Shown here one piece after another: positions 1 through 47,723 of a DNA stretch of 47,723 bases. Source of the stretch: Promethearchaeota archaeon (lineage in GTDB: Archaea; Asgardarchaeota; Lokiarchaeia; Sigyniarchaeales; SOKP01). Made by a program: the position numbers and the translations under genes. Positions within the stretch are counted from its first letter, which is position 1, and every line of letters begins with the position of its first letter. Location of the stretch: NCBI GenBank assembly GCA_048938855.1, contig JBHLLT010000022.1:1-47723 (forward strand), in the 5' to 3' direction. The notes beneath the pieces are model-generated. The model was not told where the DNA came from, did not search any database, and saw only the letters and a list, made by a program, of their open reading frames with translations.

Positions 1-531
1 AGGCTTTCCAGTAATAACTGATGGTGCATGATGACGTACTATATTTTCATACTCATCCATCATCCATGCCATTATTTGAGGATTGGTATAAACATCTGGG
101 GCAGGTACATCTATTGTTGGCCCAATAAAATCAGCTAATCGCCTTATATAGCTTCTAGCGAGCGTTTCAAGTTCTCGATTACTCATCTTTCTTGGATCAC
201 AGATGATTCCACCTTTCGCACCACCTAAGGGAATATCTACACAAGCTGTTTTCCATGTCATCCAAGCGGATAATGCTTTTACTAATGAAGCACTTTCGTC
301 AGGATGCCATCGAATTCCTCCTTTCATAGGACCTCTTGCAGAGTTATATTGAGAGCGAAAACCTTTAAAGGTTTTTATTGTTCCATCATCCATTTTCATG
401 GTGATTTTGATTTCTATGAAGCGTTCAGGCTCACTTAGTGCAGCATAAAGATTGTTATCGTAATCAGCTAATTTACATGCATCAGAAAGTTGTTTTTGAG
501 ATATTTTAAAGGGATCAAGTATTTCACTCAT
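1..531 (-). CDS. gdhA: Glutamate dehydrogenase (Glu/Leu/Phe/Val dehydrogenase family), 5' part; runs off the window edge
   Basis: Not in the ORF track. Manual translation from ATG at 531 gives [15 protein letters not shown]...[21 protein letters not shown]...[18 protein letters not shown]...[21 protein letters not shown]...VITGKP, the canonical GDH motifs. Confidence 0.95.
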
Positions 532-726
532 AGTAATTTCACTTATTTATGCTTTGAAATGAATTTTGTTCAATTTTAAGAATCAATAATAATTTTTTCT
601 GAAGAAATTTTCTTTTTCTTTTTAATTAAATTAAATAATAAATAATTAAATAAAATAATAGCAATAAAAGTTTGCTGTGGGAAAGATCTGGGAAATACTT
701 AAATATTTCTAAATTTTCAACATTTA

Positions 727-3393
727 TTACTCAATAAGAGAAAATTTGTTTCTTAAATATTGATGAATAGCATGTGCACCTCTTTTTCCAGCTCCCATTG
801 CCGAAATGACAGTAGCAGAACCTGAAACTATATCTCCTCCAGCGTAAACTCCTTCTATATTAGTTCTACTATTTTCATCAATTTCAATATAACCCCACTT
901 ATTTAATTTTAAATCAGGTATTGACTTAGTTAAAATAGGATTAGCCATAGTTCCAATACCTAACAATACAGTATCCGTTTCAATTAAAAATTCAGAATTT
1001 TCAATTGGAATTGGTCTACGTCTTCCTGAATCATCTGGTTCACCTAAGCGCATTTTAATGGCCTGAATTTGTTTTATATTTCCCTTCTCATCTCCTATAA
1101 ATTTTATAGGATTTGTTAAGAATTGAAATTCAATCCCTTCTTCTAAAGCATGATGGTATTCTTCTCGTCTAGCAGGCATCTCTAATTCCGATCTCCTATA
1201 AACAACTATTACTCTTTTAGCTCCTAATCGCCTAGCCACTCTTGAAGCGTCAAGAGCGGTATTTCCACCACCAATAACTGTTACAATTTCTCCTACTTTA
1301 ATTGGAGTATCATATTCAGGAAATCTGTAAGCTTTCATTAGATTTGCTCTTGTGAGAAATTCATTTGCAGTTAAAACTCCATTTAAACCTAATCCAGGAA
1401 TTTTAGGAAACATTGGAAGTCCGGCACCTACTCCAATGAAAAAAGCTTCAAATCCCATATCTCGTAAATCTTGAAGAGAAAGAATTTTCCCTATAATTTT
1501 ATTATATTCAATTTTAACATCAAGCATTTTCAAAGTTTCAATTTCTTCTTTGACAATCTTTTTTGGCAATCTGAATTCAGGAATACCGTAAATTAGTACA
1601 CCACCTCCAGCATGGAAAGCTTCAAAAATAGTTACATCGTAACCTTTTCTGGCAAGTTCTCCTGCGCAAGTTAATCCTGCAGGTCCAGAACCTATCACTG
1701 CAACCTTAATATTATTTGGAGCTTTACATTCAGGGCATTCTTTTAGTTGGTTTTCTCTTTCCCAATCAGCAATAAATCTTTCTAAATATCCAATTGCGAT
1801 TGGCTCATCTAATTCATTTAACAAACAGGCGCTTTCACATTGTACTTCTTGAGGACACACTCTCCCACAGACAGCAGGTAGTAAATTATAATCTTTCATA
1901 ACTCTGAGTGCATCAATATATTTTTCTCCTCTTAATAACCTAATAAATCGAGGAATGTCAATATTTACTGGACATCCAGAAACGCATTGTGGTAATCCAC
2001 ATTGTAGACATCTTTTTGATTCTAACTTTACCATTTCTAGAGTTAATCCTTTAGGTACTTCCTGAAAATTATTAACTCTTATCTCAGGTTCTTGTTGGAT
2101 CATTTTTGGTCTCGTTAATTCCTTAAAAAGCTTTTGTTTTGATTTGCTAATTCTGGTTATAATAGTAAAACTTTCACTTTCCTCACTTATTTCTTTAAAA
2201 TTAATTGATTGAAGATTAGCTGCTTTCTTGAATAAATCTGCTCCCTTTTTAGTTCTAATAATAACTGTTGACCATCCTGGTTCTGAACCAATAGAACCTA
2301 CAGAAATATCTGCTTGTTCTGAGGTTAGATCGTCACAAAAAAAGCATCCTAATCTTCCATATGTCTTGAGTTTTTTAACAGGTACACTATAAATAGACTG
2401 ATCTTTATGAAAAGCATAAAACCGTCCTTTATCTATGTCCATATTCTTAATATTATTAGGAGATAATTGAAATTCGGTTTTTAAAAGTTTTTTTATATTT
2501 TCATAGTCAAATGATTCCATGCAAAACAAACCAATTTTTAATGTAATATTATCATAAAAGGGCTTGTTAATTGGATAAAAATCAATTTTCATTAATGCTT
2601 CCATCATGCAGGGTGTGCCAACTATAGCGATATTATTATAATCTTTTGATCTATGTAATAATTTCAAAGAAGGAGAATTAGTATACTTAGTACCTGCTGT
2701 TCTTATTAATTCCTCTTCTCTATCAATTAAGACTGGTAAAGGTTTATGTGGCTCGTCTGAAACACTTACTGCTATAGCAGCATCTATTAATTTTTCCTCA
2801 AACGCTGTTTTAAGTAAAGTTGTAACAATTCCACCATTTTGAGCATGGATTTTTATTTGTTTATCAGTAGTTTTAGCAGAATATATTTTATAATAATGAT
2901 TTATTTGTTCAACAAATTTTGTGTCTAATTCATCTTTCTCTTGGTATTTTTTTAAATTCTTAGGGAAGAATGACCTTGGACAACATGAAAAGCACAATCC
3001 ACAATTGAAACAAAGATCCTTATTAATTTCAAATGTGCCACTTATATAATTAATAGCATGTACAGGGCAAACAGAATCACACAAACCACATCCACAGCAT
3101 AAATTAGTATCTCGTACTATGGAGACGTTGGGAAATAAGCCCGGATGCTCATTTTGTTGTATATATTTATGAAAAAAACGTGATTTTTCTCCCAAAAATT
3201 CTAAAGAGCCTAATTCTTTTAAATATTCAATATTAAAAATCAAATCTCTAATAGGAATCTTTAATTCATTTTTCAATTTTTGGAGATCTAAAGTCCCAAT
3301 CTCTTTAATCTTCTTTAATATTGCTTGTCTTTGATTTTCGGCTTCTTGTATTGAGTTAAGGAAAGTATTAAATTGCGATTTAGTATATCTCAA
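727..3393 (-). CDS. nfnB: Fusion protein: N-terminal wHTH-like region + 2[4Fe-4S] ferredoxin + FrhB/FdhB (F420-binding family) domain + NfnB/SudA (GltD-like) flavoprotein
   Basis: Ferredoxin motifs CCGCGLCDSVCP and CFNCGLCFSCCP. FrhB motifs QNGGIVTTLL, TAGTKY, VGTPC, IGLFCMESF, GCFFCDD, ADISVGSIGS. NfnB motifs RCLQC..CVSGCP, CGRVCPQEVQCE, GSGPAG, GGGNTA, YRRS, AGGDIVSG. The frame stays open upstream to an ATA at 3465. Confidence 0.9.
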   Translation of the reverse strand: MRYTKSQFNTFLNSIQEAENQRQAILKKIKEIGTLDLQKLKNELKIPIRDLIFNIEYLKELGSLEFLGEKSRFFHKYIQQNEHPGLFPNVSIVRDTNLCCGCGLCDSVCPVHAINYISGTFEINKDLCFNCGLCFSCCPRSFFPKNLKKYQEKDELDTKFVEQINHYYKIYSAKTTDKQIKIHAQNGGIVTTLLKTAFEEKLIDAAIAVSVSDEPHKPLPVLIDREEELIRTAGTKYTNSPSLKLLHRSKDYNNIAIVGTPCMMEALMKIDFYPINKPFYDNITLKIGLFCMESFDYENIKKLLKTEFQLSPNNIKNMDIDKGRFYAFHKDQSIYSVPVKKLKTYGRLGCFFCDDLTSEQADISVGSIGSEPGWSTVIIRTKKGADLFKKAANLQSINFKEISEESESFTIITRISKSKQKLFKELTRPKMIQQEPEIRVNNFQEVPKGLTLEMVKLESKRCLQCGLPQCVSGCPVNIDIPRFIRLLRGEKYIDALRVMKDYNLLPAVCGRVCPQEVQCESACLLNELDEPIAIGYLERFIADWERENQLKECPECKAPNNIKVAVIGSGPAGLTCAGELARKGYDVTIFEAFHAGGGVLIYGIPEFRLPKKIVKEEIETLKMLDVKIEYNKIIGKILSLQDLRDMGFEAFFIGVGAGLPMFPKIPGLGLNGVLTANEFLTRANLMKAYRFPEYDTPIKVGEIVTVIGGGNTALDASRVARRLGAKRVIVVYRRSELEMPARREEYHHALEEGIEFQFLTNPIKFIGDEKGNIKQIQAIKMRLGEPDDSGRRRPIPIENSEFLIETDTVLLGIGTMANPILTKSIPDLKLNKWGYIEIDENSRTNIEGVYAGGDIVSGSATVISAMGAGKRGAHAIHQYLRNKFSLIE

Positions 3394-3461
3394 TTGCTGT
3401 AATACTTTATTTTTGTTTTCAGTGAAAATAGTAATTAATGGTGTTTTTTCAATTATTTTAT

Positions 3462-4346
3462 CTATGAAGGTTCACCTTCTAATTTTTTTAATGCTTCACA
3501 TTCATGGGTATATCGATCTAATGATTCTTTTTCTTGATCGAGAAACCTATTAGCACGATTTATGAGATTATCAAAATCTATAATATGAGCATCAACATCA
3601 GGGCCATCTACACAAGCAAAGTATATATCACCGTCTTTTGTAGGAAAACGACACCCTCCGCACATACCAGTGCCATCAATCATAATCGTATTTAATGATA
3701 CATACGTTTTCACCTTGGGTAATCCCTCTATACCACTTGTAGTTAATGCTACATTTTTCATCATTATTAAAGGCCCAATTGCGATAACTAAATCGATCAT
3801 CCGTTTTTTGATTAATTCTTTTAATGGTGAAGTTACAAAACCCTTGATTCCCGCACTTCCATCATTAGTAGTGATTATTATCTCATCACTTACCATACTC
3901 ATTTTATCCTTCCAAAAAATTAGATCTGCGGTTCGAGCGCCTAATATTGATATGATTGTATTCCCTACATTCTTCAATTCCTTTGCTTGAGGATAACAAG
4001 GGGCAATACCTACTCCACCACCAATAATAATTACTGGATTATCATATTTCTTTATATGTATCTTATTTCCTAAAGGCCCAACTACATCTGATATTTCATC
4101 ACCTTCCTCTTGATGAGAAAGTAATAATGTAGATTTTCCTACAACTTGAATTACAAGTGTAATAATTCCTTTTTCTCTGTTGTAATCCGCAATAGTAAGG
4201 GGAATTCTCTCGCCTTTCTCGTTAATCCTAATTAATACAAAATTTCCAGCATATGCTTTTTTAGCAATTAATGGGGCAAAAATATCCATTTCGAATAATG
4301 TGCCACTATCACCAAGCTGAACCTTTTTTATAATTTTATAAGACAA
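3462..4346 (-). CDS. nfnA: NfnA/SudB (PyrK-like FAD, NAD, [2Fe-2S]) small subunit of Nfn transhydrogenase
   Basis: GERIPLTI, GGGVGIAP and MIDGTGMCGGCR...CVDGP motifs (Asp/Cys-ligated 2Fe-2S). Directly upstream of the NfnB-like gene. Confidence 0.9.
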   Translation of the reverse strand: MSYKIIKKVQLGDSGTLFEMDIFAPLIAKKAYAGNFVLIRINEKGERIPLTIADYNREKGIITLVIQVVGKSTLLLSHQEEGDEISDVVGPLGNKIHIKKYDNPVIIIGGGVGIAPCYPQAKELKNVGNTIISILGARTADLIFWKDKMSMVSDEIIITTNDGSAGIKGFVTSPLKELIKKRMIDLVIAIGPLIMMKNVALTTSGIEGLPKVKTYVSLNTIMIDGTGMCGGCRFPTKDGDIYFACVDGPDVDAHIIDFDNLINRANRFLDQEKESLDRYTHECEALKKLEGEPS

Positions 4347-4460
4347 TCCAGATCATCCTAATTTTAAATATCAATCAAATTTTCATTTTAATAAATTATT
4401 TTCCTCTAATTGAACGTATAATCTAATCTAAAAAAATATTTTCCTATCTACAATACTTAC

Positions 4461-4474
4461 GGGAATTCTTTCCC
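4461..4474. promoter_or_regulatory. Palindrome GGGAATTCTTTCCC between the putative TATA box (~4513-4521, minus strand) and the nfnA start
   Basis: GGGA-N6-TCCC. The same element recurs at 9812-9825 and 10899-10911. Confidence 0.5.
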
Positions 4475-4691
4475 TTAATTCGTCCCCATTTTTGATATGT
4501 AAAATAATAACCTTTATTAAATAGATTGTTTCAAATCAATATAAAAATGTAATTTAAATAAAGTAATTTACTAATTGGAAAAGTTAATTTTCTAAAAAAC
4601 TTATTTAGTATTAAGATTCAAATATTTTCAATTTATATTATATATTTTAATAAGCACGTAAAGGAAAAAAATAGTAAATTAGTTCAAAACT

Positions 4692-6248
4692 ATGGCAATT
4701 TTAGTGTTAGATTTTGGAGGACAATATACACATCTAATTACTCGACGGATAAGAGATTTGGGTGTGTACTCTGAAATTTTACCTTTTGATGTAGATCTTG
4801 ATATATTGATTAAAAAAAACCCGAAAGCTATAATTCTTTCAGGAGGCCCTGGAAGTGTCTATGAGAAAGATGATCCTAAATTAAGTAATGAATTTTTTCA
4901 ATTTACAATCCAAAACAAAATTCCAGTCTTAGGAATTTGCTATGGTCATCATTTGATTATGCAACAAATGGGAGGCAGAGTTGAATCTAAAGAAAAAAAA
5001 GAATATGGAAAAGCAAAGCTCACAATTATTAAACCTAATTTACTTTTTGAAGACTTAGAAAAAGAACAATTAATATGGATGTCTCATGGAGATCAGATCA
5101 TAGAACTTGCGAAAGGATTTGAAGTATATGCTAATACTGAAACATGTCCGGTTGCTGCATACGGAAATCGAGAAAAACTACTATATGGAGTTCAATTCCA
5201 TCCAGAAGTATCAAACACACCGAATGGAAATAAAATCTTAGAAAACTTCATATATAAAATTGCTAAAGCTAAAAATGAATGGAAATTAGAAGGATGGATT
5301 GATAAGACTATTGAAGAATTAAGAAAAGAAATTGGTTCAGATAAAAAAGTTGTTTTGGGATTAAGTGGTGGAGTTGATTCTTCTGTTACTGCTGTGCTTC
5401 TTCATAAAGCAATTGGAGAAAGGTTGCATTGTATTTTCGTAAATAATGGTGTATTAAGAAAAAATGAAGAATTTGAAGTTCAGGAAACGTTTAGAGAAAA
5501 ACAAAAATTTAAACATTTCCATTATGTTGACGCCGAAGATATCTTTCTAAAAAGACTTGCGAATGTTAAAGATCCTGAGGAGAAACGACGAATAATTGGC
5601 CATACGTTTATTGAAGTTTTTGAGAATAAGACTATTGAATTAGAAAAAGCGTATCCGGATATTAATTATCTTGCACAGGGAACGATTTATCCCGATCGAG
5701 TTGAAACAAGTGCTACTAGTAAAGTTTCAGCTAAAATTAAATCACATCATAATTTAACTCTTCCAGAGAATATGAAGTTAAAGATAATTGAGCCTTTAAG
5801 AGATCTTTATAAAGATGAGGTAAGAAGAGTTGGTTTAAAATTAGGTTTACCAAAAAATATAATTAATCGTCATCCATTCCCAGGACCTGGGTTAGCAGTC
5901 AGGATAATAGGCGCAGTAGATAAAGAAAAGTTGACTATTTTAAGGAATGCAGATGAAATTCTAATAGAAGAGATTAGAAATGCCGGAATTTACAACCAAA
6001 TCTGGCAAGCATTTTGTGTATTTCTTCCTTTGAAGACTGTTGGAATAATGGGTGATTTTCGCACTTATGAGTATATTTGTTCCATAAGAATAGTTGAATC
6101 GAGTGATGCTATGACAGCTAACTTTTTCAAATTAGATTGGAACCTCCTTGAAAGAATTGGAACGAGAATTGCTAATGAGGTCCAAGGTATAAATCGTGTA
6201 GTTTATGATATTTCAAACAAGCCTCCAAGTACAATAGAATATGAGTAA
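4692..6248 (+). CDS. guaA: GMP synthase (glutamine-hydrolysing), single-chain GATase + synthase
   Basis: LDFGGQYT, GICYG (Cys), QFHPE, SGGVDS, IKSHHN, HPFPGPGL and KPPSTIEYE motifs. Confidence 0.97.
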   Translation: MAILVLDFGGQYTHLITRRIRDLGVYSEILPFDVDLDILIKKNPKAIILSGGPGSVYEKDDPKLSNEFFQFTIQNKIPVLGICYGHHLIMQQMGGRVESKEKKEYGKAKLTIIKPNLLFEDLEKEQLIWMSHGDQIIELAKGFEVYANTETCPVAAYGNREKLLYGVQFHPEVSNTPNGNKILENFIYKIAKAKNEWKLEGWIDKTIEELRKEIGSDKKVVLGLSGGVDSSVTAVLLHKAIGERLHCIFVNNGVLRKNEEFEVQETFREKQKFKHFHYVDAEDIFLKRLANVKDPEEKRRIIGHTFIEVFENKTIELEKAYPDINYLAQGTIYPDRVETSATSKVSAKIKSHHNLTLPENMKLKIIEPLRDLYKDEVRRVGLKLGLPKNIINRHPFPGPGLAVRIIGAVDKEKLTILRNADEILIEEIRNAGIYNQIWQAFCVFLPLKTVGIMGDFRTYEYICSIRIVESSDAMTANFFKLDWNLLERIGTRIANEVQGINRVVYDISNKPPSTIEYE

Positions 6249-6351
6249 AATATCTTATCTTAATATTTAATTTTTTGAAATTTTACCTATTAAATTTTAA
6301 TTCTTATATAAATTAGATCCTATAAAATCATATTTTTATGAATGGATTATA

Positions 6352-8142
6352 ATGAAAGAAAAAGAAATTGCTTGGGATTTAACAGGAATTTTCTCTGGAT
6401 ATAACGACCCTAAAATTGCTGAAAATATGGAAAGACTTACGAAAGAAGCTAATGAATTTATAAAAAAGTATAAAGGAAAAATCAATATACCTGATTTTAC
6501 TCCTCAAAATTTATTAGATTTGTTTCAAAAGCAAGAAAAATTCAATGCTAATGTTGATGAGATTGAATTATTTTCAAATCGTTTATACGTTGCGAATATG
6601 ACAATTCCTGAAAGTGAAGCTTTAAAAAATAAGGTTGAAGATTTCATTACTAAGATTGCTAAAGATTTGGCGTTTCTAGAATTAGAAGTGGCTAAATATG
6701 TAAATGAAAATGCTGAAATAATTGAAGATCCTATTCTCTCTAATTATAAACATAAATTAGAAATAATTAAAAGAGCATATCCTCATAATTTATCGGAAGT
6801 GGAAGAACAACTTATCCTCGAGAAAGATCAATATGGTGTTATAGCTTGGAGCAATCTTCAATCAAAGTGGCTAAATACCAGAAAAATTGTAGTAAATGTT
6901 GAAGGTGTTGATAAAGAACTTTCATATGGAGAAGCTAATGCTTTATTGAACCACCCTGATAGAGGAACAAGAATCTCAGCTAATAAATCTATTTATGGCT
7001 TATTGGGGGAAGAAGAAATTGTTTTTTCATCAGCATTACGAAGCGTTTGCGGTGATTGGTTAAATAATTCAAAAAGACGTAAATATGATAATCCAATGCA
7101 TGACAGTCTAATTGTAAATGATTCTACCCAGGAAATTATAGATAATTTAATGAATGCAATAGAAGAAGGAAGTGATGTCTATCGAAAATATATGAATCTC
7201 AAAGCAAAAATTTTAGGTTTTCCAAAATTAAATTGCGCTGATGTCCGTGCTCCCTTAACACTAGCACCACATAAGAAATATTCCTGGGATACTACAAAAA
7301 AGCTTGTTCTTCAAGCTTATGAAAGATTCAATGACGAATTTTTTGAGATTGTAAATGATATGTTTAATAGAAGTCATATTGATGCAAGCCCTAGAAAAGG
7401 TAAAAGAAATGGAGCAAACTGTGCTGCTTGGTTCAATGCAAAGTCTGCTTTTGTTTTGATGACTTTTACTGGTGAGTTAAATGAAATTTTTACTCTTGCT
7501 CATGAACTTGGACATGCTATCCATGATTATTTAGCTATTAAAGAGCAAACATTCTTTAATTTTCATCCAGGTTATACTGTTGCAGAAGTAGCATCCACGT
7601 TTGGGGAATTACTATTAACAGATCTCCTTCTTGAAACGACGGAATCAAAAGAAGAAAAAATGGGAATATTAGCACATGTATTGGATGATGCAGGTCAAGC
7701 TGCATTTCAAGTAAGTGCAAGAGTTTGGTTTGAACAAGACTTATATAAAGCAATTGAAAATGGTGAAAATCTAGATGGAAAAACGATTTCAAAATATTGG
7801 TGTGCAGGAAGAGATAGGATTTATGGAGATTCCGTTGAATGGTTTGAAGAGATGGATTGGGAATGGACTATGAAACCACATTATTATATACCAAATTTTC
7901 GATTCTATAATTATCCCTATGTTTATGCCCAATTATTTGTCTATGCATTATACCAAACTTATAAGACTGAAGGTAAAGATTTTGTTCCCAAATTCAAAAA
8001 ACTTCTCGCTGCTGGGGGGAGTGTTTCACCTGAAGAACTTGGTAGATATGTAGGTTTAGATATCACTAAAAAAGATTTCTGGAAGTTGGGTATAAAACAG
8101 TATGGAGATTTTGTAAATCAACTAGAAAAACTCATGAAATAA
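6352..8142 (+). CDS. pepF: Oligoendopeptidase F (M3B family)
   Basis: N-terminal WDL, RKGKRNGA, TLAHELGHAIH (HExxH), AEVAS and PHYY..FYNYPY motifs. Confidence 0.93.
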   Translation: MKEKEIAWDLTGIFSGYNDPKIAENMERLTKEANEFIKKYKGKINIPDFTPQNLLDLFQKQEKFNANVDEIELFSNRLYVANMTIPESEALKNKVEDFITKIAKDLAFLELEVAKYVNENAEIIEDPILSNYKHKLEIIKRAYPHNLSEVEEQLILEKDQYGVIAWSNLQSKWLNTRKIVVNVEGVDKELSYGEANALLNHPDRGTRISANKSIYGLLGEEEIVFSSALRSVCGDWLNNSKRRKYDNPMHDSLIVNDSTQEIIDNLMNAIEEGSDVYRKYMNLKAKILGFPKLNCADVRAPLTLAPHKKYSWDTTKKLVLQAYERFNDEFFEIVNDMFNRSHIDASPRKGKRNGANCAAWFNAKSAFVLMTFTGELNEIFTLAHELGHAIHDYLAIKEQTFFNFHPGYTVAEVASTFGELLLTDLLLETTESKEEKMGILAHVLDDAGQAAFQVSARVWFEQDLYKAIENGENLDGKTISKYWCAGRDRIYGDSVEWFEEMDWEWTMKPHYYIPNFRFYNYPYVYAQLFVYALYQTYKTEGKDFVPKFKKLLAAGGSVSPEELGRYVGLDITKKDFWKLGIKQYGDFVNQLEKLMK

Positions 8143-8165
8143 AATAAGAAAAAAATAAATTACAT

Positions 8166-8894
8166 TTATCTTTCTTTTCTTTTAATAAATACAATTAATC
8201 CGGTTAATGCAACTGCTGTCACTCCTACAATTACAATACTGACAGTGAGATTTCGGGATGAAATTAACGTGGATAATGCTTCACATACTTCAATTGTAGG
8301 AGCTCGGCTTGCTCCACCACCAGTTGGTCCTCCTCCTGTGGTACCAGTCACTATCCTTTGATCAATCACAACTCGTTCATCTACAGTTATCCCTCCAGCT
8401 GCAGTTACTTGTGTAGCTGAATTAACATCATAAGAGATTCTGACACCATCAACAATATCTGCAGCAGCAAGAACACGAATTCCAATGCATAATGAAGAAA
8501 TAATTAAACCTAAGTTATAAGCATTAACTAATAAATTCAATGTCGTTGGGTCATTTAACAACGCAGACCAATGACCCCCACTTGGAATAAAAATGCAATC
8601 ATATTGAAAGAGGGTGTTATTGTTGACTTCTGAAATTAAAGTATTTACTGGGACAGGCCTTGGATTCGTATTATAACATGATGTAACTGATGGTGTTAAT
8701 CCTGCGGTGGTGACTTCCCAGCCCCAAAATTCAAAATATCCTTTAGCAGGGAAGTAAGTATCCCCAACGCTGTTTGCAGCTAATATCATAACTTTATGGC
8801 CAAACATATATGCATTAACAGAAGTAGCAAAGAGACAACTAGTAATTGGCAGGAGAGATAAAAAAAGCAGAATAAATTTTGAATAATTTTTCAA
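8166..8894 (-). CDS. Secreted, C-terminally membrane-anchored DJ-1/PfpI family protein
   Basis: Signal-peptide-like N-terminus, YDCIFIPSGG, SSLCIG nucleophile elbow, VVIDQRIVTG, and a C-terminal TM helix followed by KRKER. Confidence 0.8.
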   Translation of the reverse strand: MKNYSKFILLFLSLLPITSCLFATSVNAYMFGHKVMILAANSVGDTYFPAKGYFEFWGWEVTTAGLTPSVTSCYNTNPRPVPVNTLISEVNNNTLFQYDCIFIPSGGHWSALLNDPTTLNLLVNAYNLGLIISSLCIGIRVLAAADIVDGVRISYDVNSATQVTAAGGITVDERVVIDQRIVTGTTGGGPTGGGASRAPTIEVCEALSTLISSRNLTVSIVIVGVTAVALTGLIVFIKRKER

Positions 8895-9032
8895 AAAATT
8901 TTCATCTCAAGTTTTTTGATTCTAATAAGGGAATATTTTAAATTTCATAACATGAATCTTAATTTCTTTATAAATTTATGTTGAGTTTTCTATACCATCA
9001 TAAATAATAAGATTCTTTACTTTTAAGTGGAG

Positions 9033-9068
9033 CTCTTGCCATGGAAGGGAGTAGATCCATGGCAAGAG
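9033..9068. repeat. Perfect 13-bp inverted repeat (hairpin) with a 10-nt loop
   Basis: CTCTTGCCATGGA-agggagtaga-TCCATGGCAAGAG. GC-rich in AT-rich intergenic DNA, with no U-tract after it on either strand. Confidence 0.85.
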
Positions 9069-9289
9069 TGTGAATAAATGGCTAATTATGGACTCCGTAT
9101 TTTTAAAGAAGGGATGAAGGAAGCTTGGTGGTTAATTTTACAATTCTATATGAACAAGGTGTAGGATTTGATCTTTATTTTACGATAAGTTTCTTATACA
9201 TCTAACAGTATAATTTAAGATCAATCCATCCACCTAATTTTTGAAATTTTTATCAGTACTGGACTTTTTATTAAACACCTCCTTATAGT

Positions 9290-9499
9290 TTATTCATAGA
9301 GTATAATATAATCTTTTATTTCTAATTTCCTTTGAGATCTCAATCTTTTGAAGCTCTCTTGACTAATTATATCTGAATTACAATTCCATTTATAATCTTT
9401 TATACAATTACTAAATATTTTGCCAAAATAAACTGATTTACAACAGTTAATCTTCCTCCCATAGGAAAATTCATCTCCGCATTCCTCACATTTTATCAT
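9290..9499 (-). CDS. Small Cys-rich Zn-ribbon protein (paralog of 10949..11341)
   Basis: KCEECGDE, KDYKWNCNS..F..LRS and C-terminal ILYE, all shared with the 130-aa ORF. Confidence 0.75.
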   Translation of the reverse strand: MIKCEECGDEFSYGRKINCCKSVYFGKIFSNCIKDYKWNCNSDIISQESFKRLRSQRKLEIKDYIILYE

Positions 9500-9526
9500 A
9501 ATTAATAATTCTCTTCTAATTTCAGC

Positions 9527-9781
9527 TTATAACGCTTCATATTTTCGTGGCTTTTTATCATAATGTATTACTATTTTTTCTGGCATTTTTTCATTAATTC
9601 TTTTTATTACTTTTGAAAGTCCATTAGGACTTTTATAACCCATAGCGAAAGACCATTCTGCTACTGAAGAAATGCCAATTTCTTTCAATTTCTCTAAGCA
9701 CATTTGCTCGTAGGTTCTTGGAATTTGTTCAATTGTTTTTAATCTCTCTTGAAACTTTGTTCTAAATTGTTTTAAAGACAT
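9527..9781 (-). CDS. Small winged-helix DNA-binding protein (putative regulator)
   Basis: LEKLKEIGISSVAEWSFAMGYKSPNGLSKVIKRI helix-turn-helix pattern with a wing (DKKPRKYEAL). Has its own TATA box at ~9857-9864. Confidence 0.65.
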   Translation of the reverse strand: MSLKQFRTKFQERLKTIEQIPRTYEQMCLEKLKEIGISSVAEWSFAMGYKSPNGLSKVIKRINEKMPEKIVIHYDKKPRKYEAL

Positions 9782-9810
9782 ATAGTATCATTTTCTTTGT
9801 TTTTTAGTTG

Positions 9811-9826
9811 TGGGAACCGTTTCCCA
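9811..9826. promoter_or_regulatory. Palindrome TGGGAACCGTTTCCCA between the TATA box and the start of the wHTH gene
   Basis: Perfect 6-bp arms with a GGGA-N6-TCCC core. Confidence 0.55.
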
Positions 9827-10169
9827 TTTTACTTGCATAATTAAAGATTATATATATTTATAAATCTTTTGGTGAATTTCTAAACGTTTCTGTAAGAATT
9901 ACTTATTGAAATTAAACGATTCTATAATATTCTATTTTTATTATGAACAAGAATATAAAAATAATTTAAGTTTTGTTTCCTAGATTAAAAAATATAATAA
10001 AACAAAACTATATCATTGAACAAATAAATATAGAAGCCATGACATCTACTTGTCAAGATATTGAAAATCGTAGAAAGATCTTGATCTTTGATAAAAGATT
10101 TTGAAATCACATTAGATACCTTAAATGTTATATTAGCGTAGAAAAAATTAGATTTATAATTTAGTAATC

Positions 10170-10658
10170 CTATCTTTTTTTATTTATTAATTCGGTGAAA
10201 GAGCTGTTTTCTTTAATAACATTTAATACTATATGAGTATTAGTACGTTCAACATAAGGAGATGTATGAATATCTTTTATCATTTTACTTAAATCCTCTC
10301 TATTTTTAAATCTTGCCAAAATGAGAGCATCGTATTCTCCAGTAATGTCATAAACTGCGAATATGTGAGGATTTTTTGCCACATTTTTCTCTACTTCAAG
10401 CATTTTACCTTTTGAAATTGTTAATTCAATTATTGCAATAATATCATAGCCTAGTTTTTCAAAATCAATTTGAACTCCATAATTTTTTATTATTTTGTCC
10501 TTCTCTAAATTTTCAACATGACTTTTAATGGTTACAGGCGATTTATTACCTAGATCTTTTGCTAATTGGCGAAGTGAGATTCGGCCATCTATACTTATTT
10601 TCTTTAGAATCTCAATATCCAGATCAGAAAAATCATAAAAGTTAGATTGTTGAGGCAT
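10170..10658 (-). CDS. Lrp/AsnC family transcriptional regulator
   Basis: DLDIEILKKISIDGRISLRQLA HTH, IDFEKLGY linker and VYDITGEYD RAM motif. Confidence 0.95.
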   Translation of the reverse strand: MPQQSNFYDFSDLDIEILKKISIDGRISLRQLAKDLGNKSPVTIKSHVENLEKDKIIKNYGVQIDFEKLGYDIIAIIELTISKGKMLEVEKNVAKNPHIFAVYDITGEYDALILARFKNREDLSKMIKDIHTSPYVERTNTHIVLNVIKENSSFTELINKKR

Positions 10659-10721
10659 ATTATTAAAAAGTTATATATTTATTATAAAAGTATTCAATTG
10701 TCCATCCAATAATCGAATAAT

Positions 10722-10840
10722 TGAGCAAATGATCATTTTTCCCATCGACAAAAATTATTTTATAAATCATTCGTTCACTTTTTATATAAGAGAATATGTC
10801 ATATATAAGTTTTTCCTTCAAAAATGTAAACAAATGAACT
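10722..10840. promoter_or_regulatory. Three helically phased 14-bp boxes, candidate Lrp sites, upstream of the TATA box of the Zn-ribbon/glnA operon
   Basis: TGAGCAAATGATCA (10722), the reverse complement TGAACGAATGATTT (10764-10777) and TAAACAAATGAACT (10827). Offsets are 42 and 63 bp. Confidence 0.45.
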
Positions 10841-10898
10841 AAAAAAGGTCAAGGTTTTTAAATATGTGATCATACTATTATTCATAGAACTAAAATTA

Positions 10899-10911
10899 GG
10901 GATTTTTTCCC
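10899..10911. promoter_or_regulatory. Palindrome GGGATTTTTTCCC between the TATA box (~10857-10864) and the Zn-ribbon/glnA operon start
   Basis: (A)GGGA-N5-TCCC(T). The spacer is one base shorter than in the other two copies. Confidence 0.45.
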
Positions 10912-10948
10912 TTATATTTATATATTTAGATATGGAAAGAGATTAAAC

Positions 10949-11341
10949 ATGACATTAAAATGTCCAATTTGTGGAGAGGAATATTTCCATGATAGTAAAA
11001 TATGCCAAATTTGTGAAAGAAATTCAAATTATAGTGAATTGATAAATATTCATAAATATAAATCCAAAAAGTGGAATTGGGGTATCTTTTTAGAAATTGA
11101 TAAATTTTCGTCTGATAACTATAAACCTGATGATGCTTATATTAGGGTTACTTCTGAACCTAAATTAGTTGATTTTAAACCAAAAAAAGGGTATATATGG
11201 AATTGTAATTCGCAAACAAGGGATCGAAATTTCTATATTTTAAGATCAGGAATCTCTCAATTGAAAAACGTAAAAAAAATACCATTAACAAGATCCAACA
11301 TTCAAGAGAACCAAAAATTTAACTCATTAATTTATGAATGA
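10949..11341 (+). CDS. Zn-ribbon protein preceding glnA
   Basis: CPIC-x10-CQIC, two W-N-(W/C) repeats (KKWNWG, YIWNCNS) and C-terminal LIYE. Confidence 0.8.
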   Translation: MTLKCPICGEEYFHDSKICQICERNSNYSELINIHKYKSKKWNWGIFLEIDKFSSDNYKPDDAYIRVTSEPKLVDFKPKKGYIWNCNSQTRDRNFYILRSGISQLKNVKKIPLTRSNIQENQKFNSLIYE

Positions 11342-11421
11342 GATAATAAATGAATTTTAACAAGAGTATTCTAATTTATTAACTAATTGTAAAATTTCAA
11401 TTTTAATAGAAAAAGAAGAAA

Positions 11422-12771
11422 ATGATTGATCGAACTGATCCAAAAAGGAAACAGTCATGTGAAGCTGTTATAGAGAAAATTAAAGAAGAAGAAATAAAGT
11501 TAATTTATCTCCAATTCACTGATATTCATGGAATTATTAAGAGTTTCGAAGTAAATTCAAAAAGAATTGAGGATATATTTGAGATAGGGGAAAATTTTGA
11601 CGGAAGCTCGATAACTGGATATGGAGCGATTGAAGAGAGTGATAAGGTTGCACTTCCAGATCCTAGTACATTTTATCTTTTACCTTGGAGAAAAGAAAAT
11701 AAAGTCGCTAGAGTCATTTGTGACATTTTTAAACCTGATGGGCAACGATATGAAGGAGATCCTAGGTTTATTCTGCAGCAAGCAGTAAACAGAGCAGAGA
11801 AACATGGTTATACTTACTATTGTGCTCCAGAAATGGAGTTTTTCGTTCTTACACCTGATACTAAGCAAGCATTCAAACCTTCAGATATGAGAGGATATTT
11901 TGATTACGATCCTTATGATATAAATGAAATGATAAGATATAGGATTGCAGATTATTGTGATGCGATGGGTATTAATGTGGAATGCATTCATCATGAAGTT
12001 GCTTTTGGGCAACATGAGGTTGATTTTAGATATGACAAAGCAGTTAATACAGCTGATAATACATTAACGATTAAAACTATTGTTAAAACAGTTTCAGCTC
12101 AGCATAATTTAATAGGAACTTTTATGCCAAAACCATTTGAGGGAATTAACGGATCTGGAATGCACGTGCACCAATCTCTTTGGAAGAATGGAAATAATGT
12201 CTTTTATGATGAAACTGATAAAGATAATATTTCAATTTTAATGAAAAAATGGATTGCTGGGCAATTAAAATATGCAATTCCTATGTGTGCAGTCTTAAGT
12301 AGTTGGCCTAATTCATATAAAAGATTAGTTCCAGGATATGAAGCACCAGTCTATTTAGCTTGGGGCTTTCGAAATAGATCTCCATTGCTAAGAGTACCAG
12401 ATTTTCATAATAAATCAAGTGCGGCAAGAGTTGAAATACGTTGTCCAGATCCCTCGGGAAATCCATATCTCCAATTTGCAGTACTTTTAAGTTCAGGATT
12501 AGAAGGCATTCTTTCAGAAGATATTAAAATTCCCGAACCAACAGACAGAAATGTATATCATTTATCGTCTAAAGAAATGGAAAAAGAGGGAATTATTTCA
12601 TTACCAGGAAGTTTACATGAAGCTTTACAACATTTCAGAAATTCAGAACTTATGAAAGACATATTTGGAGAATTAGCTTTTAAAAATTACTATTACGCTA
12701 AGCTTGAAGAATATGACGCTTATCGCTTTGTAGTAAGCGAATGGGAAAGAGATAGATATATCAGATTATAA
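11422..12771 (+). CDS. glnA: Glutamine synthetase type I (alpha-like)
   Basis: FDGSSI, PEMEFF, HHEVAFGQHE, FMPKPFEGINGSGMHVHQS, NSYKRLVPGYEAP and RVEIRCPD motifs. Confidence 0.97.
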   Translation: MIDRTDPKRKQSCEAVIEKIKEEEIKLIYLQFTDIHGIIKSFEVNSKRIEDIFEIGENFDGSSITGYGAIEESDKVALPDPSTFYLLPWRKENKVARVICDIFKPDGQRYEGDPRFILQQAVNRAEKHGYTYYCAPEMEFFVLTPDTKQAFKPSDMRGYFDYDPYDINEMIRYRIADYCDAMGINVECIHHEVAFGQHEVDFRYDKAVNTADNTLTIKTIVKTVSAQHNLIGTFMPKPFEGINGSGMHVHQSLWKNGNNVFYDETDKDNISILMKKWIAGQLKYAIPMCAVLSSWPNSYKRLVPGYEAPVYLAWGFRNRSPLLRVPDFHNKSSAARVEIRCPDPSGNPYLQFAVLLSSGLEGILSEDIKIPEPTDRNVYHLSSKEMEKEGIISLPGSLHEALQHFRNSELMKDIFGELAFKNYYYAKLEEYDAYRFVVSEWERDRYIRL

Positions 12772-12849
12772 ACTCAATCATTTATTTCTTTTAAAAATAA
12801 TAATGTGTTTCAATTTTAAACCTATAATTGTATAATATGAATTTGGAAT

Positions 12850-15315
12850 ATGCAAGATATAAAAAAATGGAGATTTTCAATCCCTAGAATAGTTTCACCT
12901 CAAATACCAAAAAGTACAAAATTTAAGTTAACTGAAAAATCTGATTATGTTCATTATGGACAAATAGGATTTGGAGAATATTTTACTCCAGAAAAGTATT
13001 GGACGCCTCAAATTATATCGCAGATCTTATACCAAGCAGAAACAGGAAAAATTCCCGTATCTGGTGCAGGATACGGAGGATCTTTTGCTGGAGAGGGATT
13101 TGATGCTATATGGTTTGACATGTCAGAAATAGTACGCCCTACGAGGGATGGTATTCACGGAAGAGAATATATCTCTACGACTATTGAATTAGGTCAAAAA
13201 GCCTTGAATTTAAATTTTAATAACGAGAATAAATTTTTGAAAAAACTCCCTTCTCTACTAAAACTTCCCTTCCCCATTATCTTTAATCCCATTCCTTTAA
13301 TATCAAAAGACTTCACAAAAATCAAATCTATTATAGAAACGGCATATTCATTAGGTACTATAGCGATTATCCCTCAATCAGAGTATTCAGAAGATTTTTT
13401 ACCATTTTCAAAGGCTGTTTGTTTACGATTGAATAACAAACTGAATCAATTAGAAAAAAAAATGATTCAAAGAGCAACGATGGTTGAGATTGAGGATATT
13501 CATTTAATGAAAAATGTGAAGAAAATTGCTCCTAATATCATTTGTTCAATTTTTCTTCCCGTAGAAGAAGGGATTGAAAATAAGGTATTCTCTCTAATTA
13601 GAAGTGGAATTGATATTATCCACTTGAACTTTGATTTTTATGGAAAAAGTAAAGTAGGAAATATTACTGCAGTTCTTCAAAGAATTCATAATTTTCTCAT
13701 CGAAAACAAAAGTCGCAGTTCTGTTAGCATTATAGTTAGTGGTGGTATAGCAGCTGCAGAGCATGTTGCAAAAGCTATGATTTGTGGAGCTGATTGTGTT
13801 GCAATAGATTTTGTATTATTAATTGCTCTCGGATGTTCATTATGGGCTGATTTATCTTTTCCATGTGTAGCAGAACATGGTGAAATTGATTTGAATTGGG
13901 CCATTAATAGATTAAAAAATCTAATAGCTGCTTGGAGAGATCAACTTCTTGAGGTTCTTGGTGCAATGGGAATTAGAGAAATTAGGAGAATTAGAGGTGA
14001 AGTTGGTAGGGCAATTTTTTATACAGAGGAGAAGGATAATTTTAGAAATTTATTTAAATCAAGAAGGTTAAATTCAAAACTAGGATATTTAGTACCTCTT
14101 GAACAGATAAGTGTTGGAGATTGTCGTTGGCCACTTGAATTAATTCAAGCAACATTTGAGCAAGCTCGTACAGGATTTCTACCAAAACATCTTGAGTATC
14201 GTATAGGTAGAAGTGCAGGAGGGTTTGATCGTCTTGCTTTCATTTTTGAAGATGATGGAATCCAAATGATGGATGATCAATTAATAGATTTATCAATTCC
14301 CTTAAATTTACGCTCCAAAGGGCCAAAGATAACTATTCCGATGCCAGTTTATTCTGGAGGGATGTCTTTTGGTTCGGTATCTCTTAATGTGATGCTTGCA
14401 CGGGCAATGGCAGCTCAAACGCTCGACTCTTTTATGTCTACAGGTGAAGGAGGTTATCCTGAAGAATTAATACCTTATAAAGAACATGTTATTACTCAAG
14501 TTGCTACTGGTCTATTTGGCGTGAGTGAATCTTCAATTCAAAGAGCTCCAATCATAGAATTCAAATACGCTCAAGGAGCAAAACCTGGTTTAGGAGGCCA
14601 TTTACTTGCAGGAAAAGTAACTGAAGCTGTTGCTAATGCTAGAGAATCTGTACCAGGGATAAGCCTATTTTCACCATTCCCCTTTCATAGTGTTTACTCA
14701 GTAGAAGATCATAAGAAACATATTGATTGGATTAAACAGGTGAATCCAGAAGCGTTAGTAATTGTTAAAGTTTCAACTCCTACAGATGTTGATATGGTTG
14801 CAGTTGGTAGTTATTATGCTGGTGCTAATATTGTAAACATTGATGGATCTTATGGCGGTACAGGAGCAGCTCCAGAGGTAAGTAAAAAAAATATAGCAAT
14901 GCCAATAGAATATGCAATACCAAAGGTACATAAATTTCTAACAAAAGAAGGAATAAGAGATGAAATTATCCTTATTGCGTCTGGAGGTATTCGCACCGGA
15001 TATGATATTGCTAAAGCTATTGCTTTAGGTGCAGATGGTGCAATGGTTGGTACAGCAGATTTAGTAGCATTAGGATGCGAGCGACTTGGAGTGTGTGAAA
15101 AGGGAGATGGGTGTCCAGCAGGTATAACTACTACAGATCCTAAATTTGCTTGCTTAATTGATCCTCAGTGGGGTAAAGACCGTATAATAAATCTTCGAAA
15201 GGCATGGGCTATTCAATTACGACAAATATTAAATGCCCTTGGAATGAAAACTATAAAGGAATTAAGAGGAAGGACGGATACACTATTATATCTAAACAAC
15301 AAGGTGTTATTATGA
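12850..15315 (+). CDS. gltB: Glutamate synthase FMN-binding subunit (GltB2-type) with two tandem synthase-like barrels
   Basis: The C-half has MSFGS, STGEGG, QVATG, EFKYAQGAKPGLGGHL, DGSYGGTG, SGGIRTG and a C-x5-C-x5-C cluster motif. The N-half is a degenerate copy (GFDAIW, SGGIAAAEHVAKAMICGAD, ALGC, LGAMGIREIRRIRG). Confidence 0.9.
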   Translation: MQDIKKWRFSIPRIVSPQIPKSTKFKLTEKSDYVHYGQIGFGEYFTPEKYWTPQIISQILYQAETGKIPVSGAGYGGSFAGEGFDAIWFDMSEIVRPTRDGIHGREYISTTIELGQKALNLNFNNENKFLKKLPSLLKLPFPIIFNPIPLISKDFTKIKSIIETAYSLGTIAIIPQSEYSEDFLPFSKAVCLRLNNKLNQLEKKMIQRATMVEIEDIHLMKNVKKIAPNIICSIFLPVEEGIENKVFSLIRSGIDIIHLNFDFYGKSKVGNITAVLQRIHNFLIENKSRSSVSIIVSGGIAAAEHVAKAMICGADCVAIDFVLLIALGCSLWADLSFPCVAEHGEIDLNWAINRLKNLIAAWRDQLLEVLGAMGIREIRRIRGEVGRAIFYTEEKDNFRNLFKSRRLNSKLGYLVPLEQISVGDCRWPLELIQATFEQARTGFLPKHLEYRIGRSAGGFDRLAFIFEDDGIQMMDDQLIDLSIPLNLRSKGPKITIPMPVYSGGMSFGSVSLNVMLARAMAAQTLDSFMSTGEGGYPEELIPYKEHVITQVATGLFGVSESSIQRAPIIEFKYAQGAKPGLGGHLLAGKVTEAVANARESVPGISLFSPFPFHSVYSVEDHKKHIDWIKQVNPEALVIVKVSTPTDVDMVAVGSYYAGANIVNIDGSYGGTGAAPEVSKKNIAMPIEYAIPKVHKFLTKEGIRDEIILIASGGIRTGYDIAKAIALGADGAMVGTADLVALGCERLGVCEKGDGCPAGITTTDPKFACLIDPQWGKDRIINLRKAWAIQLRQILNALGMKTIKELRGRTDTLLYLNNKVLL

Positions 15316-17747
15316 AGGTTATGAAAAAAGATGCTGAAGGAGGATGTGGAGTCGTTGGATTTTGTTCAACTGAGAAAATTGTAGGTAAACATTTAATACC
15401 TCCATGCATCCAAATGCATAATAGGGGAAATGGGAAAGGTGGAGGTATTGTTGCCATGGGTTTAGAAGCTTCTCAACTTAATGTGACAGAAGAGATTCTA
15501 AAAACAAATTATTTAATACAAATTGCTTACCTTAAACCTGATATACGCGAAAAAGTAGAAGCTCAATTTATTTTTAACAATTATGATGTTTTTACTCATT
15601 ACAAAATCAAAACTAAAAATTATAGTTCAAGCAAACTTGAAATAATCCCACCTGAGGTATATAGATATTTTTGTCGTGTAAAAAAGCCAATTCTAAAGAA
15701 ATTCATGAAAAGTAATGGTTTTAAAAATTTCAATAAAGCTGAAGATGAATTTGTATTTTTAATTAGTTTTCAAATAAATAAAAAATTCTATAGTGAAGAT
15801 GATGCTCAAGAAGCATTCGTTTTATGTCATGGAAAAAATATGATCGTTTTTAAGATTGTAGGATATGCTGAAGATGCTATTGATTATTATAATTTAATGG
15901 ATTTAAAAGCTCATCTTTGGGTAGGACATCAAAGATATCCTACCAGAGGAAGAGTCTGGCACCCAGGTGGTGCTCATCCTTTTATAGGGGTGAAAGAAGC
16001 TTTAGTACATAACGGAGACTTTGCAAATTATCATTCCATTTGTGAATATCTTCATCAAAATGGAAGGGAACCATTATTTTCGACAGATACCGAGGTTGCT
16101 GCGTTATTATTTGATCTATGGACAAGAATTTATGATTATCCATTAGAATATGCAATTGAAGCATTTGCACCCACAACTGAAAGAGATTTTGCTATGTTGT
16201 CAACTGAAAAGCAACATATTTATCAACTTATTCAAAGTTATCATGTTCAAAATTCTCCTGATGGTCCTTGGTTTTTTATTATTGCCAGAAACGATGATGT
16301 AGAGGACCAATTCCAATTACTTGGCATAACTGATACATCTATGCTGAGACCACAGGTATTTGCTCTTCAAGAAAACGATAATGTTAAAATTGGTATTATA
16401 GCTTCTGAAAAACAAGCAATTGATTCAATTCTTTCAAGTATTTCCGAGGAGGACAATAGATATTGTTCTATAGCTGACTTATATTGGAATGCTCGTGGAG
16501 GTAGTTATACTGATGGGGGTGCTTTTTTATTTAATTTGAAGAATAATAAATTATCTTGTACAGATAAGTTTGGTAAAAAAATCAAGATTCCAAAAAGAGA
16601 GCCTTTAAAGGTTAAAACTATTAAGGATTACCAATTTGGTCCTGATTTTAATACAATTATCAAGGAATTTGCCAATATGGATTACGGAGAGATATTAGGA
16701 TTTTTAAAATCTGCTGAACTCTATGCTAAAAAAGGAGATTCTCAATTCCAAAAAACTGTGGAGGTTATAACTAAATTAATTGATAGAGTGTATTCAATAG
16801 GAGGCAAAAAAAGGAGTAATCTATTAGCATTATATCATAAAACATTGTATTCAATATTTCGTGGAATTTCAATAGATTCAAAATTGTTTAAATTTTTTAG
16901 TTTACAATCTTCATCTATCCCTATCCCTGATTCAAATAATCAATGTTTAATTATTGACGGTAAGAATTTTTATTCAGAAGGCCCCGAAAGCTTAGCTTCA
17001 GTATTGGTTAAAGCTTTTAATGGTGGGTGGGTGAATTTTATTTTGTTTGATCTTAGAGGACAAAGATTTTGCGGTTGTGGTTTTGGTTCTCATTCAAAAT
17101 CGATTAGAATTGATGTATATGGTTCTCCTGGTGATTATTTAGGATCAGGTATAACCAATACTGAAATTTTGGTGCATTCTAATGGGCAGGATCAATGGGG
17201 CCAAATTATGAAATCTGGAAAACTCGTTGTCTATGGGGATGTTGGTCAAACATTTCTTTATGGCGCTAAAGGAGGCACTTGTTATGTGAGAGGAAATGCT
17301 GCTGGAAGGGCACTTATAAATGCAGTTGGGAATCCTCGCGTCATCATTAATGGAAGTTGTTTAGATTATTTAGCAGAATCTTTTATGGCAGGTGATGTTT
17401 TCCATAATGGTGGATTTGTTATTTTGAATGGAATAAGCTTAAATATAGATGGTATATTAGAAGCGTATCCAGAACCTTATCCAGGAGGAAATCTATTTTC
17501 TCTAGCTTCTGGTGGAGCTATTTATATTCGTGATCCATTCAATAAGACTTCAAAAAGTCAGCTCAATGGAGGTAGCTTTGCCATTCTTTCAAGTCAAGAT
17601 TGGAATCTCATTAAACCTTACCTAGAAGAAAATGAAAGGTTATTCGGCATTAAAATTGATGATTTATTGACCGTAAACAATCAATTAAAGACTCCAAAGG
17701 AGGTATATAGAAAAATTGTTGTTGAAAGCACAGAGGTTTTAAAATGA
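15312..17747 (+). CDS. gltB: Glutamate synthase amidotransferase (class II/Ntn, GltB1) fused to the GXGXG beta-helix domain (GltB3)
   Basis: Start revised to ATG 15312, which has an AAGGTG RBS and an ATGA overlap with the upstream stop. Motifs EGGCGVVG (Ntn Cys), HQRYPT, HPF, VHNGD, TDTEV, LRP, IASE. The C-terminus has GxGxG repeats (GSPGDYLGSG, GAKGG, GGAIYIR). Confidence 0.9.
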   Translation: MKVMKKDAEGGCGVVGFCSTEKIVGKHLIPPCIQMHNRGNGKGGGIVAMGLEASQLNVTEEILKTNYLIQIAYLKPDIREKVEAQFIFNNYDVFTHYKIKTKNYSSSKLEIIPPEVYRYFCRVKKPILKKFMKSNGFKNFNKAEDEFVFLISFQINKKFYSEDDAQEAFVLCHGKNMIVFKIVGYAEDAIDYYNLMDLKAHLWVGHQRYPTRGRVWHPGGAHPFIGVKEALVHNGDFANYHSICEYLHQNGREPLFSTDTEVAALLFDLWTRIYDYPLEYAIEAFAPTTERDFAMLSTEKQHIYQLIQSYHVQNSPDGPWFFIIARNDDVEDQFQLLGITDTSMLRPQVFALQENDNVKIGIIASEKQAIDSILSSISEEDNRYCSIADLYWNARGGSYTDGGAFLFNLKNNKLSCTDKFGKKIKIPKREPLKVKTIKDYQFGPDFNTIIKEFANMDYGEILGFLKSAELYAKKGDSQFQKTVEVITKLIDRVYSIGGKKRSNLLALYHKTLYSIFRGISIDSKLFKFFSLQSSSIPIPDSNNQCLIIDGKNFYSEGPESLASVLVKAFNGGWVNFILFDLRGQRFCGCGFGSHSKSIRIDVYGSPGDYLGSGITNTEILVHSNGQDQWGQIMKSGKLVVYGDVGQTFLYGAKGGTCYVRGNAAGRALINAVGNPRVIINGSCLDYLAESFMAGDVFHNGGFVILNGISLNIDGILEAYPEPYPGGNLFSLASGGAIYIRDPFNKTSKSQLNGGSFAILSSQDWNLIKPYLEENERLFGIKIDDLLTVNNQLKTPKEVYRKIVVESTEVLK

Positions 17748-18535
17748 ATATAATTGTATGCTTAAAACAAGTACCTGATACTGATGAAGTAAAAACTGAT
17801 CCAGAAACAGGTCGAATTATTCGAGAAGGAATAGCAGGTACTATAAATCCTTTCGATATGTTTGTCCTTGAAGAAGCTTTAAGATTAAAGGAGATTTATG
17901 GGGGAAAAATTTCTTTACTAAGTATGGGGCCAAAAGATGCGATGAACACCCTTTATTTTGGATTAGCTTTAGGTGCTGATGAAGCATATTTATTATCAGA
18001 TATTAAATTTGCGGGATCGGACACATTGGCTACATCCTACGCCCTTTCCTGTGGTATAAAGACTCTTGGTCATTATGATTTAATTATTTGCGGAATAAAA
18101 ACTACTGATGGAGACACAGGCCAAGTAGGGGCAAATTTAGCAGAAATACTTGACATCCCTAGTGTTTATTATGTCAATAAGATACTAAAATATCAAAATA
18201 ATAATATTGAAGTTGAAAGACTTTTAGAAGATAGAAGTCAAATTTTACAAGTTTCTCTCCCTTGTCTTATTTCAATTGTTAAGGGCGCTAACATACCTCG
18301 AATGCCTACTTTACTCGGAAAGATTGAAGCTAAGAAAAAATTATTGAAAATACTTAATGCTTATGAAGTCGATGCTATAGAAGATTATTGTGGCTCCGAA
18401 GGCTCCCCTACTAGAGTAGTGAAGGTATTTCTTCCAGAAAAAAGAAAACAGGGAGTAATTGTAAAAGGTTGTTTTGATCAAAATATCATTAAATTGTTAC
18501 AATTTTTAAAAAATAAGAAAATGGTGTCATTCTAA
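17744..18535 (+). CDS. etfB: Electron transfer flavoprotein beta subunit (FixA/EtfB)
   Basis: CLKQVPDT, INPFD, SMGP, FAGSDTLAT and DGDTGQVG motifs. ATGA overlap with the preceding gene. Confidence 0.95.
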   Translation: MNIIVCLKQVPDTDEVKTDPETGRIIREGIAGTINPFDMFVLEEALRLKEIYGGKISLLSMGPKDAMNTLYFGLALGADEAYLLSDIKFAGSDTLATSYALSCGIKTLGHYDLIICGIKTTDGDTGQVGANLAEILDIPSVYYVNKILKYQNNNIEVERLLEDRSQILQVSLPCLISIVKGANIPRMPTLLGKIEAKKKLLKILNAYEVDAIEDYCGSEGSPTRVVKVFLPEKRKQGVIVKGCFDQNIIKLLQFLKNKKMVSF

Positions 18536-19734
18536 TGATTCACATTGATCAAGATAAATGCATTGGATGTGGTGAGTGTGTTGAAGCATGTATGTTTGGT
18601 TCATTATCTCTTAAAACCAATATTCCCTCAATTTCTGAGGATTGCCGCTTGTGTGGAGCATGTGCCAGAATCTGCCGCTATAATGCCATCATCATTAAGC
18701 GAAAAAAAAAGAAGAAAACTATTGACTGGAAAGGTGTTCTCATTTTTGGGGAGCAACGTGATGGAGTACTTTTAGAAGTTGTATATGAGTTATTAAGTAA
18801 GGGTAAAAAATTAGCTGATAAACTTAATGAGTCACTTTTATGTGTTGTATTAGGAAATTCAGTAAAAGGGATCAATGATTTAAAGTCTTATGGGGTAGAT
18901 GAGATACATTGTTTTAATGATCATAGCCTCAAGATGTTTAATTGTGAAATATATTCACAGATAATTTCAAATTTCGTTAAAGACATAAAACCAAGTATTT
19001 TTTTAATAGGAGCAACCTCAATTGGTCGAGAATTAGGCCCTAGAATAGCTGCAAAACTCAAAACTGGATTAACCGCAGATTGTACTGAACTAGAGATAAA
19101 TAAGGAAGGATTATTACTACAAACTAGACCTGCATTTGGTGGAAATATCATGGCATCTATAATATGCCCATCTTCAAGACCACAAATGGCTACTGTACGC
19201 CCAAAAGTCATGAAAATTGTGGAGAACAAAAATGATAAAGGCCGATTAATTAATCATCATGTAAATTCCGAGTTTGTAAAATCAAGAATTGAAACATTAA
19301 GAGAAAGGAAATACAATAATCACTGTAATATTGAAAATGCTGATATTATAGTTTCGGGAGGATTAGGGTTAGGTAAAAAAGAAGGTTTTATTTTATTGCA
19401 AGAACTTGCAGATGAATTAAACGGAGTAATTGCCGCAAGTAGACCTGCTGTTGATGCTGGATGGGCTGATCCAACGGTTCAAGTTGGAATGTCTGGTAAA
19501 GTTGTTCAACCTCATTTATATATTGCCTGTGGAATTTCTGGAGCTGTACAACATCGAGTTGGTATGGAAACTTCTGATGTAATTGTTGCTATAAATAAAG
19601 ATGAACGAGCTCCTATTTTTGACATTGCAGATTTTGGCATAGTAGCTGATTTGTATGATTTTCTTCCAAAATTTATCCATAATCTTAAAAAAAATAAAAA
19701 CGATCTTATTGTTTCCCTGAAAAAAAGTAGATAA
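18535..19734 (+). CDS. etfA: Electron transfer flavoprotein alpha subunit with an N-terminal 2[4Fe-4S] ferredoxin domain
   Basis: CIGCGECVEAC and CRLCGACARIC clusters, then GLTADCT, RPAFGGN, RPQMATVRP, SRPAVDAGW, QVGMSG and GISGAVQH. TAATG overlap with etfB. Confidence 0.95.
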   Translation: MIHIDQDKCIGCGECVEACMFGSLSLKTNIPSISEDCRLCGACARICRYNAIIIKRKKKKKTIDWKGVLIFGEQRDGVLLEVVYELLSKGKKLADKLNESLLCVVLGNSVKGINDLKSYGVDEIHCFNDHSLKMFNCEIYSQIISNFVKDIKPSIFLIGATSIGRELGPRIAAKLKTGLTADCTELEINKEGLLLQTRPAFGGNIMASIICPSSRPQMATVRPKVMKIVENKNDKGRLINHHVNSEFVKSRIETLRERKYNNHCNIENADIIVSGGLGLGKKEGFILLQELADELNGVIAASRPAVDAGWADPTVQVGMSGKVVQPHLYIACGISGAVQHRVGMETSDVIVAINKDERAPIFDIADFGIVADLYDFLPKFIHNLKKNKNDLIVSLKKSR

Positions 19735-19813
19735 TTTTTTGTAATTTTGCTTAAAATACATAATGAGAATTTTTAAAAAAATTATAATTAAAATTTTTTA
19801 AATTGATTTAGAG

Positions 19814-21463
19814 ATGCCAAATTCAGTTTTAAAAGTTGTAATAGCTCAAATAAATTCAACTGTAGGAGATATTGAATTTAATAAAAAAAAAATCGCGGAG
19901 ATAATTCGAAAGAACCAAGATGTTGATCTCATCATTTTTCCAGAAATGTCCTTAGTGGGTTATCCTCTTATGGACCATATACTTGATCCCTTAATTCAAG
20001 AAAAAAATGAGATTGCAGTTGAAGATATAAAGAATTTAAACTCCTTACCAGCAATTATTCTCGGGACCTTTACAATGCCATCTGAATTGAACGATAAAAT
20101 CCAGCAATTCTACAATTCTGCTCTAATTATTGAAGAAAATAATATAAAACATATTGAAAATAAACGGCTTTTACCTAATTATGATGTTTTTGATGAAAGA
20201 AGATATTTTTCCTTTGACAATAAATTTGAGCCTGTTAAAATAAAAGGAATAAAGTGTGGGATTTTAATATGTGAAGACATATGGGATGATAACTATGAAA
20301 TTAAAGTTGCTGATAACCTTGTTCATAATGGTGCTGAAATTCTTATAGTAATAAATGCGTCTCCTTATCATATTAATAAATTTAACCTTAGAGCTGACTT
20401 AGTTTGTAATAAGGCTAAGAAGCTTTCAATACCAATCATCTATGTTAATATGGTTGGTGGATTGGATGAAATTGTTTATGATGGTCAGAGTTTTATATCA
20501 AATCAGTTTGGTCAAATTATTTTTAAAGCGAAAGAGTTCGAAGAAGATATTTCTATAAATGAGGTAAGAACTGGAGAATCAGCTTTAAAAAATGAACCAG
20601 ATTTAGAGATCGATTGGAGAGATGAGGTATTAAAAGCGCTTAGGTTAAACTTATATGATTATTATCATAAAAGTGGCATATTTAAAGGTGCAGTTTTAGG
20701 TTTAAGTGGGGGAATTGATTCCGCTTTTACAGCGTATGTATGCGCTACAGCATTAGGATCGGAGAAAGTTACTTGTATTATGATGCCAACAAGATTTACT
20801 TCTCAAGAGAGTATTGAATTAGCTCAAAAAATTTGTGAAAATCTCAAAGTTAAATACATAATATATCCTATCGATGATCTATTTGCTGCTTATGAAAAAG
20901 ATATAGAAAAAAATCTTGGAAAGCAACCTTTTGATATAGCAGATGAAAACCTTCAAGCTCGTATTAGAGCGAATATTTTAATGTACTATTCAAACAAATT
21001 CAATTGGTTATTAGTATCAACAGGAAATAAATCTGAGATTGCCGTAGGATATTGCACTCTTTATGGAGACACATGTGGAGGGAAAAATGTACCTGGAGAT
21101 CTATTAAAAACTCAGATATATCAGATATGCAATTGGATAAATCGAAAAGAAGAGATAATTCCTAAAGGAATAATAGAAAGACCTCCCACTGCGGAGTTAC
21201 GAGAAAATCAGAAGGATAGTGATTCTTTACCCTCATATGAAATATTAGATGTAATATTGGAACAAATTATTGAAAATGGGCTAGGTGCTGAATTTGAAAA
21301 GTTGATTAATTTAAATATTGATAAGATTACAATTGAGAAAGTAAGAACTCTTTATTTGAATTCGGAATATAAGCGTAGACAATTGGTTCAGACAATAAAA
21401 GTAAGTGAAAGCGCATTTGGAATTGGAAGAAGGTATCCCGTTTTAAAAAAAATTAAGTACTAG
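19814..21463 (+). CDS. nadE: Glutamine-dependent NAD+ synthetase (nitrilase domain + synthetase)
   Basis: FPE, K..LPNYDVFDERRYF and ICEDIW (E-K-C triad). Also SGGIDS, ENLQARIR, TGNKSE, PPTAELR and SEYKR. Confidence 0.96.
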   Translation: MPNSVLKVVIAQINSTVGDIEFNKKKIAEIIRKNQDVDLIIFPEMSLVGYPLMDHILDPLIQEKNEIAVEDIKNLNSLPAIILGTFTMPSELNDKIQQFYNSALIIEENNIKHIENKRLLPNYDVFDERRYFSFDNKFEPVKIKGIKCGILICEDIWDDNYEIKVADNLVHNGAEILIVINASPYHINKFNLRADLVCNKAKKLSIPIIYVNMVGGLDEIVYDGQSFISNQFGQIIFKAKEFEEDISINEVRTGESALKNEPDLEIDWRDEVLKALRLNLYDYYHKSGIFKGAVLGLSGGIDSAFTAYVCATALGSEKVTCIMMPTRFTSQESIELAQKICENLKVKYIIYPIDDLFAAYEKDIEKNLGKQPFDIADENLQARIRANILMYYSNKFNWLLVSTGNKSEIAVGYCTLYGDTCGGKNVPGDLLKTQIYQICNWINRKEEIIPKGIIERPPTAELRENQKDSDSLPSYEILDVILEQIIENGLGAEFEKLINLNIDKITIEKVRTLYLNSEYKRRQLVQTIKVSESAFGIGRRYPVLKKIKY

Positions 21464-21467
21464 ATCA

Positions 21468-21719
21468 TTAAAATAATGCAGAGTACATCTTTTCAATATC
21501 TTCCAAAGTGTCAAATAGCATATTATATAGTTTTAAGCTATCATACGAGGGAGTATTATCCATTATATGATCTAAAATCTTATTAGCAATTTTCTTATCA
21601 TTTTCAGTATAATGATCCGATTTAGATTTGAATAAAATTTGAAATTCTTCTATCAGCCATATTAATTCTTTTTTCAAATCTTCTTCCATAATTTCAAGAT
21701 ATTTAACACTAACTTTCAT
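21468..21719 (-). CDS. Small acidic helical hypothetical protein
   Basis: 83-aa ORF with amphipathic periodicity, convergent on nadE. The true start may be the second Met (MEEDL). Confidence 0.6.
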   Translation of the reverse strand: MKVSVKYLEIMEEDLKKELIWLIEEFQILFKSKSDHYTENDKKIANKILDHIMDNTPSYDSLKLYNMLFDTLEDIEKMYSALF

Positions 21720-21954
21720 GATAATACATCGACCCTATAAAAATTATGCAATCTCTATTTTTACTTATATTAAAAGAATTAAAGCTGCTATTAATAATTT
21801 TTATAGACCAATTTTTACTATCTATAGATTTATAATTAAGATTTAACTCAACTACCAGAGAATTCAGAATATTTAAATAATTCTTTAGCATTAGTATATT
21901 AACTTGAATTTTAATGTTCAAATGCGAAATTCTATCTAACTTAGGTTGTTTTAA

Positions 21955-22980
21955 ATGTTTAGTTCACGAAATCATATTCAAAATTTCTATATAAATATAG
22001 TTATTACTATAGCTATTGGAGGTACCATTTTTTTTATCGGGACAATAATATCCTTTAATGTGTTTTTATTTTTACCTGGAGATCCCGTCTATGCGTTATT
22101 GGAATCTATGGGTATAACTGATCCTCTACCTGAAGTTGTTGCAGCATACCGACATTCACTTGGGTTTGATCTTCCTATTTTTATAAGATATTTTCGATAT
22201 TTGGCTGATTTAATTACTGGAAATTGGAGTACTTCAATTTCAGTCGCTAGAGGTTCATCTACTTGGAATCTTATTGCTCTTCGATTGCCTCGAACTATAG
22301 ATATAATGATGGTTTCTAGCATAATAGCAGTGGGTTGTGGGTTAATTTTGGGGAGGTTTTTAGCAAAAAATCGAGGATCTATTCAGGATAGAGTAATTCA
22401 ATTAGTATGTATAATTGGTTTTTCAATTCCTATATTTTTTCTGGGCATGGTATTTCAATATTATTTGGCGTTTCAATTTCCTATTTTCCCAGGTACTTAC
22501 TATAAGAATATCGATTTTGAGGATCCACCGTTTGTAACAGGATTTTACATTATTGATGCATTGTTGTCAGGACAATTTTATAAAATCCCGGACTATATAT
22601 ATCATTTAATTCTCCCAGTTATTTGTTTAACTATAATTTCATTTTCATTAGTAACTATTATAACTCGTTCTTACATGTTAAATCAATCCCGAGATAAATC
22701 AGTAATCTCAAACTCAGTTGTAACAGGATTTTTATTTGGATTCATGTTTATGTTCACAATATTGCTAGAAACTACATTTGGGTTAAATGGGTTCGGCTCA
22801 CTCCTAATACAGGCTATAAATCTAATAGATTACTGGGTTATTTCTGCAGTGCTGAATATTGTAATAATAATGTTCGTGATTATTACTTTAATCTCTAATT
22901 TTGGCTATAGTTTACATAAATTCCTAAAAGATAAAGAATTTGGATATAGAATTGAACCAAACTTAGAGGAGGATATGTAA
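21955..22980 (+). CDS. dppB: DppB/OppB-like permease (copy 1) lacking the EAA loop
   Basis: LPGDP, LGFDLP..RY..YL..L..GNW, RLPRT, SIPIFFLG, TGFYIIDALL, HLILP and ETTFGLNGFG motifs. Confidence 0.85.
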   Translation: MFSSRNHIQNFYINIVITIAIGGTIFFIGTIISFNVFLFLPGDPVYALLESMGITDPLPEVVAAYRHSLGFDLPIFIRYFRYLADLITGNWSTSISVARGSSTWNLIALRLPRTIDIMMVSSIIAVGCGLILGRFLAKNRGSIQDRVIQLVCIIGFSIPIFFLGMVFQYYLAFQFPIFPGTYYKNIDFEDPPFVTGFYIIDALLSGQFYKIPDYIYHLILPVICLTIISFSLVTIITRSYMLNQSRDKSVISNSVVTGFLFGFMFMFTILLETTFGLNGFGSLLIQAINLIDYWVISAVLNIVIIMFVIITLISNFGYSLHKFLKDKEFGYRIEPNLEEDM

Positions 22981-23841
22981 ATGAAAAAATCAACCAATGA
23001 GGTAAGTATTGAAGAGAGTATTAAAGAATTTCTACTTAGAAAAATAAGATCTCCATTTGTAATTGTAGGTCTTATTTTAGTAATATTATTTATTTTAGTA
23101 TCAATAGTTCCTCAAATATTTACTCCTTATACCATCTACACAGCATTTCAAAGCCAACCTGGAGCGTGGAGTCCACCTTCTTATGCGCATCCACTTGGAC
23201 AAACAGAATTGGGGTACGACGTCGCTGCAGTGATAGTTTATAGTATACCCACATCATTAGGATTGAGTGGTATAACAGTAATGATCGGATTAGGTGGGGG
23301 AATTTTATTTGGATACCTTGCTGGAAGATTTAATTGGAAAATTTACACTATAATCATGGCAGGTATGATCTTTTTTTATATCCTCCCACCAATAGTTATG
23401 ATAATAATATTTAACGAAATAACATATGGCTCTACTACTCCAAGAATGGTATTTACTATAGGGGCATTATTTGTTCCAAGTTTTACAAGGGTAATTGCTA
23501 ATCATGTATCTAGAAAATTGGACCCTAATTATTTATTCAAAAAAATTTTATGTTATATTCCCTTGCACCTAGGATTATCAATTATTATTTTTGAGTCACT
23601 TGGCTATTTAGGATTTTTTAATCCATCAATTCATATCTTAGGAAATCTTATTAATTATGCTAGAACCAATTTATATAGTGCACCTTGGGCTAGTTTTTAT
23701 CCAGGAGTTACAATTTTTGGAATGATGTTGAGTTGTTTTCTTTTATATATAGGTCTTCAAGACTATGGTCAGATTTCTAAGACTTATAACCCGAAATTTG
23801 GTATCAATAATGATAAATCTATGAGAGATATTGAAGAATAA
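22981..23841 (+). CDS. dppC: DppC/OppC-like permease (copy 1) lacking the EAA loop
   Basis: PPSYAHPLGQTELGYDV, GYLAG, ESLGYLG and APWASFYPG motifs. Confidence 0.85.
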   Translation: MKKSTNEVSIEESIKEFLLRKIRSPFVIVGLILVILFILVSIVPQIFTPYTIYTAFQSQPGAWSPPSYAHPLGQTELGYDVAAVIVYSIPTSLGLSGITVMIGLGGGILFGYLAGRFNWKIYTIIMAGMIFFYILPPIVMIIIFNEITYGSTTPRMVFTIGALFVPSFTRVIANHVSRKLDPNYLFKKILCYIPLHLGLSIIIFESLGYLGFFNPSIHILGNLINYARTNLYSAPWASFYPGVTIFGMMLSCFLLYIGLQDYGQISKTYNPKFGINNDKSMRDIEE

Positions 23842-24051
23842 TTGAATTCTAAATGAAGTTTGTTTGTTTTTTTTTATTAAATGAATGTTTCCACTAATCT
23901 TGCTTTTTATAGACGATTATTTATTGACTTTTCGTAATCGAGAAATAATTTTCTAATGCTGTATTTCGCAAGATTTAAATAATCTCTTCATATTAATTCA
24001 TAATAGTAACTTTAACCAGAAAATTCAAAGACAATAATCACAATTAACAAG

Positions 24052-25053
24052 TTGTTTAAAATGGAAAAGAATGTTAGGTCATTCGTCATAAATATAGTTC
24101 TTACCATAAACATTGGAATCGCTTTTTTTTTTATTGGTACTCTTATTTCCTTTGCTATTGTCTATCTTTTACCCGGCGATCCTGTTATAGCCTATTTAGC
24201 ATCAATAGGAATATATAGTCCAACACCAGCACAAATTCAACAGTTTAGACACCTGCTTGGGTTTGATCTACCAATTTTTGTAAGATATTTAAGATATTTG
24301 CTTGATTTAATTACTGGAAATTGGGGTACATCAGTCTCTATTGCCCCTGGGACCCCCGTAATCGAGTTATTGCATCGATTACCTAGAACTATAGGATTAA
24401 TGACAATGTCTATAATGATTGCTTTACCACTGGGATTTCTTTTAGGGAGGCTCTTAGCTAAAAAGAGGGGTTTCTGGTATGATAGATTAATTCAATTAGG
24501 AAGTATTATAGGATTATCGATTCCCGTATTTTTTCTAGGAATGTCATTTCAGTTCACCCTCGGATTTGTGAATCCGATTTTCCCCACTTCATATTATAAA
24601 ACACCTAGTTATACTGATCCGCCATACTTAACTGGATTCTATATATTTGATGCGTTATTCACAGGTCAATTCCCTAAAATAATAGATTATTTATATCATA
24701 TGTTTCTGCCGGTTACTTGTTTAGCAATAGTCTCCTTTTCATTAATAACACTAAAGACTCGTACCTATTTGCCACACAAATCACGGGAAAAAACAATTTT
24801 CTCTAATATGTTATTAACGCTAATAATATTTAGTTTTGTCTTTATGTCCGCTATATTAGTAGAAAGTAATTTTGGACTAAATGGATTTGCCCAACTTATA
24901 GTAGAGGCAATTAATTTAATAGATTATTGGGTTATTTCAGCAATATTAATAACAACAATAATAATGATCGTAGTATTAATCGTTATTTCAAATTTTGCCT
25001 TTTCTCTTTATAAATTCTTAAAAGGTAGAGAAATGTGGGAGGAGGATATTTAG
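24052..25053 (+). CDS. dppB: DppB/OppB-like permease (copy 2) lacking the EAA loop
   Basis: Paralog of 21955..22980 with the same motifs. The start may be ATG 24061. Confidence 0.85.
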   Translation: MFKMEKNVRSFVINIVLTINIGIAFFFIGTLISFAIVYLLPGDPVIAYLASIGIYSPTPAQIQQFRHLLGFDLPIFVRYLRYLLDLITGNWGTSVSIAPGTPVIELLHRLPRTIGLMTMSIMIALPLGFLLGRLLAKKRGFWYDRLIQLGSIIGLSIPVFFLGMSFQFTLGFVNPIFPTSYYKTPSYTDPPYLTGFYIFDALFTGQFPKIIDYLYHMFLPVTCLAIVSFSLITLKTRTYLPHKSREKTIFSNMLLTLIIFSFVFMSAILVESNFGLNGFAQLIVEAINLIDYWVISAILITTIIMIVVLIVISNFAFSLYKFLKGREMWEEDI

Positions 25054-25908
25054 ATGGAAAAAAAAACAAGCGAATTACCAATTGAGGATAGTATTAAAGA
25101 TTTTTTTCTACGTAAACTGTATTCTCCATATTTCATTGTAGGTATAATTATGATTTTTTTGTTTATCTTAATATCTATAGTACCTCAAATATTTACAGTT
25201 TATACTTACGCAGAAGCGTTTCAAATTCAAGCTGGTGCATGGAATCCTCCTTCGTCTGCGCATCCACTTGGTCAAACACATTTAGGCTTTGATGTTGCAG
25301 GTGCCATAGTATATACTATTCCTATTTCGCTGCTATTAGGATGTGGAGCAGTTTTTATCGGTTTAGGTGGAGGAATTCTGTTTGGATATCTTGCTGGAAG
25401 ATTTAATAAGATCGTCGATAATATTATAATGGCAGGTCTTGTCTCCTTCTATATATTACCAGTAATAATCATAATTCTATTCCAAATTGCCATATTTGGA
25501 ACGATTTCTTATCCTGGGGTTATGATAGTAACGTTTGGAGCAATTTTGACTCCAATTTTCACACGAGTAATAGCTGATGAAGTAGCTCGTAATCTTGGCT
25601 TAAAAAGTGTATTCAAATCAGTTCTTCCATATATTCCATTATATTTAGGTATAGCTATTTTAGTGAGTGAAGCAGTTGGTTTTTTAGGATTTACACCTTC
25701 ACAAATTCGTACTTTAGGTTATCTCATTAATATTGCCAGACCTAATTTATATTCCGCACCGTGGGCTGGTCTTTTCCCTGGTTTGACGATCTTTGGGATG
25801 GTTTTGAGTCTTCTTCTTTTATATATAGGACTTCAAGACCATGGCCCTGCTGGGAAACCTATATTTAAAATTCGGCGATCTAAAGACCGCGAAGAATCAA
25901 TAGAGTAA
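25054..25908 (+). CDS. dppC: DppC/OppC-like permease (copy 2) lacking the EAA loop
   Basis: Paralog of 22981..23841 (PPSSAHPLGQT, EAVGFLG, APWAGLFPG). Confidence 0.85.
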   Translation: MEKKTSELPIEDSIKDFFLRKLYSPYFIVGIIMIFLFILISIVPQIFTVYTYAEAFQIQAGAWNPPSSAHPLGQTHLGFDVAGAIVYTIPISLLLGCGAVFIGLGGGILFGYLAGRFNKIVDNIIMAGLVSFYILPVIIIILFQIAIFGTISYPGVMIVTFGAILTPIFTRVIADEVARNLGLKSVFKSVLPYIPLYLGIAILVSEAVGFLGFTPSQIRTLGYLINIARPNLYSAPWAGLFPGLTIFGMVLSLLLLYIGLQDHGPAGKPIFKIRRSKDREESIE

Positions 25909-25962
25909 GTTTCAGGATAACTAAATTTCTAATTTTTTTCTTTTTTTTTCTAAATCAGCATT

Positions 25963-27771
25963 TCAGACGGTTTCTTTCATTTTTTCTATATACTCAAGGC
26001 TTTGATGTCTGAAGTATGTATTATAGAGTTCAGCATACATCCCACCTTTAACCATTAATTCATCGTGATTTCCCTCTTCCACAATTCTTCCATGGTCAAG
26101 GACGATAATCCTATCTACATGACGTACTGTCCAAAGGCGATGAGCAATTATGATTGATGTACGTCCTTCTATCGTTTTTTGTAGAGCGTCTTGAATTCGA
26201 GTTTCGGTGAATGGATCAACTGAAGCTGTGGCTTCATCTAGAATAAGAATGGCAGGATTCTCTAATAGAACTCGAGCAAAAACAACTAGTTGTCTTTGAC
26301 CCATTGAAAGACGACTACCTCTTTCCCCTACATCTGTGTTCAACCCTTGTGATAAATCCTCGATCCAATCAGATCCACTTGTTACGTTTAGAGAATTATA
26401 AACATCTTCTGTTTTTGCCTCAGAACAACAATATTTTATGTTATTTTCAATTGAATCAGCGAAAAGAAATGGAGATTGAGGTATAATTCCGATTTGTTTC
26501 CTATATTCTTTAAGGTCATAATTTCTAATACTAATTTCATCAACCAAAATATCTCCTCCCTGAAATTCATAAAATCTTCCTAAAAGTTTTGCTAAACTGG
26601 ACTTTCCAGCCCCAGTATGCCCAACAATTGCTAATGATTCTCCTGCCTTAATTGAAAGATTAAAATTATTAAAAATTTCCATATCTTTTTCATAACTAAA
26701 GATTAAATTTTTGATTTCTATACTACCTTTTAATCTTGGAGGAATAATTTTGTCGTTTTGAATTATTTGAGGTAATGTATCTATTAATGCAAAAATTCTC
26801 TCAGATGCAGCCATTCCGGCTTGAAATGTTGGCCAAAAAGATGCAATGGTTAATAATGGAAAAAATAAATAATTTAATCCTTGTAAAAAAAGATTCAGAT
26901 CCCCAGCACTCATCCCTCCTCCTAGAACATTACTGCCTCCATATAGAACCAATAACGTGACCACAATTCCTTGTATGATTCCCAAGGAAGGAAAAATAGC
27001 ATTTAATACAAATGCTCTTCTTAGATTGACTTTATATGAGATTGTATTAACTTTATTGAATCTTTCATACAATTTGTCTTCTTGACGAAATGTTTTTGCT
27101 ATTTGAATGCCAGAAAAGCTTTCCTTAACGAAATCATTAACTGAAGCTAAAGCTCTTTGTCCTAATAATGTTCTCTTCCGAGCAATTTTGCGAAATGCTA
27201 ATGCTAGGATGAAAAAAAAGGGAAGAGTGCTAAGAGTTGCCAAAGAGAGTGTAGTATTTATAACAAACATTATTATGATCAACATTATGAGAATTAGGAC
27301 AGAAGATATCAATTGGATAGATAAATCCACAGTTGTACCAAAAGTATCACTGTCTGAATTTACTCTACTAACTATCTTACCTGTTGGATTTCTATCAAAA
27401 AAGGAAAGATCGTGATTTAAAACTGCATTTGTAGCATCTTTTCTAAGATCCAGCATTACACCTCCGATTACTCGGAATGCATAACGTTGCTGAAAATAAT
27501 TGAAAACCCAACTTAATAGATTTAACATAAGAATAACAGATATGATAAAGATAATATAAAAGGTATTTCTGTTTGTCTCTAAATTATTGATGATTACACT
27601 AATTAGAACTGGTACGAATGCCGATGTGAGGGATGAGATTGTTATAAATAAGATAACTATTGCCATAGACCGTTTATATGAGCTGAAATACCCTAAAATA
27701 CGTTTAAATAAAAGTCGATCTTTATACTTTCTATCATATTCCTCTGCATCTAAAGCCCATCCATAAGCCAT
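25963..27771 (-). CDS. ABC exporter half-transporter (TMD+NBD), subunit of a heterodimer
   Basis: Walker A GHTGAGKS, canonical Walker B ILDEAT, degenerate signature LSMGQ, AHRL. Confidence 0.93.
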   Translation of the reverse strand: MAYGWALDAEEYDRKYKDRLLFKRILGYFSSYKRSMAIVILFITISSLTSAFVPVLISVIINNLETNRNTFYIIFIISVILMLNLLSWVFNYFQQRYAFRVIGGVMLDLRKDATNAVLNHDLSFFDRNPTGKIVSRVNSDSDTFGTTVDLSIQLISSVLILIMLIIIMFVINTTLSLATLSTLPFFFILALAFRKIARKRTLLGQRALASVNDFVKESFSGIQIAKTFRQEDKLYERFNKVNTISYKVNLRRAFVLNAIFPSLGIIQGIVVTLLVLYGGSNVLGGGMSAGDLNLFLQGLNYLFFPLLTIASFWPTFQAGMAASERIFALIDTLPQIIQNDKIIPPRLKGSIEIKNLIFSYEKDMEIFNNFNLSIKAGESLAIVGHTGAGKSSLAKLLGRFYEFQGGDILVDEISIRNYDLKEYRKQIGIIPQSPFLFADSIENNIKYCCSEAKTEDVYNSLNVTSGSDWIEDLSQGLNTDVGERGSRLSMGQRQLVVFARVLLENPAILILDEATASVDPFTETRIQDALQKTIEGRTSIIIAHRLWTVRHVDRIIVLDHGRIVEEGNHDELMVKGGMYAELYNTYFRHQSLEYIEKMKETV

Positions 27772-27773
27772 TT

Positions 27774-29612
27774 TTATACTTCCTCACATGTTTTAATTAG
27801 AGTATCAAGTTCAACATCAAATCTTTTAATAAAGATTCGTTGGTATTCTTCAGAAGTCTTTAAAAGTTCTTCATGTGTACCTTTAGCGACAATTTCTCCT
27901 TTCTTTAGGACAATTATTAAGTCTGCCCATCTAATTTGTGAAAGTCTATGTGTTATGAGAATAGTTGTTCTATTTTTTAGAATATTTTTGATTGCTGTCT
28001 GTATTTTATCTTCTGTATTGGAATCTATAGCAGAAGTAGAATCATCTAATATCAAGATTTTAGGGTTTACAAGAAAAGCGCGAGCTATAGCAATTCTTTG
28101 TCTTTCACCACCGCTTAATTGGACACCTCTTTCTCCAACCTTGGACTCATATTGATCTGGTAATTTAGATATAAAATCGTGAGCTTGTGCTTGTTTGGAT
28201 ACTTGAATAACCTCTTCAAGAGAACCAGTCTTTCCAAAAGAAATATTTTCAAAAATAGTTGTAGAAAATAAAAACACGTCTTGATCTACATGGGAAATTT
28301 GATTTCTTAATGATTTTAATGCATAGTCTCGGATGTCAATATTATCAATTAAAATTTTTCCTTCATTAACATCATACAACCGTGAAATTAATTTAGCTAA
28401 CGTAGTCTTGCCCGAACCTGTCGTTCCAACGATGGCTAATGTCTTTCCAGATTGAATTTCAAAAGTTATATCCTTTAATACTGGTTTTTCACTTCCGGGA
28501 TAAGAAAAGGTAACGTTTTGGAATTTAATATCTCCCTCTATAGATTTTTGATATCCTCGAATATTTTCGTCAATCTCTGTTTTTTTATTCATAAATTCAA
28601 GTAATCTTTGAGCACTTGAAATCGCAAGGCGTATTATTGCAAATACAAATATAGAAATAAATGTTGGGAAGCGCAATAATGACAATAACCCTACATAAGC
28701 AATTATTTGCCCAATATTCATTAAACCATAAAAATTAAGTATTATAGCATGGATTAACCCTCCTGTAATAGCGAAAGCTAAGAGGAGTATTGGGAGATAC
28801 TTTGCTTCAATGTCACCTTGTTCGACATATGCATTACGATAATTATTAGCTTCAATTTCATATTTCTGAATTTCTTTAGGTTCTTGAGCTGTAGCTTTAA
28901 CAACTTCAATTCCCGTGAGTGCCTCATTTAAGGTAGAATTCATTATTCCATAAAAGGTACGCAGTTTCCCTGTAACTGGTCCGATTTTTCTAATATACGA
29001 CTTTAAAGCGAATATGAATAACCCAGAAAAAATTAGAGGTGCTAATACCAATTGTGGTGGATAAAAAAAGAAAATGTAGAATAGAGGTATTATTAATGAA
29101 GTAAATGATTCAAATATGAGAGAAATCGCAGGACTAATTAAAAAGTTCATTGTTCGTACATCGTCAGTAGCACGAGCCATAATTTCACCAATTTTTTGCT
29201 GATCATGGAAAGATTGGCTTTTCCCTAACAAATTCGTATAAAATTCTTTTCGACAATCTCTCTCTAATCTCTGAGCAATAACTTCACGTAGCATATAATT
29301 AGTTAAACGTAAAATGGGCGTTCCTGTACTTAATAGTAATATAAAAAGTGTATAAAATATCAGAGTTGATTGTTCTCCATTTAAAAAATCTGTAATAGCA
29401 TTTCCAATCACCACCAAAATAGCTGAAGACAAGTTGGCTGCCAAAACTGTTGTAAAAAAAACAATAAAAATGAATAATTTATTTGAACCATGAAAAATGT
29501 GTTTAAAAATCCAACTTCTTGACCCTCTTCTTCGAGCTTTCTCATAAGGATCTTTCCCTGGTGAGAATTCAACAATTTCAGCAGTAATCGTGCTATTTTT
29601 ACTCTTTAGCAT
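27774..29612 (-). CDS. ABC exporter half-transporter (TMD+NBD), partner subunit
   Basis: Walker A GTTGSGKT, signature LSGGE and degenerate Walker B ILDDST. Together with the partner this gives TM287/TM288-type asymmetry. Confidence 0.93.
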   Translation of the reverse strand: MLKSKNSTITAEIVEFSPGKDPYEKARRRGSRSWIFKHIFHGSNKLFIFIVFFTTVLAANLSSAILVVIGNAITDFLNGEQSTLIFYTLFILLLSTGTPILRLTNYMLREVIAQRLERDCRKEFYTNLLGKSQSFHDQQKIGEIMARATDDVRTMNFLISPAISLIFESFTSLIIPLFYIFFFYPPQLVLAPLIFSGLFIFALKSYIRKIGPVTGKLRTFYGIMNSTLNEALTGIEVVKATAQEPKEIQKYEIEANNYRNAYVEQGDIEAKYLPILLLAFAITGGLIHAIILNFYGLMNIGQIIAYVGLLSLLRFPTFISIFVFAIIRLAISSAQRLLEFMNKKTEIDENIRGYQKSIEGDIKFQNVTFSYPGSEKPVLKDITFEIQSGKTLAIVGTTGSGKTTLAKLISRLYDVNEGKILIDNIDIRDYALKSLRNQISHVDQDVFLFSTTIFENISFGKTGSLEEVIQVSKQAQAHDFISKLPDQYESKVGERGVQLSGGERQRIAIARAFLVNPKILILDDSTSAIDSNTEDKIQTAIKNILKNRTTILITHRLSQIRWADLIIVLKKGEIVAKGTHEELLKTSEEYQRIFIKRFDVELDTLIKTCEEV

Positions 29613-29756
29613 TTATAAATTCAAAGTAGTTTAGATAAGATTATAATACTTGAGTTATTAATTCTGAAATGGTAGGTTATTAATAGATTTTTTATATTTA
29701 AAATATAACCTAATGAAGCTATTTGATTTTTATGATTATAAGGGTAAAATAAATAT

Positions 29757-30024
29757 ATGAAAATTTTAATTTGAAAAGTTAATGTTCAAGACGTCGAAAA
29801 AATATCAAAAATATAGGGTATTATTTGTGCGGAGGGAATTTATACTTCAGTAAGTCACCCTTTTACTCGATAGCAAGAAGAAGTTTATATTCGCTCTCTT
29901 TCTGAAACACTGGAGCGATTGCTTTTTATAGAAATTTAGGTTTTCTACAAAAAGGGGTATTATCTGATCAAATAAAATTTATAATCAGTATGAAGATGAA
30001 ATATTCACGGAACTATTTCTATAA
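29757..30024 (+). pseudogene. Decayed GNAT acetyltransferase
   Basis: Manual translation: MKILI*KVNVQDVEKISKI*GIICAEGIYTSVSHPFTR*QEEVYIRSLF*NTGAIAFYRNLGFLQKGVLSDQIKF/(frameshift)NQYEDEIFTELFL*. It retains the GNAT N..A..FY..LGF...G motif but has four stops, one frameshift and no central acetyl-CoA motif. Confidence 0.75.
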
Positions 30025-30142
30025 TTTGTAAAACATATTTTGTACACAAAAACTTTAGTTGTATTAACCCATTAATAATTCCGACAAAATTCTATGAAAT
30101 ATTAAAGTATTATTTAAATATTTGAAGTTTTATAAAATAATT

Positions 30143-30283
30143 GTGTCTGATAAAGAAATTTCGTATGACGTTAGGTTGGAAGAAGAATTTGAGAAAGTGA
30201 AGCTTAAAATCTGGTTGTTAGAAGAATTACAACTCATACCAAAGGAGTATCATTCACAAATAATTAGGAATACGAGAACTTAG
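30143..30283 (+). CDS. Possible 46-aa acidic microprotein or gene remnant
   Basis: GTG-started ORF VSDKEISYDVRLEEEFEKVKLKIWLLEELQLIPKEYHSQIIRNTRT, with a TATA-like TATTTAAATA about 25 nt upstream. Confidence 0.3.
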   Translation: MSDKEISYDVRLEEEFEKVKLKIWLLEELQLIPKEYHSQIIRNTRT

Positions 30284-30320
30284 TAAAAAATTAAATTCGC
30301 GCTACAATTTCTCTATATTC

Positions 30321-30605
30321 TCAACCCTCGTAATTCTTTTTAGTGCTAATCAAGGTGGTCGTTGCTTCAATCCATTGAGATAATTCTGGATCATCCCTAC
30401 AAAATGATACTATTTTATCTAAATCCTCAAGGTTAGCGAATTTGCATTCAATTAATAAATCCCAACCACCATATATAGGTGTAACATATGTAATCATCCA
30501 GTTTTCATTTTTATTAATCGAATTGAAATTTTTCAATTTTTCAGTGACTTTCCATTGAGTTCCTATAATTTTTAAACGAATTAAAATGTATCCACGATAA
30601 TAGAT
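30321..30605 (-). CDS. Stand-alone Lrp/AsnC ligand-binding (RAM) domain protein
   Basis: TPIYGGWDLLIEC...IEATTTLIS RAM pattern. The first strand (YRGYILIRL) lies upstream of the tracked TTG (30536), in frame from an ATC at 30605 preceded by AGGTG. Confidence 0.75.
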   Translation of the reverse strand: MYYRGYILIRLKIIGTQWKVTEKLKNFNSINKNENWMITYVTPIYGGWDLLIECKFANLEDLDKIVSFCRDDPELSQWIEATTTLISTKKNYEG

Positions 30606-30781
30606 AAATTTTACACCTGATTTAATAATTAAGCAACTGTTTATGATAATCTTATAATACTGATGAATTGAAATTTGTTTTTAAAATTATTCAAGTTTAT
30701 TATTAATATCTATTTAGAAAAATTAAAATCCAAAATCACTTTTCTTTTTTATTTAATAAGGTATTTTCTTATAAATTTCAA

Positions 30782-31201
30782 TTAGGAGTGAGTTTTTTTC
30801 ATTTTTAATAGCATTTTTTTCAGAAGTTTTAATTCTTTTTTTAGAGATTTCTTTTGTATATCAACAATAAACGATTTAAATCGATGTTTTTTAAGAGTAT
30901 CTAACTCAGATTGTTTCTCCTTTATCTCATTTAAAAGATCTTTAATATTCGAAAATTCAGGAATTATTATTTGTATTTTAGTATCTCGATACCCCTCTTC
31001 TCTATTAAAATGTCTATAATAATTGTAGAATAAGCAAATGGCAAGAATAAATGGAAAAGCACCAAAACTTATACTTATTACAATCGAGATATGAAAATTA
31101 TTTGACCTAATAATCAAAATGAAAAATAGAAAGGAAATAATTGGCCAACTAATTAAAGATAATAAAATAACAAAATCTACTTTTCTCAAAATTTTTATCA
31201 A
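30782..31201 (-). CDS. Hypothetical membrane protein (2 TM helices + basic coiled-coil tail)
   Basis: Two hydrophobic stretches followed by a K/E-rich heptad-like C-terminus. Confidence 0.55.
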   Translation of the reverse strand: MIKILRKVDFVILLSLISWPIISFLFFILIIRSNNFHISIVISISFGAFPFILAICLFYNYYRHFNREEGYRDTKIQIIIPEFSNIKDLLNEIKEKQSELDTLKKHRFKSFIVDIQKKSLKKELKLLKKMLLKMKKTHS

Positions 31202-31283
31202 TTTACAATTTATTTAATTAAACCATTTAGTGTTGCTAAATTTCTCACGGTCGTAAGTAGCTATATTGATAAATTATGAAATT

Positions 31284-34200
31284 TTACCAATAGATTTCTT
31301 TTAATTTTTTGTGGTACTCGTTAAGTGATTTAATCTCAATATCTTTTTCTCGTATGTTTTTTATAGCGTCTACTACAGCTTGAGCAAGCTGTAGGTTCAC
31401 AATGACAGGTATATTGTAATCCACTGCCATTCTTCGAATTTTATATTCATCTTCGATAATTGTTTGAAATTTATCTTGTAATGTTGTCGGCATTGGAATA
31501 TTAATTACCATATCAATATGACCCTCTTGTAGGCATGCCATTATGTTTGGCTCTTTTCCATATTCATGGACTTTATAAAGCCTAACTGCTTCAATTCCGT
31601 TGGTTTTTAACGCTAATGCCGTATTTTCAGTTGCAAAAATTTTGAATCCTAAATCGCTTAATTTATGAGCAATGGGAATAACATCATTCTTTGATTCTTC
31701 TCCACCTATAGAAATTAACACATTACCTCCATCAATCGGGATTTCCATATCTGTGGCTTCTAAGGCTTTTAATAATGCGTCTTGGAAATTTTGTCCTACT
31801 ATTCCAATTTCGCCTGTTGAGGCCATTTCAACTCCAAGTCGAAAGTCTGCTTTATCCAATCTCATAAAAGAGAACATAGGCGCCTTTATACCAACATAAT
31901 CTCCATAAGGAAGGTCAAGCAATCGTTCTGGAATTTTCTTTCCCATAATTACTTCTGCTGCCAATCTCATTAAATTTATCCCTCTTGTTTTTGATACATA
32001 AGGCATGCTCCTACTAGAACGTAAATTACATTCAATCACATAAACTTCTCCATTTTTTACTAAATATTGCACATTAAATGGCCCTATTATTTTAAGAGCT
32101 AATGCAATCTGTTTTGTATAGTTTTCAATTATTTCGATAACAGCTTTAGATACTGTTTGAGGGGGAATAGTCATTGTAGCATCTCCACTATGAATTCCAG
32201 CATTTTCTATATGTTCAACAATAGCACCAATTAATACATTTTCTCCATCGGATATACCATCACATTCAATTTCCCTAGCGTTAGTGAAAAATTTTGTGAT
32301 TACAACGGGATATTCACTCGAAATAGAAGCAGCAAGATCAAGAGTGTCTCTAAGAGTTTGTTCATCATAAGAAACCCTCATGGCAGCACCACTTAATACA
32401 TACGAAGGTCTAACTAATACAGGATATCCTACATTTTTTGCAAATTCCAAAGCATCATCTTTATTCGTTAAAGTTTTCCATTCTGGTTGTCTTATATTTA
32501 ATTGGTCCAAAAGGATACTAAACTTACTTCTATCTTCTGCCATATCTATTCTAGAACCATGAGTTCCAAGAATTTTTAAATTTGTTTTCCTAAAAAATTC
32601 TGAGTATTTGGAAATTTTAGCAGCTAAATTATTTGCTATTTGTCCTCCTGCAGAAACTACAATACCACTAGCTTTTTCAAGTTCACAAATATCAAGAACT
32701 CTTTCACCTGAAATTTCTTCAAAATATAATTTATCAGAGATATCATAGTCAGTAGATACAGTTTCAGGATTATAGTTTATCATAATAGCTTGATCTATTC
32801 CAAGTTTTTTCAGACCCCATAAGCAATTAACAGACCCCCAATCAAATTCCACAGAAGCTCCAATACGATAAGTTCCTGAACCTAGCACAATCACTTTTCT
32901 TAAATCTGACTTATATTCATTTACAAAATTAATATCGTGTTCTGAAGCACTATATGTTAGATATAAATAATTAGTTTTTGCGGGCCATTCTGCTGCTAAT
33001 GTGTCTATTCTTTTTACAAAGGGTTGTATATTTAACCTTCTTCTCATTTGTCTTATAAAAATAGTTCCAACCTTCATTATCTTAGCAATTTGGCCATCAG
33101 AAAACCCAAAACGTTTCGCTCTCTCTAACCAATATTTTTTTTCATTATCGTCAGTCTCTAATAAATCGAGATCTTGAAGTTGACGTTCGAGATCAATAAT
33201 ATTTTTTAATTTATATAAAAACCACTTATCAACACGAGAGAGACGGTATATTTCATCAATAGAGATTCCTCTCTTTATTGCTTCAGCAATTCTAAATACT
33301 CTTAAATCTGTTGGATTACGTAAGGCATATTTTAAATCATTAATATCTTCTATGGGATCTAAATCATTTGCTACAAATCCTTTCATTCCAATATCAAGCA
33401 TTCTAATGGCTTTCTGTATTACTTCTTCAAAAGTCCTCCCGATTGCCATAACCTCTCCTACACTTTTCATTTGAGAACCAATTCTACGGTCTACTTTTTG
33501 AAATTTAGTTAAGTCCCATCTTGGTATTTTAAGTACTAAATAATCCAAAGCAGGTTCAAAACAGGCTGTTGTAATTCCTGTAACTTTATTTTTTAGTTCT
33601 GGCAATGTGTAGCCTATTGCTAATTTAGCCGCTACGTAAGCTAATGGATATCCAGTCGCCTTCGATGCTAGAGCAGAAGACCTCGAAAGTCGAGCGTTTA
33701 CTTCTATTGCTCGAAATTCCTTAGAAAATGGATCTAATCCATACTGAATATTACATTCTCCTATAATCCCAAGGTTTCGAATGACTCTTATAGAAGCTGA
33801 ACGGAGCATATGATATTCCTCATTTGTAAGAGTTTGACTGGGGCTTACAACAATTGATTCACCTGTATGAAGTCCAACTGGATCGAAGTTTTCCATATTA
33901 CAATTAATAAAACAGTTATCTTCAGAATCTCTTACTACTTCATATTCAATTTCTTTCCAACCCCATATACTTTCTTCAATTAAAATTTGATTAATTCTTG
34001 ATTGTGCTAAACCTTTTTTTGCCATCCTTTCAAATTCTTTCATATTATCAACTATACCAGATCCTCTTCCACCTAAAGTATAAGCTACTCGTATCATACA
34101 AGGAAATCCAATATTTTTGACCGCTTTTAACGCTTCACTATACGAATTTACAGCTTGGCTTTTACAGACTTTAACCTTTGATCTCTCCATTGCTCTTACA

Positions 34201-34595
34201 AACAGATCTCGATCTTCAGTAGCTTCAATAGCCTCAATTGGCGTTCCAAGTACCCTCACATTATATTTTCTTAGTATCTCTCTTTCTTTTAATTCTACTC
34301 CTACATTTAATGCAGTTTGTCCACCAAATGCTAATAAAATGCCATCTGGTTTTTCTTTTTTTATAACCTCTTCTACATATTTAACATTTATTGGTAATAA
34401 ATAAACACTGTTAGATAATTCAGGGTCTGTTTGGATTGTTGCAATATTAGGGTTAATTAAAATGGTTTCAATTCCTTCTTCTTTAAGTGCTTTTAATACT
34501 TGACTTCCAGAATAATCAAATTCTCCTGCTTGACCAATTCGGATACCTCCAGATCCTAAAACTAATGCTTTTTTTATTGTTTTATCTAATGGCAT
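31284..34595 (-). CDS. carB: Carbamoyl-phosphate synthase large subunit
   Basis: GQAGEFDYSG, duplicated ATP-grasp domains (EVNARLSRSS, ECNLRSSRS), NYNPETVSTDYD and an MGS domain. Confidence 0.98.
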   Translation of the reverse strand: MPLDKTIKKALVLGSGGIRIGQAGEFDYSGSQVLKALKEEGIETILINPNIATIQTDPELSNSVYLLPINVKYVEEVIKKEKPDGILLAFGGQTALNVGVELKEREILRKYNVRVLGTPIEAIEATEDRDLFVRAMERSKVKVCKSQAVNSYSEALKAVKNIGFPCMIRVAYTLGGRGSGIVDNMKEFERMAKKGLAQSRINQILIEESIWGWKEIEYEVVRDSEDNCFINCNMENFDPVGLHTGESIVVSPSQTLTNEEYHMLRSASIRVIRNLGIIGECNIQYGLDPFSKEFRAIEVNARLSRSSALASKATGYPLAYVAAKLAIGYTLPELKNKVTGITTACFEPALDYLVLKIPRWDLTKFQKVDRRIGSQMKSVGEVMAIGRTFEEVIQKAIRMLDIGMKGFVANDLDPIEDINDLKYALRNPTDLRVFRIAEAIKRGISIDEIYRLSRVDKWFLYKLKNIIDLERQLQDLDLLETDDNEKKYWLERAKRFGFSDGQIAKIMKVGTIFIRQMRRRLNIQPFVKRIDTLAAEWPAKTNYLYLTYSASEHDINFVNEYKSDLRKVIVLGSGTYRIGASVEFDWGSVNCLWGLKKLGIDQAIMINYNPETVSTDYDISDKLYFEEISGERVLDICELEKASGIVVSAGGQIANNLAAKISKYSEFFRKTNLKILGTHGSRIDMAEDRSKFSILLDQLNIRQPEWKTLTNKDDALEFAKNVGYPVLVRPSYVLSGAAMRVSYDEQTLRDTLDLAASISSEYPVVITKFFTNAREIECDGISDGENVLIGAIVEHIENAGIHSGDATMTIPPQTVSKAVIEIIENYTKQIALALKIIGPFNVQYLVKNGEVYVIECNLRSSRSMPYVSKTRGINLMRLAAEVIMGKKIPERLLDLPYGDYVGIKAPMFSFMRLDKADFRLGVEMASTGEIGIVGQNFQDALLKALEATDMEIPIDGGNVLISIGGEESKNDVIPIAHKLSDLGFKIFATENTALALKTNGIEAVRLYKVHEYGKEPNIMACLQEGHIDMVINIPMPTTLQDKFQTIIEDEYKIRRMAVDYNIPVIVNLQLAQAVVDAIKNIREKDIEIKSLNEYHKKLKEIYW

Positions 34596-34599
34596 TATC

Positions 34600-35733
34600 C
34601 TATAACTCCATTAATTCTACAAATTTATCAAAGAGATATAAGGAATCTAATGGTCCTGGCGATGCTTCAGGATGAAATTGTACCGCAAATATAGGTTTTT
34701 CTTTATGGATTAACCCTTCATTAGAATTATCGTCAATATTATACAAAAATTCTTTAAATCCTCCTCTTTCAAAATCTTTTACGCAGAACCCATGATTTTG
34801 GGAGGTAATATAGCAATGACGTGTTTCTGGGTTTATGACTGTTTTATTACCTCCTCTATGTCCATACTTTAATTTGTATGAAGAACCTCCCGCTGCTAAG
34901 CCTAAAATTTGATTACCTAAACAAATTCCCATAGTAGGTATATTATTTTCAATTAACTTTTTAGCAACTTCTATTGCACTCTTATACATTGCGGGATCTC
35001 CTGGCCCATTAGAAATGAAAACACCATCAGGATTAAATTTCATAATTTGATCGTAATTATAATTAAAAGGTACGAGAATGACTTCAATTCCTCTGCAGAC
35101 AAAATTTCTTAGAATATTATTCTTAACTCCTAAATCTAAAACAACAACTTTTCCTTTTGAATCATAAGGAGTGAACATCTTAACTTCTTTTGTTGAAACT
35201 TCACTTGCTAAATGTCTAAGGTTAGGATCTTGAATTTTTTTAACTTCTTGTTTCAGTTCATTTATATTAGGTTTTTCTCCTGGATTATATACTGCAATTA
35301 ATCCAAGTTGAACGCCCTCTTCTCTTAATATTTTCGTTATTGCCCTAGTATCAACCCACTCAATTCCAGGAATATTTTCCTCAAGGAGAAACTCGTTAAG
35401 ACTTCTAATGCTTTCATAATGACTTGGATTTTTACAACATTCATTAACGATAAAACCACTTACTTTAATTGAATCTGATTCAAAGTACTTATGAATACCG
35501 ATTTCATCTTTTTCCCATGCTGGAACTCCATAATTACCAACAAGAGGGTGAGTCATAACAACGATTTGACCTTGATATGAGGGATCAGTTAAAGTCTCAT
35601 TATAGCCAGCAGCAGTTATCGTATTAAAAACGACTTCTCCTCCCACCTTTTTTGTAGCACCAAAGCCAATCCCTTCAAAATAACGTCCATCTTGAAGCAT
35701 TAATATAGCTGGCCTTTCTTTCTTATAAAGCAT
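34600..35733 (-). CDS. carA: Carbamoyl-phosphate synthase small subunit
   Basis: GEVVFNT, TDPSY.GQ, SNGPGDP, GICLGNQ, SQNHGF and QFHPE motifs. Confidence 0.98.
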   Translation of the reverse strand: MLYKKERPAILMLQDGRYFEGIGFGATKKVGGEVVFNTITAAGYNETLTDPSYQGQIVVMTHPLVGNYGVPAWEKDEIGIHKYFESDSIKVSGFIVNECCKNPSHYESIRSLNEFLLEENIPGIEWVDTRAITKILREEGVQLGLIAVYNPGEKPNINELKQEVKKIQDPNLRHLASEVSTKEVKMFTPYDSKGKVVVLDLGVKNNILRNFVCRGIEVILVPFNYNYDQIMKFNPDGVFISNGPGDPAMYKSAIEVAKKLIENNIPTMGICLGNQILGLAAGGSSYKLKYGHRGGNKTVINPETRHCYITSQNHGFCVKDFERGGFKEFLYNIDDNSNEGLIHKEKPIFAVQFHPEASPGPLDSLYLFDKFVELMEL

Positions 35734-35829
35734 TGACTCTTTTTTGAGGTTCTTCTTATATGTCCTTAAAATAAAGAAAAATAATCCTTTTATTAAGATT
35801 AATTATTAACTAGTTAAATATAATATAAT

Positions 35830-36924
35830 TCAACTAGCTCCACTTGGAGGTGGTAAGTATGAAGAATAAATATCTTTCTTTATTCTCTCTCCTTTTTCTT
35901 TAATAAATTCCTGTATTGATGTTTTAATTGATTGAATTATTTCCTCAAAATTAATTTCATCAAAAGAATTCAACCATGAATAATCTTGAATATTGGAACT
36001 TTCTAATTCTTTCGATTCTTGTAAAATTATAATATTTTGGTCAATTAGAAAGGATGGATCTAGTAGATTGTTATCTCCATCCTCTAATTTTTTCACGTTA
36101 AGGAGCATACATTCAAGTAGATCATCATAGAAAAGAAGGGGGATATATTTTAGTATATCTGGTTTCAATTTGTCTAATGATAATTTTAACATTTCTAAGT
36201 TAGGTGCAAAACCGACTTCAAATAAATCGTAAACATCAAGATTTATGAGATCTGGATGAAATTGTAATTGTTCCACTTTTTTAAATTTCTCACGATATTT
36301 TGCTATTTTTTTGACATATAGTCTCACATGCGTTTCTAAATGTGTGGTTTCAATTAAAATAGAATTTTCTTCAATTTTTTTCTCACAAATAGCTTGGACA
36401 CTTTTGCAATACTTATTCGCAGCACTTATTAGATCTTCCTGATTAAGCTTTGCTTTCAATAAATTTTCAACATATAACCTCAAAAATGCTGAAAAATCAT
36501 TTTCAAGATCTAATAATTTAGCATATAGAAATTTTGTTGAGTCCCACCATTTTTTTGCCTTTTGAGTCGTAAGAGAAAGAGCGAATTTATCGAAGGCACG
36601 AATTTCTGTAAAATTAATCAATTGTTCTATTCCATATTGTAAAAATTTGGAGGGATTAATAATTGCTTTTAGATCATCCATTAGTGGGAAAATTAATGGC
36701 TCTCTAGGACGAATCAAAACTGATAATTCACCATTAAAAACACGATCTACTCTCATAGGAAGGGGCATAATTGGATTATTAATATTTTTTTTTAGTATTG
36801 CCACATCTCGATCCGAATCAAAACCTGTAAGATCGGGAGGAAATATTTCCAAATAAAAGAAAAAAGGTGCAGCATCGTATTTGTAGGTTTTAAACTTGTT
36901 AACAGGCTTGACAAGGATCACCAA
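35830..36924 (-). CDS. Hypothetical protein (no recognised family)
   Basis: 364-aa ORF in tight operon spacing with the TetR gene. No motif recognised. Confidence 0.75.
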   Translation of the reverse strand: MVILVKPVNKFKTYKYDAAPFFFYLEIFPPDLTGFDSDRDVAILKKNINNPIMPLPMRVDRVFNGELSVLIRPREPLIFPLMDDLKAIINPSKFLQYGIEQLINFTEIRAFDKFALSLTTQKAKKWWDSTKFLYAKLLDLENDFSAFLRLYVENLLKAKLNQEDLISAANKYCKSVQAICEKKIEENSILIETTHLETHVRLYVKKIAKYREKFKKVEQLQFHPDLINLDVYDLFEVGFAPNLEMLKLSLDKLKPDILKYIPLLFYDDLLECMLLNVKKLEDGDNNLLDPSFLIDQNIIILQESKELESSNIQDYSWLNSFDEINFEEIIQSIKTSIQEFIKEKGERIKKDIYSSYLPPPSGAS

Positions 36925-36929
36925 AATTA

Positions 36930-37649
36930 TTAGTTAGGCAACTTTTCTTGAGCTAATGATAGATTTTTTAATGATTGTTCTAATTTATTTAGAATGAATT
37001 TTCTGAAATCATCGCTAGTAAAATCAGCTTGACCAAATTGGATTATTTCACTTGCAAGATTACCATTAAAATTTTCACTCTGTTCAATTATTCTCATGTG
37101 TCTATCGACTACAGCAGCTCCCAAAATTAAACTATATGCATAAAAAGACAGTAATCCTGCATTAGTCTCCTTAATTTCTCCACTATTAATTCCAGTCTGA
37201 ATAACATTGGCAGTACCTTTTAAAAAATTAAATTTTCTATATTCTTTTTCAAATGGTCCCATTTTTTCAGAGGGAGGAGCCTCAATCAAATGCATCATAC
37301 TAAAAGCTCCATGATCCTGCCCAGCAAAATCTAGAAAATGCTCGAAGAGCTTCATTAAAAGATCAACTGTTGAACTTTCATGATCTTTGATGATTTCAAT
37401 ATTTTCATTCCTATATTGTTTAAAAAATTTACTTCGAATAGCGATCCATAATTCTCTCTTACTTTTTACATAATTATATAAATTATTTTGATTCATACCC
37501 AGATTTTTTGCTAATCCCCGTAAACTAAATCCATCTCTTCCTTTTTCTAAAAATAATTCCTTTCCTGCTTCCAAAATTCGCTCAAATTGAGCTGCTTTCT
37601 TTTCAGGTGAGCGACTTCGTGTTTTTTTTTTCTTAAGCTTTGTACTCAT
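36930..37649 (-). CDS. TetR/AcrR family transcriptional regulator
   Basis: ILEAGKELFLEKGRDGFSLRGLAKNLGMNQNNLYNYVKSKREL HTH. Confidence 0.93.
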   Translation of the reverse strand: MSTKLKKKKTRSRSPEKKAAQFERILEAGKELFLEKGRDGFSLRGLAKNLGMNQNNLYNYVKSKRELWIAIRSKFFKQYRNENIEIIKDHESSTVDLLMKLFEHFLDFAGQDHGAFSMMHLIEAPPSEKMGPFEKEYRKFNFLKGTANVIQTGINSGEIKETNAGLLSFYAYSLILGAAVVDRHMRIIEQSENFNGNLASEIIQFGQADFTSDDFRKFILNKLEQSLKNLSLAQEKLPN

Positions 37650-37786
37650 AATAAACCTCTACATTTTTTATTTGGAAATATTAATTAAGTAAAATAATCA
37701 CATATCAGATTAATAACAATTTTAATTAATTAATGACAAATTATTAACATTTGTGTATTTAAAAATCATGTAACTCATCATTATTG

Positions 37787-38818
37787 TTATTTTAACGTGG
37801 AAAAATTATGCCTTATTACTTTTTCAGCGTCTTTTATTATCCTTTCAATTATCTCATTAACATCATCAATGCTATCAATAATCCCAATTGACTGACCTAG
37901 AAGTACAGCGCCTGTTATAGTATCTCCCTCATATACTCTATCGTAGGCTCCTAAATCATGCACTCTCTGCTCAGGAGTTACGGATTGTTCATAAGCAATC
38001 ATTTCTTCTTTAGAATTGGGCGCGGGATGAGATAGAGCATATTCATTTTTATATAAACGAATAGGACCGAATGCTCCAGTGAAAAGTCCTGTATCTTGTG
38101 GTTTTCCTGGTGGAATTAAAGCTTTATATTTTTCATGAAATTCGCTTTGGTTTGAAGCAATAAATCGAGAACCCATAGCTATTGCTCCCGCACCTAAGGA
38201 AAGTGCTGCTACTAATGCCTCTCCTGTAGCAAAACCTCCACATGCTATTTTAGGTAAATTAGGGAAAACTTTATTAATTTGCTGTAGCAATACGAGTGTA
38301 GTAACCCTTTCGTAGGATTGATGTCCACCTCCTTCTGTACCTGTCACAACAATTCCATCTACACCTGCATCCACGCATTTCTGTGCTAACCATACCGCAG
38401 GCGCTACATGAAAGTGCCTAACTTCGGAATTTTCTCTTAAAGCTTTAAAATATTTAGAAGAAGGTAGTATATTTGAAGATCCCGCTGAAGTTAACCAATA
38501 TTTACATTGTTCTCTCATTTTTTGATTCTCCATCACAATTTGAGGTAATTTTCTTACCATTTCTCGAACTCCACGATTATTACGAGAAGTGAGGATATTG
38601 AGACCAAAAGGTTTATCTGTGTGTTCAATCATATATTCCAAACTCGAAATATGTTCTTTTACAGGATCAGTTCCTACTATGTTAACATTTGATAAAACCC
38701 CCAAACCTCCCGCTTCAGATACTGCAAGAGCTAAATTCCGTGTAAAAAATGGTCCCATAGGAGCACTAAATATTGGGTATTTTATCCCAAACATTTTGGT
38801 GATATTTGTTTCTATCAT
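37787..38818 (-). CDS. Nitronate monooxygenase/FabK-like FMN oxidoreductase
   Basis: GIKYPIFSAPMG, VSEAGGLG, GTEGGGH, ACGGF, AMGSRF and GQSIG motifs. Confidence 0.9.
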   Translation of the reverse strand: MIETNITKMFGIKYPIFSAPMGPFFTRNLALAVSEAGGLGVLSNVNIVGTDPVKEHISSLEYMIEHTDKPFGLNILTSRNNRGVREMVRKLPQIVMENQKMREQCKYWLTSAGSSNILPSSKYFKALRENSEVRHFHVAPAVWLAQKCVDAGVDGIVVTGTEGGGHQSYERVTTLVLLQQINKVFPNLPKIACGGFATGEALVAALSLGAGAIAMGSRFIASNQSEFHEKYKALIPPGKPQDTGLFTGAFGPIRLYKNEYALSHPAPNSKEEMIAYEQSVTPEQRVHDLGAYDRVYEGDTITGAVLLGQSIGIIDSIDDVNEIIERIIKDAEKVIRHNFSTLK

Positions 38819-38873
38819 TATTCTTATTTGTACTTATTTTTTTAGAAATTTCTATAAATATTATCGTTTTTAA

Positions 38874-40049
38874 TTATATCATATCTACAAATCTACCAGA
38901 TTTAAATAAATCACATGGCATTAGATAGGATTTACCTAATTCTTCAGCAGTTTCTTCTAAAAGCGTGGCTAATCGTTCATAATTTTTACTTGCAGGTTCC
39001 ATTGGGCCTTGAAAGTTCATACCAGCTAGAATTGCATCATCAATTACCTTCCAATTAGTTACGACACCTTCTTCTAGGATTCTACAACCTTCATTAGCAT
39101 TAATAGCGATAAAAATCTCACGGTTTGCAAGTCCTGCTTTTTTAGAGAGATCTGGTTGAGGTCTTCCTTTTGACCAATCATAGAATCCTTGTCCAGTTTT
39201 TTTACCCAAAGTACCTTTTTCTATTTGCATAGTCAAGACTTTTCCGGGCTTAAAATCTGGTGAAAGTTTTTCGCTATAGTAAAGTGCTGCGTTATAAGCA
39301 ATATCACGTCCTGTAAAATCTGATAATGTTAATGAAGACATAGGTGTATCTGGTGCGGTTAAATCAGCATCGACTTGTTCCCAAGGAATACCCTTTTCAT
39401 ATGCTATGTCAATAATATAATTAGAATAAATATTACGCGGCGCAAGTACACGATTAACAATAAAACCTGGTCGATCTCTCAATACACGAGCGACATACCT
39501 TTGTCCTCTTAAACATGGGAGTGATTTAGCAATTTTAACTCCTATATTCATAGATTCATCAGAGCTTTTATCACCCTTAATTACTTCAATTAAACGCATT
39601 AAAGGAGCTGGATTAAAGAAATGCATTCCTATTACGTTTTCAGGTTTACTGCATTTCTCAGCGATCTCTGTAATACTAATTGAAGATGTATTTGAAGCAA
39701 AAATACAATGTTCAGGAGAGTGTTCGATAACATCTTTACATAAAGTTTGCTTTATATCCACCTTCTCTATAACTGCTTCAATTACTAAGTCGGCATCTTT
39801 AACAGCTTCATTTACATTTTTTAAGGTTTTTAATTTTACTAAATAATGTGATGTACTCAAGCCTTCAGGTAGATTACCTTTTGATTCTAATTTGTCAAAT
39901 CCAGATTTTATGTAATCCAAGCCTTTTTCAATTATATCATTACTTATATCAACCGCTGTGACATTATAACCTGCCATTAAGCAAATTTGTGCAATTCCTT
40001 TGCCCATATCTCCAAAGCCAATTATTACAATGTTTTTAATTTTTACCAT
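38874..40049 (-). CDS. 3-hydroxyacyl-CoA dehydrogenase with a duplicated C-terminal domain
   Basis: GFGDMGKGIA, IEAVIE, ASNTSS, GMHFFNP, PGFIVNR and LGKKTGQGFY motifs. Confidence 0.93.
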   Translation of the reverse strand: MVKIKNIVIIGFGDMGKGIAQICLMAGYNVTAVDISNDIIEKGLDYIKSGFDKLESKGNLPEGLSTSHYLVKLKTLKNVNEAVKDADLVIEAVIEKVDIKQTLCKDVIEHSPEHCIFASNTSSISITEIAEKCSKPENVIGMHFFNPAPLMRLIEVIKGDKSSDESMNIGVKIAKSLPCLRGQRYVARVLRDRPGFIVNRVLAPRNIYSNYIIDIAYEKGIPWEQVDADLTAPDTPMSSLTLSDFTGRDIAYNAALYYSEKLSPDFKPGKVLTMQIEKGTLGKKTGQGFYDWSKGRPQPDLSKKAGLANREIFIAINANEGCRILEEGVVTNWKVIDDAILAGMNFQGPMEPASKNYERLATLLEETAEELGKSYLMPCDLFKSGRFVDMI

Positions 40050-40384
40050 ATAGATTCATTTCAGTTTTTAAGTAGATATAATTTATAAATATACATTATG
40101 CATTAAAAAATCTTTTTTATTCTTAAATAAATATGATCTATTTTAAAATTAAGTTAGAGCTTTAGTATGTTTCTACATTAAAATTTAGCTAGATTAACAA
40201 TTAAGAGAGAACTGAGAAGAGAATATCAATAAGAATAAATGAGATTACTCACAATGTATATTCTTCACTATATACCCTCTATAGAATAGCTAAAATAGTG
40301 ATCAAACTTTCAGTAACACATTTCATAAAAAGTATTTAGAGACCATTTATTTTTCTAATTAAGGTTTAATTTATTATAAAATGG

Positions 40385-42673
40385 ATGGTTGAATTTAAGA
40401 TCGAAACTAACAAGAATGAGATAAAAATAATTAAAACCGGTTGTTGTCATGATTGTGGTGGTCGCTGTATTCTGAGAGCTCATGTAAGAAATGGGAAAAT
40501 TATAAGAATTGAGACAGATAATGGAGAAGAACCACAATTAAGAGCTTGCTTACGGGGAAGGGCGTATAAACAAAGAGTTTATTCTGATGAAAGACTAAAA
40601 CACCCTCTACGTCGCGTTAGTGAACGTGGAGAAGGGATATTTGAAGAGATATCATGGGACGAGGCATTTGATGAGGTGGCATCCAAAATTAAGGAAATTA
40701 AAAAAAATTATGGAAATTCTGCTATTTTGCTTGTTCCTGGTGGCGGTAATCAAGGAATGTTACATGGTATTGTACCTCATGCTTTAATGCTTCATCAGAT
40801 TGGCGGTTACACAAGAATGTGGGGTGCCCCTTCCTATGAAGGAGCTCTTTTTGCTTCTATGGCAACATATGGTACAATAATGACTGGTAATGCAAGGGAA
40901 GATCTTTTAAATTCTAAGCTTATAATATTGTGGGGATGGAATCCTGCCAATACAATATGGGATCCTGGCACTAGTCTTTGGTTGGTTAAAGCTCGAGAAA
41001 AAGGAATAAAAATTATTACAGTTGATCCTATTTTTACAGATTCAGCTGCAATTTTAGCAGACGAATGGATTCCAATTCGACCTGGTACAGATACTGCGAT
41101 GCTTTTAGCCATGACATACGTTATTATAACTGAAAATTTACATGATAAAAACTTCATAAACAAATTTACTGTTGGATTTGACATTTATAAAAAGTATGTA
41201 CTTGGAGAGGAGGATGGAGAACCTAAAACACCTGAATGGGCGGAGAAGATAACTAAAGTACCCGCAAGAAAGATTTTAACTCTAGCACGAGAATATGCTT
41301 CAAATAAGCCCGCATCTCTCATTGCTGGATGGGGTCCCGCAAGGACCATGTTTGGTGAACAATATTCAAGGGCTGCAAATATATTATGTACAATAACTGG
41401 TAATATTGGTATAAACGGAGGTTATGCTTCTGGTTTTATGAGAGCATATTATAGTCGAGAGAGAATCATAACCGGAGGGGAAAAAAAAATAGGTCCTATT
41501 AATTCCAATGATAAAAAACCAAAAAAATTGAGAATTCAAGATAATCCTGTTGATTTTAATGCTAAACCACGTAGAGAAAGTCTGTATAAATTAAGAGGAG
41601 GTACAAACCCTGCAAATACGCGTATTCACTACAATGATTATTATAATGCAATATTGAAAGGGCGTAAAGGGGGATATCCTGCAGATATTAAAATGGCATA
41701 TATTGTTGGTACAAACCGTTTAAATCAGTTTAGTAATGTAAATAGAGGCATAAAAGCATTAAAATCACTTGAATTTATAGTTATTTTCGAACAGTTTATG
41801 ACTCCAACGGCTCAGTTAGCTGACATTGTTCTACCGGTAAATACTTTTATGGAACGAAATGATATTGCAGTTCCTTGGCTTGGAGCTCCTTATTATATTT
41901 ATTTAAATAAAGCAATTGATTCTATATATGAATCAAAATCTGACTTAGAGATATGTAACGAGCTTTCTAAGAAATTAGGTATTAAGGAAAGTATTTTATA
42001 TTTACAAGAGGATCAAATTTTAAGGTTATTATCGGCACCTCGTAAAGAAATTAAAAGTTATAATAAATTCAAAAAAGATGGATACTATAAGGTTAAAGTA
42101 GAAGAACCATTTATAGCTTTTAAGGAACAAATCAAGGATCCTGAAAATAATCCATTCCCTACGTTATCGGGAAAAATTGAAATTTATTGTGAACACATTG
42201 CGGAAAAAAAAAATCCATTAATGCCTCCAATTCCAAAATATATGACTCATGATGAACATTATAACTCTCCATTAGCTCAAAAATACCCGTTACAATTACT
42301 TACACCTCATAATAAAAGAAGAACTCATTCAAGTTTAAACAATATCCCTTGGTTAGAAGAAGTCGAAACTCATTCTGTATGGATTAACTCTGTTGATGCA
42401 TTAAAAAGAAACATAACCCATGAGGATATAGTGGATATTTTTAACGATCGAGGTAGAGTAAGGATTCCTGCTAAGGTAACGGAACGAATAATTCCAGGCG
42501 CAGTATGCATTCATCAAGGAGCTTGGTATAACCCTAATAAAGAAGGTATTGATCTCGGAGGTTGTGCTAATGTTTTAACAAATGATATTTATTCTCCCGG
42601 AGGTGCCTTTCCTATGAATAGCTCTTTAGTAGAAATAGAATTATCATCTGTTAATAAATCGGAGGAGATTTAA
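40385..42673 (+). CDS. Mo/W-bisPGD oxidoreductase catalytic subunit, DmsA-like, with no Tat signal
   Basis: CHDCGGRC...CLRG FS0 motif, RLKHPL, WGWNP, IRPGTD, ADIVLP, TLSGKIE and RRTHS. No twin-arginine leader. Confidence 0.9.
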   Translation: MVEFKIETNKNEIKIIKTGCCHDCGGRCILRAHVRNGKIIRIETDNGEEPQLRACLRGRAYKQRVYSDERLKHPLRRVSERGEGIFEEISWDEAFDEVASKIKEIKKNYGNSAILLVPGGGNQGMLHGIVPHALMLHQIGGYTRMWGAPSYEGALFASMATYGTIMTGNAREDLLNSKLIILWGWNPANTIWDPGTSLWLVKAREKGIKIITVDPIFTDSAAILADEWIPIRPGTDTAMLLAMTYVIITENLHDKNFINKFTVGFDIYKKYVLGEEDGEPKTPEWAEKITKVPARKILTLAREYASNKPASLIAGWGPARTMFGEQYSRAANILCTITGNIGINGGYASGFMRAYYSRERIITGGEKKIGPINSNDKKPKKLRIQDNPVDFNAKPRRESLYKLRGGTNPANTRIHYNDYYNAILKGRKGGYPADIKMAYIVGTNRLNQFSNVNRGIKALKSLEFIVIFEQFMTPTAQLADIVLPVNTFMERNDIAVPWLGAPYYIYLNKAIDSIYESKSDLEICNELSKKLGIKESILYLQEDQILRLLSAPRKEIKSYNKFKKDGYYKVKVEEPFIAFKEQIKDPENNPFPTLSGKIEIYCEHIAEKKNPLMPPIPKYMTHDEHYNSPLAQKYPLQLLTPHNKRRTHSSLNNIPWLEEVETHSVWINSVDALKRNITHEDIVDIFNDRGRVRIPAKVTERIIPGAVCIHQGAWYNPNKEGIDLGGCANVLTNDIYSPGGAFPMNSSLVEIELSSVNKSEEI

Positions 42674-43245
42674 TGAAACAAATGGGATTTTATTTTGATC
42701 AAACGAGATGTACTGGTTGTTATACTTGTTCAGTAGCTTGTAAAGATTGGAATAATATAACCTCAGAATTAATTTCATGGAGACCAATCAAAATAATAGA
42801 AAAAGGAAAATTTCCAAATCTATTTCTTGCATATTTTTCTTATTCTTGCTACCATTGTATGAATCCCTCATGCCTTAAAGCATGCCCCACGAATGCTATC
42901 ATTAAGAGAGAACAAGATGGAATTGTTATTGTAGATGAAGATTTATGTATAGGGAAAGAAAAATGTGGATTTAAATGTTTAAAAGCTTGCCCTTATGATA
43001 TTCCTCAATTTGGTGAAAAAGAAAATGCCAAGATGCAAAAATGTAATTTTTGTGTTGAGCGCTTAGATAAAGGCCAACAAACAATATGCGTTGAAGCTTG
43101 TCCTATGTACGCTCTTGATGCAGGTCCTTTAGATGAATTGGAAAGAAAATATGGCAACAAGATTGAAGCAGAAGGCTTTAACTATGTTAAAAAGCTAAAA
43201 CCATCGATAGTTTTCAGTCCAAAATTAAATTTGAAAAGTACTTAA
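42673..43245 (+). CDS. Four-cluster Fe-S subunit, DmsB-like
   Basis: CTGCYTCSVACK, CYHC..PSCLKACP, CIG...CLKACP and KCNFC...CVEACP. TAATG overlap with the catalytic subunit gene. Confidence 0.92.
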   Translation: MKQMGFYFDQTRCTGCYTCSVACKDWNNITSELISWRPIKIIEKGKFPNLFLAYFSYSCYHCMNPSCLKACPTNAIIKREQDGIVIVDEDLCIGKEKCGFKCLKACPYDIPQFGEKENAKMQKCNFCVERLDKGQQTICVEACPMYALDAGPLDELERKYGNKIEAEGFNYVKKLKPSIVFSPKLNLKST

Positions 43246-43357
43246 GTAATTTTTATTATAATCAATTCTTAAACACTCATTCATTTAACTTATCCATATT
43301 AGAATTTGAGAAAATTATTTAGGATAAATAAAAATAAGTAGAAAGGAGGAAAATATA

Positions 43358-44185
43358 ATGAAAAATGAAGAAAAATTTGAACATATTCAAATTGAAAAAG
43401 TAGAAGAGGGAAATTATGCAGTAATTTCTATTAATCGCCCTAATAAATTAAATGCACTTCAAAATCAAACATTACGAGAAATTGCTGAAGCTTTAGAATC
43501 TATGGAAGTGGATCAATCTATCCGTTGTGTGGTTATAAGAGGAACTAAGGAGTTTACTAAAAAACCAGCGTTTTCAGCAGGAGCAGACTTGGCTGCTAGA
43601 GGTAACGTTAAATTAGATCCTGACAATTTAAGACATCAAAGTCATGCCATGTATATAAGACATAAATATTATAACTTAATTGAAGCGTTTCCGAAACCTA
43701 TAATAGCCGCTATTGATGGATATGCTCTTGGTGGAGGCTTCGAATTAGTATTAGTATGCGATATTTCTATTGCTTCTAAGAGATCAACATTTGGTTTTCC
43801 TGAAATTCAGCGTGGAATTTTTCCTGCAAATGGAGGCACTCAGAGATTAATAAGAAATCTTGGCAGAATGCGAGTAAAGAGATTAATGTTTTTTGGTGAA
43901 CACTACTCTGCTGAGGAAATGTTCAATTGGGGTGTTATCTCATTTGTTGTAGATGACGATGGATTTGAAGATTTTGTTCATGAACGAGCTTCGTGGTTAG
44001 GAAATGCTGCTACAAATAGTTTGTTTCTGATTAAGAAAAGTATTGATTATGGAACTCAAGTTCCCGCTAATATTGGTCTACAATTTGAACAAATGGGATA
44101 TGCCATAAATACACGTAGCAAAGATGTTGCTGAAGGAATTCAAGCTTTTCTGGAAAAGAGAAAACCTGAATTTCAAGGTAGGTAA
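43358..44185 (+). CDS. Enoyl-CoA hydratase (crotonase family)
   Basis: NRPNKLNAL, FSAGAD, GGGFEL and FPEIQRGIFP (both catalytic Glu residues), FLEKRKP. Confidence 0.93.
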   Translation: MKNEEKFEHIQIEKVEEGNYAVISINRPNKLNALQNQTLREIAEALESMEVDQSIRCVVIRGTKEFTKKPAFSAGADLAARGNVKLDPDNLRHQSHAMYIRHKYYNLIEAFPKPIIAAIDGYALGGGFELVLVCDISIASKRSTFGFPEIQRGIFPANGGTQRLIRNLGRMRVKRLMFFGEHYSAEEMFNWGVISFVVDDDGFEDFVHERASWLGNAATNSLFLIKKSIDYGTQVPANIGLQFEQMGYAINTRSKDVAEGIQAFLEKRKPEFQGR

Positions 44186-44275
44186 TAAAATTTTATTATT
44201 ATTTACTTCTTTTTTTTAGATTTAAAAAAAAATAATTATAGAGAGTATGATTATTATTAAAAGCTATTAAAATGA

Positions 44276-44635
44276 CTATTTGCCAATATATTTCATAGCT
44301 TCACTTAATGTGCTTAAACTCCTAATTTGGTAATTAAATCCTTCAATGTCCCGAAACTCTACTAAAAATTTGGCGAGGTAGTCATTTGCTTTTCCCACAT
44401 CTTCTCGTTTTACTTCATCAACTATAAATACTTCAATTCCTTTTTTAGTGGTAGCAACGGCTGCTGGGACTACCCGTTTAATTTCTGAGATTATTGGGTA
44501 TTTCTGAAGCGTTTCTAAATATCTTTGAGCTACTTTATCAGCCAAAAATAGAGGATACCAAGTAGTTGATACTATATAGGGTATTATTATCGACCTCTTT
44601 TTAATTTTTAAATTTGATTTCTTGAATGAAACCAT
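44276..44635 (-). CDS. Small alpha/beta hypothetical protein
   Basis: 119-aa ORF. An alternative start at ATA 44584 follows a GAGGT RBS. Confidence 0.7.
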   Translation of the reverse strand: MVSFKKSNLKIKKRSIIIPYIVSTTWYPLFLADKVAQRYLETLQKYPIISEIKRVVPAAVATTKKGIEVFIVDEVKREDVGKANDYLAKFLVEFRDIEGFNYQIRSLSTLSEAMKYIGK

Positions 44636-44752
44636 TTAAAAAAATAATTATCTTGCTTTTAAACCTTTGCTGAGACTTGCTAGCTTAATAAATTTTAATA
44701 AAAATGTATTGTTTTAAAATAGAACGTAATAAAAAAATTTAGTGATTTTAAA

Positions 44753-46048
44753 TTGAATTTAAAAGAAGTATGGTTAATAGATTATGCTCGAACAGCATTT
44801 TCTCGATCCAGACCAGATCAACCTGAACGAGATGTCTTTGGTGAGATTCGAGGAGATGAATTATTAGCTAAATTATTAATGAAGTTTTTCGATGGGAAAC
44901 TGGCAGATAAAGGAATCATTAAAGATGACATTGAAGAAGTTTCCGTAGGTGTAGCTTCAGGTGTACTAGAAAATTGGACTTACGGAGGAAAGATTCCTCT
45001 TTATCTAGCCGGATTCCCAAATAAAGTGTCATCCTTTTTTATAGATAAACAATGTGCCTCTGCTGGTGCAGGAATGCATATGTTAACAATGGAAATAATG
45101 ACAGGGAATACATCTTGTGCATTGGCAACTGGTTTTGAACATATGACTAGAGTGAGAAGAATTGGAATAGATCCTGCAATAGAAAGATACAAGGATAAAG
45201 AAAGTATTTTTTATCATCCTGAATATGATATGGAAAATTGTGTAAACATGTTACAGACGGCTCAGAGATTGTATGAGGAGGAAGTACCAACATTTACTAA
45301 GGAAGACTTAGATAAGTTTGGAGTAAGATCTCATAATTTAACAATTAAAAGTCAAGAAGAAAAGTGGTTTACATCGGGAGTAAATGGTGGTGAAATCATA
45401 CCTATTGAAGGTCATGCCGAAGGAAATGTTGAAGAACCTCTAATGGTTGATAGAGATATGGCCGCAAGAAAATCTACATTGGAAGTTGTTTCAGGATTAC
45501 GTAGAATATCTAATCCATTTTACTTAGAAAAAAATGGGGGCAAAAAAGGTTATATAGAAAGAGAAGGAACTGAAGAAGGGGTAATAACAGCAGGGAATTC
45601 TTCACCTTTAAATGCAGGGGCTACTACAGCAATCTTAATGGAGGCTGAAGAAGCAAAAAGACGGGGACTTGAACCTATGGCGCGAATAGTTTCAATCGGT
45701 TGGGCAGGTGTGGATCCAAGAGTTATGGGAAGAGGACCGGTCCCTGCTACGCGAAAAGCTTTAAATAATACTGGTTTGAAAGCAGAAGATATAGATTACT
45801 GGGAAATTAATGAAGCCTTTACAATTGTAGCTCTAAATTGCATGGAGAATTTTAACATTCCTGAAGAAAAAGTTAATATTATGGGGGGTTCTACCGCGAT
45901 TGGGCATCCTTTGGGAGCTACAATGATTCGCCTTACAGGAACATTAGCACGTATATTAAAAGACAAAAAAGCAAAATATGGTGTTGCAAATGCGTGTGTT
46001 GGGGGCGGACAAGGAGTAGCAACGATAATTGAAAATCTAGATGCTTAA
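44753..46048 (+). CDS. Acetyl-CoA C-acyltransferase (thiolase)
   Basis: DKQCASAG (Cys), TAGNSS, EINEAF, GHPLGAT and CVGGGQG motifs. Confidence 0.95.
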   Translation: MNLKEVWLIDYARTAFSRSRPDQPERDVFGEIRGDELLAKLLMKFFDGKLADKGIIKDDIEEVSVGVASGVLENWTYGGKIPLYLAGFPNKVSSFFIDKQCASAGAGMHMLTMEIMTGNTSCALATGFEHMTRVRRIGIDPAIERYKDKESIFYHPEYDMENCVNMLQTAQRLYEEEVPTFTKEDLDKFGVRSHNLTIKSQEEKWFTSGVNGGEIIPIEGHAEGNVEEPLMVDRDMAARKSTLEVVSGLRRISNPFYLEKNGGKKGYIEREGTEEGVITAGNSSPLNAGATTAILMEAEEAKRRGLEPMARIVSIGWAGVDPRVMGRGPVPATRKALNNTGLKAEDIDYWEINEAFTIVALNCMENFNIPEEKVNIMGGSTAIGHPLGATMIRLTGTLARILKDKKAKYGVANACVGGGQGVATIIENLDA

Positions 46049-46122
46049 AATCTACTTTATATTATTTTATTTTGATGTATTTTATAATTTACTTTTTTTA
46101 TTTAAGAAAAATTTAGGAAGAA

Positions 46123-47016
46123 GTGATCACATTGGTTTATATAAATAAAGAAGGAAAAATTAATGAAAATACTTGGTTAATTGATGGATTTTTATTTGGA
46201 GGAAAGGGGAATCTATCTATTTATATTATTGAAAATAACGGTACTCGAATGATGATCGATGCCTCTGAAAAAGCAGCAATACCTAAAATTATTGAAAAGT
46301 TGAAAGAGTTCAAAATTCATCCAATACATAAAATCTTCCTCACACATTCCCATTTTGATCACATCGACGGTGTTCACGAATTTCAGAAATTAATAAAAGA
46401 CACAGATATTGAAGTTTTGGCTTCGGAAAACGCAATAGAGAATTTAAGAAATCCAAACAATATTAATGAAGTATTTGGAGCCAAAACGGAACCAATAGAA
46501 GGAGTTATACCTTTAAAAGATAATCAGATTATAGATTTAAATGGCTTGGAATTAAAAGTTCTTAATTTTTATGGTCATACAATGGATTCTATTGCACTTT
46601 TTGATAAAACAAACAAGAATATTTTTACTGGTGATGCAATTATTGATAAATCCAGTATTTATTATTTCCAACCAACTTTCGTACCACCAGATTTCCATGA
46701 ATCGGAATTATTAAAAACATTTCAGAGATTAAGAGAAATGAAAGAAGAGTTGAATTCAATATCATTAGCTCATTATGGTGTATGGACTGATGAGGATTTC
46801 AAACAAATTATAAATAATATGGAAGAATTACACTTTGCCACAAAAGATTCAATAATTAGATGGTATAAAGAAAATCCTTCATACAATTACTTAGCTCTCA
46901 AATTTCATGAAATATTCATACCCAAGTCTAAAATCATTAAGTTAGGATATATAGAAGTCTTAGAAAGACAAATGGAATGGCTTGTGGAAGGACTAAAAAG
47001 GAGTGGATTTATTTAA
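46123..47016 (+). CDS. Metallo-beta-lactamase fold hydrolase
   Basis: THSHFDHIDG, GHT, FTGDA and LAHYG motifs. Confidence 0.9.
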   Translation: MITLVYINKEGKINENTWLIDGFLFGGKGNLSIYIIENNGTRMMIDASEKAAIPKIIEKLKEFKIHPIHKIFLTHSHFDHIDGVHEFQKLIKDTDIEVLASENAIENLRNPNNINEVFGAKTEPIEGVIPLKDNQIIDLNGLELKVLNFYGHTMDSIALFDKTNKNIFTGDAIIDKSSIYYFQPTFVPPDFHESELLKTFQRLREMKEELNSISLAHYGVWTDEDFKQIINNMEELHFATKDSIIRWYKENPSYNYLALKFHEIFIPKSKIIKLGYIEVLERQMEWLVEGLKRSGFI

Positions 47017-47106
47017 TATTTTAAATTGAATAAATAGATAATTATTATTTGATAGTAAATATGCAATCTTAAAAAAAAATTTTAGCTAATTAAAGGCGAT
47101 AAAATA

Positions 47107-47723
47107 TTGTCAGGTTTAAATCTTGATGTTATAGGAAAGAAATTTCCTGAGGTCACTTTTAAGTATAACTGGAAAGATGTCGTTCTTTATGCGTTAGGTA
47201 TTGGGGCTCAGATTGACGAGTTACTGTTTTTATATGAAGGCGTTTCTGGAGGATTAAGAGTCTTCCCAAGTTATGCGTGTATAGTTGCTGCTGCCGGTCT
47301 TCAACTTCAGAGGCTTGGTAAAATTGCTTTTTCCCATTTTGTTCATGGAGAACAATCAATTAAGGTTTACAAACCTTTTTCTTCATCAGATGAAATTGTT
47401 TGCAAAGCAGAAGTTGAGAATATTTTTGATAAAGGAAAGGCTGCTGTTATCCATATGAAAGTATCTGGACATAAAATTGGGGGCGAACCAATATTTGACA
47501 CTAAATGGGTATTTTTCTACCTTAAAGGTGGAGGTTTTGGTGGAGATCCCGGTCCTAAAACTGAACCATTAAGTCCTCCTGAACGTGTGGAACCAGATTT
47601 TAGGATTTTTTATAAAACAAATGAGAATCAAGCTGCTTTATATAGACTTAATGGAGATTTAAATCCTTTACATATAGATCCTGAATTTGCTAGTAGAAGT
47701 GGAAGGTTTGAAGGACCAATACT
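47107..47723 (+). CDS. R-specific enoyl-CoA hydratase 2 (MaoC/MFE-2 double hot-dog type), 5' part; runs off the window edge
   Basis: Not in the ORF track. Translation from TTG 47107 gives ...DVVLYALGIGA...VHGEQ...DKGKAA...GGFGG...QAALYRLNGDLNPLHIDPEFA (hydratase-2 motif). Confidence 0.9.
   Translation, partial: MSGLNLDVIGKKFPEVTFKYNWKDVVLYALGIGAQIDELLFLYEGVSGGLRVFPSYACIVAAAGLQLQRLGKIAFSHFVHGEQSIKVYKPFSSSDEIVCKAEVENIFDKGKAAVIHMKVSGHKIGGEPIFDTKWVFFYLKGGGFGGDPGPKTEPLSPPERVEPDFRIFYKTNENQAALYRLNGDLNPLHIDPEFASRSGRFEGPI

Follow-up and report, generated by a model that had tools for sequence, protein, structure and literature searches.

An FrhB–NfnB Fusion beside nfnA and gdhA in Sigyniarchaeales, a Candidate F420-Coupled NfnAB Transhydrogenase

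Gene Layout of the Locus

The window analyzed here is a stretch of 47,723 nucleotides (contig JBHLLT010000022.1 of assembly GCA_048938855.1, positions 1–47,723, forward strand) from a Promethearchaeota archaeon (Asgardarchaeota; Lokiarchaeia; Sigyniarchaeales; SOKP01). Its first open reading frames place three genes on the minus strand, in agreement with the original prediction: nfnA (3462–4346), a long fused gene (727–3456), and the N-terminal part of gdhA (1–531). The nfnA gene, read from a TTG start, encodes a small Nfn subunit of 294 aa with FAD, [2Fe-2S], and an NAD(H) site, and lies directly upstream of the fused gene, its stop being separated by 5 nt from the ATA codon discussed below. 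A 195-nt AT-rich spacer separates the fused gene from gdhA, of which 177 codons are present before truncation at the contig end; this neighborhood is conserved.

The fused gene encodes a protein of about 909 aa, all parts of which are read from the minus strand. A helical, putatively HTH-like domain (3157–3456; residues 1 to about 100), which also occurs in free-standing FrhB paralogs of 500 aa, is followed by a 2×[4Fe-4S] ferredoxin-like domain (2971–3120; a Pfam Fer4_9/Fer4_10 dicluster at P0001 residues 92–141, with two CxxCxxCxxxCP motifs), by an FrhB-type flavoprotein domain (2182–2886) with FAD, one [4Fe-4S], and a presumed F420 site, by a partly helical linker (2080–2181), and by an NfnB module (727–2079). 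The predicted combination of two [4Fe-4S] clusters, a complete FrhB domain, and an intact NfnB in one open reading frame is thus borne out by Pfam and by sequence matches to the PDB.

The NfnB Module and Its NfnA Partner

The C-terminal half is covered by Pfam Fer4_20 (residues 439–549; 130.7 bits), with two [4Fe-4S] motifs, and Pyr_redox_2 (563–869; 133.4 bits), with FAD and NADPH Rossmann domains carrying GSGPAG, GGGNTA, and YRR. In a sequence search of the PDB it matched NfnB of T. maritima (4ylf_B) with 579 bits, well above the roughly 270 bits obtained for GltD; identity to the T. maritima protein is 57%, with a Foldseek TMt of 0.91. The Cys ligands, GSGPAG, GGGN, and YRR are invariant or nearly so among 87 homologs, and the hallmarks of the NfnB family are found together: two [4Fe-4S] motifs, an FAD site (GxGxxG), an NADPH site (GxGxxA, YRR), and an adjoining NfnA. 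The latter scored 359.6 bits with NF004862 (cut-off 220), retains the FAD/[2Fe-2S] features including the cluster motif DGTGMCGGCR, and matched the small subunit of P. furiosus NfnI (5jca_S) with 300 bits, T. maritima NfnA (4ylf_A) with 260 bits, and the Xfn small subunit with 158 bits.

No other strong Fer4_20/NfnB was found in the host genome, and the fused protein is its only NfnB. An AF2 model of the whole fused chain reached a pLDDT of 85 and a pTM of 0.79, the latter suggesting a defined interdomain arrangement. Databases name the protein "NADPH-dependent glutamate synthase," which is a systematic mis-annotation.

The FrhB and Ferredoxin-Like Half

Both FrhB domains of Pfam scored well above their gathering scores (FrhB_N, residues 170–246, 79.6 bits vs. 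22; FrhB_C, residues 253–404, 150.6 bits vs. 23.3), and the NCBIfam FrhB models fell just under their cut-offs (261 vs. 269 and 226 vs. 331.5). By these scores the N-terminal half is classed within the FrhB/FdhB/FpoF family but not as an FrhB equivalog. The nearest solved structures in the PDB sequence search are the F420-reductase subunits 8riu_B (188 bits) and 8rja_E (165 bits); FrhB was likewise matched (6qgr_B, 176 bits, and 3zfs_C), as was Fsr (about 150 bits), whereas HCAR (5dqr), a ferredoxin-dependent member of the family, gave 39.6 bits. The ferredoxin-like domain can be aligned to its counterparts in 8riu_B and Fsr (7np8), and all eight of its Cys are invariant in the 87 homologs.

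The FrhB motifs QNGG, GTKY, GLFCMES, and PC...C...CxxC are conserved in the fused protein. An FrhB domain lacking FAD, a case the original prediction had provided for, finds no support, given that the three FAD loops (QxGG, GTxY, GLFCME) and the [4Fe-4S] ligands are invariant or nearly so across the same 87 homologs; the loops and the lid region align near gap-free with genuine FrhB, whose FAD loops in M. marburgensis are QDGG, G73–T77, and I132–F138 (PMC3930138). We found no structure in the literature of FrhB with its F420 substrate resolved that would show the binding residues.

Start Codon and N-Terminal Domain

From its first canonical start, a TTG at 3393, the fused open reading frame spans 727–3393 and encodes 888 aa, within an open frame of 914 aa. 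The 21 codons upstream of the TTG encode residues conserved in homologs, and the homologous start position is occupied by an ATG in all ten readable related loci (an eleventh has an N there), from which we derive the length of about 909 aa. In this genome the codon aligned with the homologs' Met is an ATA (3456–3454), and contigs from two studies covering this site show no difference there. Comparison with homologs thus places the N-terminus 21 codons upstream of the TTG, with a start that is non-canonical or lost, and translation of the extreme N-terminus of this copy is uncertain given the ATA codon. The predicted open reading frame of at least 888 aa is confirmed, with its beginning moved upstream.

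A winged HTH had also been proposed at this end. The first 100 or so residues have no Pfam match, and their AF2 model (pLDDT 87) is all-helical, without wing strands. Foldseek matches have E > 1, and 44–46 residues superpose at about 1 Å on the HTH domains of Lrp/AsnC, Z-alpha, and FtsK-gamma; an HTH-like fold is weakly supported by this superposition, and the wing is not retained.

Distribution and Origin of the Fusion

The same architecture, for which the original prediction had suggested a search, is shared by more than 100 protein clusters, whose representatives are about 905–935 aa long and 57–84% identical; identity reaches 87% in the closest relatives, which conserve every ligand. The FrhB/NfnB junction (2080–2181) is spanned by contigs from three studies (X1 record 4, 1238–2798; X4 record 18; X12 record 11), of which X1 may be the source sample of this genome. 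Together, the clusters and bridging contigs indicate that the fusion is not an artefact, and purifying selection is implied by its maintenance in many species, at 57–87% identity and without loss of any cofactor ligand. The fusion is confined to one family among 301 Asgard genomes and, in a set of 1.84 billion proteins, falls into one cluster at 50% identity; no paper describing an Nfn–FrhB fusion was found in the literature.

The module preceding NfnB is 40% identical, end to end, with free-standing FrhB paralogs of about 500 aa (aligned paralog L027:3031–4533), which form its sister group, and it arose once, from such a paralog. It was apparently lost several times in close relatives; these keep a plain nfnAB–gdh, and the module is dispensable. 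The same genome encodes a second, independent FrhB × GltD-type fusion, and the occurrence of two FrhB × GltD/NfnB fusions suggests F420–NAD(P)H coupling as a recurring theme.

Sister species carry an unfused nfnA–nfnB–gdh at the same locus, so that the gdh link is a property of Nfn and NADP(H) and not of the F420 module, and is older than the fusion. The earlier idea of an F420 hub "serving GDH" is consequently not supported. A full gdh ortholog (in L002) matched T. profundus GDH (1euz) with 535 bits; gdhA encodes a Thermococcales-type enzyme, probably NADP-linked, and its conserved position suggests an exchange of NADP(H) with glutamate dehydrogenase.

F420 Metabolism of the Host

The F420 pathway that the original prediction called for is represented in the host genome by cofG, cofH, cofD, and cofE, all over curated cut-offs, and is accompanied by an F420-dependent Mtd; judged by gene content, the host makes F420. 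Fno (TIGR01915) exceeded its cut-off in 0 of 101 family genomes. The best Fno-like match in the host genome reached 96 bits, short of the cut-off at 149.8, such a sub-threshold gene coexisting with the fusion in this genus, and the fused protein itself is unrelated to Fno. To our knowledge, no F420-reducing hydrogenase occurs in Asgard archaea, which are rich in FrhB paralogs and in C1 enzymes that depend on F420.

Proposed Mechanism and Alternatives

We consider it reasonably probable that the two genes encode an F420-coupled NfnAB complex, in which a covalently bound module acting as an F420 oxidoreductase lengthens the low-potential arm. NfnB passes electrons to ferredoxin at its N-terminal two-cluster domain, and the module is joined to the N-terminus of this very domain; the fusion therefore probably wires F420 into the branch normally serving ferredoxin. 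Electrons from NADP(H) would enter at the bifurcating FAD of NfnB and reach its two clusters, from where the cluster pair of the ferredoxin-like domain and then the FrhB cluster would relay them to the FrhB FAD, which would exchange hydride with F420, the NfnA branch still reaching NAD(H). With such a path, NADP(H), NAD(H), and F420(H2) would be linked in a single enzyme. Free ferredoxin would find its docking place taken, or contested, by the ferredoxin-like domain, a situation analogous to that of CODH and Fwd in Ca. Ethanoperedens, whose F420-reductase subunits replace ferredoxin reduction (preprint 10.1101/2024.01.23.576903), and the fused module may in this way alter the ferredoxin branch of Nfn.

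The thermodynamically easy direction would be 2 NADPH + NAD+ + F420 -> 2 NADP+ + NADH + F420H2, a hydrogenase-independent route to F420H2 for Mtd and Mer-like enzymes. Two points count against the F420-coupled reading: with an E0' of about −340 to −350 mV, F420 lies well above ferredoxin in potential, so that bifurcation would be energetically unnecessary with F420, and the module was apparently lost in several close relatives. A new class of bifurcating/confurcating transhydrogenase, in which F420 replaces ferredoxin via a third FAD or joins it in a four-carrier hub of NADPH, NADH, F420, and ferredoxin, is a more speculative extension that we regard as rather doubtful.

The closeness of the F420 and NAD(P) potentials is also what lends some appeal to a non-bifurcating NADPH:F420 oxidoreductase in the role of Fno, in which the FADs of NfnB and FrhB would communicate through the clusters and NfnA would be structural or a parallel NADH entry without energetic coupling. 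Canonical Fno was found in none of the family genomes, and P. furiosus Xfn (5vj7) is an Nfn-like pair without the NAD reaction; however, NfnA lies far closer to the bifurcating NfnI small subunit than to that of Xfn, the NfnB part shares its 57% identity with a bifurcating enzyme, and the genus has the sub-threshold Fno-like gene alongside the fusion, making this reading unlikely. We think it quite unlikely, too, that F420 is no substrate of the FrhB-like module, which would instead either serve as an adaptor, docking the Nfn core through its HTH-like and ferredoxin-like domains onto, for example, HdrA/MvhD-type modules, or act on another substrate. HCAR and BciB are FrhB-family members that react with substrates other than F420, HCAR using ferredoxin, and the end-to-end kinship with the free-standing paralogs would suit this reading; against it stand the much higher similarity to F420-reactive members (176–188 bits vs. 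39.6 for HCAR), the near gap-free FAD loops and lid region, and the host's own F420.

In favor of a GltD-like electron-input subunit of an F420-dependent glutamate synthase, TIGR01316 ("gltA") scores over its cut-off (572.7 vs. 471.75 bits), genes for GS and the GOGAT large subunit lie 8–14 kb away within the window (those for the GOGAT large subunit at 9–14 kb), and the literature contains proposals of putative GOGATs that depend on F420 and have subunits of the FrhB family (PMC3448663, PMC9012536). The adjoining partner is nevertheless NfnA and not GltB, the match to NfnB is about twice that to GltD, the GOGAT genes are on the opposite strand and coupled to their own etfBA, and the proposed FGltS combines an FrhB-family subunit with a large GltB-type subunit rather than a GltD-type module (PMC3448663); we regard this as highly improbable. 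The mutation of the start ATG to ATA might betray a chimeric assembly or a decaying gene, to which we give almost no credence in view of the 914 open codons, the intact ligands of the 87%-identical relatives, the bridged junction, and the status of the protein as sole NfnB.

If the more speculative reading as a new class of transhydrogenase is true, the F420H2 pool for the H4MPT Wood–Ljungdahl pathway would be set, independently of hydrogenase, from amino-acid-derived NADPH. Models of Asgard syntrophic metabolism have yet to settle the connection of the F420 pool with NAD(P)H and ferredoxin, for which the Nfn–FrhB fusion is a direct candidate; such an enzyme would widen the repertoire of Nfn-type bifurcation by one more flavin, the third, and by a hydride carrier new to it. 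Because sister species have orthologs with and without the fusion at this locus, nature supplies a ready comparison pair for biochemistry.

Comparison with Known Systems

The two-gene layout is that of known NfnAB, with FAD and [2Fe-2S] in NfnA and two [4Fe-4S], FAD, and an NADPH site in NfnB. Unlike in these enzymes, the large subunit here has about 445 extra N-terminal residues (HTH-like, 2×[4Fe-4S], and FrhB with a third FAD), and F420 probably replaces or joins free ferredoxin. The predicted net chemistry connects F420 with NADP(H), as in Fno, or with iron–sulfur/ferredoxin carriers, as in soluble FpoF. Fno, however, is a small Rossmann enzyme that has no cofactor of its own and transfers hydride directly, and FpoF has no NAD(P) module. 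In the HdrA–NfnB/GltD fusions of ANME-1 and Bathyarchaeia (HdrA9–11; "type III HdrA"), the NfnB/GltD-type part that handles NAD(P)H is likewise linked to a flavin/iron–sulfur electron-transfer protein at the ferredoxin-interacting site, although the partner is HdrA and not FrhB, NfnA is lacking, and the lineages differ.

The F420H2-dependent sulfite reductase Fsr (7NP8/7NPA) is a single chain with an N-terminal 2×[4Fe-4S] and FrhB-type F420H2 oxidase and a cluster relay to a C-terminal catalytic module, which is a siroheme sulfite reductase, in contrast to the NAD(P)H flavoprotein found here. The ferredoxin-domain plus FrhB-domain layout of the N-terminal half is the same as in CODH/ACDS zeta (8RIU_B) and FwdI (8RJA_E) of Ca. 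Ethanoperedens thermophilum, where the module diverts to F420 the electrons of an enzyme that ordinarily works with ferredoxin; whereas those are separate subunits on CODH or Fwd, the module described here shares one chain with a bifurcating-type NfnB and carries an additional HTH-like domain.

Gene Layout and Identity of the Two Halves

The opening 4.35 kb of the window hold three co-oriented genes, all on the minus strand: an nfnA-type gene (3462–4346, 294 aa), a fused ORF (727–3393 from its first canonical start, a TTG; 888 aa, within an open frame of 914 codons), and the first 177 codons of gdh (1–531), truncated by assembly because the contig ends at the window start. Pfam places a 2x[4Fe-4S] domain at residues 92–141 of the fused protein, FrhB_N at 170–246, FrhB_C at 253–404, Fer4_20 at 439–549, and Pyr_redox_2 at 563–869; ORFs and domains together bear out the original prediction of nfnA, a fused large protein, and gdh on one strand. 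The fused protein also scores above the cut-off of TIGR01316 (NCBIfam "gltA/NADPH-dependent glutamate synthase"), which explains why databases name it a glutamate synthase.

In sequence searches of the PDB, the C-terminal half matched Thermotoga maritima NfnB (4ylf_B) at 579 bits and Pyrococcus furiosus NfnI-L at 526 bits, against about 270 bits for genuine GltD. The AF2 model of the fused protein (pLDDT 85, pTM 0.79) superposes on 4ylf_B with a TM score of 0.91 at 57% identity. The small subunit encoded by nfnA matched NfnI-S (300 bits) and TmNfnA (260 bits) and, far more weakly, the small subunit of Xfn, a non-NAD Nfn-like enzyme (158 bits). For the N-terminal half, the best matches and nearest relatives of solved structure are F420-reductase subunits from the CODH (8riu_B, 188 bits) and Fwd (8rja_E, 165 bits) complexes of Ca. 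Ethanoperedens, with authentic FrhB (176–170 bits) and then Fsr (about 150 bits) ranked next; HCAR, a ferredoxin-dependent member of the family, reached only 39.6 bits. These similarities make the fused enzyme a candidate NfnAB with a built-in F420 module.

Motif conservation was scored over 87 full-length homologs. In the ferredoxin-like domain, all eight Cys are invariant or nearly so. The same holds in FrhB for the cluster ligands PC...C...CxxC (the motif as defined for Fsr/FrhB) and the three FAD loops (QDGG, G73–T77, and I132–F138 in Methanothermobacter marburgensis FrhB; PMC3930138), and in NfnB for the cluster Cys, the FAD motif GSGPAG, and the NADPH-type GGGNTA and YRR motifs. The retention of the three FAD loops and the cluster ligands agrees with the description of the FrhB domain as complete and suggests that it has kept its FAD.

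The Fusion and Its N-Terminus

An assembly chimera can be discounted: The same architecture recurs at 57–84% identity in over 100 protein clusters (about 905–935 aa), those with names belonging to Promethearchaeota, Lokiarchaeota, or Hermodarchaeota, and contigs from several independent studies of sediment and mangrove samples bridge the FrhB/NfnB junction. The fusion is therefore real. Contig comparison at 2287–2319 did give loose ends and a 2012-nt "joint," with sides of only 21 nt; as these signals fall on the most conserved motif of FrhB, a rearrangement was set aside and they were read as paralog contigs.

At 3456–3454 (minus strand) an ATA replaces the conserved ATG of the fused gene, and contigs from two studies that cover this site list no difference there. 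Related loci have ATG at the start position in all 10 readable cases, preceded by a GGAGG-like box; the eleventh (L006) has an N at this position. The TTG lies in frame 21 codons 3' of the ATA, where the closest relative has ATG, and the 21 residues preceding it are conserved with homologs. Given the ATA and these conserved residues, the product would be about 909 aa with ATA initiation, and 888 aa if translation begins at the TTG.

AF2 models roughly the first 100 residues as an all-helical domain, with an HTH-like core of 44–46 residues superposing at about 1 Å on the HTH domains of Lrp/AsnC, Z-alpha, and FtsK-gamma. The Foldseek matches of this domain against the PDB all had E>1, without statistical support; no wing strands were predicted in the N-terminal domain, and no Pfam match was found for residues 1–95. 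Of the "wHTH" originally assigned, the three-helix core thus stands in the model but the wing is unconfirmed, and the label is weakly supported. The domain is not peculiar to the fusion, since a free-standing 500-aa FrhB paralog in the same genome matches the whole N-module (HTH-like, ferredoxin-like, and FrhB parts) end to end at 40% identity. This closest free-standing paralog shares the three-part layout and lies within the stretch L027:1126–5657 (contig C20); its flanking neighbors there are a multi-[4Fe-4S] protein (442 aa) and another FrhB paralog (369 aa).

Distribution and Origin

Across 301 genomes of the phylum, only the window's own family gave full-length matches to the fusion, and all other families showed only unfused NfnB of about 53–61% identity. 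When the junction was queried against 1.84 billion 50%-identity representatives, exactly one representative spanned FrhB and Fer4_20. In the FrhB-domain tree, a single clade (support 100) holds all fused N-modules along with their truncated fragments, and its sister group is the free-standing paralogs of ~500 aa, among them the one from the window's genome; this sequence-based topology indicates a single fusion event. The NfnB-domain tree mixes fused with unfused forms, and its starred branches force at least four changes; either the module was lost repeatedly or paralogs underwent gene conversion. Some genomes of the family encode two fused copies (G282, G276, G216, G077, and G141), in G282 in tandem (L011, G282:C211:65363–70789), and conversion between fused copies could blur this tree. 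In one fused ortholog (L021:2538–5030, G040:C36; 864-codon frame), the FrhB domain is shorter by about 50 residues and only 44% identical, and the F420 module of this copy may be degenerating.

The order nfnA, fusion, gdh is found in 9 of 11 related loci. Among the six family loci that carry unfused nfnB and have a covered downstream flank, five likewise show nfnA, plain nfnB, and gdh in this order, the sixth (L025) having only a distant gdh-like match. Because unfused loci share this order, the gdh linkage is a feature of Nfn and older than the fusion. The gdh neighborhood behind the proposed Nfn–F420 hub serving GDH is thus conserved, but the link is that of Nfn, and the F420 module is an accessory add-on. 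A full-length ortholog of the GDH is of the Thermococcales type (1euz, 535 bits); from this similarity alone, we infer that the GDH is probably NADP-linked.

F420 and Related Genes in the Host Genome

A profile search of the host genome recovered the F420 biosynthesis genes cofG, cofH, cofD, and cofE, all above curated cut-offs, as would be expected of an F420-linked enzyme's host. Mtd is also present, as are four Mer-like LLM proteins below the Mer cut-off, and FrhB_C gave 14 matches, a large paralog family. The only strong NfnB-type Fer4_20 domain lies in the fused gene. Neither this genome nor any of 101 family genomes has an Fno above cut-off. An Fno-like gene (L030:717–1358, contig C85; 213 aa, PF03807 68 bits) falls below the TIGR01915 cut-off at 96 bits; in the family it occurs mainly in two genera (27 of 30 genomes in g1, 4 of 6 in the other), with single matches in two others (1 of 31 in g4). 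That it complements the fusion was rejected, as it tracks genus and co-occurs with fused and unfused forms.

The same genome encodes another, independent FrhB x GltD fusion at L029:1847–4315 (contig C24), an 822-aa protein with a GltD-type module (Fer4_20 and Pyr_redox_2) inserted between FrhB_N and FrhB_C; it adjoins a protein of 470 aa that has a domain resembling the small subunit of [NiFe]-hydrogenase. Elsewhere in the window, an Lrp/AsnC regulator lies at 10170–10658, and 11422–19734 (plus strand) encodes glutamine synthetase and, after it, pieces of the glutamate-synthase large subunit whose order is permuted: first a central+FMN ORF (12850–15315, plus), then a GATase+GXGXG ORF (15204–17747, plus), the two overlapping by 112 nt. 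Tightly coupled etfB and ferredoxin-domain etfA follow 3', and these genes may constitute an Etf-linked archaeal GOGAT.

Proposed Electron Path and Known Systems

The inventory and order of cofactors in NfnA and the fused protein are established from sequence. Electrons would enter from NADP(H) at the NfnB FAD, pass through the two NfnB clusters to the pair in the fused ferredoxin-like domain, and from there over the FrhB cluster and FrhB FAD reach F420, while the NfnA arm would still be linked to NAD(H). The potential of F420 lies about 100–150 mV above that of ferredoxin; therefore, NADPH -> NADH + F420H2 would be downhill and bifurcation unneeded. The enzyme may catalyze a coupled three-carrier reaction, act as a plain NADPH:F420 oxidoreductase, or serve as a four-carrier hub. 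Complex prediction of the N-module (residues 100–444) against NfnB (445–909) scored 0.02, which speaks neither for nor against their docking.

The Ethanoperedens enzymes offer an experimental precedent, in which a module of ferredoxin domain and FrhB diverts ferredoxin-level electrons to F420 (10.1101/2024.01.23.576903). An incomplete literature search found no description of an FrhB–NfnB fusion; related work covers putative FGltS enzymes and the Ethanoperedens F420-reductase modules. HdrA–NfnB and HdrA–GltD fusions have already been described and are related to the FrhB–NfnB fusion, the partner there being HdrA.

Follow-up and report, generated by a model that had tools for sequence, protein, structure and literature searches.

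Small zinc-ribbon proteins of an Asgard lrp–glnA locus form a narrowly distributed family and are probably partners of transcription factors

Small CPxCG zinc-finger proteins form a large, poorly characterised class in archaea and are often encoded beside regulated genes; the gene of one of them, Brz of Halobacterium salinarum, is located directly upstream of bop and is needed for bop transcription (PMC2253796). A similar arrangement was found in the 47,723-nt stretch analysed here (the window; contig JBHLLT010000022.1 of a Promethearchaeota archaeon). The zinc-ribbon protein zr130 carries a CPICG knuckle, and its gene is placed directly 5' of, and co-oriented with, a metabolic gene (glnA), as is that of Brz with bop. 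Unlike Brz, to which no sequence relationship was shown, zr130 and its relatives combine W-N-C motifs with a long disordered tail that closes on an invariant [Y/F]-E, and they occur in tandem-duplicated and Lrp/AsnC-fused forms. The smaller zr69 also departs from the CPxCG...CxxC pattern, with CEECG and a CC pair. In Halobacterium, lrp adjoins glnA and Lrp activates glnA (PMC2894021; for haloarchaeal Lrp/AsnC see also PMC8229911). The two genes are likewise neighbours in the window, but unlike in haloarchaea a zinc-ribbon gene lies between them, a winged-helix (wHTH) and zinc-ribbon gene pair follows lrp, and in related genomes a paralogous Lrp has the zinc-ribbon module as its N-terminal domain. 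We know of no experimental work on the control of nitrogen assimilation in Asgard archaea.

Small proteins that bind glutamine synthetase (GS) include IF7/IF17 of cyanobacteria and sP26 of Methanosarcina mazei, and in Bacillus GS is bound by the C-terminal tails of the transcription factors TnrA/GlnR. As far as we are aware, none of the corresponding genes is co-operonic with glnA. The proteins described here resemble IF7/IF17 and sP26 in being small, largely disordered and tied to GS, in this case by gene linkage. They differ from these proteins and from TnrA/GlnR in their zinc ribbon and conserved Tyr-Glu end, show no sequence similarity to them, and are GS-linked in only one of three paralog types. 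The amino-group carrier proteins LysW/ArgW, of which LysW has an acidic EDWGE tail, are encoded together with their partners, the ATP-grasp enzyme LysX and enzymes of lysine/arginine biosynthesis. The present proteins resemble LysW/ArgW in size (approximately 50–130 aa), likewise begin with a Cys4 zinc ribbon and run through a flexible tail to an invariant C-terminal Glu; in contrast to them, the tail is hydrophobic, partners of the LysX or lysine/arginine biosynthesis type are missing, and there was no significant sequence match. A hydrophobic-Tyr-X (HbYX) C-terminal end after a flexible segment, a pattern that most of the present tails fit, is known from PAN, Rpt2/3/5, Cdc48, PbaB and Blm10/PA200, where X can be 'almost any residue' and the Hb site (position -3) is reported to be central to gate opening (PMC12352868). 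In contrast to the HbYX activators, the present proteins are small and not rings, keep an invariant Glu and a Leu at position -4, are not always hydrophobic at -3 and have no genomic or phyletic tie to the proteasome.

Table 1. Positions of genes, protein motifs and palindromes of the lrp–glnA locus within the window.
Feature	Positions	Strand	Description	Support
zr69	9290-9499	minus	69-aa small zinc-ribbon protein	Open reading frame present
zr69 Cys knuckles	9440-9490 (residues 4-20)	minus	C4-E-E-C7-G and C19-C20	
zr69 WNC	9380-9388 (residues 38-40)	minus	W-N-C motif	Checked by translation
zr69 tail	9293-9304	minus	ILYE	Checked by translation
hth84	9527-9781	minus	84-aa winged-helix-like protein, 27 nt 5' of zr69, same strand	
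Palindrome	9812-9825	unstranded	GGGAA-N4-TTCCC; hth84-zr69 promoter region, ~40 nt 3' of TATA-like box	
lrp	10170-10658	minus	Lrp/AsnC-family regulator, HTH and RAM domain, divergent from zr130-glnA	Pfam AsnC_trans_reg 9e-15
Palindrome	10899-10911	unstranded	GGGA-N5-TCCC; 50 nt 5' of zr130 start codon	
zr130	10949-11341	plus	130-aa zinc-ribbon protein, first gene of glnA operon	Open reading frame present
zr130 ribbon	10949-11038	plus	CPICG...CQIC; C5-P-I-C8-G and C19-x-x-C22	
zr130 first W-N unit	11072-11080 (residues 42-44)	plus	WNW (WNC in most orthologs)	
zr130 SEPK	11153-11164	plus		
zr130 second W-N unit	11198-11206 (residues 84-86)	plus	WNC	
zr130 tail	11327-11338	plus	LIYE	
glnA	11422-12771	plus	Glutamine synthetase, downstream partner of zr130	Pfam Gln-synt_C 5e-119

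The reading frames of zr69 and zr130 were intact in more than 100 genomes with dN/dS below 0.5 (0.15 for zr69, 0.24–0.48 for zr130), which ruled out that they are not real genes; judged by these substitution patterns, both are conserved genes under purifying selection. Searches of a protein database returned 9 homologs of zr69 and 12 of zr130. The resemblance of the 69-aa and 130-aa proteins described in the original prediction was confirmed, with N-terminal CxxCG...C(xx)C, W-N-C and a terminal ILYE or LIYE as shared features at coordinates verified by translation, as was the internal WN(W/C) repeat of the longer one. Pairwise BLASTP similarity between zr69 and zr130 was weak (E 0.003 and 0.006), and the two did not find each other in a whole-genome search. 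Alignment of the two families with hhalign gave a probability of 92.5% (E 5e-7), and the zr69-family profile matched glnA-linked zr130 orthologs of other genomes with E-values of 1e-7 to 1e-5. Homology is thereby supported at the profile level, and zr69 and zr130 are distant paralogs.

Both proteins open with a Cys4 zinc ribbon, contain W-N-C once or twice, are otherwise largely disordered, with short conserved motifs in the linker, and end in [L/I]-hydrophobic-[Y/F]-E. Invariant positions of zr69 were C4, C7, S12, G14, R15, C19, G26, W38, N39, C40, Y68 and E69 (28-sequence alignment), and those of zr130 were C5, C8, C19, C22 and E130 only (52-sequence alignment). AlphaFold2 (AF2) models built from the family alignments were of low confidence, with a mean pLDDT of 48 for zr69, indicating a mostly non-globular protein, and of 54.5 for zr130, with only residues 1–30 above 70. 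zr69 represents a deleted version of a 97-aa type, which likewise has two WNC units, and a tandem-duplicated type of 172–174 aa was the sole longer form found in a large protein database search. All but seven of the 107 family members had the last Glu, and those seven look like fragments. Conservation of the terminal Tyr-Glu, proposed earlier as a check, was confirmed: in the 100 full-length members, which span three paralog types, the terminal residue was always Glu, the penultimate residue was Tyr in 88 and Phe in 12, and [Y/F]-E abutted the stop codon. Position -3 was hydrophobic in 90 members, Arg or Lys in seven and Thr, Ala or Ser in three. Position -4 was better conserved, with Leu or Ile in 92. 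The third paralog of the family ends in LLTYE.

Among 400 genomes of the phylum, searches with zr130 and zr69 gave matches in 100 and 86, respectively, nearly all of them in one family; the range comprises almost wholly two genera of this Lokiarchaeia-type family of uncultured Asgard archaea. No Pfam or NCBIfam family was matched at its curated cut-off by zr69, zr130, hth84 or the third paralog. For the zinc-ribbon proteins, the ESM Atlas contained no usable look-alike, and a sequence profile search of the PDB returned generic zinc ribbons only (bL32, E 0.007; LysW, E = 5). With no significant match in any of these four resources, the earlier designation as an uncharacterised family stands.

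zr130 had been predicted to lead the glnA operon, and the gene order of its orthologs agrees. The gap between zr130 and glnA was 80 nt in the window and 16–99 nt across 23 orthologous loci, and the glnA genes 3' of zr130 orthologs were 72–92% identical orthologs. The linked GlnA is a highly conserved housekeeping enzyme, and glutamate synthase comes next. zr130-type genes were seen only directly 5' of GS genes, at 27 canonical glnA loci and at three loci with a 500-aa GS paralog; this second GS paralog has its own Lrp paralog, and a zr130-type gene again adjoins that pair. Genomes without a canonical glnA also had no zr130-type gene. zr130 is dispensable, as approximately half of the genus's genomes have lrp and glnA directly divergent without it. 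Linkage to glnA was thus tight and specific for the 130-aa type but did not extend to the zr69-type or the third paralog, which persist without canonical GlnA (e.g. in genome G224, 100% complete).

Every free-standing type was encoded beside a wHTH regulator. For zr130 this was lrp, which was divergent from it in most of 29 sampled loci and whose best NCBIfam model was haloarchaeal Lrp, below that model's cut-off. The zr69-type gene was located immediately 3' of hth84 at 27 of 29 loci. The original prediction had zr69 and zr130 flanking the lrp gene; they do lie on either side of it, but hth84 stands between zr69 and lrp. The only Pfam match of hth84 was a weak one to HTH_18, and a PDB profile search with hth84 found no relative. 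It was present in 42 of 53 genomes of one genus, in 41 of 42 of the other and in none outside the family, so that hth84 and the zinc-ribbon family have narrow, almost identical phyletic ranges. At two loci only, hth84 and zr69 were in frame with a single stop codon.

A genome search further revealed a fusion protein of 197–200 aa (ZR-Lrp) in at least 23 related genomes, in which the zinc-ribbon/WNC module is N-terminal to a complete Lrp/AsnC regulator; it was not found in the genome from which the window derives. The module (residues 1–47) ends at the WNC motif and is joined directly to the Lrp/AsnC part (HTH_AsnC 5e-15, RAM domain 6e-8). Its relationship to the zr69 family was supported by hhalign (probability 97.3%), and the YE tail is absent. 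Neither an AsnC-type HTH nor a RAM domain was found by Pfam in zr69 or zr130 themselves. The fusion points to functional coupling between module and regulator rather than to particular binding surfaces. Taken with the obligatory hth84 neighbour, the tail-less Lrp fusion argues for a partnership with transcription factors, instead of or besides direct regulation of GS or the proteasome.

zr69 and zr130 probably act in nitrogen control by partnering transcription factors and not by docking to the proteasome. In a more specific form of this reading, to which we give about even credence, they are an accessory module that serves Lrp-type or winged-helix transcription factors of the nitrogen cluster and docks by way of its tail peptide. 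The partners would be the adjacent Lrp/AsnC regulator and the co-distributed 84-aa wHTH protein, both presumed to control the GS/nitrogen-assimilation cluster. In the ZR-Lrp fusion the zinc-ribbon/WNC module adjoins the regulator's DNA-binding domain covalently, and it would take up the same place in the free-standing proteins, tethered by the C-terminal tail either to the complex of the regulator or to a partner that both have in common. Being made together with GS, zr130 could feed the expression level of the operon back onto the regulator. Physical binding to Lrp or hth84, the target of the tail and the direction of regulation are what we infer here. In favour of this reading are the fusion, the wHTH gene beside every free-standing type, the nearly shared range of hth84 and the family, the palindrome common to both promoters, the recurrence of the arrangement at the second GS–Lrp pair, and the precedents of Halobacterium Lrp and Brz. 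The AF2 models, in which only the ribbon was ordered, are compatible with folding upon contact with a partner. Against it, zr130 is dispensable, the genome of the window has no fusion, and a simple tether does not account for the invariance of the terminal Glu.

That zr130 shares an operon with glnA and not with lrp suits a direct GS regulator equally well. zr130, and perhaps zr69, would then bind the GS dodecamer and change its activity or assembly, like IF7/IF17 or sP26; we regard this as a live but less probable alternative. Besides the exclusive placement of zr130-type genes 5' of GS genes and their loss along with canonical glnA, gaps of down to 16 nt imply co-translation in a fixed proportion, and zr130 is mostly disordered in its AF2 model, as has been reported for IF7. 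The invariant terminal Glu is suggestive as well, glutamate being a GS substrate, and this residue might reach into the glutamate pocket of GS or its vicinity. In a bridging variant, modelled on TnrA/GlnR–GS of Bacillus, the tail would rest on GS and the ribbon on Lrp. However, the same tail is found on the zr69-type and third paralogs, which are not glnA-linked and outlast canonical GlnA, the fusion partner of the module is Lrp and not GS, a peptide-bound Glu does not have the free alpha-amino group of the substrate, and Pfam and NCBIfam revealed no similarity to known GS regulator families. Alternatively, though we consider this unlikely, the terminal Glu could act through its free alpha- and gamma-carboxylates as a tethered pseudo-ligand. 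The pocket it fills would be of the glutamate/glutamine type and belong either to the Lrp RAM domain, at its amino-acid effector site, or to GS, where glutamate enters. By imitating the signal of a nitrogen metabolite or competing with it, the zinc-ribbon protein would tie the expression of GS to the output of Lrp. The covalent link in the ZR-Lrp fusion would make the tail unnecessary, in keeping with its absence there.

The original prediction had suggested that the HbYX-like tail might link nitrogen status to proteasomal degradation. The tail would then dock into the pockets of the 20S alpha-ring and connect nitrogen status or a bound regulator to degradation, or modulate gate opening. This link to the proteasome was not supported, and we judge it very unlikely. 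The tail does lie at the extreme C-terminus behind a long disordered linker resembling that of other docking tails, with hydrophobic-[Y/F]-X in 90% of members. Moreover, the organism's own PAN and Cdc48 tails (LYS, FFV, LFV, LYR, LYR) include Phe at the penultimate position of PAN2 and of one Cdc48, so the Y/F alternation is compatible with the motif. Yet X was always Glu in the 100 members, although HbYX tolerates almost any residue there (PMC12352868), which indicates selection on the side chain that the HbYX model does not predict. In 10% of members R, K, T, A or S occupies position -3, and the Leu at -4 is better conserved; no proteasome, PAN or chaperone gene was present in approximately 60 loci examined; the range, almost entirely two genera, contrasts with a universal proteasome; and the fusion to Lrp, which lacks the tail, suggests a role in transcription. 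Also very unlikely, in our view, is a C-terminal-glutamate handle, as in a LysW-like carrier or a Pup-like tag on which an ATP-dependent ligase would activate the gamma-carboxylate of the terminal Glu, or else a C-terminal degron that makes these regulators short-lived. The handle draws support from the LysW architecture, in which a flexible tail joins the zinc ribbon to an invariant Glu at the end, and from the immediate neighbour of zr130, a GS-family gene, with the second, divergent GS paralog likewise paired with family members; PafA, the ligase for Pup, is GS-like in its fold, and GS uses the same gamma-carboxylate activation chemistry. On the other hand, the tail is hydrophobic (N-S-L-I-Y-E) and not of the acidic EDWGE type, and LysW was reached among solved structures only at the E-value given above. 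The clusters contain no ATP-grasp LysX/ArgX or PafA/Dop-like gene, their neighbours being lrp, hth84, glnA, pepF and a DJ-1/PfpI gene. Furthermore, glnA at these loci encodes the highly conserved housekeeping enzyme and precedes glutamate synthase, and zr69-type genes adjoin no ligase.

Under the transcription-factor reading, the family would mark a home-grown layer of control on the old archaeal lrp–glnA pair, for which a natural domain fusion names Lrp as the likely partner. Archaeal small zinc-finger proteins are abundant and mostly unexplained. A tail that proved to be a metabolite-mimicking plug or a docking signal for GS or the proteasome would establish a new principle of regulation among them, and a pseudo-ligand in particular would represent a new mode of controlling a feast/famine regulator or GS. 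A mere Lrp co-regulator would still be a useful, well-defined new family of specialist interest.

Both transcription units carry the GGGA/TCCC palindrome, as originally proposed, and it is conserved among orthologs. In the upstream regions of hth84, TGGGAA-N4-TTCCCA was kept in 25 of 27 orthologs, and upstream of zr130 12 of 30 orthologs had the palindrome between -48 and -52, others showing looser GG..CC palindromes. An RNA hairpin was rejected as its nature, since the GGGA/TCCC arms were sequence-invariant and not covarying, which suits a protein–DNA site. An Rfam search of positions 8800–11600 detected no riboswitch or leader RNA, and its sole match was a sub-threshold CRISPR-repeat (E 0.066). 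The window contained three copies of the palindrome against 0.87 expected, weakly above chance; approximately five intergenic copies were present in the 3.95-Mb genome, three of them in the window.

On translation, the 69-aa and 130-aa ORFs (zr69 and zr130) match the description in the original prediction: both have a zinc-ribbon signature (CxxCG...C(xx)C) at the N-terminus, contain W-N-C (WNC) motifs and end in ILYE (zr69) or LIYE (zr130). Their pairwise similarity was weak (E 0.003 and 0.006), and neither protein recovered the other as a query in whole-genome searches. Because hhalign aligned their family profiles with 92.5% probability (E 5e-7) and the zr69-family profile reached glnA-linked zr130 orthologs of other genomes (E 1e-7 to 1e-5), the two are judged, as proposed, to be true, distant paralogs. 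In an alignment of 28 zr69-type sequences, most members were ~97 aa long with two WNC units, and zr69 was a deletion form from which the stretch between these units is gone; this explains why the original prediction aligned zr69 with the second WNC of zr130, whereas the profiles align it with the first. Reading frames of both families were intact in about 100 genomes, with dN/dS of 0.24–0.48 (zr130) and 0.15 (zr69). On the sequence evidence, both are real genes. Neither had a significant family match in Pfam, NCBIfam, PDB or Atlas, and the literature searched contains no description of the family, in line with the prediction that it was uncharacterised.

Across the 52 aligned zr130-type sequences, nothing was invariant except the four cysteines of the ribbon and the terminal Glu; conservation was at least 90% at P6, G9, W42, N43, E70, W84, N85, L127 and Y129. 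Conservation of the terminal YE, a check put forward with the prediction, was assessed in 107 unique family members having an N-terminal CxxC. Glu was the final residue in 100, and the seven exceptions were fragments or lay at contig ends. In the 100 members ending in Glu, Y (88) outnumbered F (12) at position −2, position −3 was hydrophobic (90), R/K (7) or T/A/S (3), and position −4 was mainly L (76) or I (16). The ~30 residues preceding the tail were highly variable in the zr130-type alignment, and AlphaFold2 models built with family alignments were confident in the zinc ribbon only (zr130: pLDDT 72–81 for residues 1–30, mostly <50 for the remainder; zr69: mean 48). For these reasons we read each protein as a predicted small zinc knuckle that leads into a disordered chain; along this chain lie short linear motifs (KWNC, SEPK, Y-x-WNC-x-S-x-x-R-F), and a conserved peptide closes it at the C-terminus.

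Going by the names that the databases give to the homologs, the genome belongs among the Asgard archaea (Promethearchaeota/Lokiarchaeia-type). Within the phylum, members of the zinc-ribbon family came almost only from a single taxonomic family, and there from two genera, g1 and g12. The zr130 profile matched 42 of 53 g1 and 37 of 42 g12 genomes and the zr69 profile 44 and 34, respectively; related genomes are non-independent samples, and such counts therefore indicate conservation, not statistics. The winged-helix-like gene hth84 had the same range (g1 42/53, g12 41/42, none beyond the taxonomic family) and lay immediately upstream of a zr69-type gene at 27 of the 29 loci. The place of zr69 was taken in several genomes by a 165–172-aa protein in which the ribbon module is present twice in tandem, with a single tail. 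Linkage of the 130-aa type to the glutamine synthetase (GS) gene glnA also held up: in 27 of ~33 loci the gene lay between divergent lrp and glnA, and the zr130–glnA gap of 16–99 nt often leaves too little room for glnA to have a promoter of its own. One zr130-type copy had an unrelated context, and in three genomes the gene adjoined a second GS paralog (500 aa) with its own Lrp paralog. This paralog (loci L063, L065 and L066) was 33–35% identical to GlnA, and two of the three loci also had amtB-glnK and a 195-aa ribbon-helix-helix protein nearby, forming a larger nitrogen island. zr130 is dispensable: lrp and glnA were directly divergent, without it, in about half of the genus genomes. The zr69-type genes and hth84 were kept in genomes without canonical GlnA, e.g., G224 (100% complete). 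Two genomes of the same genus, G179 and G192 (97–99% complete), were without a canonical GlnA ortholog (best GS match 41–43% identical), hth84 and the third paralog described below; zinc-ribbon family matches were none in G179 and one, weak (E 9.8e-5), in G192. The cluster appears to have been gained or lost as a block.

Coordinates of the features discussed (window positions unless a contig, C, or locus, L, is given; G000, own genome)
Feature	Position	Strand	Remark
zr69, 69 aa	9290-9499	minus	27 nt beyond hth84
hth84, winged-helix-like, 84 aa	9527-9781	minus	
CRISPR direct-repeat match (Rfam)	10070-10107	minus	in 388-nt lrp-hth84 spacer
lrp	10170-10658	minus	
TATA-like/TGATCA element	10853-10886		
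zr130, 130 aa	10949-11341	plus	divergent from lrp
glnA	11422-12771	plus	divergent from lrp, same side as zr130
Glutamate-synthase gene		plus	with zr130 and glnA
Third palindrome copy, GGGAA-N4-TTCCC	4461-4474		divergent intergenic: ORF 3462-4346 (-) / 518-aa ORF 4692-6248 (+)
Third paralog, 62 aa	G000 C65:10316-10504 = L071:4817-5005	plus	CGVKHNF...YEWNCSTC...CPLLTYE
Second GS paralog locus L065	G216:C84:25000-41000		
Ribbon-Lrp fusion	L067:4871-5464	plus	
Ribbon-Lrp fusion	L068:4194-4787	minus	
Ribbon-Lrp fusion	L069:4656-5249	plus	
Ribbon-Lrp fusion	L070:4116-4709	minus	
Further fusions	L092-L111		
PAN and Cdc48 paralogs (two and three)	G000 C81:31258-32466	minus	
	C49:285531-286745	plus	
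	C81:131174-133405	plus	
	C1:15258-17537	minus	
	C79:152470-154695	plus	

As predicted, the promoters of both transcription units (hth84-zr69 and zr130-glnA) carried a GGGA(A)-N-(T)TCCC palindrome. Its excess in the window alone was weak (3 vs 0.87 expected). TGGGAA-N4-TTCCCA was kept in 25 of 27 hth84 promoters, with a TATA-like box ~40 nt upstream of the site; of 30 zr130 promoters, 12 kept the palindrome, at −50 relative to the start codon. The arms were sequence-invariant instead of covarying, so the palindrome suits a candidate protein-binding operator. Genome-wide there were 17 sites, about five of them intergenic, and three of these lay inside the window, within a 6.5-kb stretch of it. 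A separate element, TTTATATAT(G/A)TGATCATA, distinct from the GGGA/TCCC site, comprises a TATA-like box and then a TGATCA palindrome; it precedes the zr130 start by ~85 nt and is conserved in most orthologous loci. The Rfam CRISPR match was sub-threshold (24.5 bits vs a gathering score of 39, E 0.066) and is probably due to chance.

A third relative in the own genome, encoded on another contig and conserved in 34 of 53 genus genomes, contained a WNC motif and four Cys and ended in TYE; in some genomes it lay near TrmB-family and bPH/HTH_3 regulators. The family profile also matched ~200-aa open frames in which a complete Lrp/AsnC regulator (HTH_AsnC 5e-15, RAM domain 6e-8) follows straight on from the ribbon/WNC module (residues 1–47). 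We verified 23 such proteins (197–200 aa, three genera), which were highly conserved and ended in a normal RAM domain, with the YE tail absent. The fused module matched the zr69 family with 97.3% probability; the own genome contained no such fusion, and zr69 was the closest relative of the fused module there. In three of four loci, the fusion gene had a response-regulator receiver gene and a histidine kinase as neighbours.

The fusion is the decisive new clue to the predicted role of the family: because the module is fused to Lrp/AsnC, the free-standing proteins would, by Rosetta-stone logic, work with Lrp-type wHTH regulators. That zr69 and zr130 assist the transcription factors Lrp and hth84, as accessory partners, in controlling the GS cluster, with the tail as docking peptide, seems to us about evenly poised between right and wrong. 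The ribbon module would act next to the DNA-binding domain of the regulator; in free-standing proteins, the tail could substitute for the covalent link or provide the input that the fused RAM domain gives directly, and zr130, co-expressed with GS, might confer feedback. The main rival, rather unlikely in our estimation, is direct GS regulation or a GS–Lrp bridge, as TnrA/GlnR bridge to GS in Bacillus. A glutamate handle of the LysW or Pup kind, or else a degron, is a minor and very improbable rival.

The tails had also been proposed as HbYX motifs docking to the 20S proteasome. They do fit hydrophobic-[Y/F]-X at the C-terminus, and the own PAN and Cdc48 ends (LYS, FFV, LFV, LYR, LYR) indicate that genuine tails of this organism tolerate Phe. 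Other points count against the proteasome link. The last residue is always Glu, whereas X may be almost any residue (PMC12352868); position −3 is sometimes non-hydrophobic, with −4 conserved instead; the loci examined contained no proteasome genes; and a family nearly limited to two genera would be an odd partner for a universal machine. We consider proteasome docking highly improbable. Partnership with Lrp and hth84 has precedents in Halobacterium Lrp, which neighbours and activates glnA (PMC2894021), and in Brz; the gene of this small zinc-finger protein lies upstream of bop, and Brz is required for bop transcription (PMC2253796). The family is classed, provisionally, among the small archaeal zinc-finger regulators already known as a kind. 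The full C-termini of the PAN and Cdc48 paralogs were RLYS, EFFV, RLFV, DLYR and ELYR, penultimate Phe replacing the canonical Tyr in two of five.

Follow-up and report, generated by a model that had tools for sequence, protein, structure and literature searches.

A glutamate synthase split over two genes is translationally coupled to the two subunits of an ETF in a compact four-gene block on contig JBHLLT010000022.1 of a Promethearchaeota MAG. We consider it likely that this block serves an assimilatory GS/GOGAT pathway in which EtfAB has replaced GltD as the NADH input. In characterised glutamate synthases the reductant is supplied by GltD/NAD(P)H or by ferredoxin (PMC8097209), and the partners of the characterised bifurcating ETFs catalogued in PMC5861303 are Bcd, CarC, LctD or FixCX. 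The first-pass annotation knew of no described ETF-dependent glutamate synthase, and our own literature search, which took in few subscription journals and ran mostly at the level of titles and abstracts, likewise found no description of an ETF-linked one.

Within the window (the whole stretch of DNA analysed, 47,723 nt), the core of the block reads on the forward strand through glutamate synthase subunit 1 (12850..15315, 821 aa; Pfam Glu_syn_central and Glu_synthase), subunit 2 (15312..17747, 811 aa; Pfam GATase_6 and GXGXG), a two-FAD type EtfB (17744..18535, 263 aa) and an EtfA with an N-terminal 2[4Fe-4S] domain (18535..19734, 399 aa). The successive junctions are an ATGA (15312-15315), a second ATGA (17744-17747) and a TAATG with a common base at 18535; the open reading frames, start/stop overlaps and motifs reported by the first-pass annotation were all confirmed in the sequence. 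An alternative start for the second glt gene, the upstream ATG at 15204, was set aside, being unused by close homologs (811 aa). Two further genes on the same strand flank the core without overlap: glnA, encoding a type I glutamine synthetase (11422..12771, 449 aa; TIGR00653, 480 bits, above the cut-off), ends 78 bp 5' of it, and nadE, encoding a glutamine-dependent NAD+ synthetase (19814..21463; NF010588, 605 bits, above the cut-off), begins 79 bp 3' of it. The adjacency of glnA is limited to the closest Promethearchaeota relatives (L041-L045), and it is not beside the block in L061, L123 or L240. The nadE gene is a glutamine-using neighbour outside the core, and is also found near glt genes at ETF-less bacterial loci (e.g., L049, L121 and L127). 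Upstream of glnA lies a forward-strand gene for a 130-aa protein (10949..11341), for which there was no Pfam, NCBIfam or usable Atlas match and whose homologs precede glnA in L040-L044. Beyond it, a divergent Lrp/AsnC protein (10170..10658, reverse strand; Pfam AsnC_trans_reg) is probably the amino-acid-responsive regulator of the block; Lrp genes adjoin the glt genes at many of the family's loci (L041, L061, L063 and L124 among them).

All four domains of canonical GltB are present in the block, reordered over the two genes as central plus FMN and GATase plus GXGXG. Subunit 1 had been labelled 'gltB2', but it comprises two TIM barrels in tandem rather than a single archaeal GltB2, namely a degenerate 'central' barrel (residues ~45-400; PF04898) fused to the FMN/synthase barrel (~420-815). 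Its AF2 model (pLDDT 85, pTM 0.89) retrieved GltB structures as the best Foldseek matches, over ~830-855 columns with TMq 0.59-0.63. Subunit 1 K578, R598 and E619, invariant in 100 homologs, align to K937, R957 and E978 of Azospirillum brasilense, which we take to be the gate Lys, the 2-oxoglutarate-site Arg and the coupling Glu. Also invariant is a three-Cys loop (C743, C749 and C755), which is predicted to supply a [3Fe-4S]-type ligand set; position 746 is Cys in 0/100 homologs (alignment A1). None of the 100 subunit 1 homologs has a CxxCxxC, the ferredoxin motifs of the wider family being absent from this clade. We rejected the idea that these motifs were lost through recruitment of the ETF: ETF-less bacteria are without them too, and L254 and L259 carry an ETF yet retain a ferredoxin motif. 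Subunit 2 is an Ntn glutaminase fused to a GXGXG beta-helix (PF01493), in which C12, G13, R208, H233-N-G-D236 and T258-D-T-E261 are kept in 130-131 of 131 homologs; C12 is the putative nucleophile, presumably exposed by removal of a short propeptide. With their catalytic residues intact, both pieces look catalytically competent. A search for residues specific to ETF-linked as against unlinked GltB gave three conservative positions only and no docking signature.

The ETF is supported as a member of the two-FAD (Car/Lct/Bcd/Fix) type by motif, best PDB matches and tree, which upholds the likeness to CarDE-type bifurcating ETFs drawn in the first-pass annotation. EtfB bears the DGDTGQVG motif at residues 122-129, and its best PDB matches are LctB (7qh2, E 2e-61), CarD (6fah) and the A. 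fermentans protein (4kpu), with AMP-type ETFs at only E ~1e-18. The recognition loop is present, and T94, T97 and G123 are invariant (alignment A3). The last of these aligns with A. fermentans G123, a marker of two-FAD ETFs in which a small residue leaves room for the second flavin (PMC12630350), and the AMP-type controls have Asp at this position. EtfA is matched best, over its full length, by CarE (6fah, E 8e-112), and among NCBIfam models it scores best, below the cut-off, against the acryloyl-CoA reductase ETF family. Its R198, equivalent to CarE R203 with its role at the bifurcating FAD (PMC5861303), and R303 at the ET-FAD site are invariant (alignment A2); since AMP-type ETFs have the same bifurcating-site Arg, R198 is necessary for the two-FAD type and not diagnostic of it. 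In a quick tree, the ETF groups apart from AMP-type ETFs, in a 21-row clade that includes S. meliloti FixAB and an LctBC-type ETF and has an SH-aLRT of 100 against two outgroup rows, though the deep branches of such trees are weak and their sampling is sparse, leaving the number of ETF recruitments uncertain. The N-terminal ferredoxin domain of EtfA contains one CxxCxxC motif at residue 9 and another at residue 37. It was rejected as a special adaptation to GltB, for the two other ETFs of this genome, which are linked to acyl-CoA dehydrogenases, have one as well; it is absent from three linked ETFs (L129, L254 and L259).

A functional connection is supported by the recurrence of the gltB-etfBA linkage. 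The same split form occurs in 10 of 400 Asgard genomes, and etfBA directly follows the glt genes in every one of the ten. The linkage is also found in another two Asgard families, whose GltB belongs to a different subtype, in Altiarchaeota, Woesearchaeota and Undinarchaeales, in one bacterium and in two further assemblies, so that the synteny survey across Asgard and other genomes proposed by the first-pass annotation finds it both conserved in relatives and recurrent across phyla. It is not a product of chance, because it persists down to 41-55% ETF identity, in multiple phyla and with the genes in two different orders, with etfBA upstream of glt in L062 and L129 and downstream at the other linked loci. 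A single clade of glt-linked ETFs is rejected (AU p=0.0175, a result owing in part to one nested LctBC-type sequence), which, taken with the varying gene order, suggests that ETFs were recruited to glutamate synthase repeatedly. Every glt-linked ETF nevertheless keeps the two-FAD motifs. These ETFs are an extra copy in G000, G066, G067, G068, G406 and G307, since the acyl-CoA dehydrogenases there own an adjacent ETF. As the first-pass annotation had it, profile matches of the block genes place no GltD, acyl-CoA dehydrogenase, lactate dehydrogenase or FixC inside the block; no GltD was detected beside it in relatives, and no FAD dehydrogenase or FixCX lies beside it here or at the linked loci examined, where the glutamate synthase takes that place. 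In sister genomes, the glnA/Lrp locus instead holds the archaeal gltB1-2-3 genes and a CCG/Fe-S protein, and none of 61 genomes showed both glutamate synthase forms.

On the proposed reading, GlnA, by its family assignment, would make glutamine, from which the Ntn domain would free ammonia to travel to the FMN site, where 2-iminoglutarate would be reduced to glutamate, as the conserved residues and fold imply. NADH would reduce the EtfB-side FAD, and the mobile ET-FAD domain would pass electrons one at a time to the exposed [3Fe-4S] cluster, from which they would reach FMN, a route suggested by the recurrent gene linkage and the ETF type. The low-potential second electron would go to the EtfA ferredoxin domain, and then either to free ferredoxin, which amounts to bifurcation, or into GltB as well. 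We regard these two fates as about even. An electron-bifurcating synthase (2 NADH + 2 oxidised ferredoxin + glutamine + 2-oxoglutarate -> 2 glutamate + 2 NAD+ + 2 reduced ferredoxin) is a serious possibility that we hold short of probable, and the same tentative standing goes to the entry of both electrons into GltB with no net conservation. Hence, of the two parts of the original proposal, that of the ETF as electron-input module is supported by the linkage, the two-FAD type and the intact GltB, while bifurcation with net ferredoxin reduction is not established. With textbook potentials, the bifurcating reaction comes to -30 to -14 kJ/mol at standard state and to -26 to +19 kJ/mol under assumed cellular concentrations, where the energy balance is marginal. 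Known ETFs have ET-FAD ASQ/HQ potentials of -36 to -136 mV (PMC8958531), higher than those of the GltS [3Fe-4S] cluster (-190 to -280 mV) and FMN (-240 to -270 mV; PMC8097209), which makes that electron step uphill unless retuned. There are precedents on both sides: in LctBCD an ETF works with a -190 mV partner and in FixX the ET-FAD delivers to an Fe-S subunit (PMC9232219), and acryloyl-CoA reductase has a two-FAD ETF yet appears not to bifurcate, so that this ETF type alone is not enough for bifurcation (PMC5861303).

Counting against the proposed reading, not all members of the Cys-less GltB clade have an ETF at hand: at least 12 of its loci, with both flanks assembled, have none adjacent, and the ETFs found in three genomes with ETF-less glt loci (G061, G063 and G064) are without the two-FAD motif. 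This GltB type must therefore work with another donor too, probably free ferredoxin or flavodoxin. Such loci lend some weight to an improbable alternative, in which the enzyme is a ferredoxin-dependent GOGAT and the ETF, bifurcating to some other high-potential acceptor (e.g., an acyl-CoA dehydrogenase encoded elsewhere), only makes reduced ferredoxin, so that GltB would receive the low-potential branch alone, by way of the EtfA ferredoxin domain or of free ferredoxin. The cofactors of the clade, FMN and a three-Cys cluster with no ferredoxin motif, do match those of Fd-GltS (PMC8097209), the closest unlinked relatives of the ETF belong to acyl-CoA dehydrogenase-etfBA operons, and G069, whose linked ETF is the only one found, has six acyl-CoA dehydrogenase matches. 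However, no gene for a high-potential partner travels with the block, the ferredoxin domain is on neither EtfA nor GltB in L129, and an incomplete Woesearchaeota MAG, whose sole ETF found is the glt-linked one, has no acyl-CoA dehydrogenase match.

The ETF-less members of the clade would equally suit a co-regulated passenger ETF beside a GltB fed by free ferredoxin or a GltD/NfnL-type protein. The genome indeed encodes four GltD-like (Fer4_20) proteins, one of them 8 kb from the block, where an NfnS-like protein and an FrhB-NfnL fusion (727-3393) form a pair upstream. This pair, however, is on the opposite strand and absent beside the block in the relatives examined, and the gene overlaps, the two gene orders and the non-monophyly of the ETFs are difficult to reconcile with a passenger, to which we accord a slim chance. 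An oxidative, LctBCD-like mode, in which glutamate is converted at FMN to 2-oxoglutarate and ammonia while the ETF confurcates with reduced ferredoxin onto NAD+, is very unlikely: LctB is the best solved EtfB relative, the main linked clade encloses an LctBC-type ETF (SH-aLRT 99; quick tree, long branch) and the 2-oxoglutarate/glutamate couple (textbook potential ~ -140 mV) is near pyruvate/lactate (-190 mV), but the glutaminase site is fully conserved, the neighbours are glnA, nadE, asnB and nitrogen-type regulators, and a glutamate dehydrogenase-family gene is already present in each of the five genomes tested.

Several known systems share features with the block. With NADPH-dependent GltB/GltD (A. 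brasilense 1EA0, 2VDC and 6S6S; 7MFM) the block shares the four GltB domains, the synthase residues, the three-Cys loop and the link to glutamine synthetase, but it is split and reordered, with EtfAB adjacent in the place of GltD. It differs from the Fd-dependent glutamate synthase of Synechocystis (1LLW and 1OFD) in consisting of two polypeptides translationally coupled to an ETF. CarCDE and LctBCD of Acetobacterium woodii (6FAH and 7QH2), the best structural matches of its ETF, have the same EtfA N-terminal ferredoxin domain and bifurcating-site Arg and Gly, whereas the presumed partner here is an FMN/Fe-S amidotransferase in place of a FAD dehydrogenase. FixABCX/EtfABCX (7KOE) likewise has a two-FAD ETF, with transfer in Fix from ET-FAD to an Fe-S subunit (PMC9232219), but the block is without FixC or FixX and its acceptor would be 2-iminoglutarate, not quinone. 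In AcrABC of Clostridium propionicum a two-FAD ETF acts as NADH input to an acyl-CoA dehydrogenase, as proposed here for GltB, and it appears non-bifurcating (PMC5861303), offering a precedent for the non-conserving option. In sister Promethearchaeota the corresponding glnA/Lrp locus is taken by the archaeal GltB1/GltB2/GltB3 system, which differs in being spread over three separate genes, in lacking a central barrel and in bearing ferredoxin motifs on GltB2; its neighbour is a CCG/Fe-S gene instead of an ETF, and it is only ~40% identical to the FMN domain of the block.

Even without bifurcation, the proposed coupling would, if true, be a third electron-input route for GOGAT. If bifurcating, it would allow energy-limited anaerobes to regain some of the ATP cost of glutamine synthetase in the form of reduced ferredoxin, and would be, to our knowledge, the first flavin-based bifurcation to recover energy from nitrogen assimilation; it would also add a new class of ETF partner, an FMN/[3Fe-4S] amidotransferase, with recruitment having taken place repeatedly among anaerobic archaea and bacteria. 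The block is compact and its four products soluble, which puts the question within reach of heterologous co-expression. More broadly, the coupling would point to a large, apparently unstudied family of split GltBs with varied redox neighbours, the other branches of which also have a redox gene beside glt, such as a FAD-oxidase/Fe-S protein or MetF/MetV.

Five co-oriented ORFs at 11422-19734 (+) constitute a real feature of contig C7, which belongs to a 3.95-Mb MAG of 30% GC (97% complete, 7% contaminated); Promethearchaeota are also the source of the loci most similar to the window. The block comprises glnA (its TIGR00653 match exceeds the cut-off), then genes for an FMN-type glutamate synthase protein of 821 aa and a GATase+GXGXG protein of 811 aa, then etfB and finally etfA, whose product has an N-terminal 2[4Fe-4S] domain. 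The ATGA, ATGA and TAATG overlaps by which the first-pass annotation had chained the two glt genes, etfB and etfA agree exactly with the sequence and, as it also claimed, the block's ORFs include no GltD, acyl-CoA dehydrogenase, lactate dehydrogenase or FixC. A gap of 78 bp separates glnA from the glt genes, and a glutamine-dependent nadE lies 79 bp 3' of the block. The glutamate synthase and ETF halves are each a known family; we found no paper that describes the two coupled in the searched literature, which included few subscription journals. A 130-aa protein with no family match (10949-11341, +) lies 5' of glnA in close relatives, and its homologue also precedes glnA in relatives with archaeal gltB1-2-3 (e.g. 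locus L040).

The 821-aa protein consists of two TIM barrels, in which Pfam assigns residues 202-379 to the central domain and 485-799 to the synthase region; its AF2 model (pLDDT 85, pTM 0.89) best matches solved GltB structures, with ~830-855 columns aligned. K578, R598 and E619, which we take to have catalytic roles in the synthase domain, align with A. brasilense K937, R957 and E978 and are invariant across 100 homologs, and the glutaminase Cys and motifs are kept in 130-131 of 131. The four domains of canonical GltB (PMC8097209) are all present across the two genes, ordered [central+FMN] and [GATase+GXGXG]. GltB split in this way forms a large family among anaerobic archaea and bacteria, most of whose members bear a four-Cys loop beside the FMN as well as Cys motifs of the ferredoxin type. 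In the window's group these motifs occur in none of 100 proteins and the loop has also lost its second Cys, leaving the same three-Cys pattern as in canonical [3Fe-4S] GltB. Across loci, some on truncated contigs, 45 of 46 three-Cys proteins lack an upstream Cys motif and 120 of 140 four-Cys proteins have one. From this pattern we infer that the window's GltB would require an external one-electron donor. In locus L044 the FMN-subunit gene (2016-4658) carries a ~59-aa in-frame insertion (880 aa versus 821) repeating part of the sequence at about residues 53-70, either a true duplication or an assembly artefact.

The likeness to CarDE proposed earlier is borne out: EtfB is nearest LctB and CarD, and EtfA matches CarE best along its entire length, whereas AMP-type ETFs score far lower. 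In a phylogeny, which the annotation had suggested as a check, the ETF groups with FixAB and Lct/Bcd-type ETFs, separate from AMP-type controls. EtfB retains T94, T97 and G123, the last reported as invariant in bifurcating ETFs and replaced by a bulky residue in canonical ones (PMC12630350), and EtfA retains R198 (CarE R203; PMC5861303) and the ET-site R303. Among ETFs not linked to glt genes, its closest relatives come from acyl-CoA dehydrogenase-etfBA operons found in Omnitrophota and Latescibacterota. Since the host encodes two further ferredoxin-fused EtfAB pairs, each adjoining its own acyl-CoA dehydrogenase, the ferredoxin domain is generic and the linked ETF an extra copy.

The fused GATase+GXGXG gene occurs in 27 of 400 Asgard genomes, and the synteny the annotation wished surveyed is conserved: etfB-etfA lie directly 3' of it in the closest 10 of 10, host included. 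Among more distant Asgard loci, 15 were fetched and two of these (families f32 and f26) also have the link; there GltB is split and ferredoxin-bearing, and EtfA is without the ferredoxin domain. Outside Asgard the link recurs in Altiarchaeota, Woesearchaeota (the contig ending within the glt genes), Undinarchaeales and assembly GCA_975903105.1. In one uncultured bacterium and one ENA contig, the latter with an EtfA lacking the ferredoxin domain, etfBA is upstream. The incomplete Woesearchaeota MAG yielded no ETF other than the linked one, and a search of it for acyl-CoA dehydrogenase returned none. A single clade of linked ETFs is rejected (AU p=0.0175, on a quick, sparsely sampled tree with one LctBC-type row nested among them), which suggests that an ETF, each time of the two-FAD type, was recruited more than once. 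The patchy distribution (4/61 relatives, 1/17 Undinarchaeota, 2/401 in the Woesearchaeota's phylum) is consistent with horizontal spread. Sister Promethearchaeota have, in the same glnA/Lrp neighbourhood, archaeal gltB1-2-3 with a 441-aa CCG and 4Fe-4S (HdrBC-like) protein instead (L037 5161-6486, L039 10096-11424, L040 4833-6158); this shared site and the absence of any genome with both forms among 61 point to one assimilatory GOGAT having functionally replaced another. Just 5' of an ETF-linked block, locus L124 (4691-8578) has three Lrp/AsnC genes together with an additional, weak member of the Glu_synthase family (528 aa), on the opposite strand. Locus L043 (G021:C107) is titled Thorarchaeota; a genome search returned the window's own genus, and the MAG is probably mislabelled.

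The link is non-obligate: of the loci fetched for the Cys-less group, 14 place an ETF next to the glt genes, 12 that are assembled on both sides do not, and another 20 are truncated; these samples are not independent. The ETF-less loci are mainly bacterial, often 3' of nadE or of a double-GAF histidine kinase and ANTAR response regulator (L048, L050-L052, L121, L126, L134, L142, L143, L146, L148, L284, L286), likely a nitrogen-sensing antitermination system; ETFs found in three such genomes lack the two-FAD motif. Other split-GltB branches adjoin a ~600-aa FAD-oxidase (GlcD/LctD-like) with an Fe-S domain, a candidate further electron module, 5' of ferredoxin-bearing forms in Aminicenantes and others (L065, L067, L070, L073, L075, L076, L083, L089, L094, L099, L106, L116, L118), or, by similarity and motif, MetF/MetV-like genes directly 5' in Desulfobacterota-type and other loci (L097, L104, L112, L115, L194). 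Given the ETF-less loci and these varied neighbours, the family seems to accept interchangeable donors, free ferredoxin being a plausible default; no residue signature separating ETF-linked GltBs was found. A 140-aa protein often lies 3' of split GltB in the FAD-oxidase-type loci. In the 1-Mb MAG G497 of the Woesearchaeota's phylum (L287 8492-10926), the GATase and GXGXG regions of the split GltB are separate ORFs, with no ETF seen nearby.

Gene content, motifs, fold and linkage are established, and the ETF is probably the electron input of the glutamate synthase, a reading within which net bifurcation and the absence of net conservation are about equally likely. Bifurcation, with the low-potential electron leaving as reduced ferredoxin, is a tentative proposal. 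In its favour, the standard free energy computed from textbook potentials (effective couple -66 mV) is -30 to -14 kJ/mol, and the majority of two-FAD ETF complexes so far characterised carry out bifurcation or confurcation; the LctBCD ferredoxin domain is a required relay, with a partner couple of -190 mV, and FixX is a case of an Fe-S subunit receiving electrons from the electron-transferring FAD (ET-FAD) (PMC9232219). Against it, with NADH at -280 mV and assumed cellular concentrations the computed value is -11 to +19 kJ/mol, at which an ammonia-scavenging pathway would be blunted; the ET-FAD ASQ/HQ couples of known ETFs (-36 to -136 mV; PMC8958531) are higher than the GltS cluster (-280 mV, or -190 mV with 2-oxoglutarate) and FMN (PMC8097209); and the two-FAD ETF of acryloyl-CoA reductase is apparently non-bifurcating (PMC5861303). 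Alternatively, the electrons would split and rejoin, both finishing on GltB, a path that would suit GltS energetics and is like a scheme once proposed for NADPH-GltS. That the ETF instead generates reduced ferredoxin, with a different acceptor for the other branch, is unlikely, and that it is a passenger beside the glt genes slightly more so. Oxidative confurcation is the least probable.

Elsewhere on the contig, a 294-aa NfnS/PyrK-like gene (3462-4346, -) precedes one whose 888-aa product joins an F420-type FrhB domain to a GltD/NfnL-like module (727-3393, -), possibly together an F420-linked Nfn transhydrogenase. Further glutamine-using or redox genes encode GMP synthase (4692-6248), carbamoyl-phosphate synthase large subunit (31284-34595) and a molybdopterin oxidoreductase (40385-42673).
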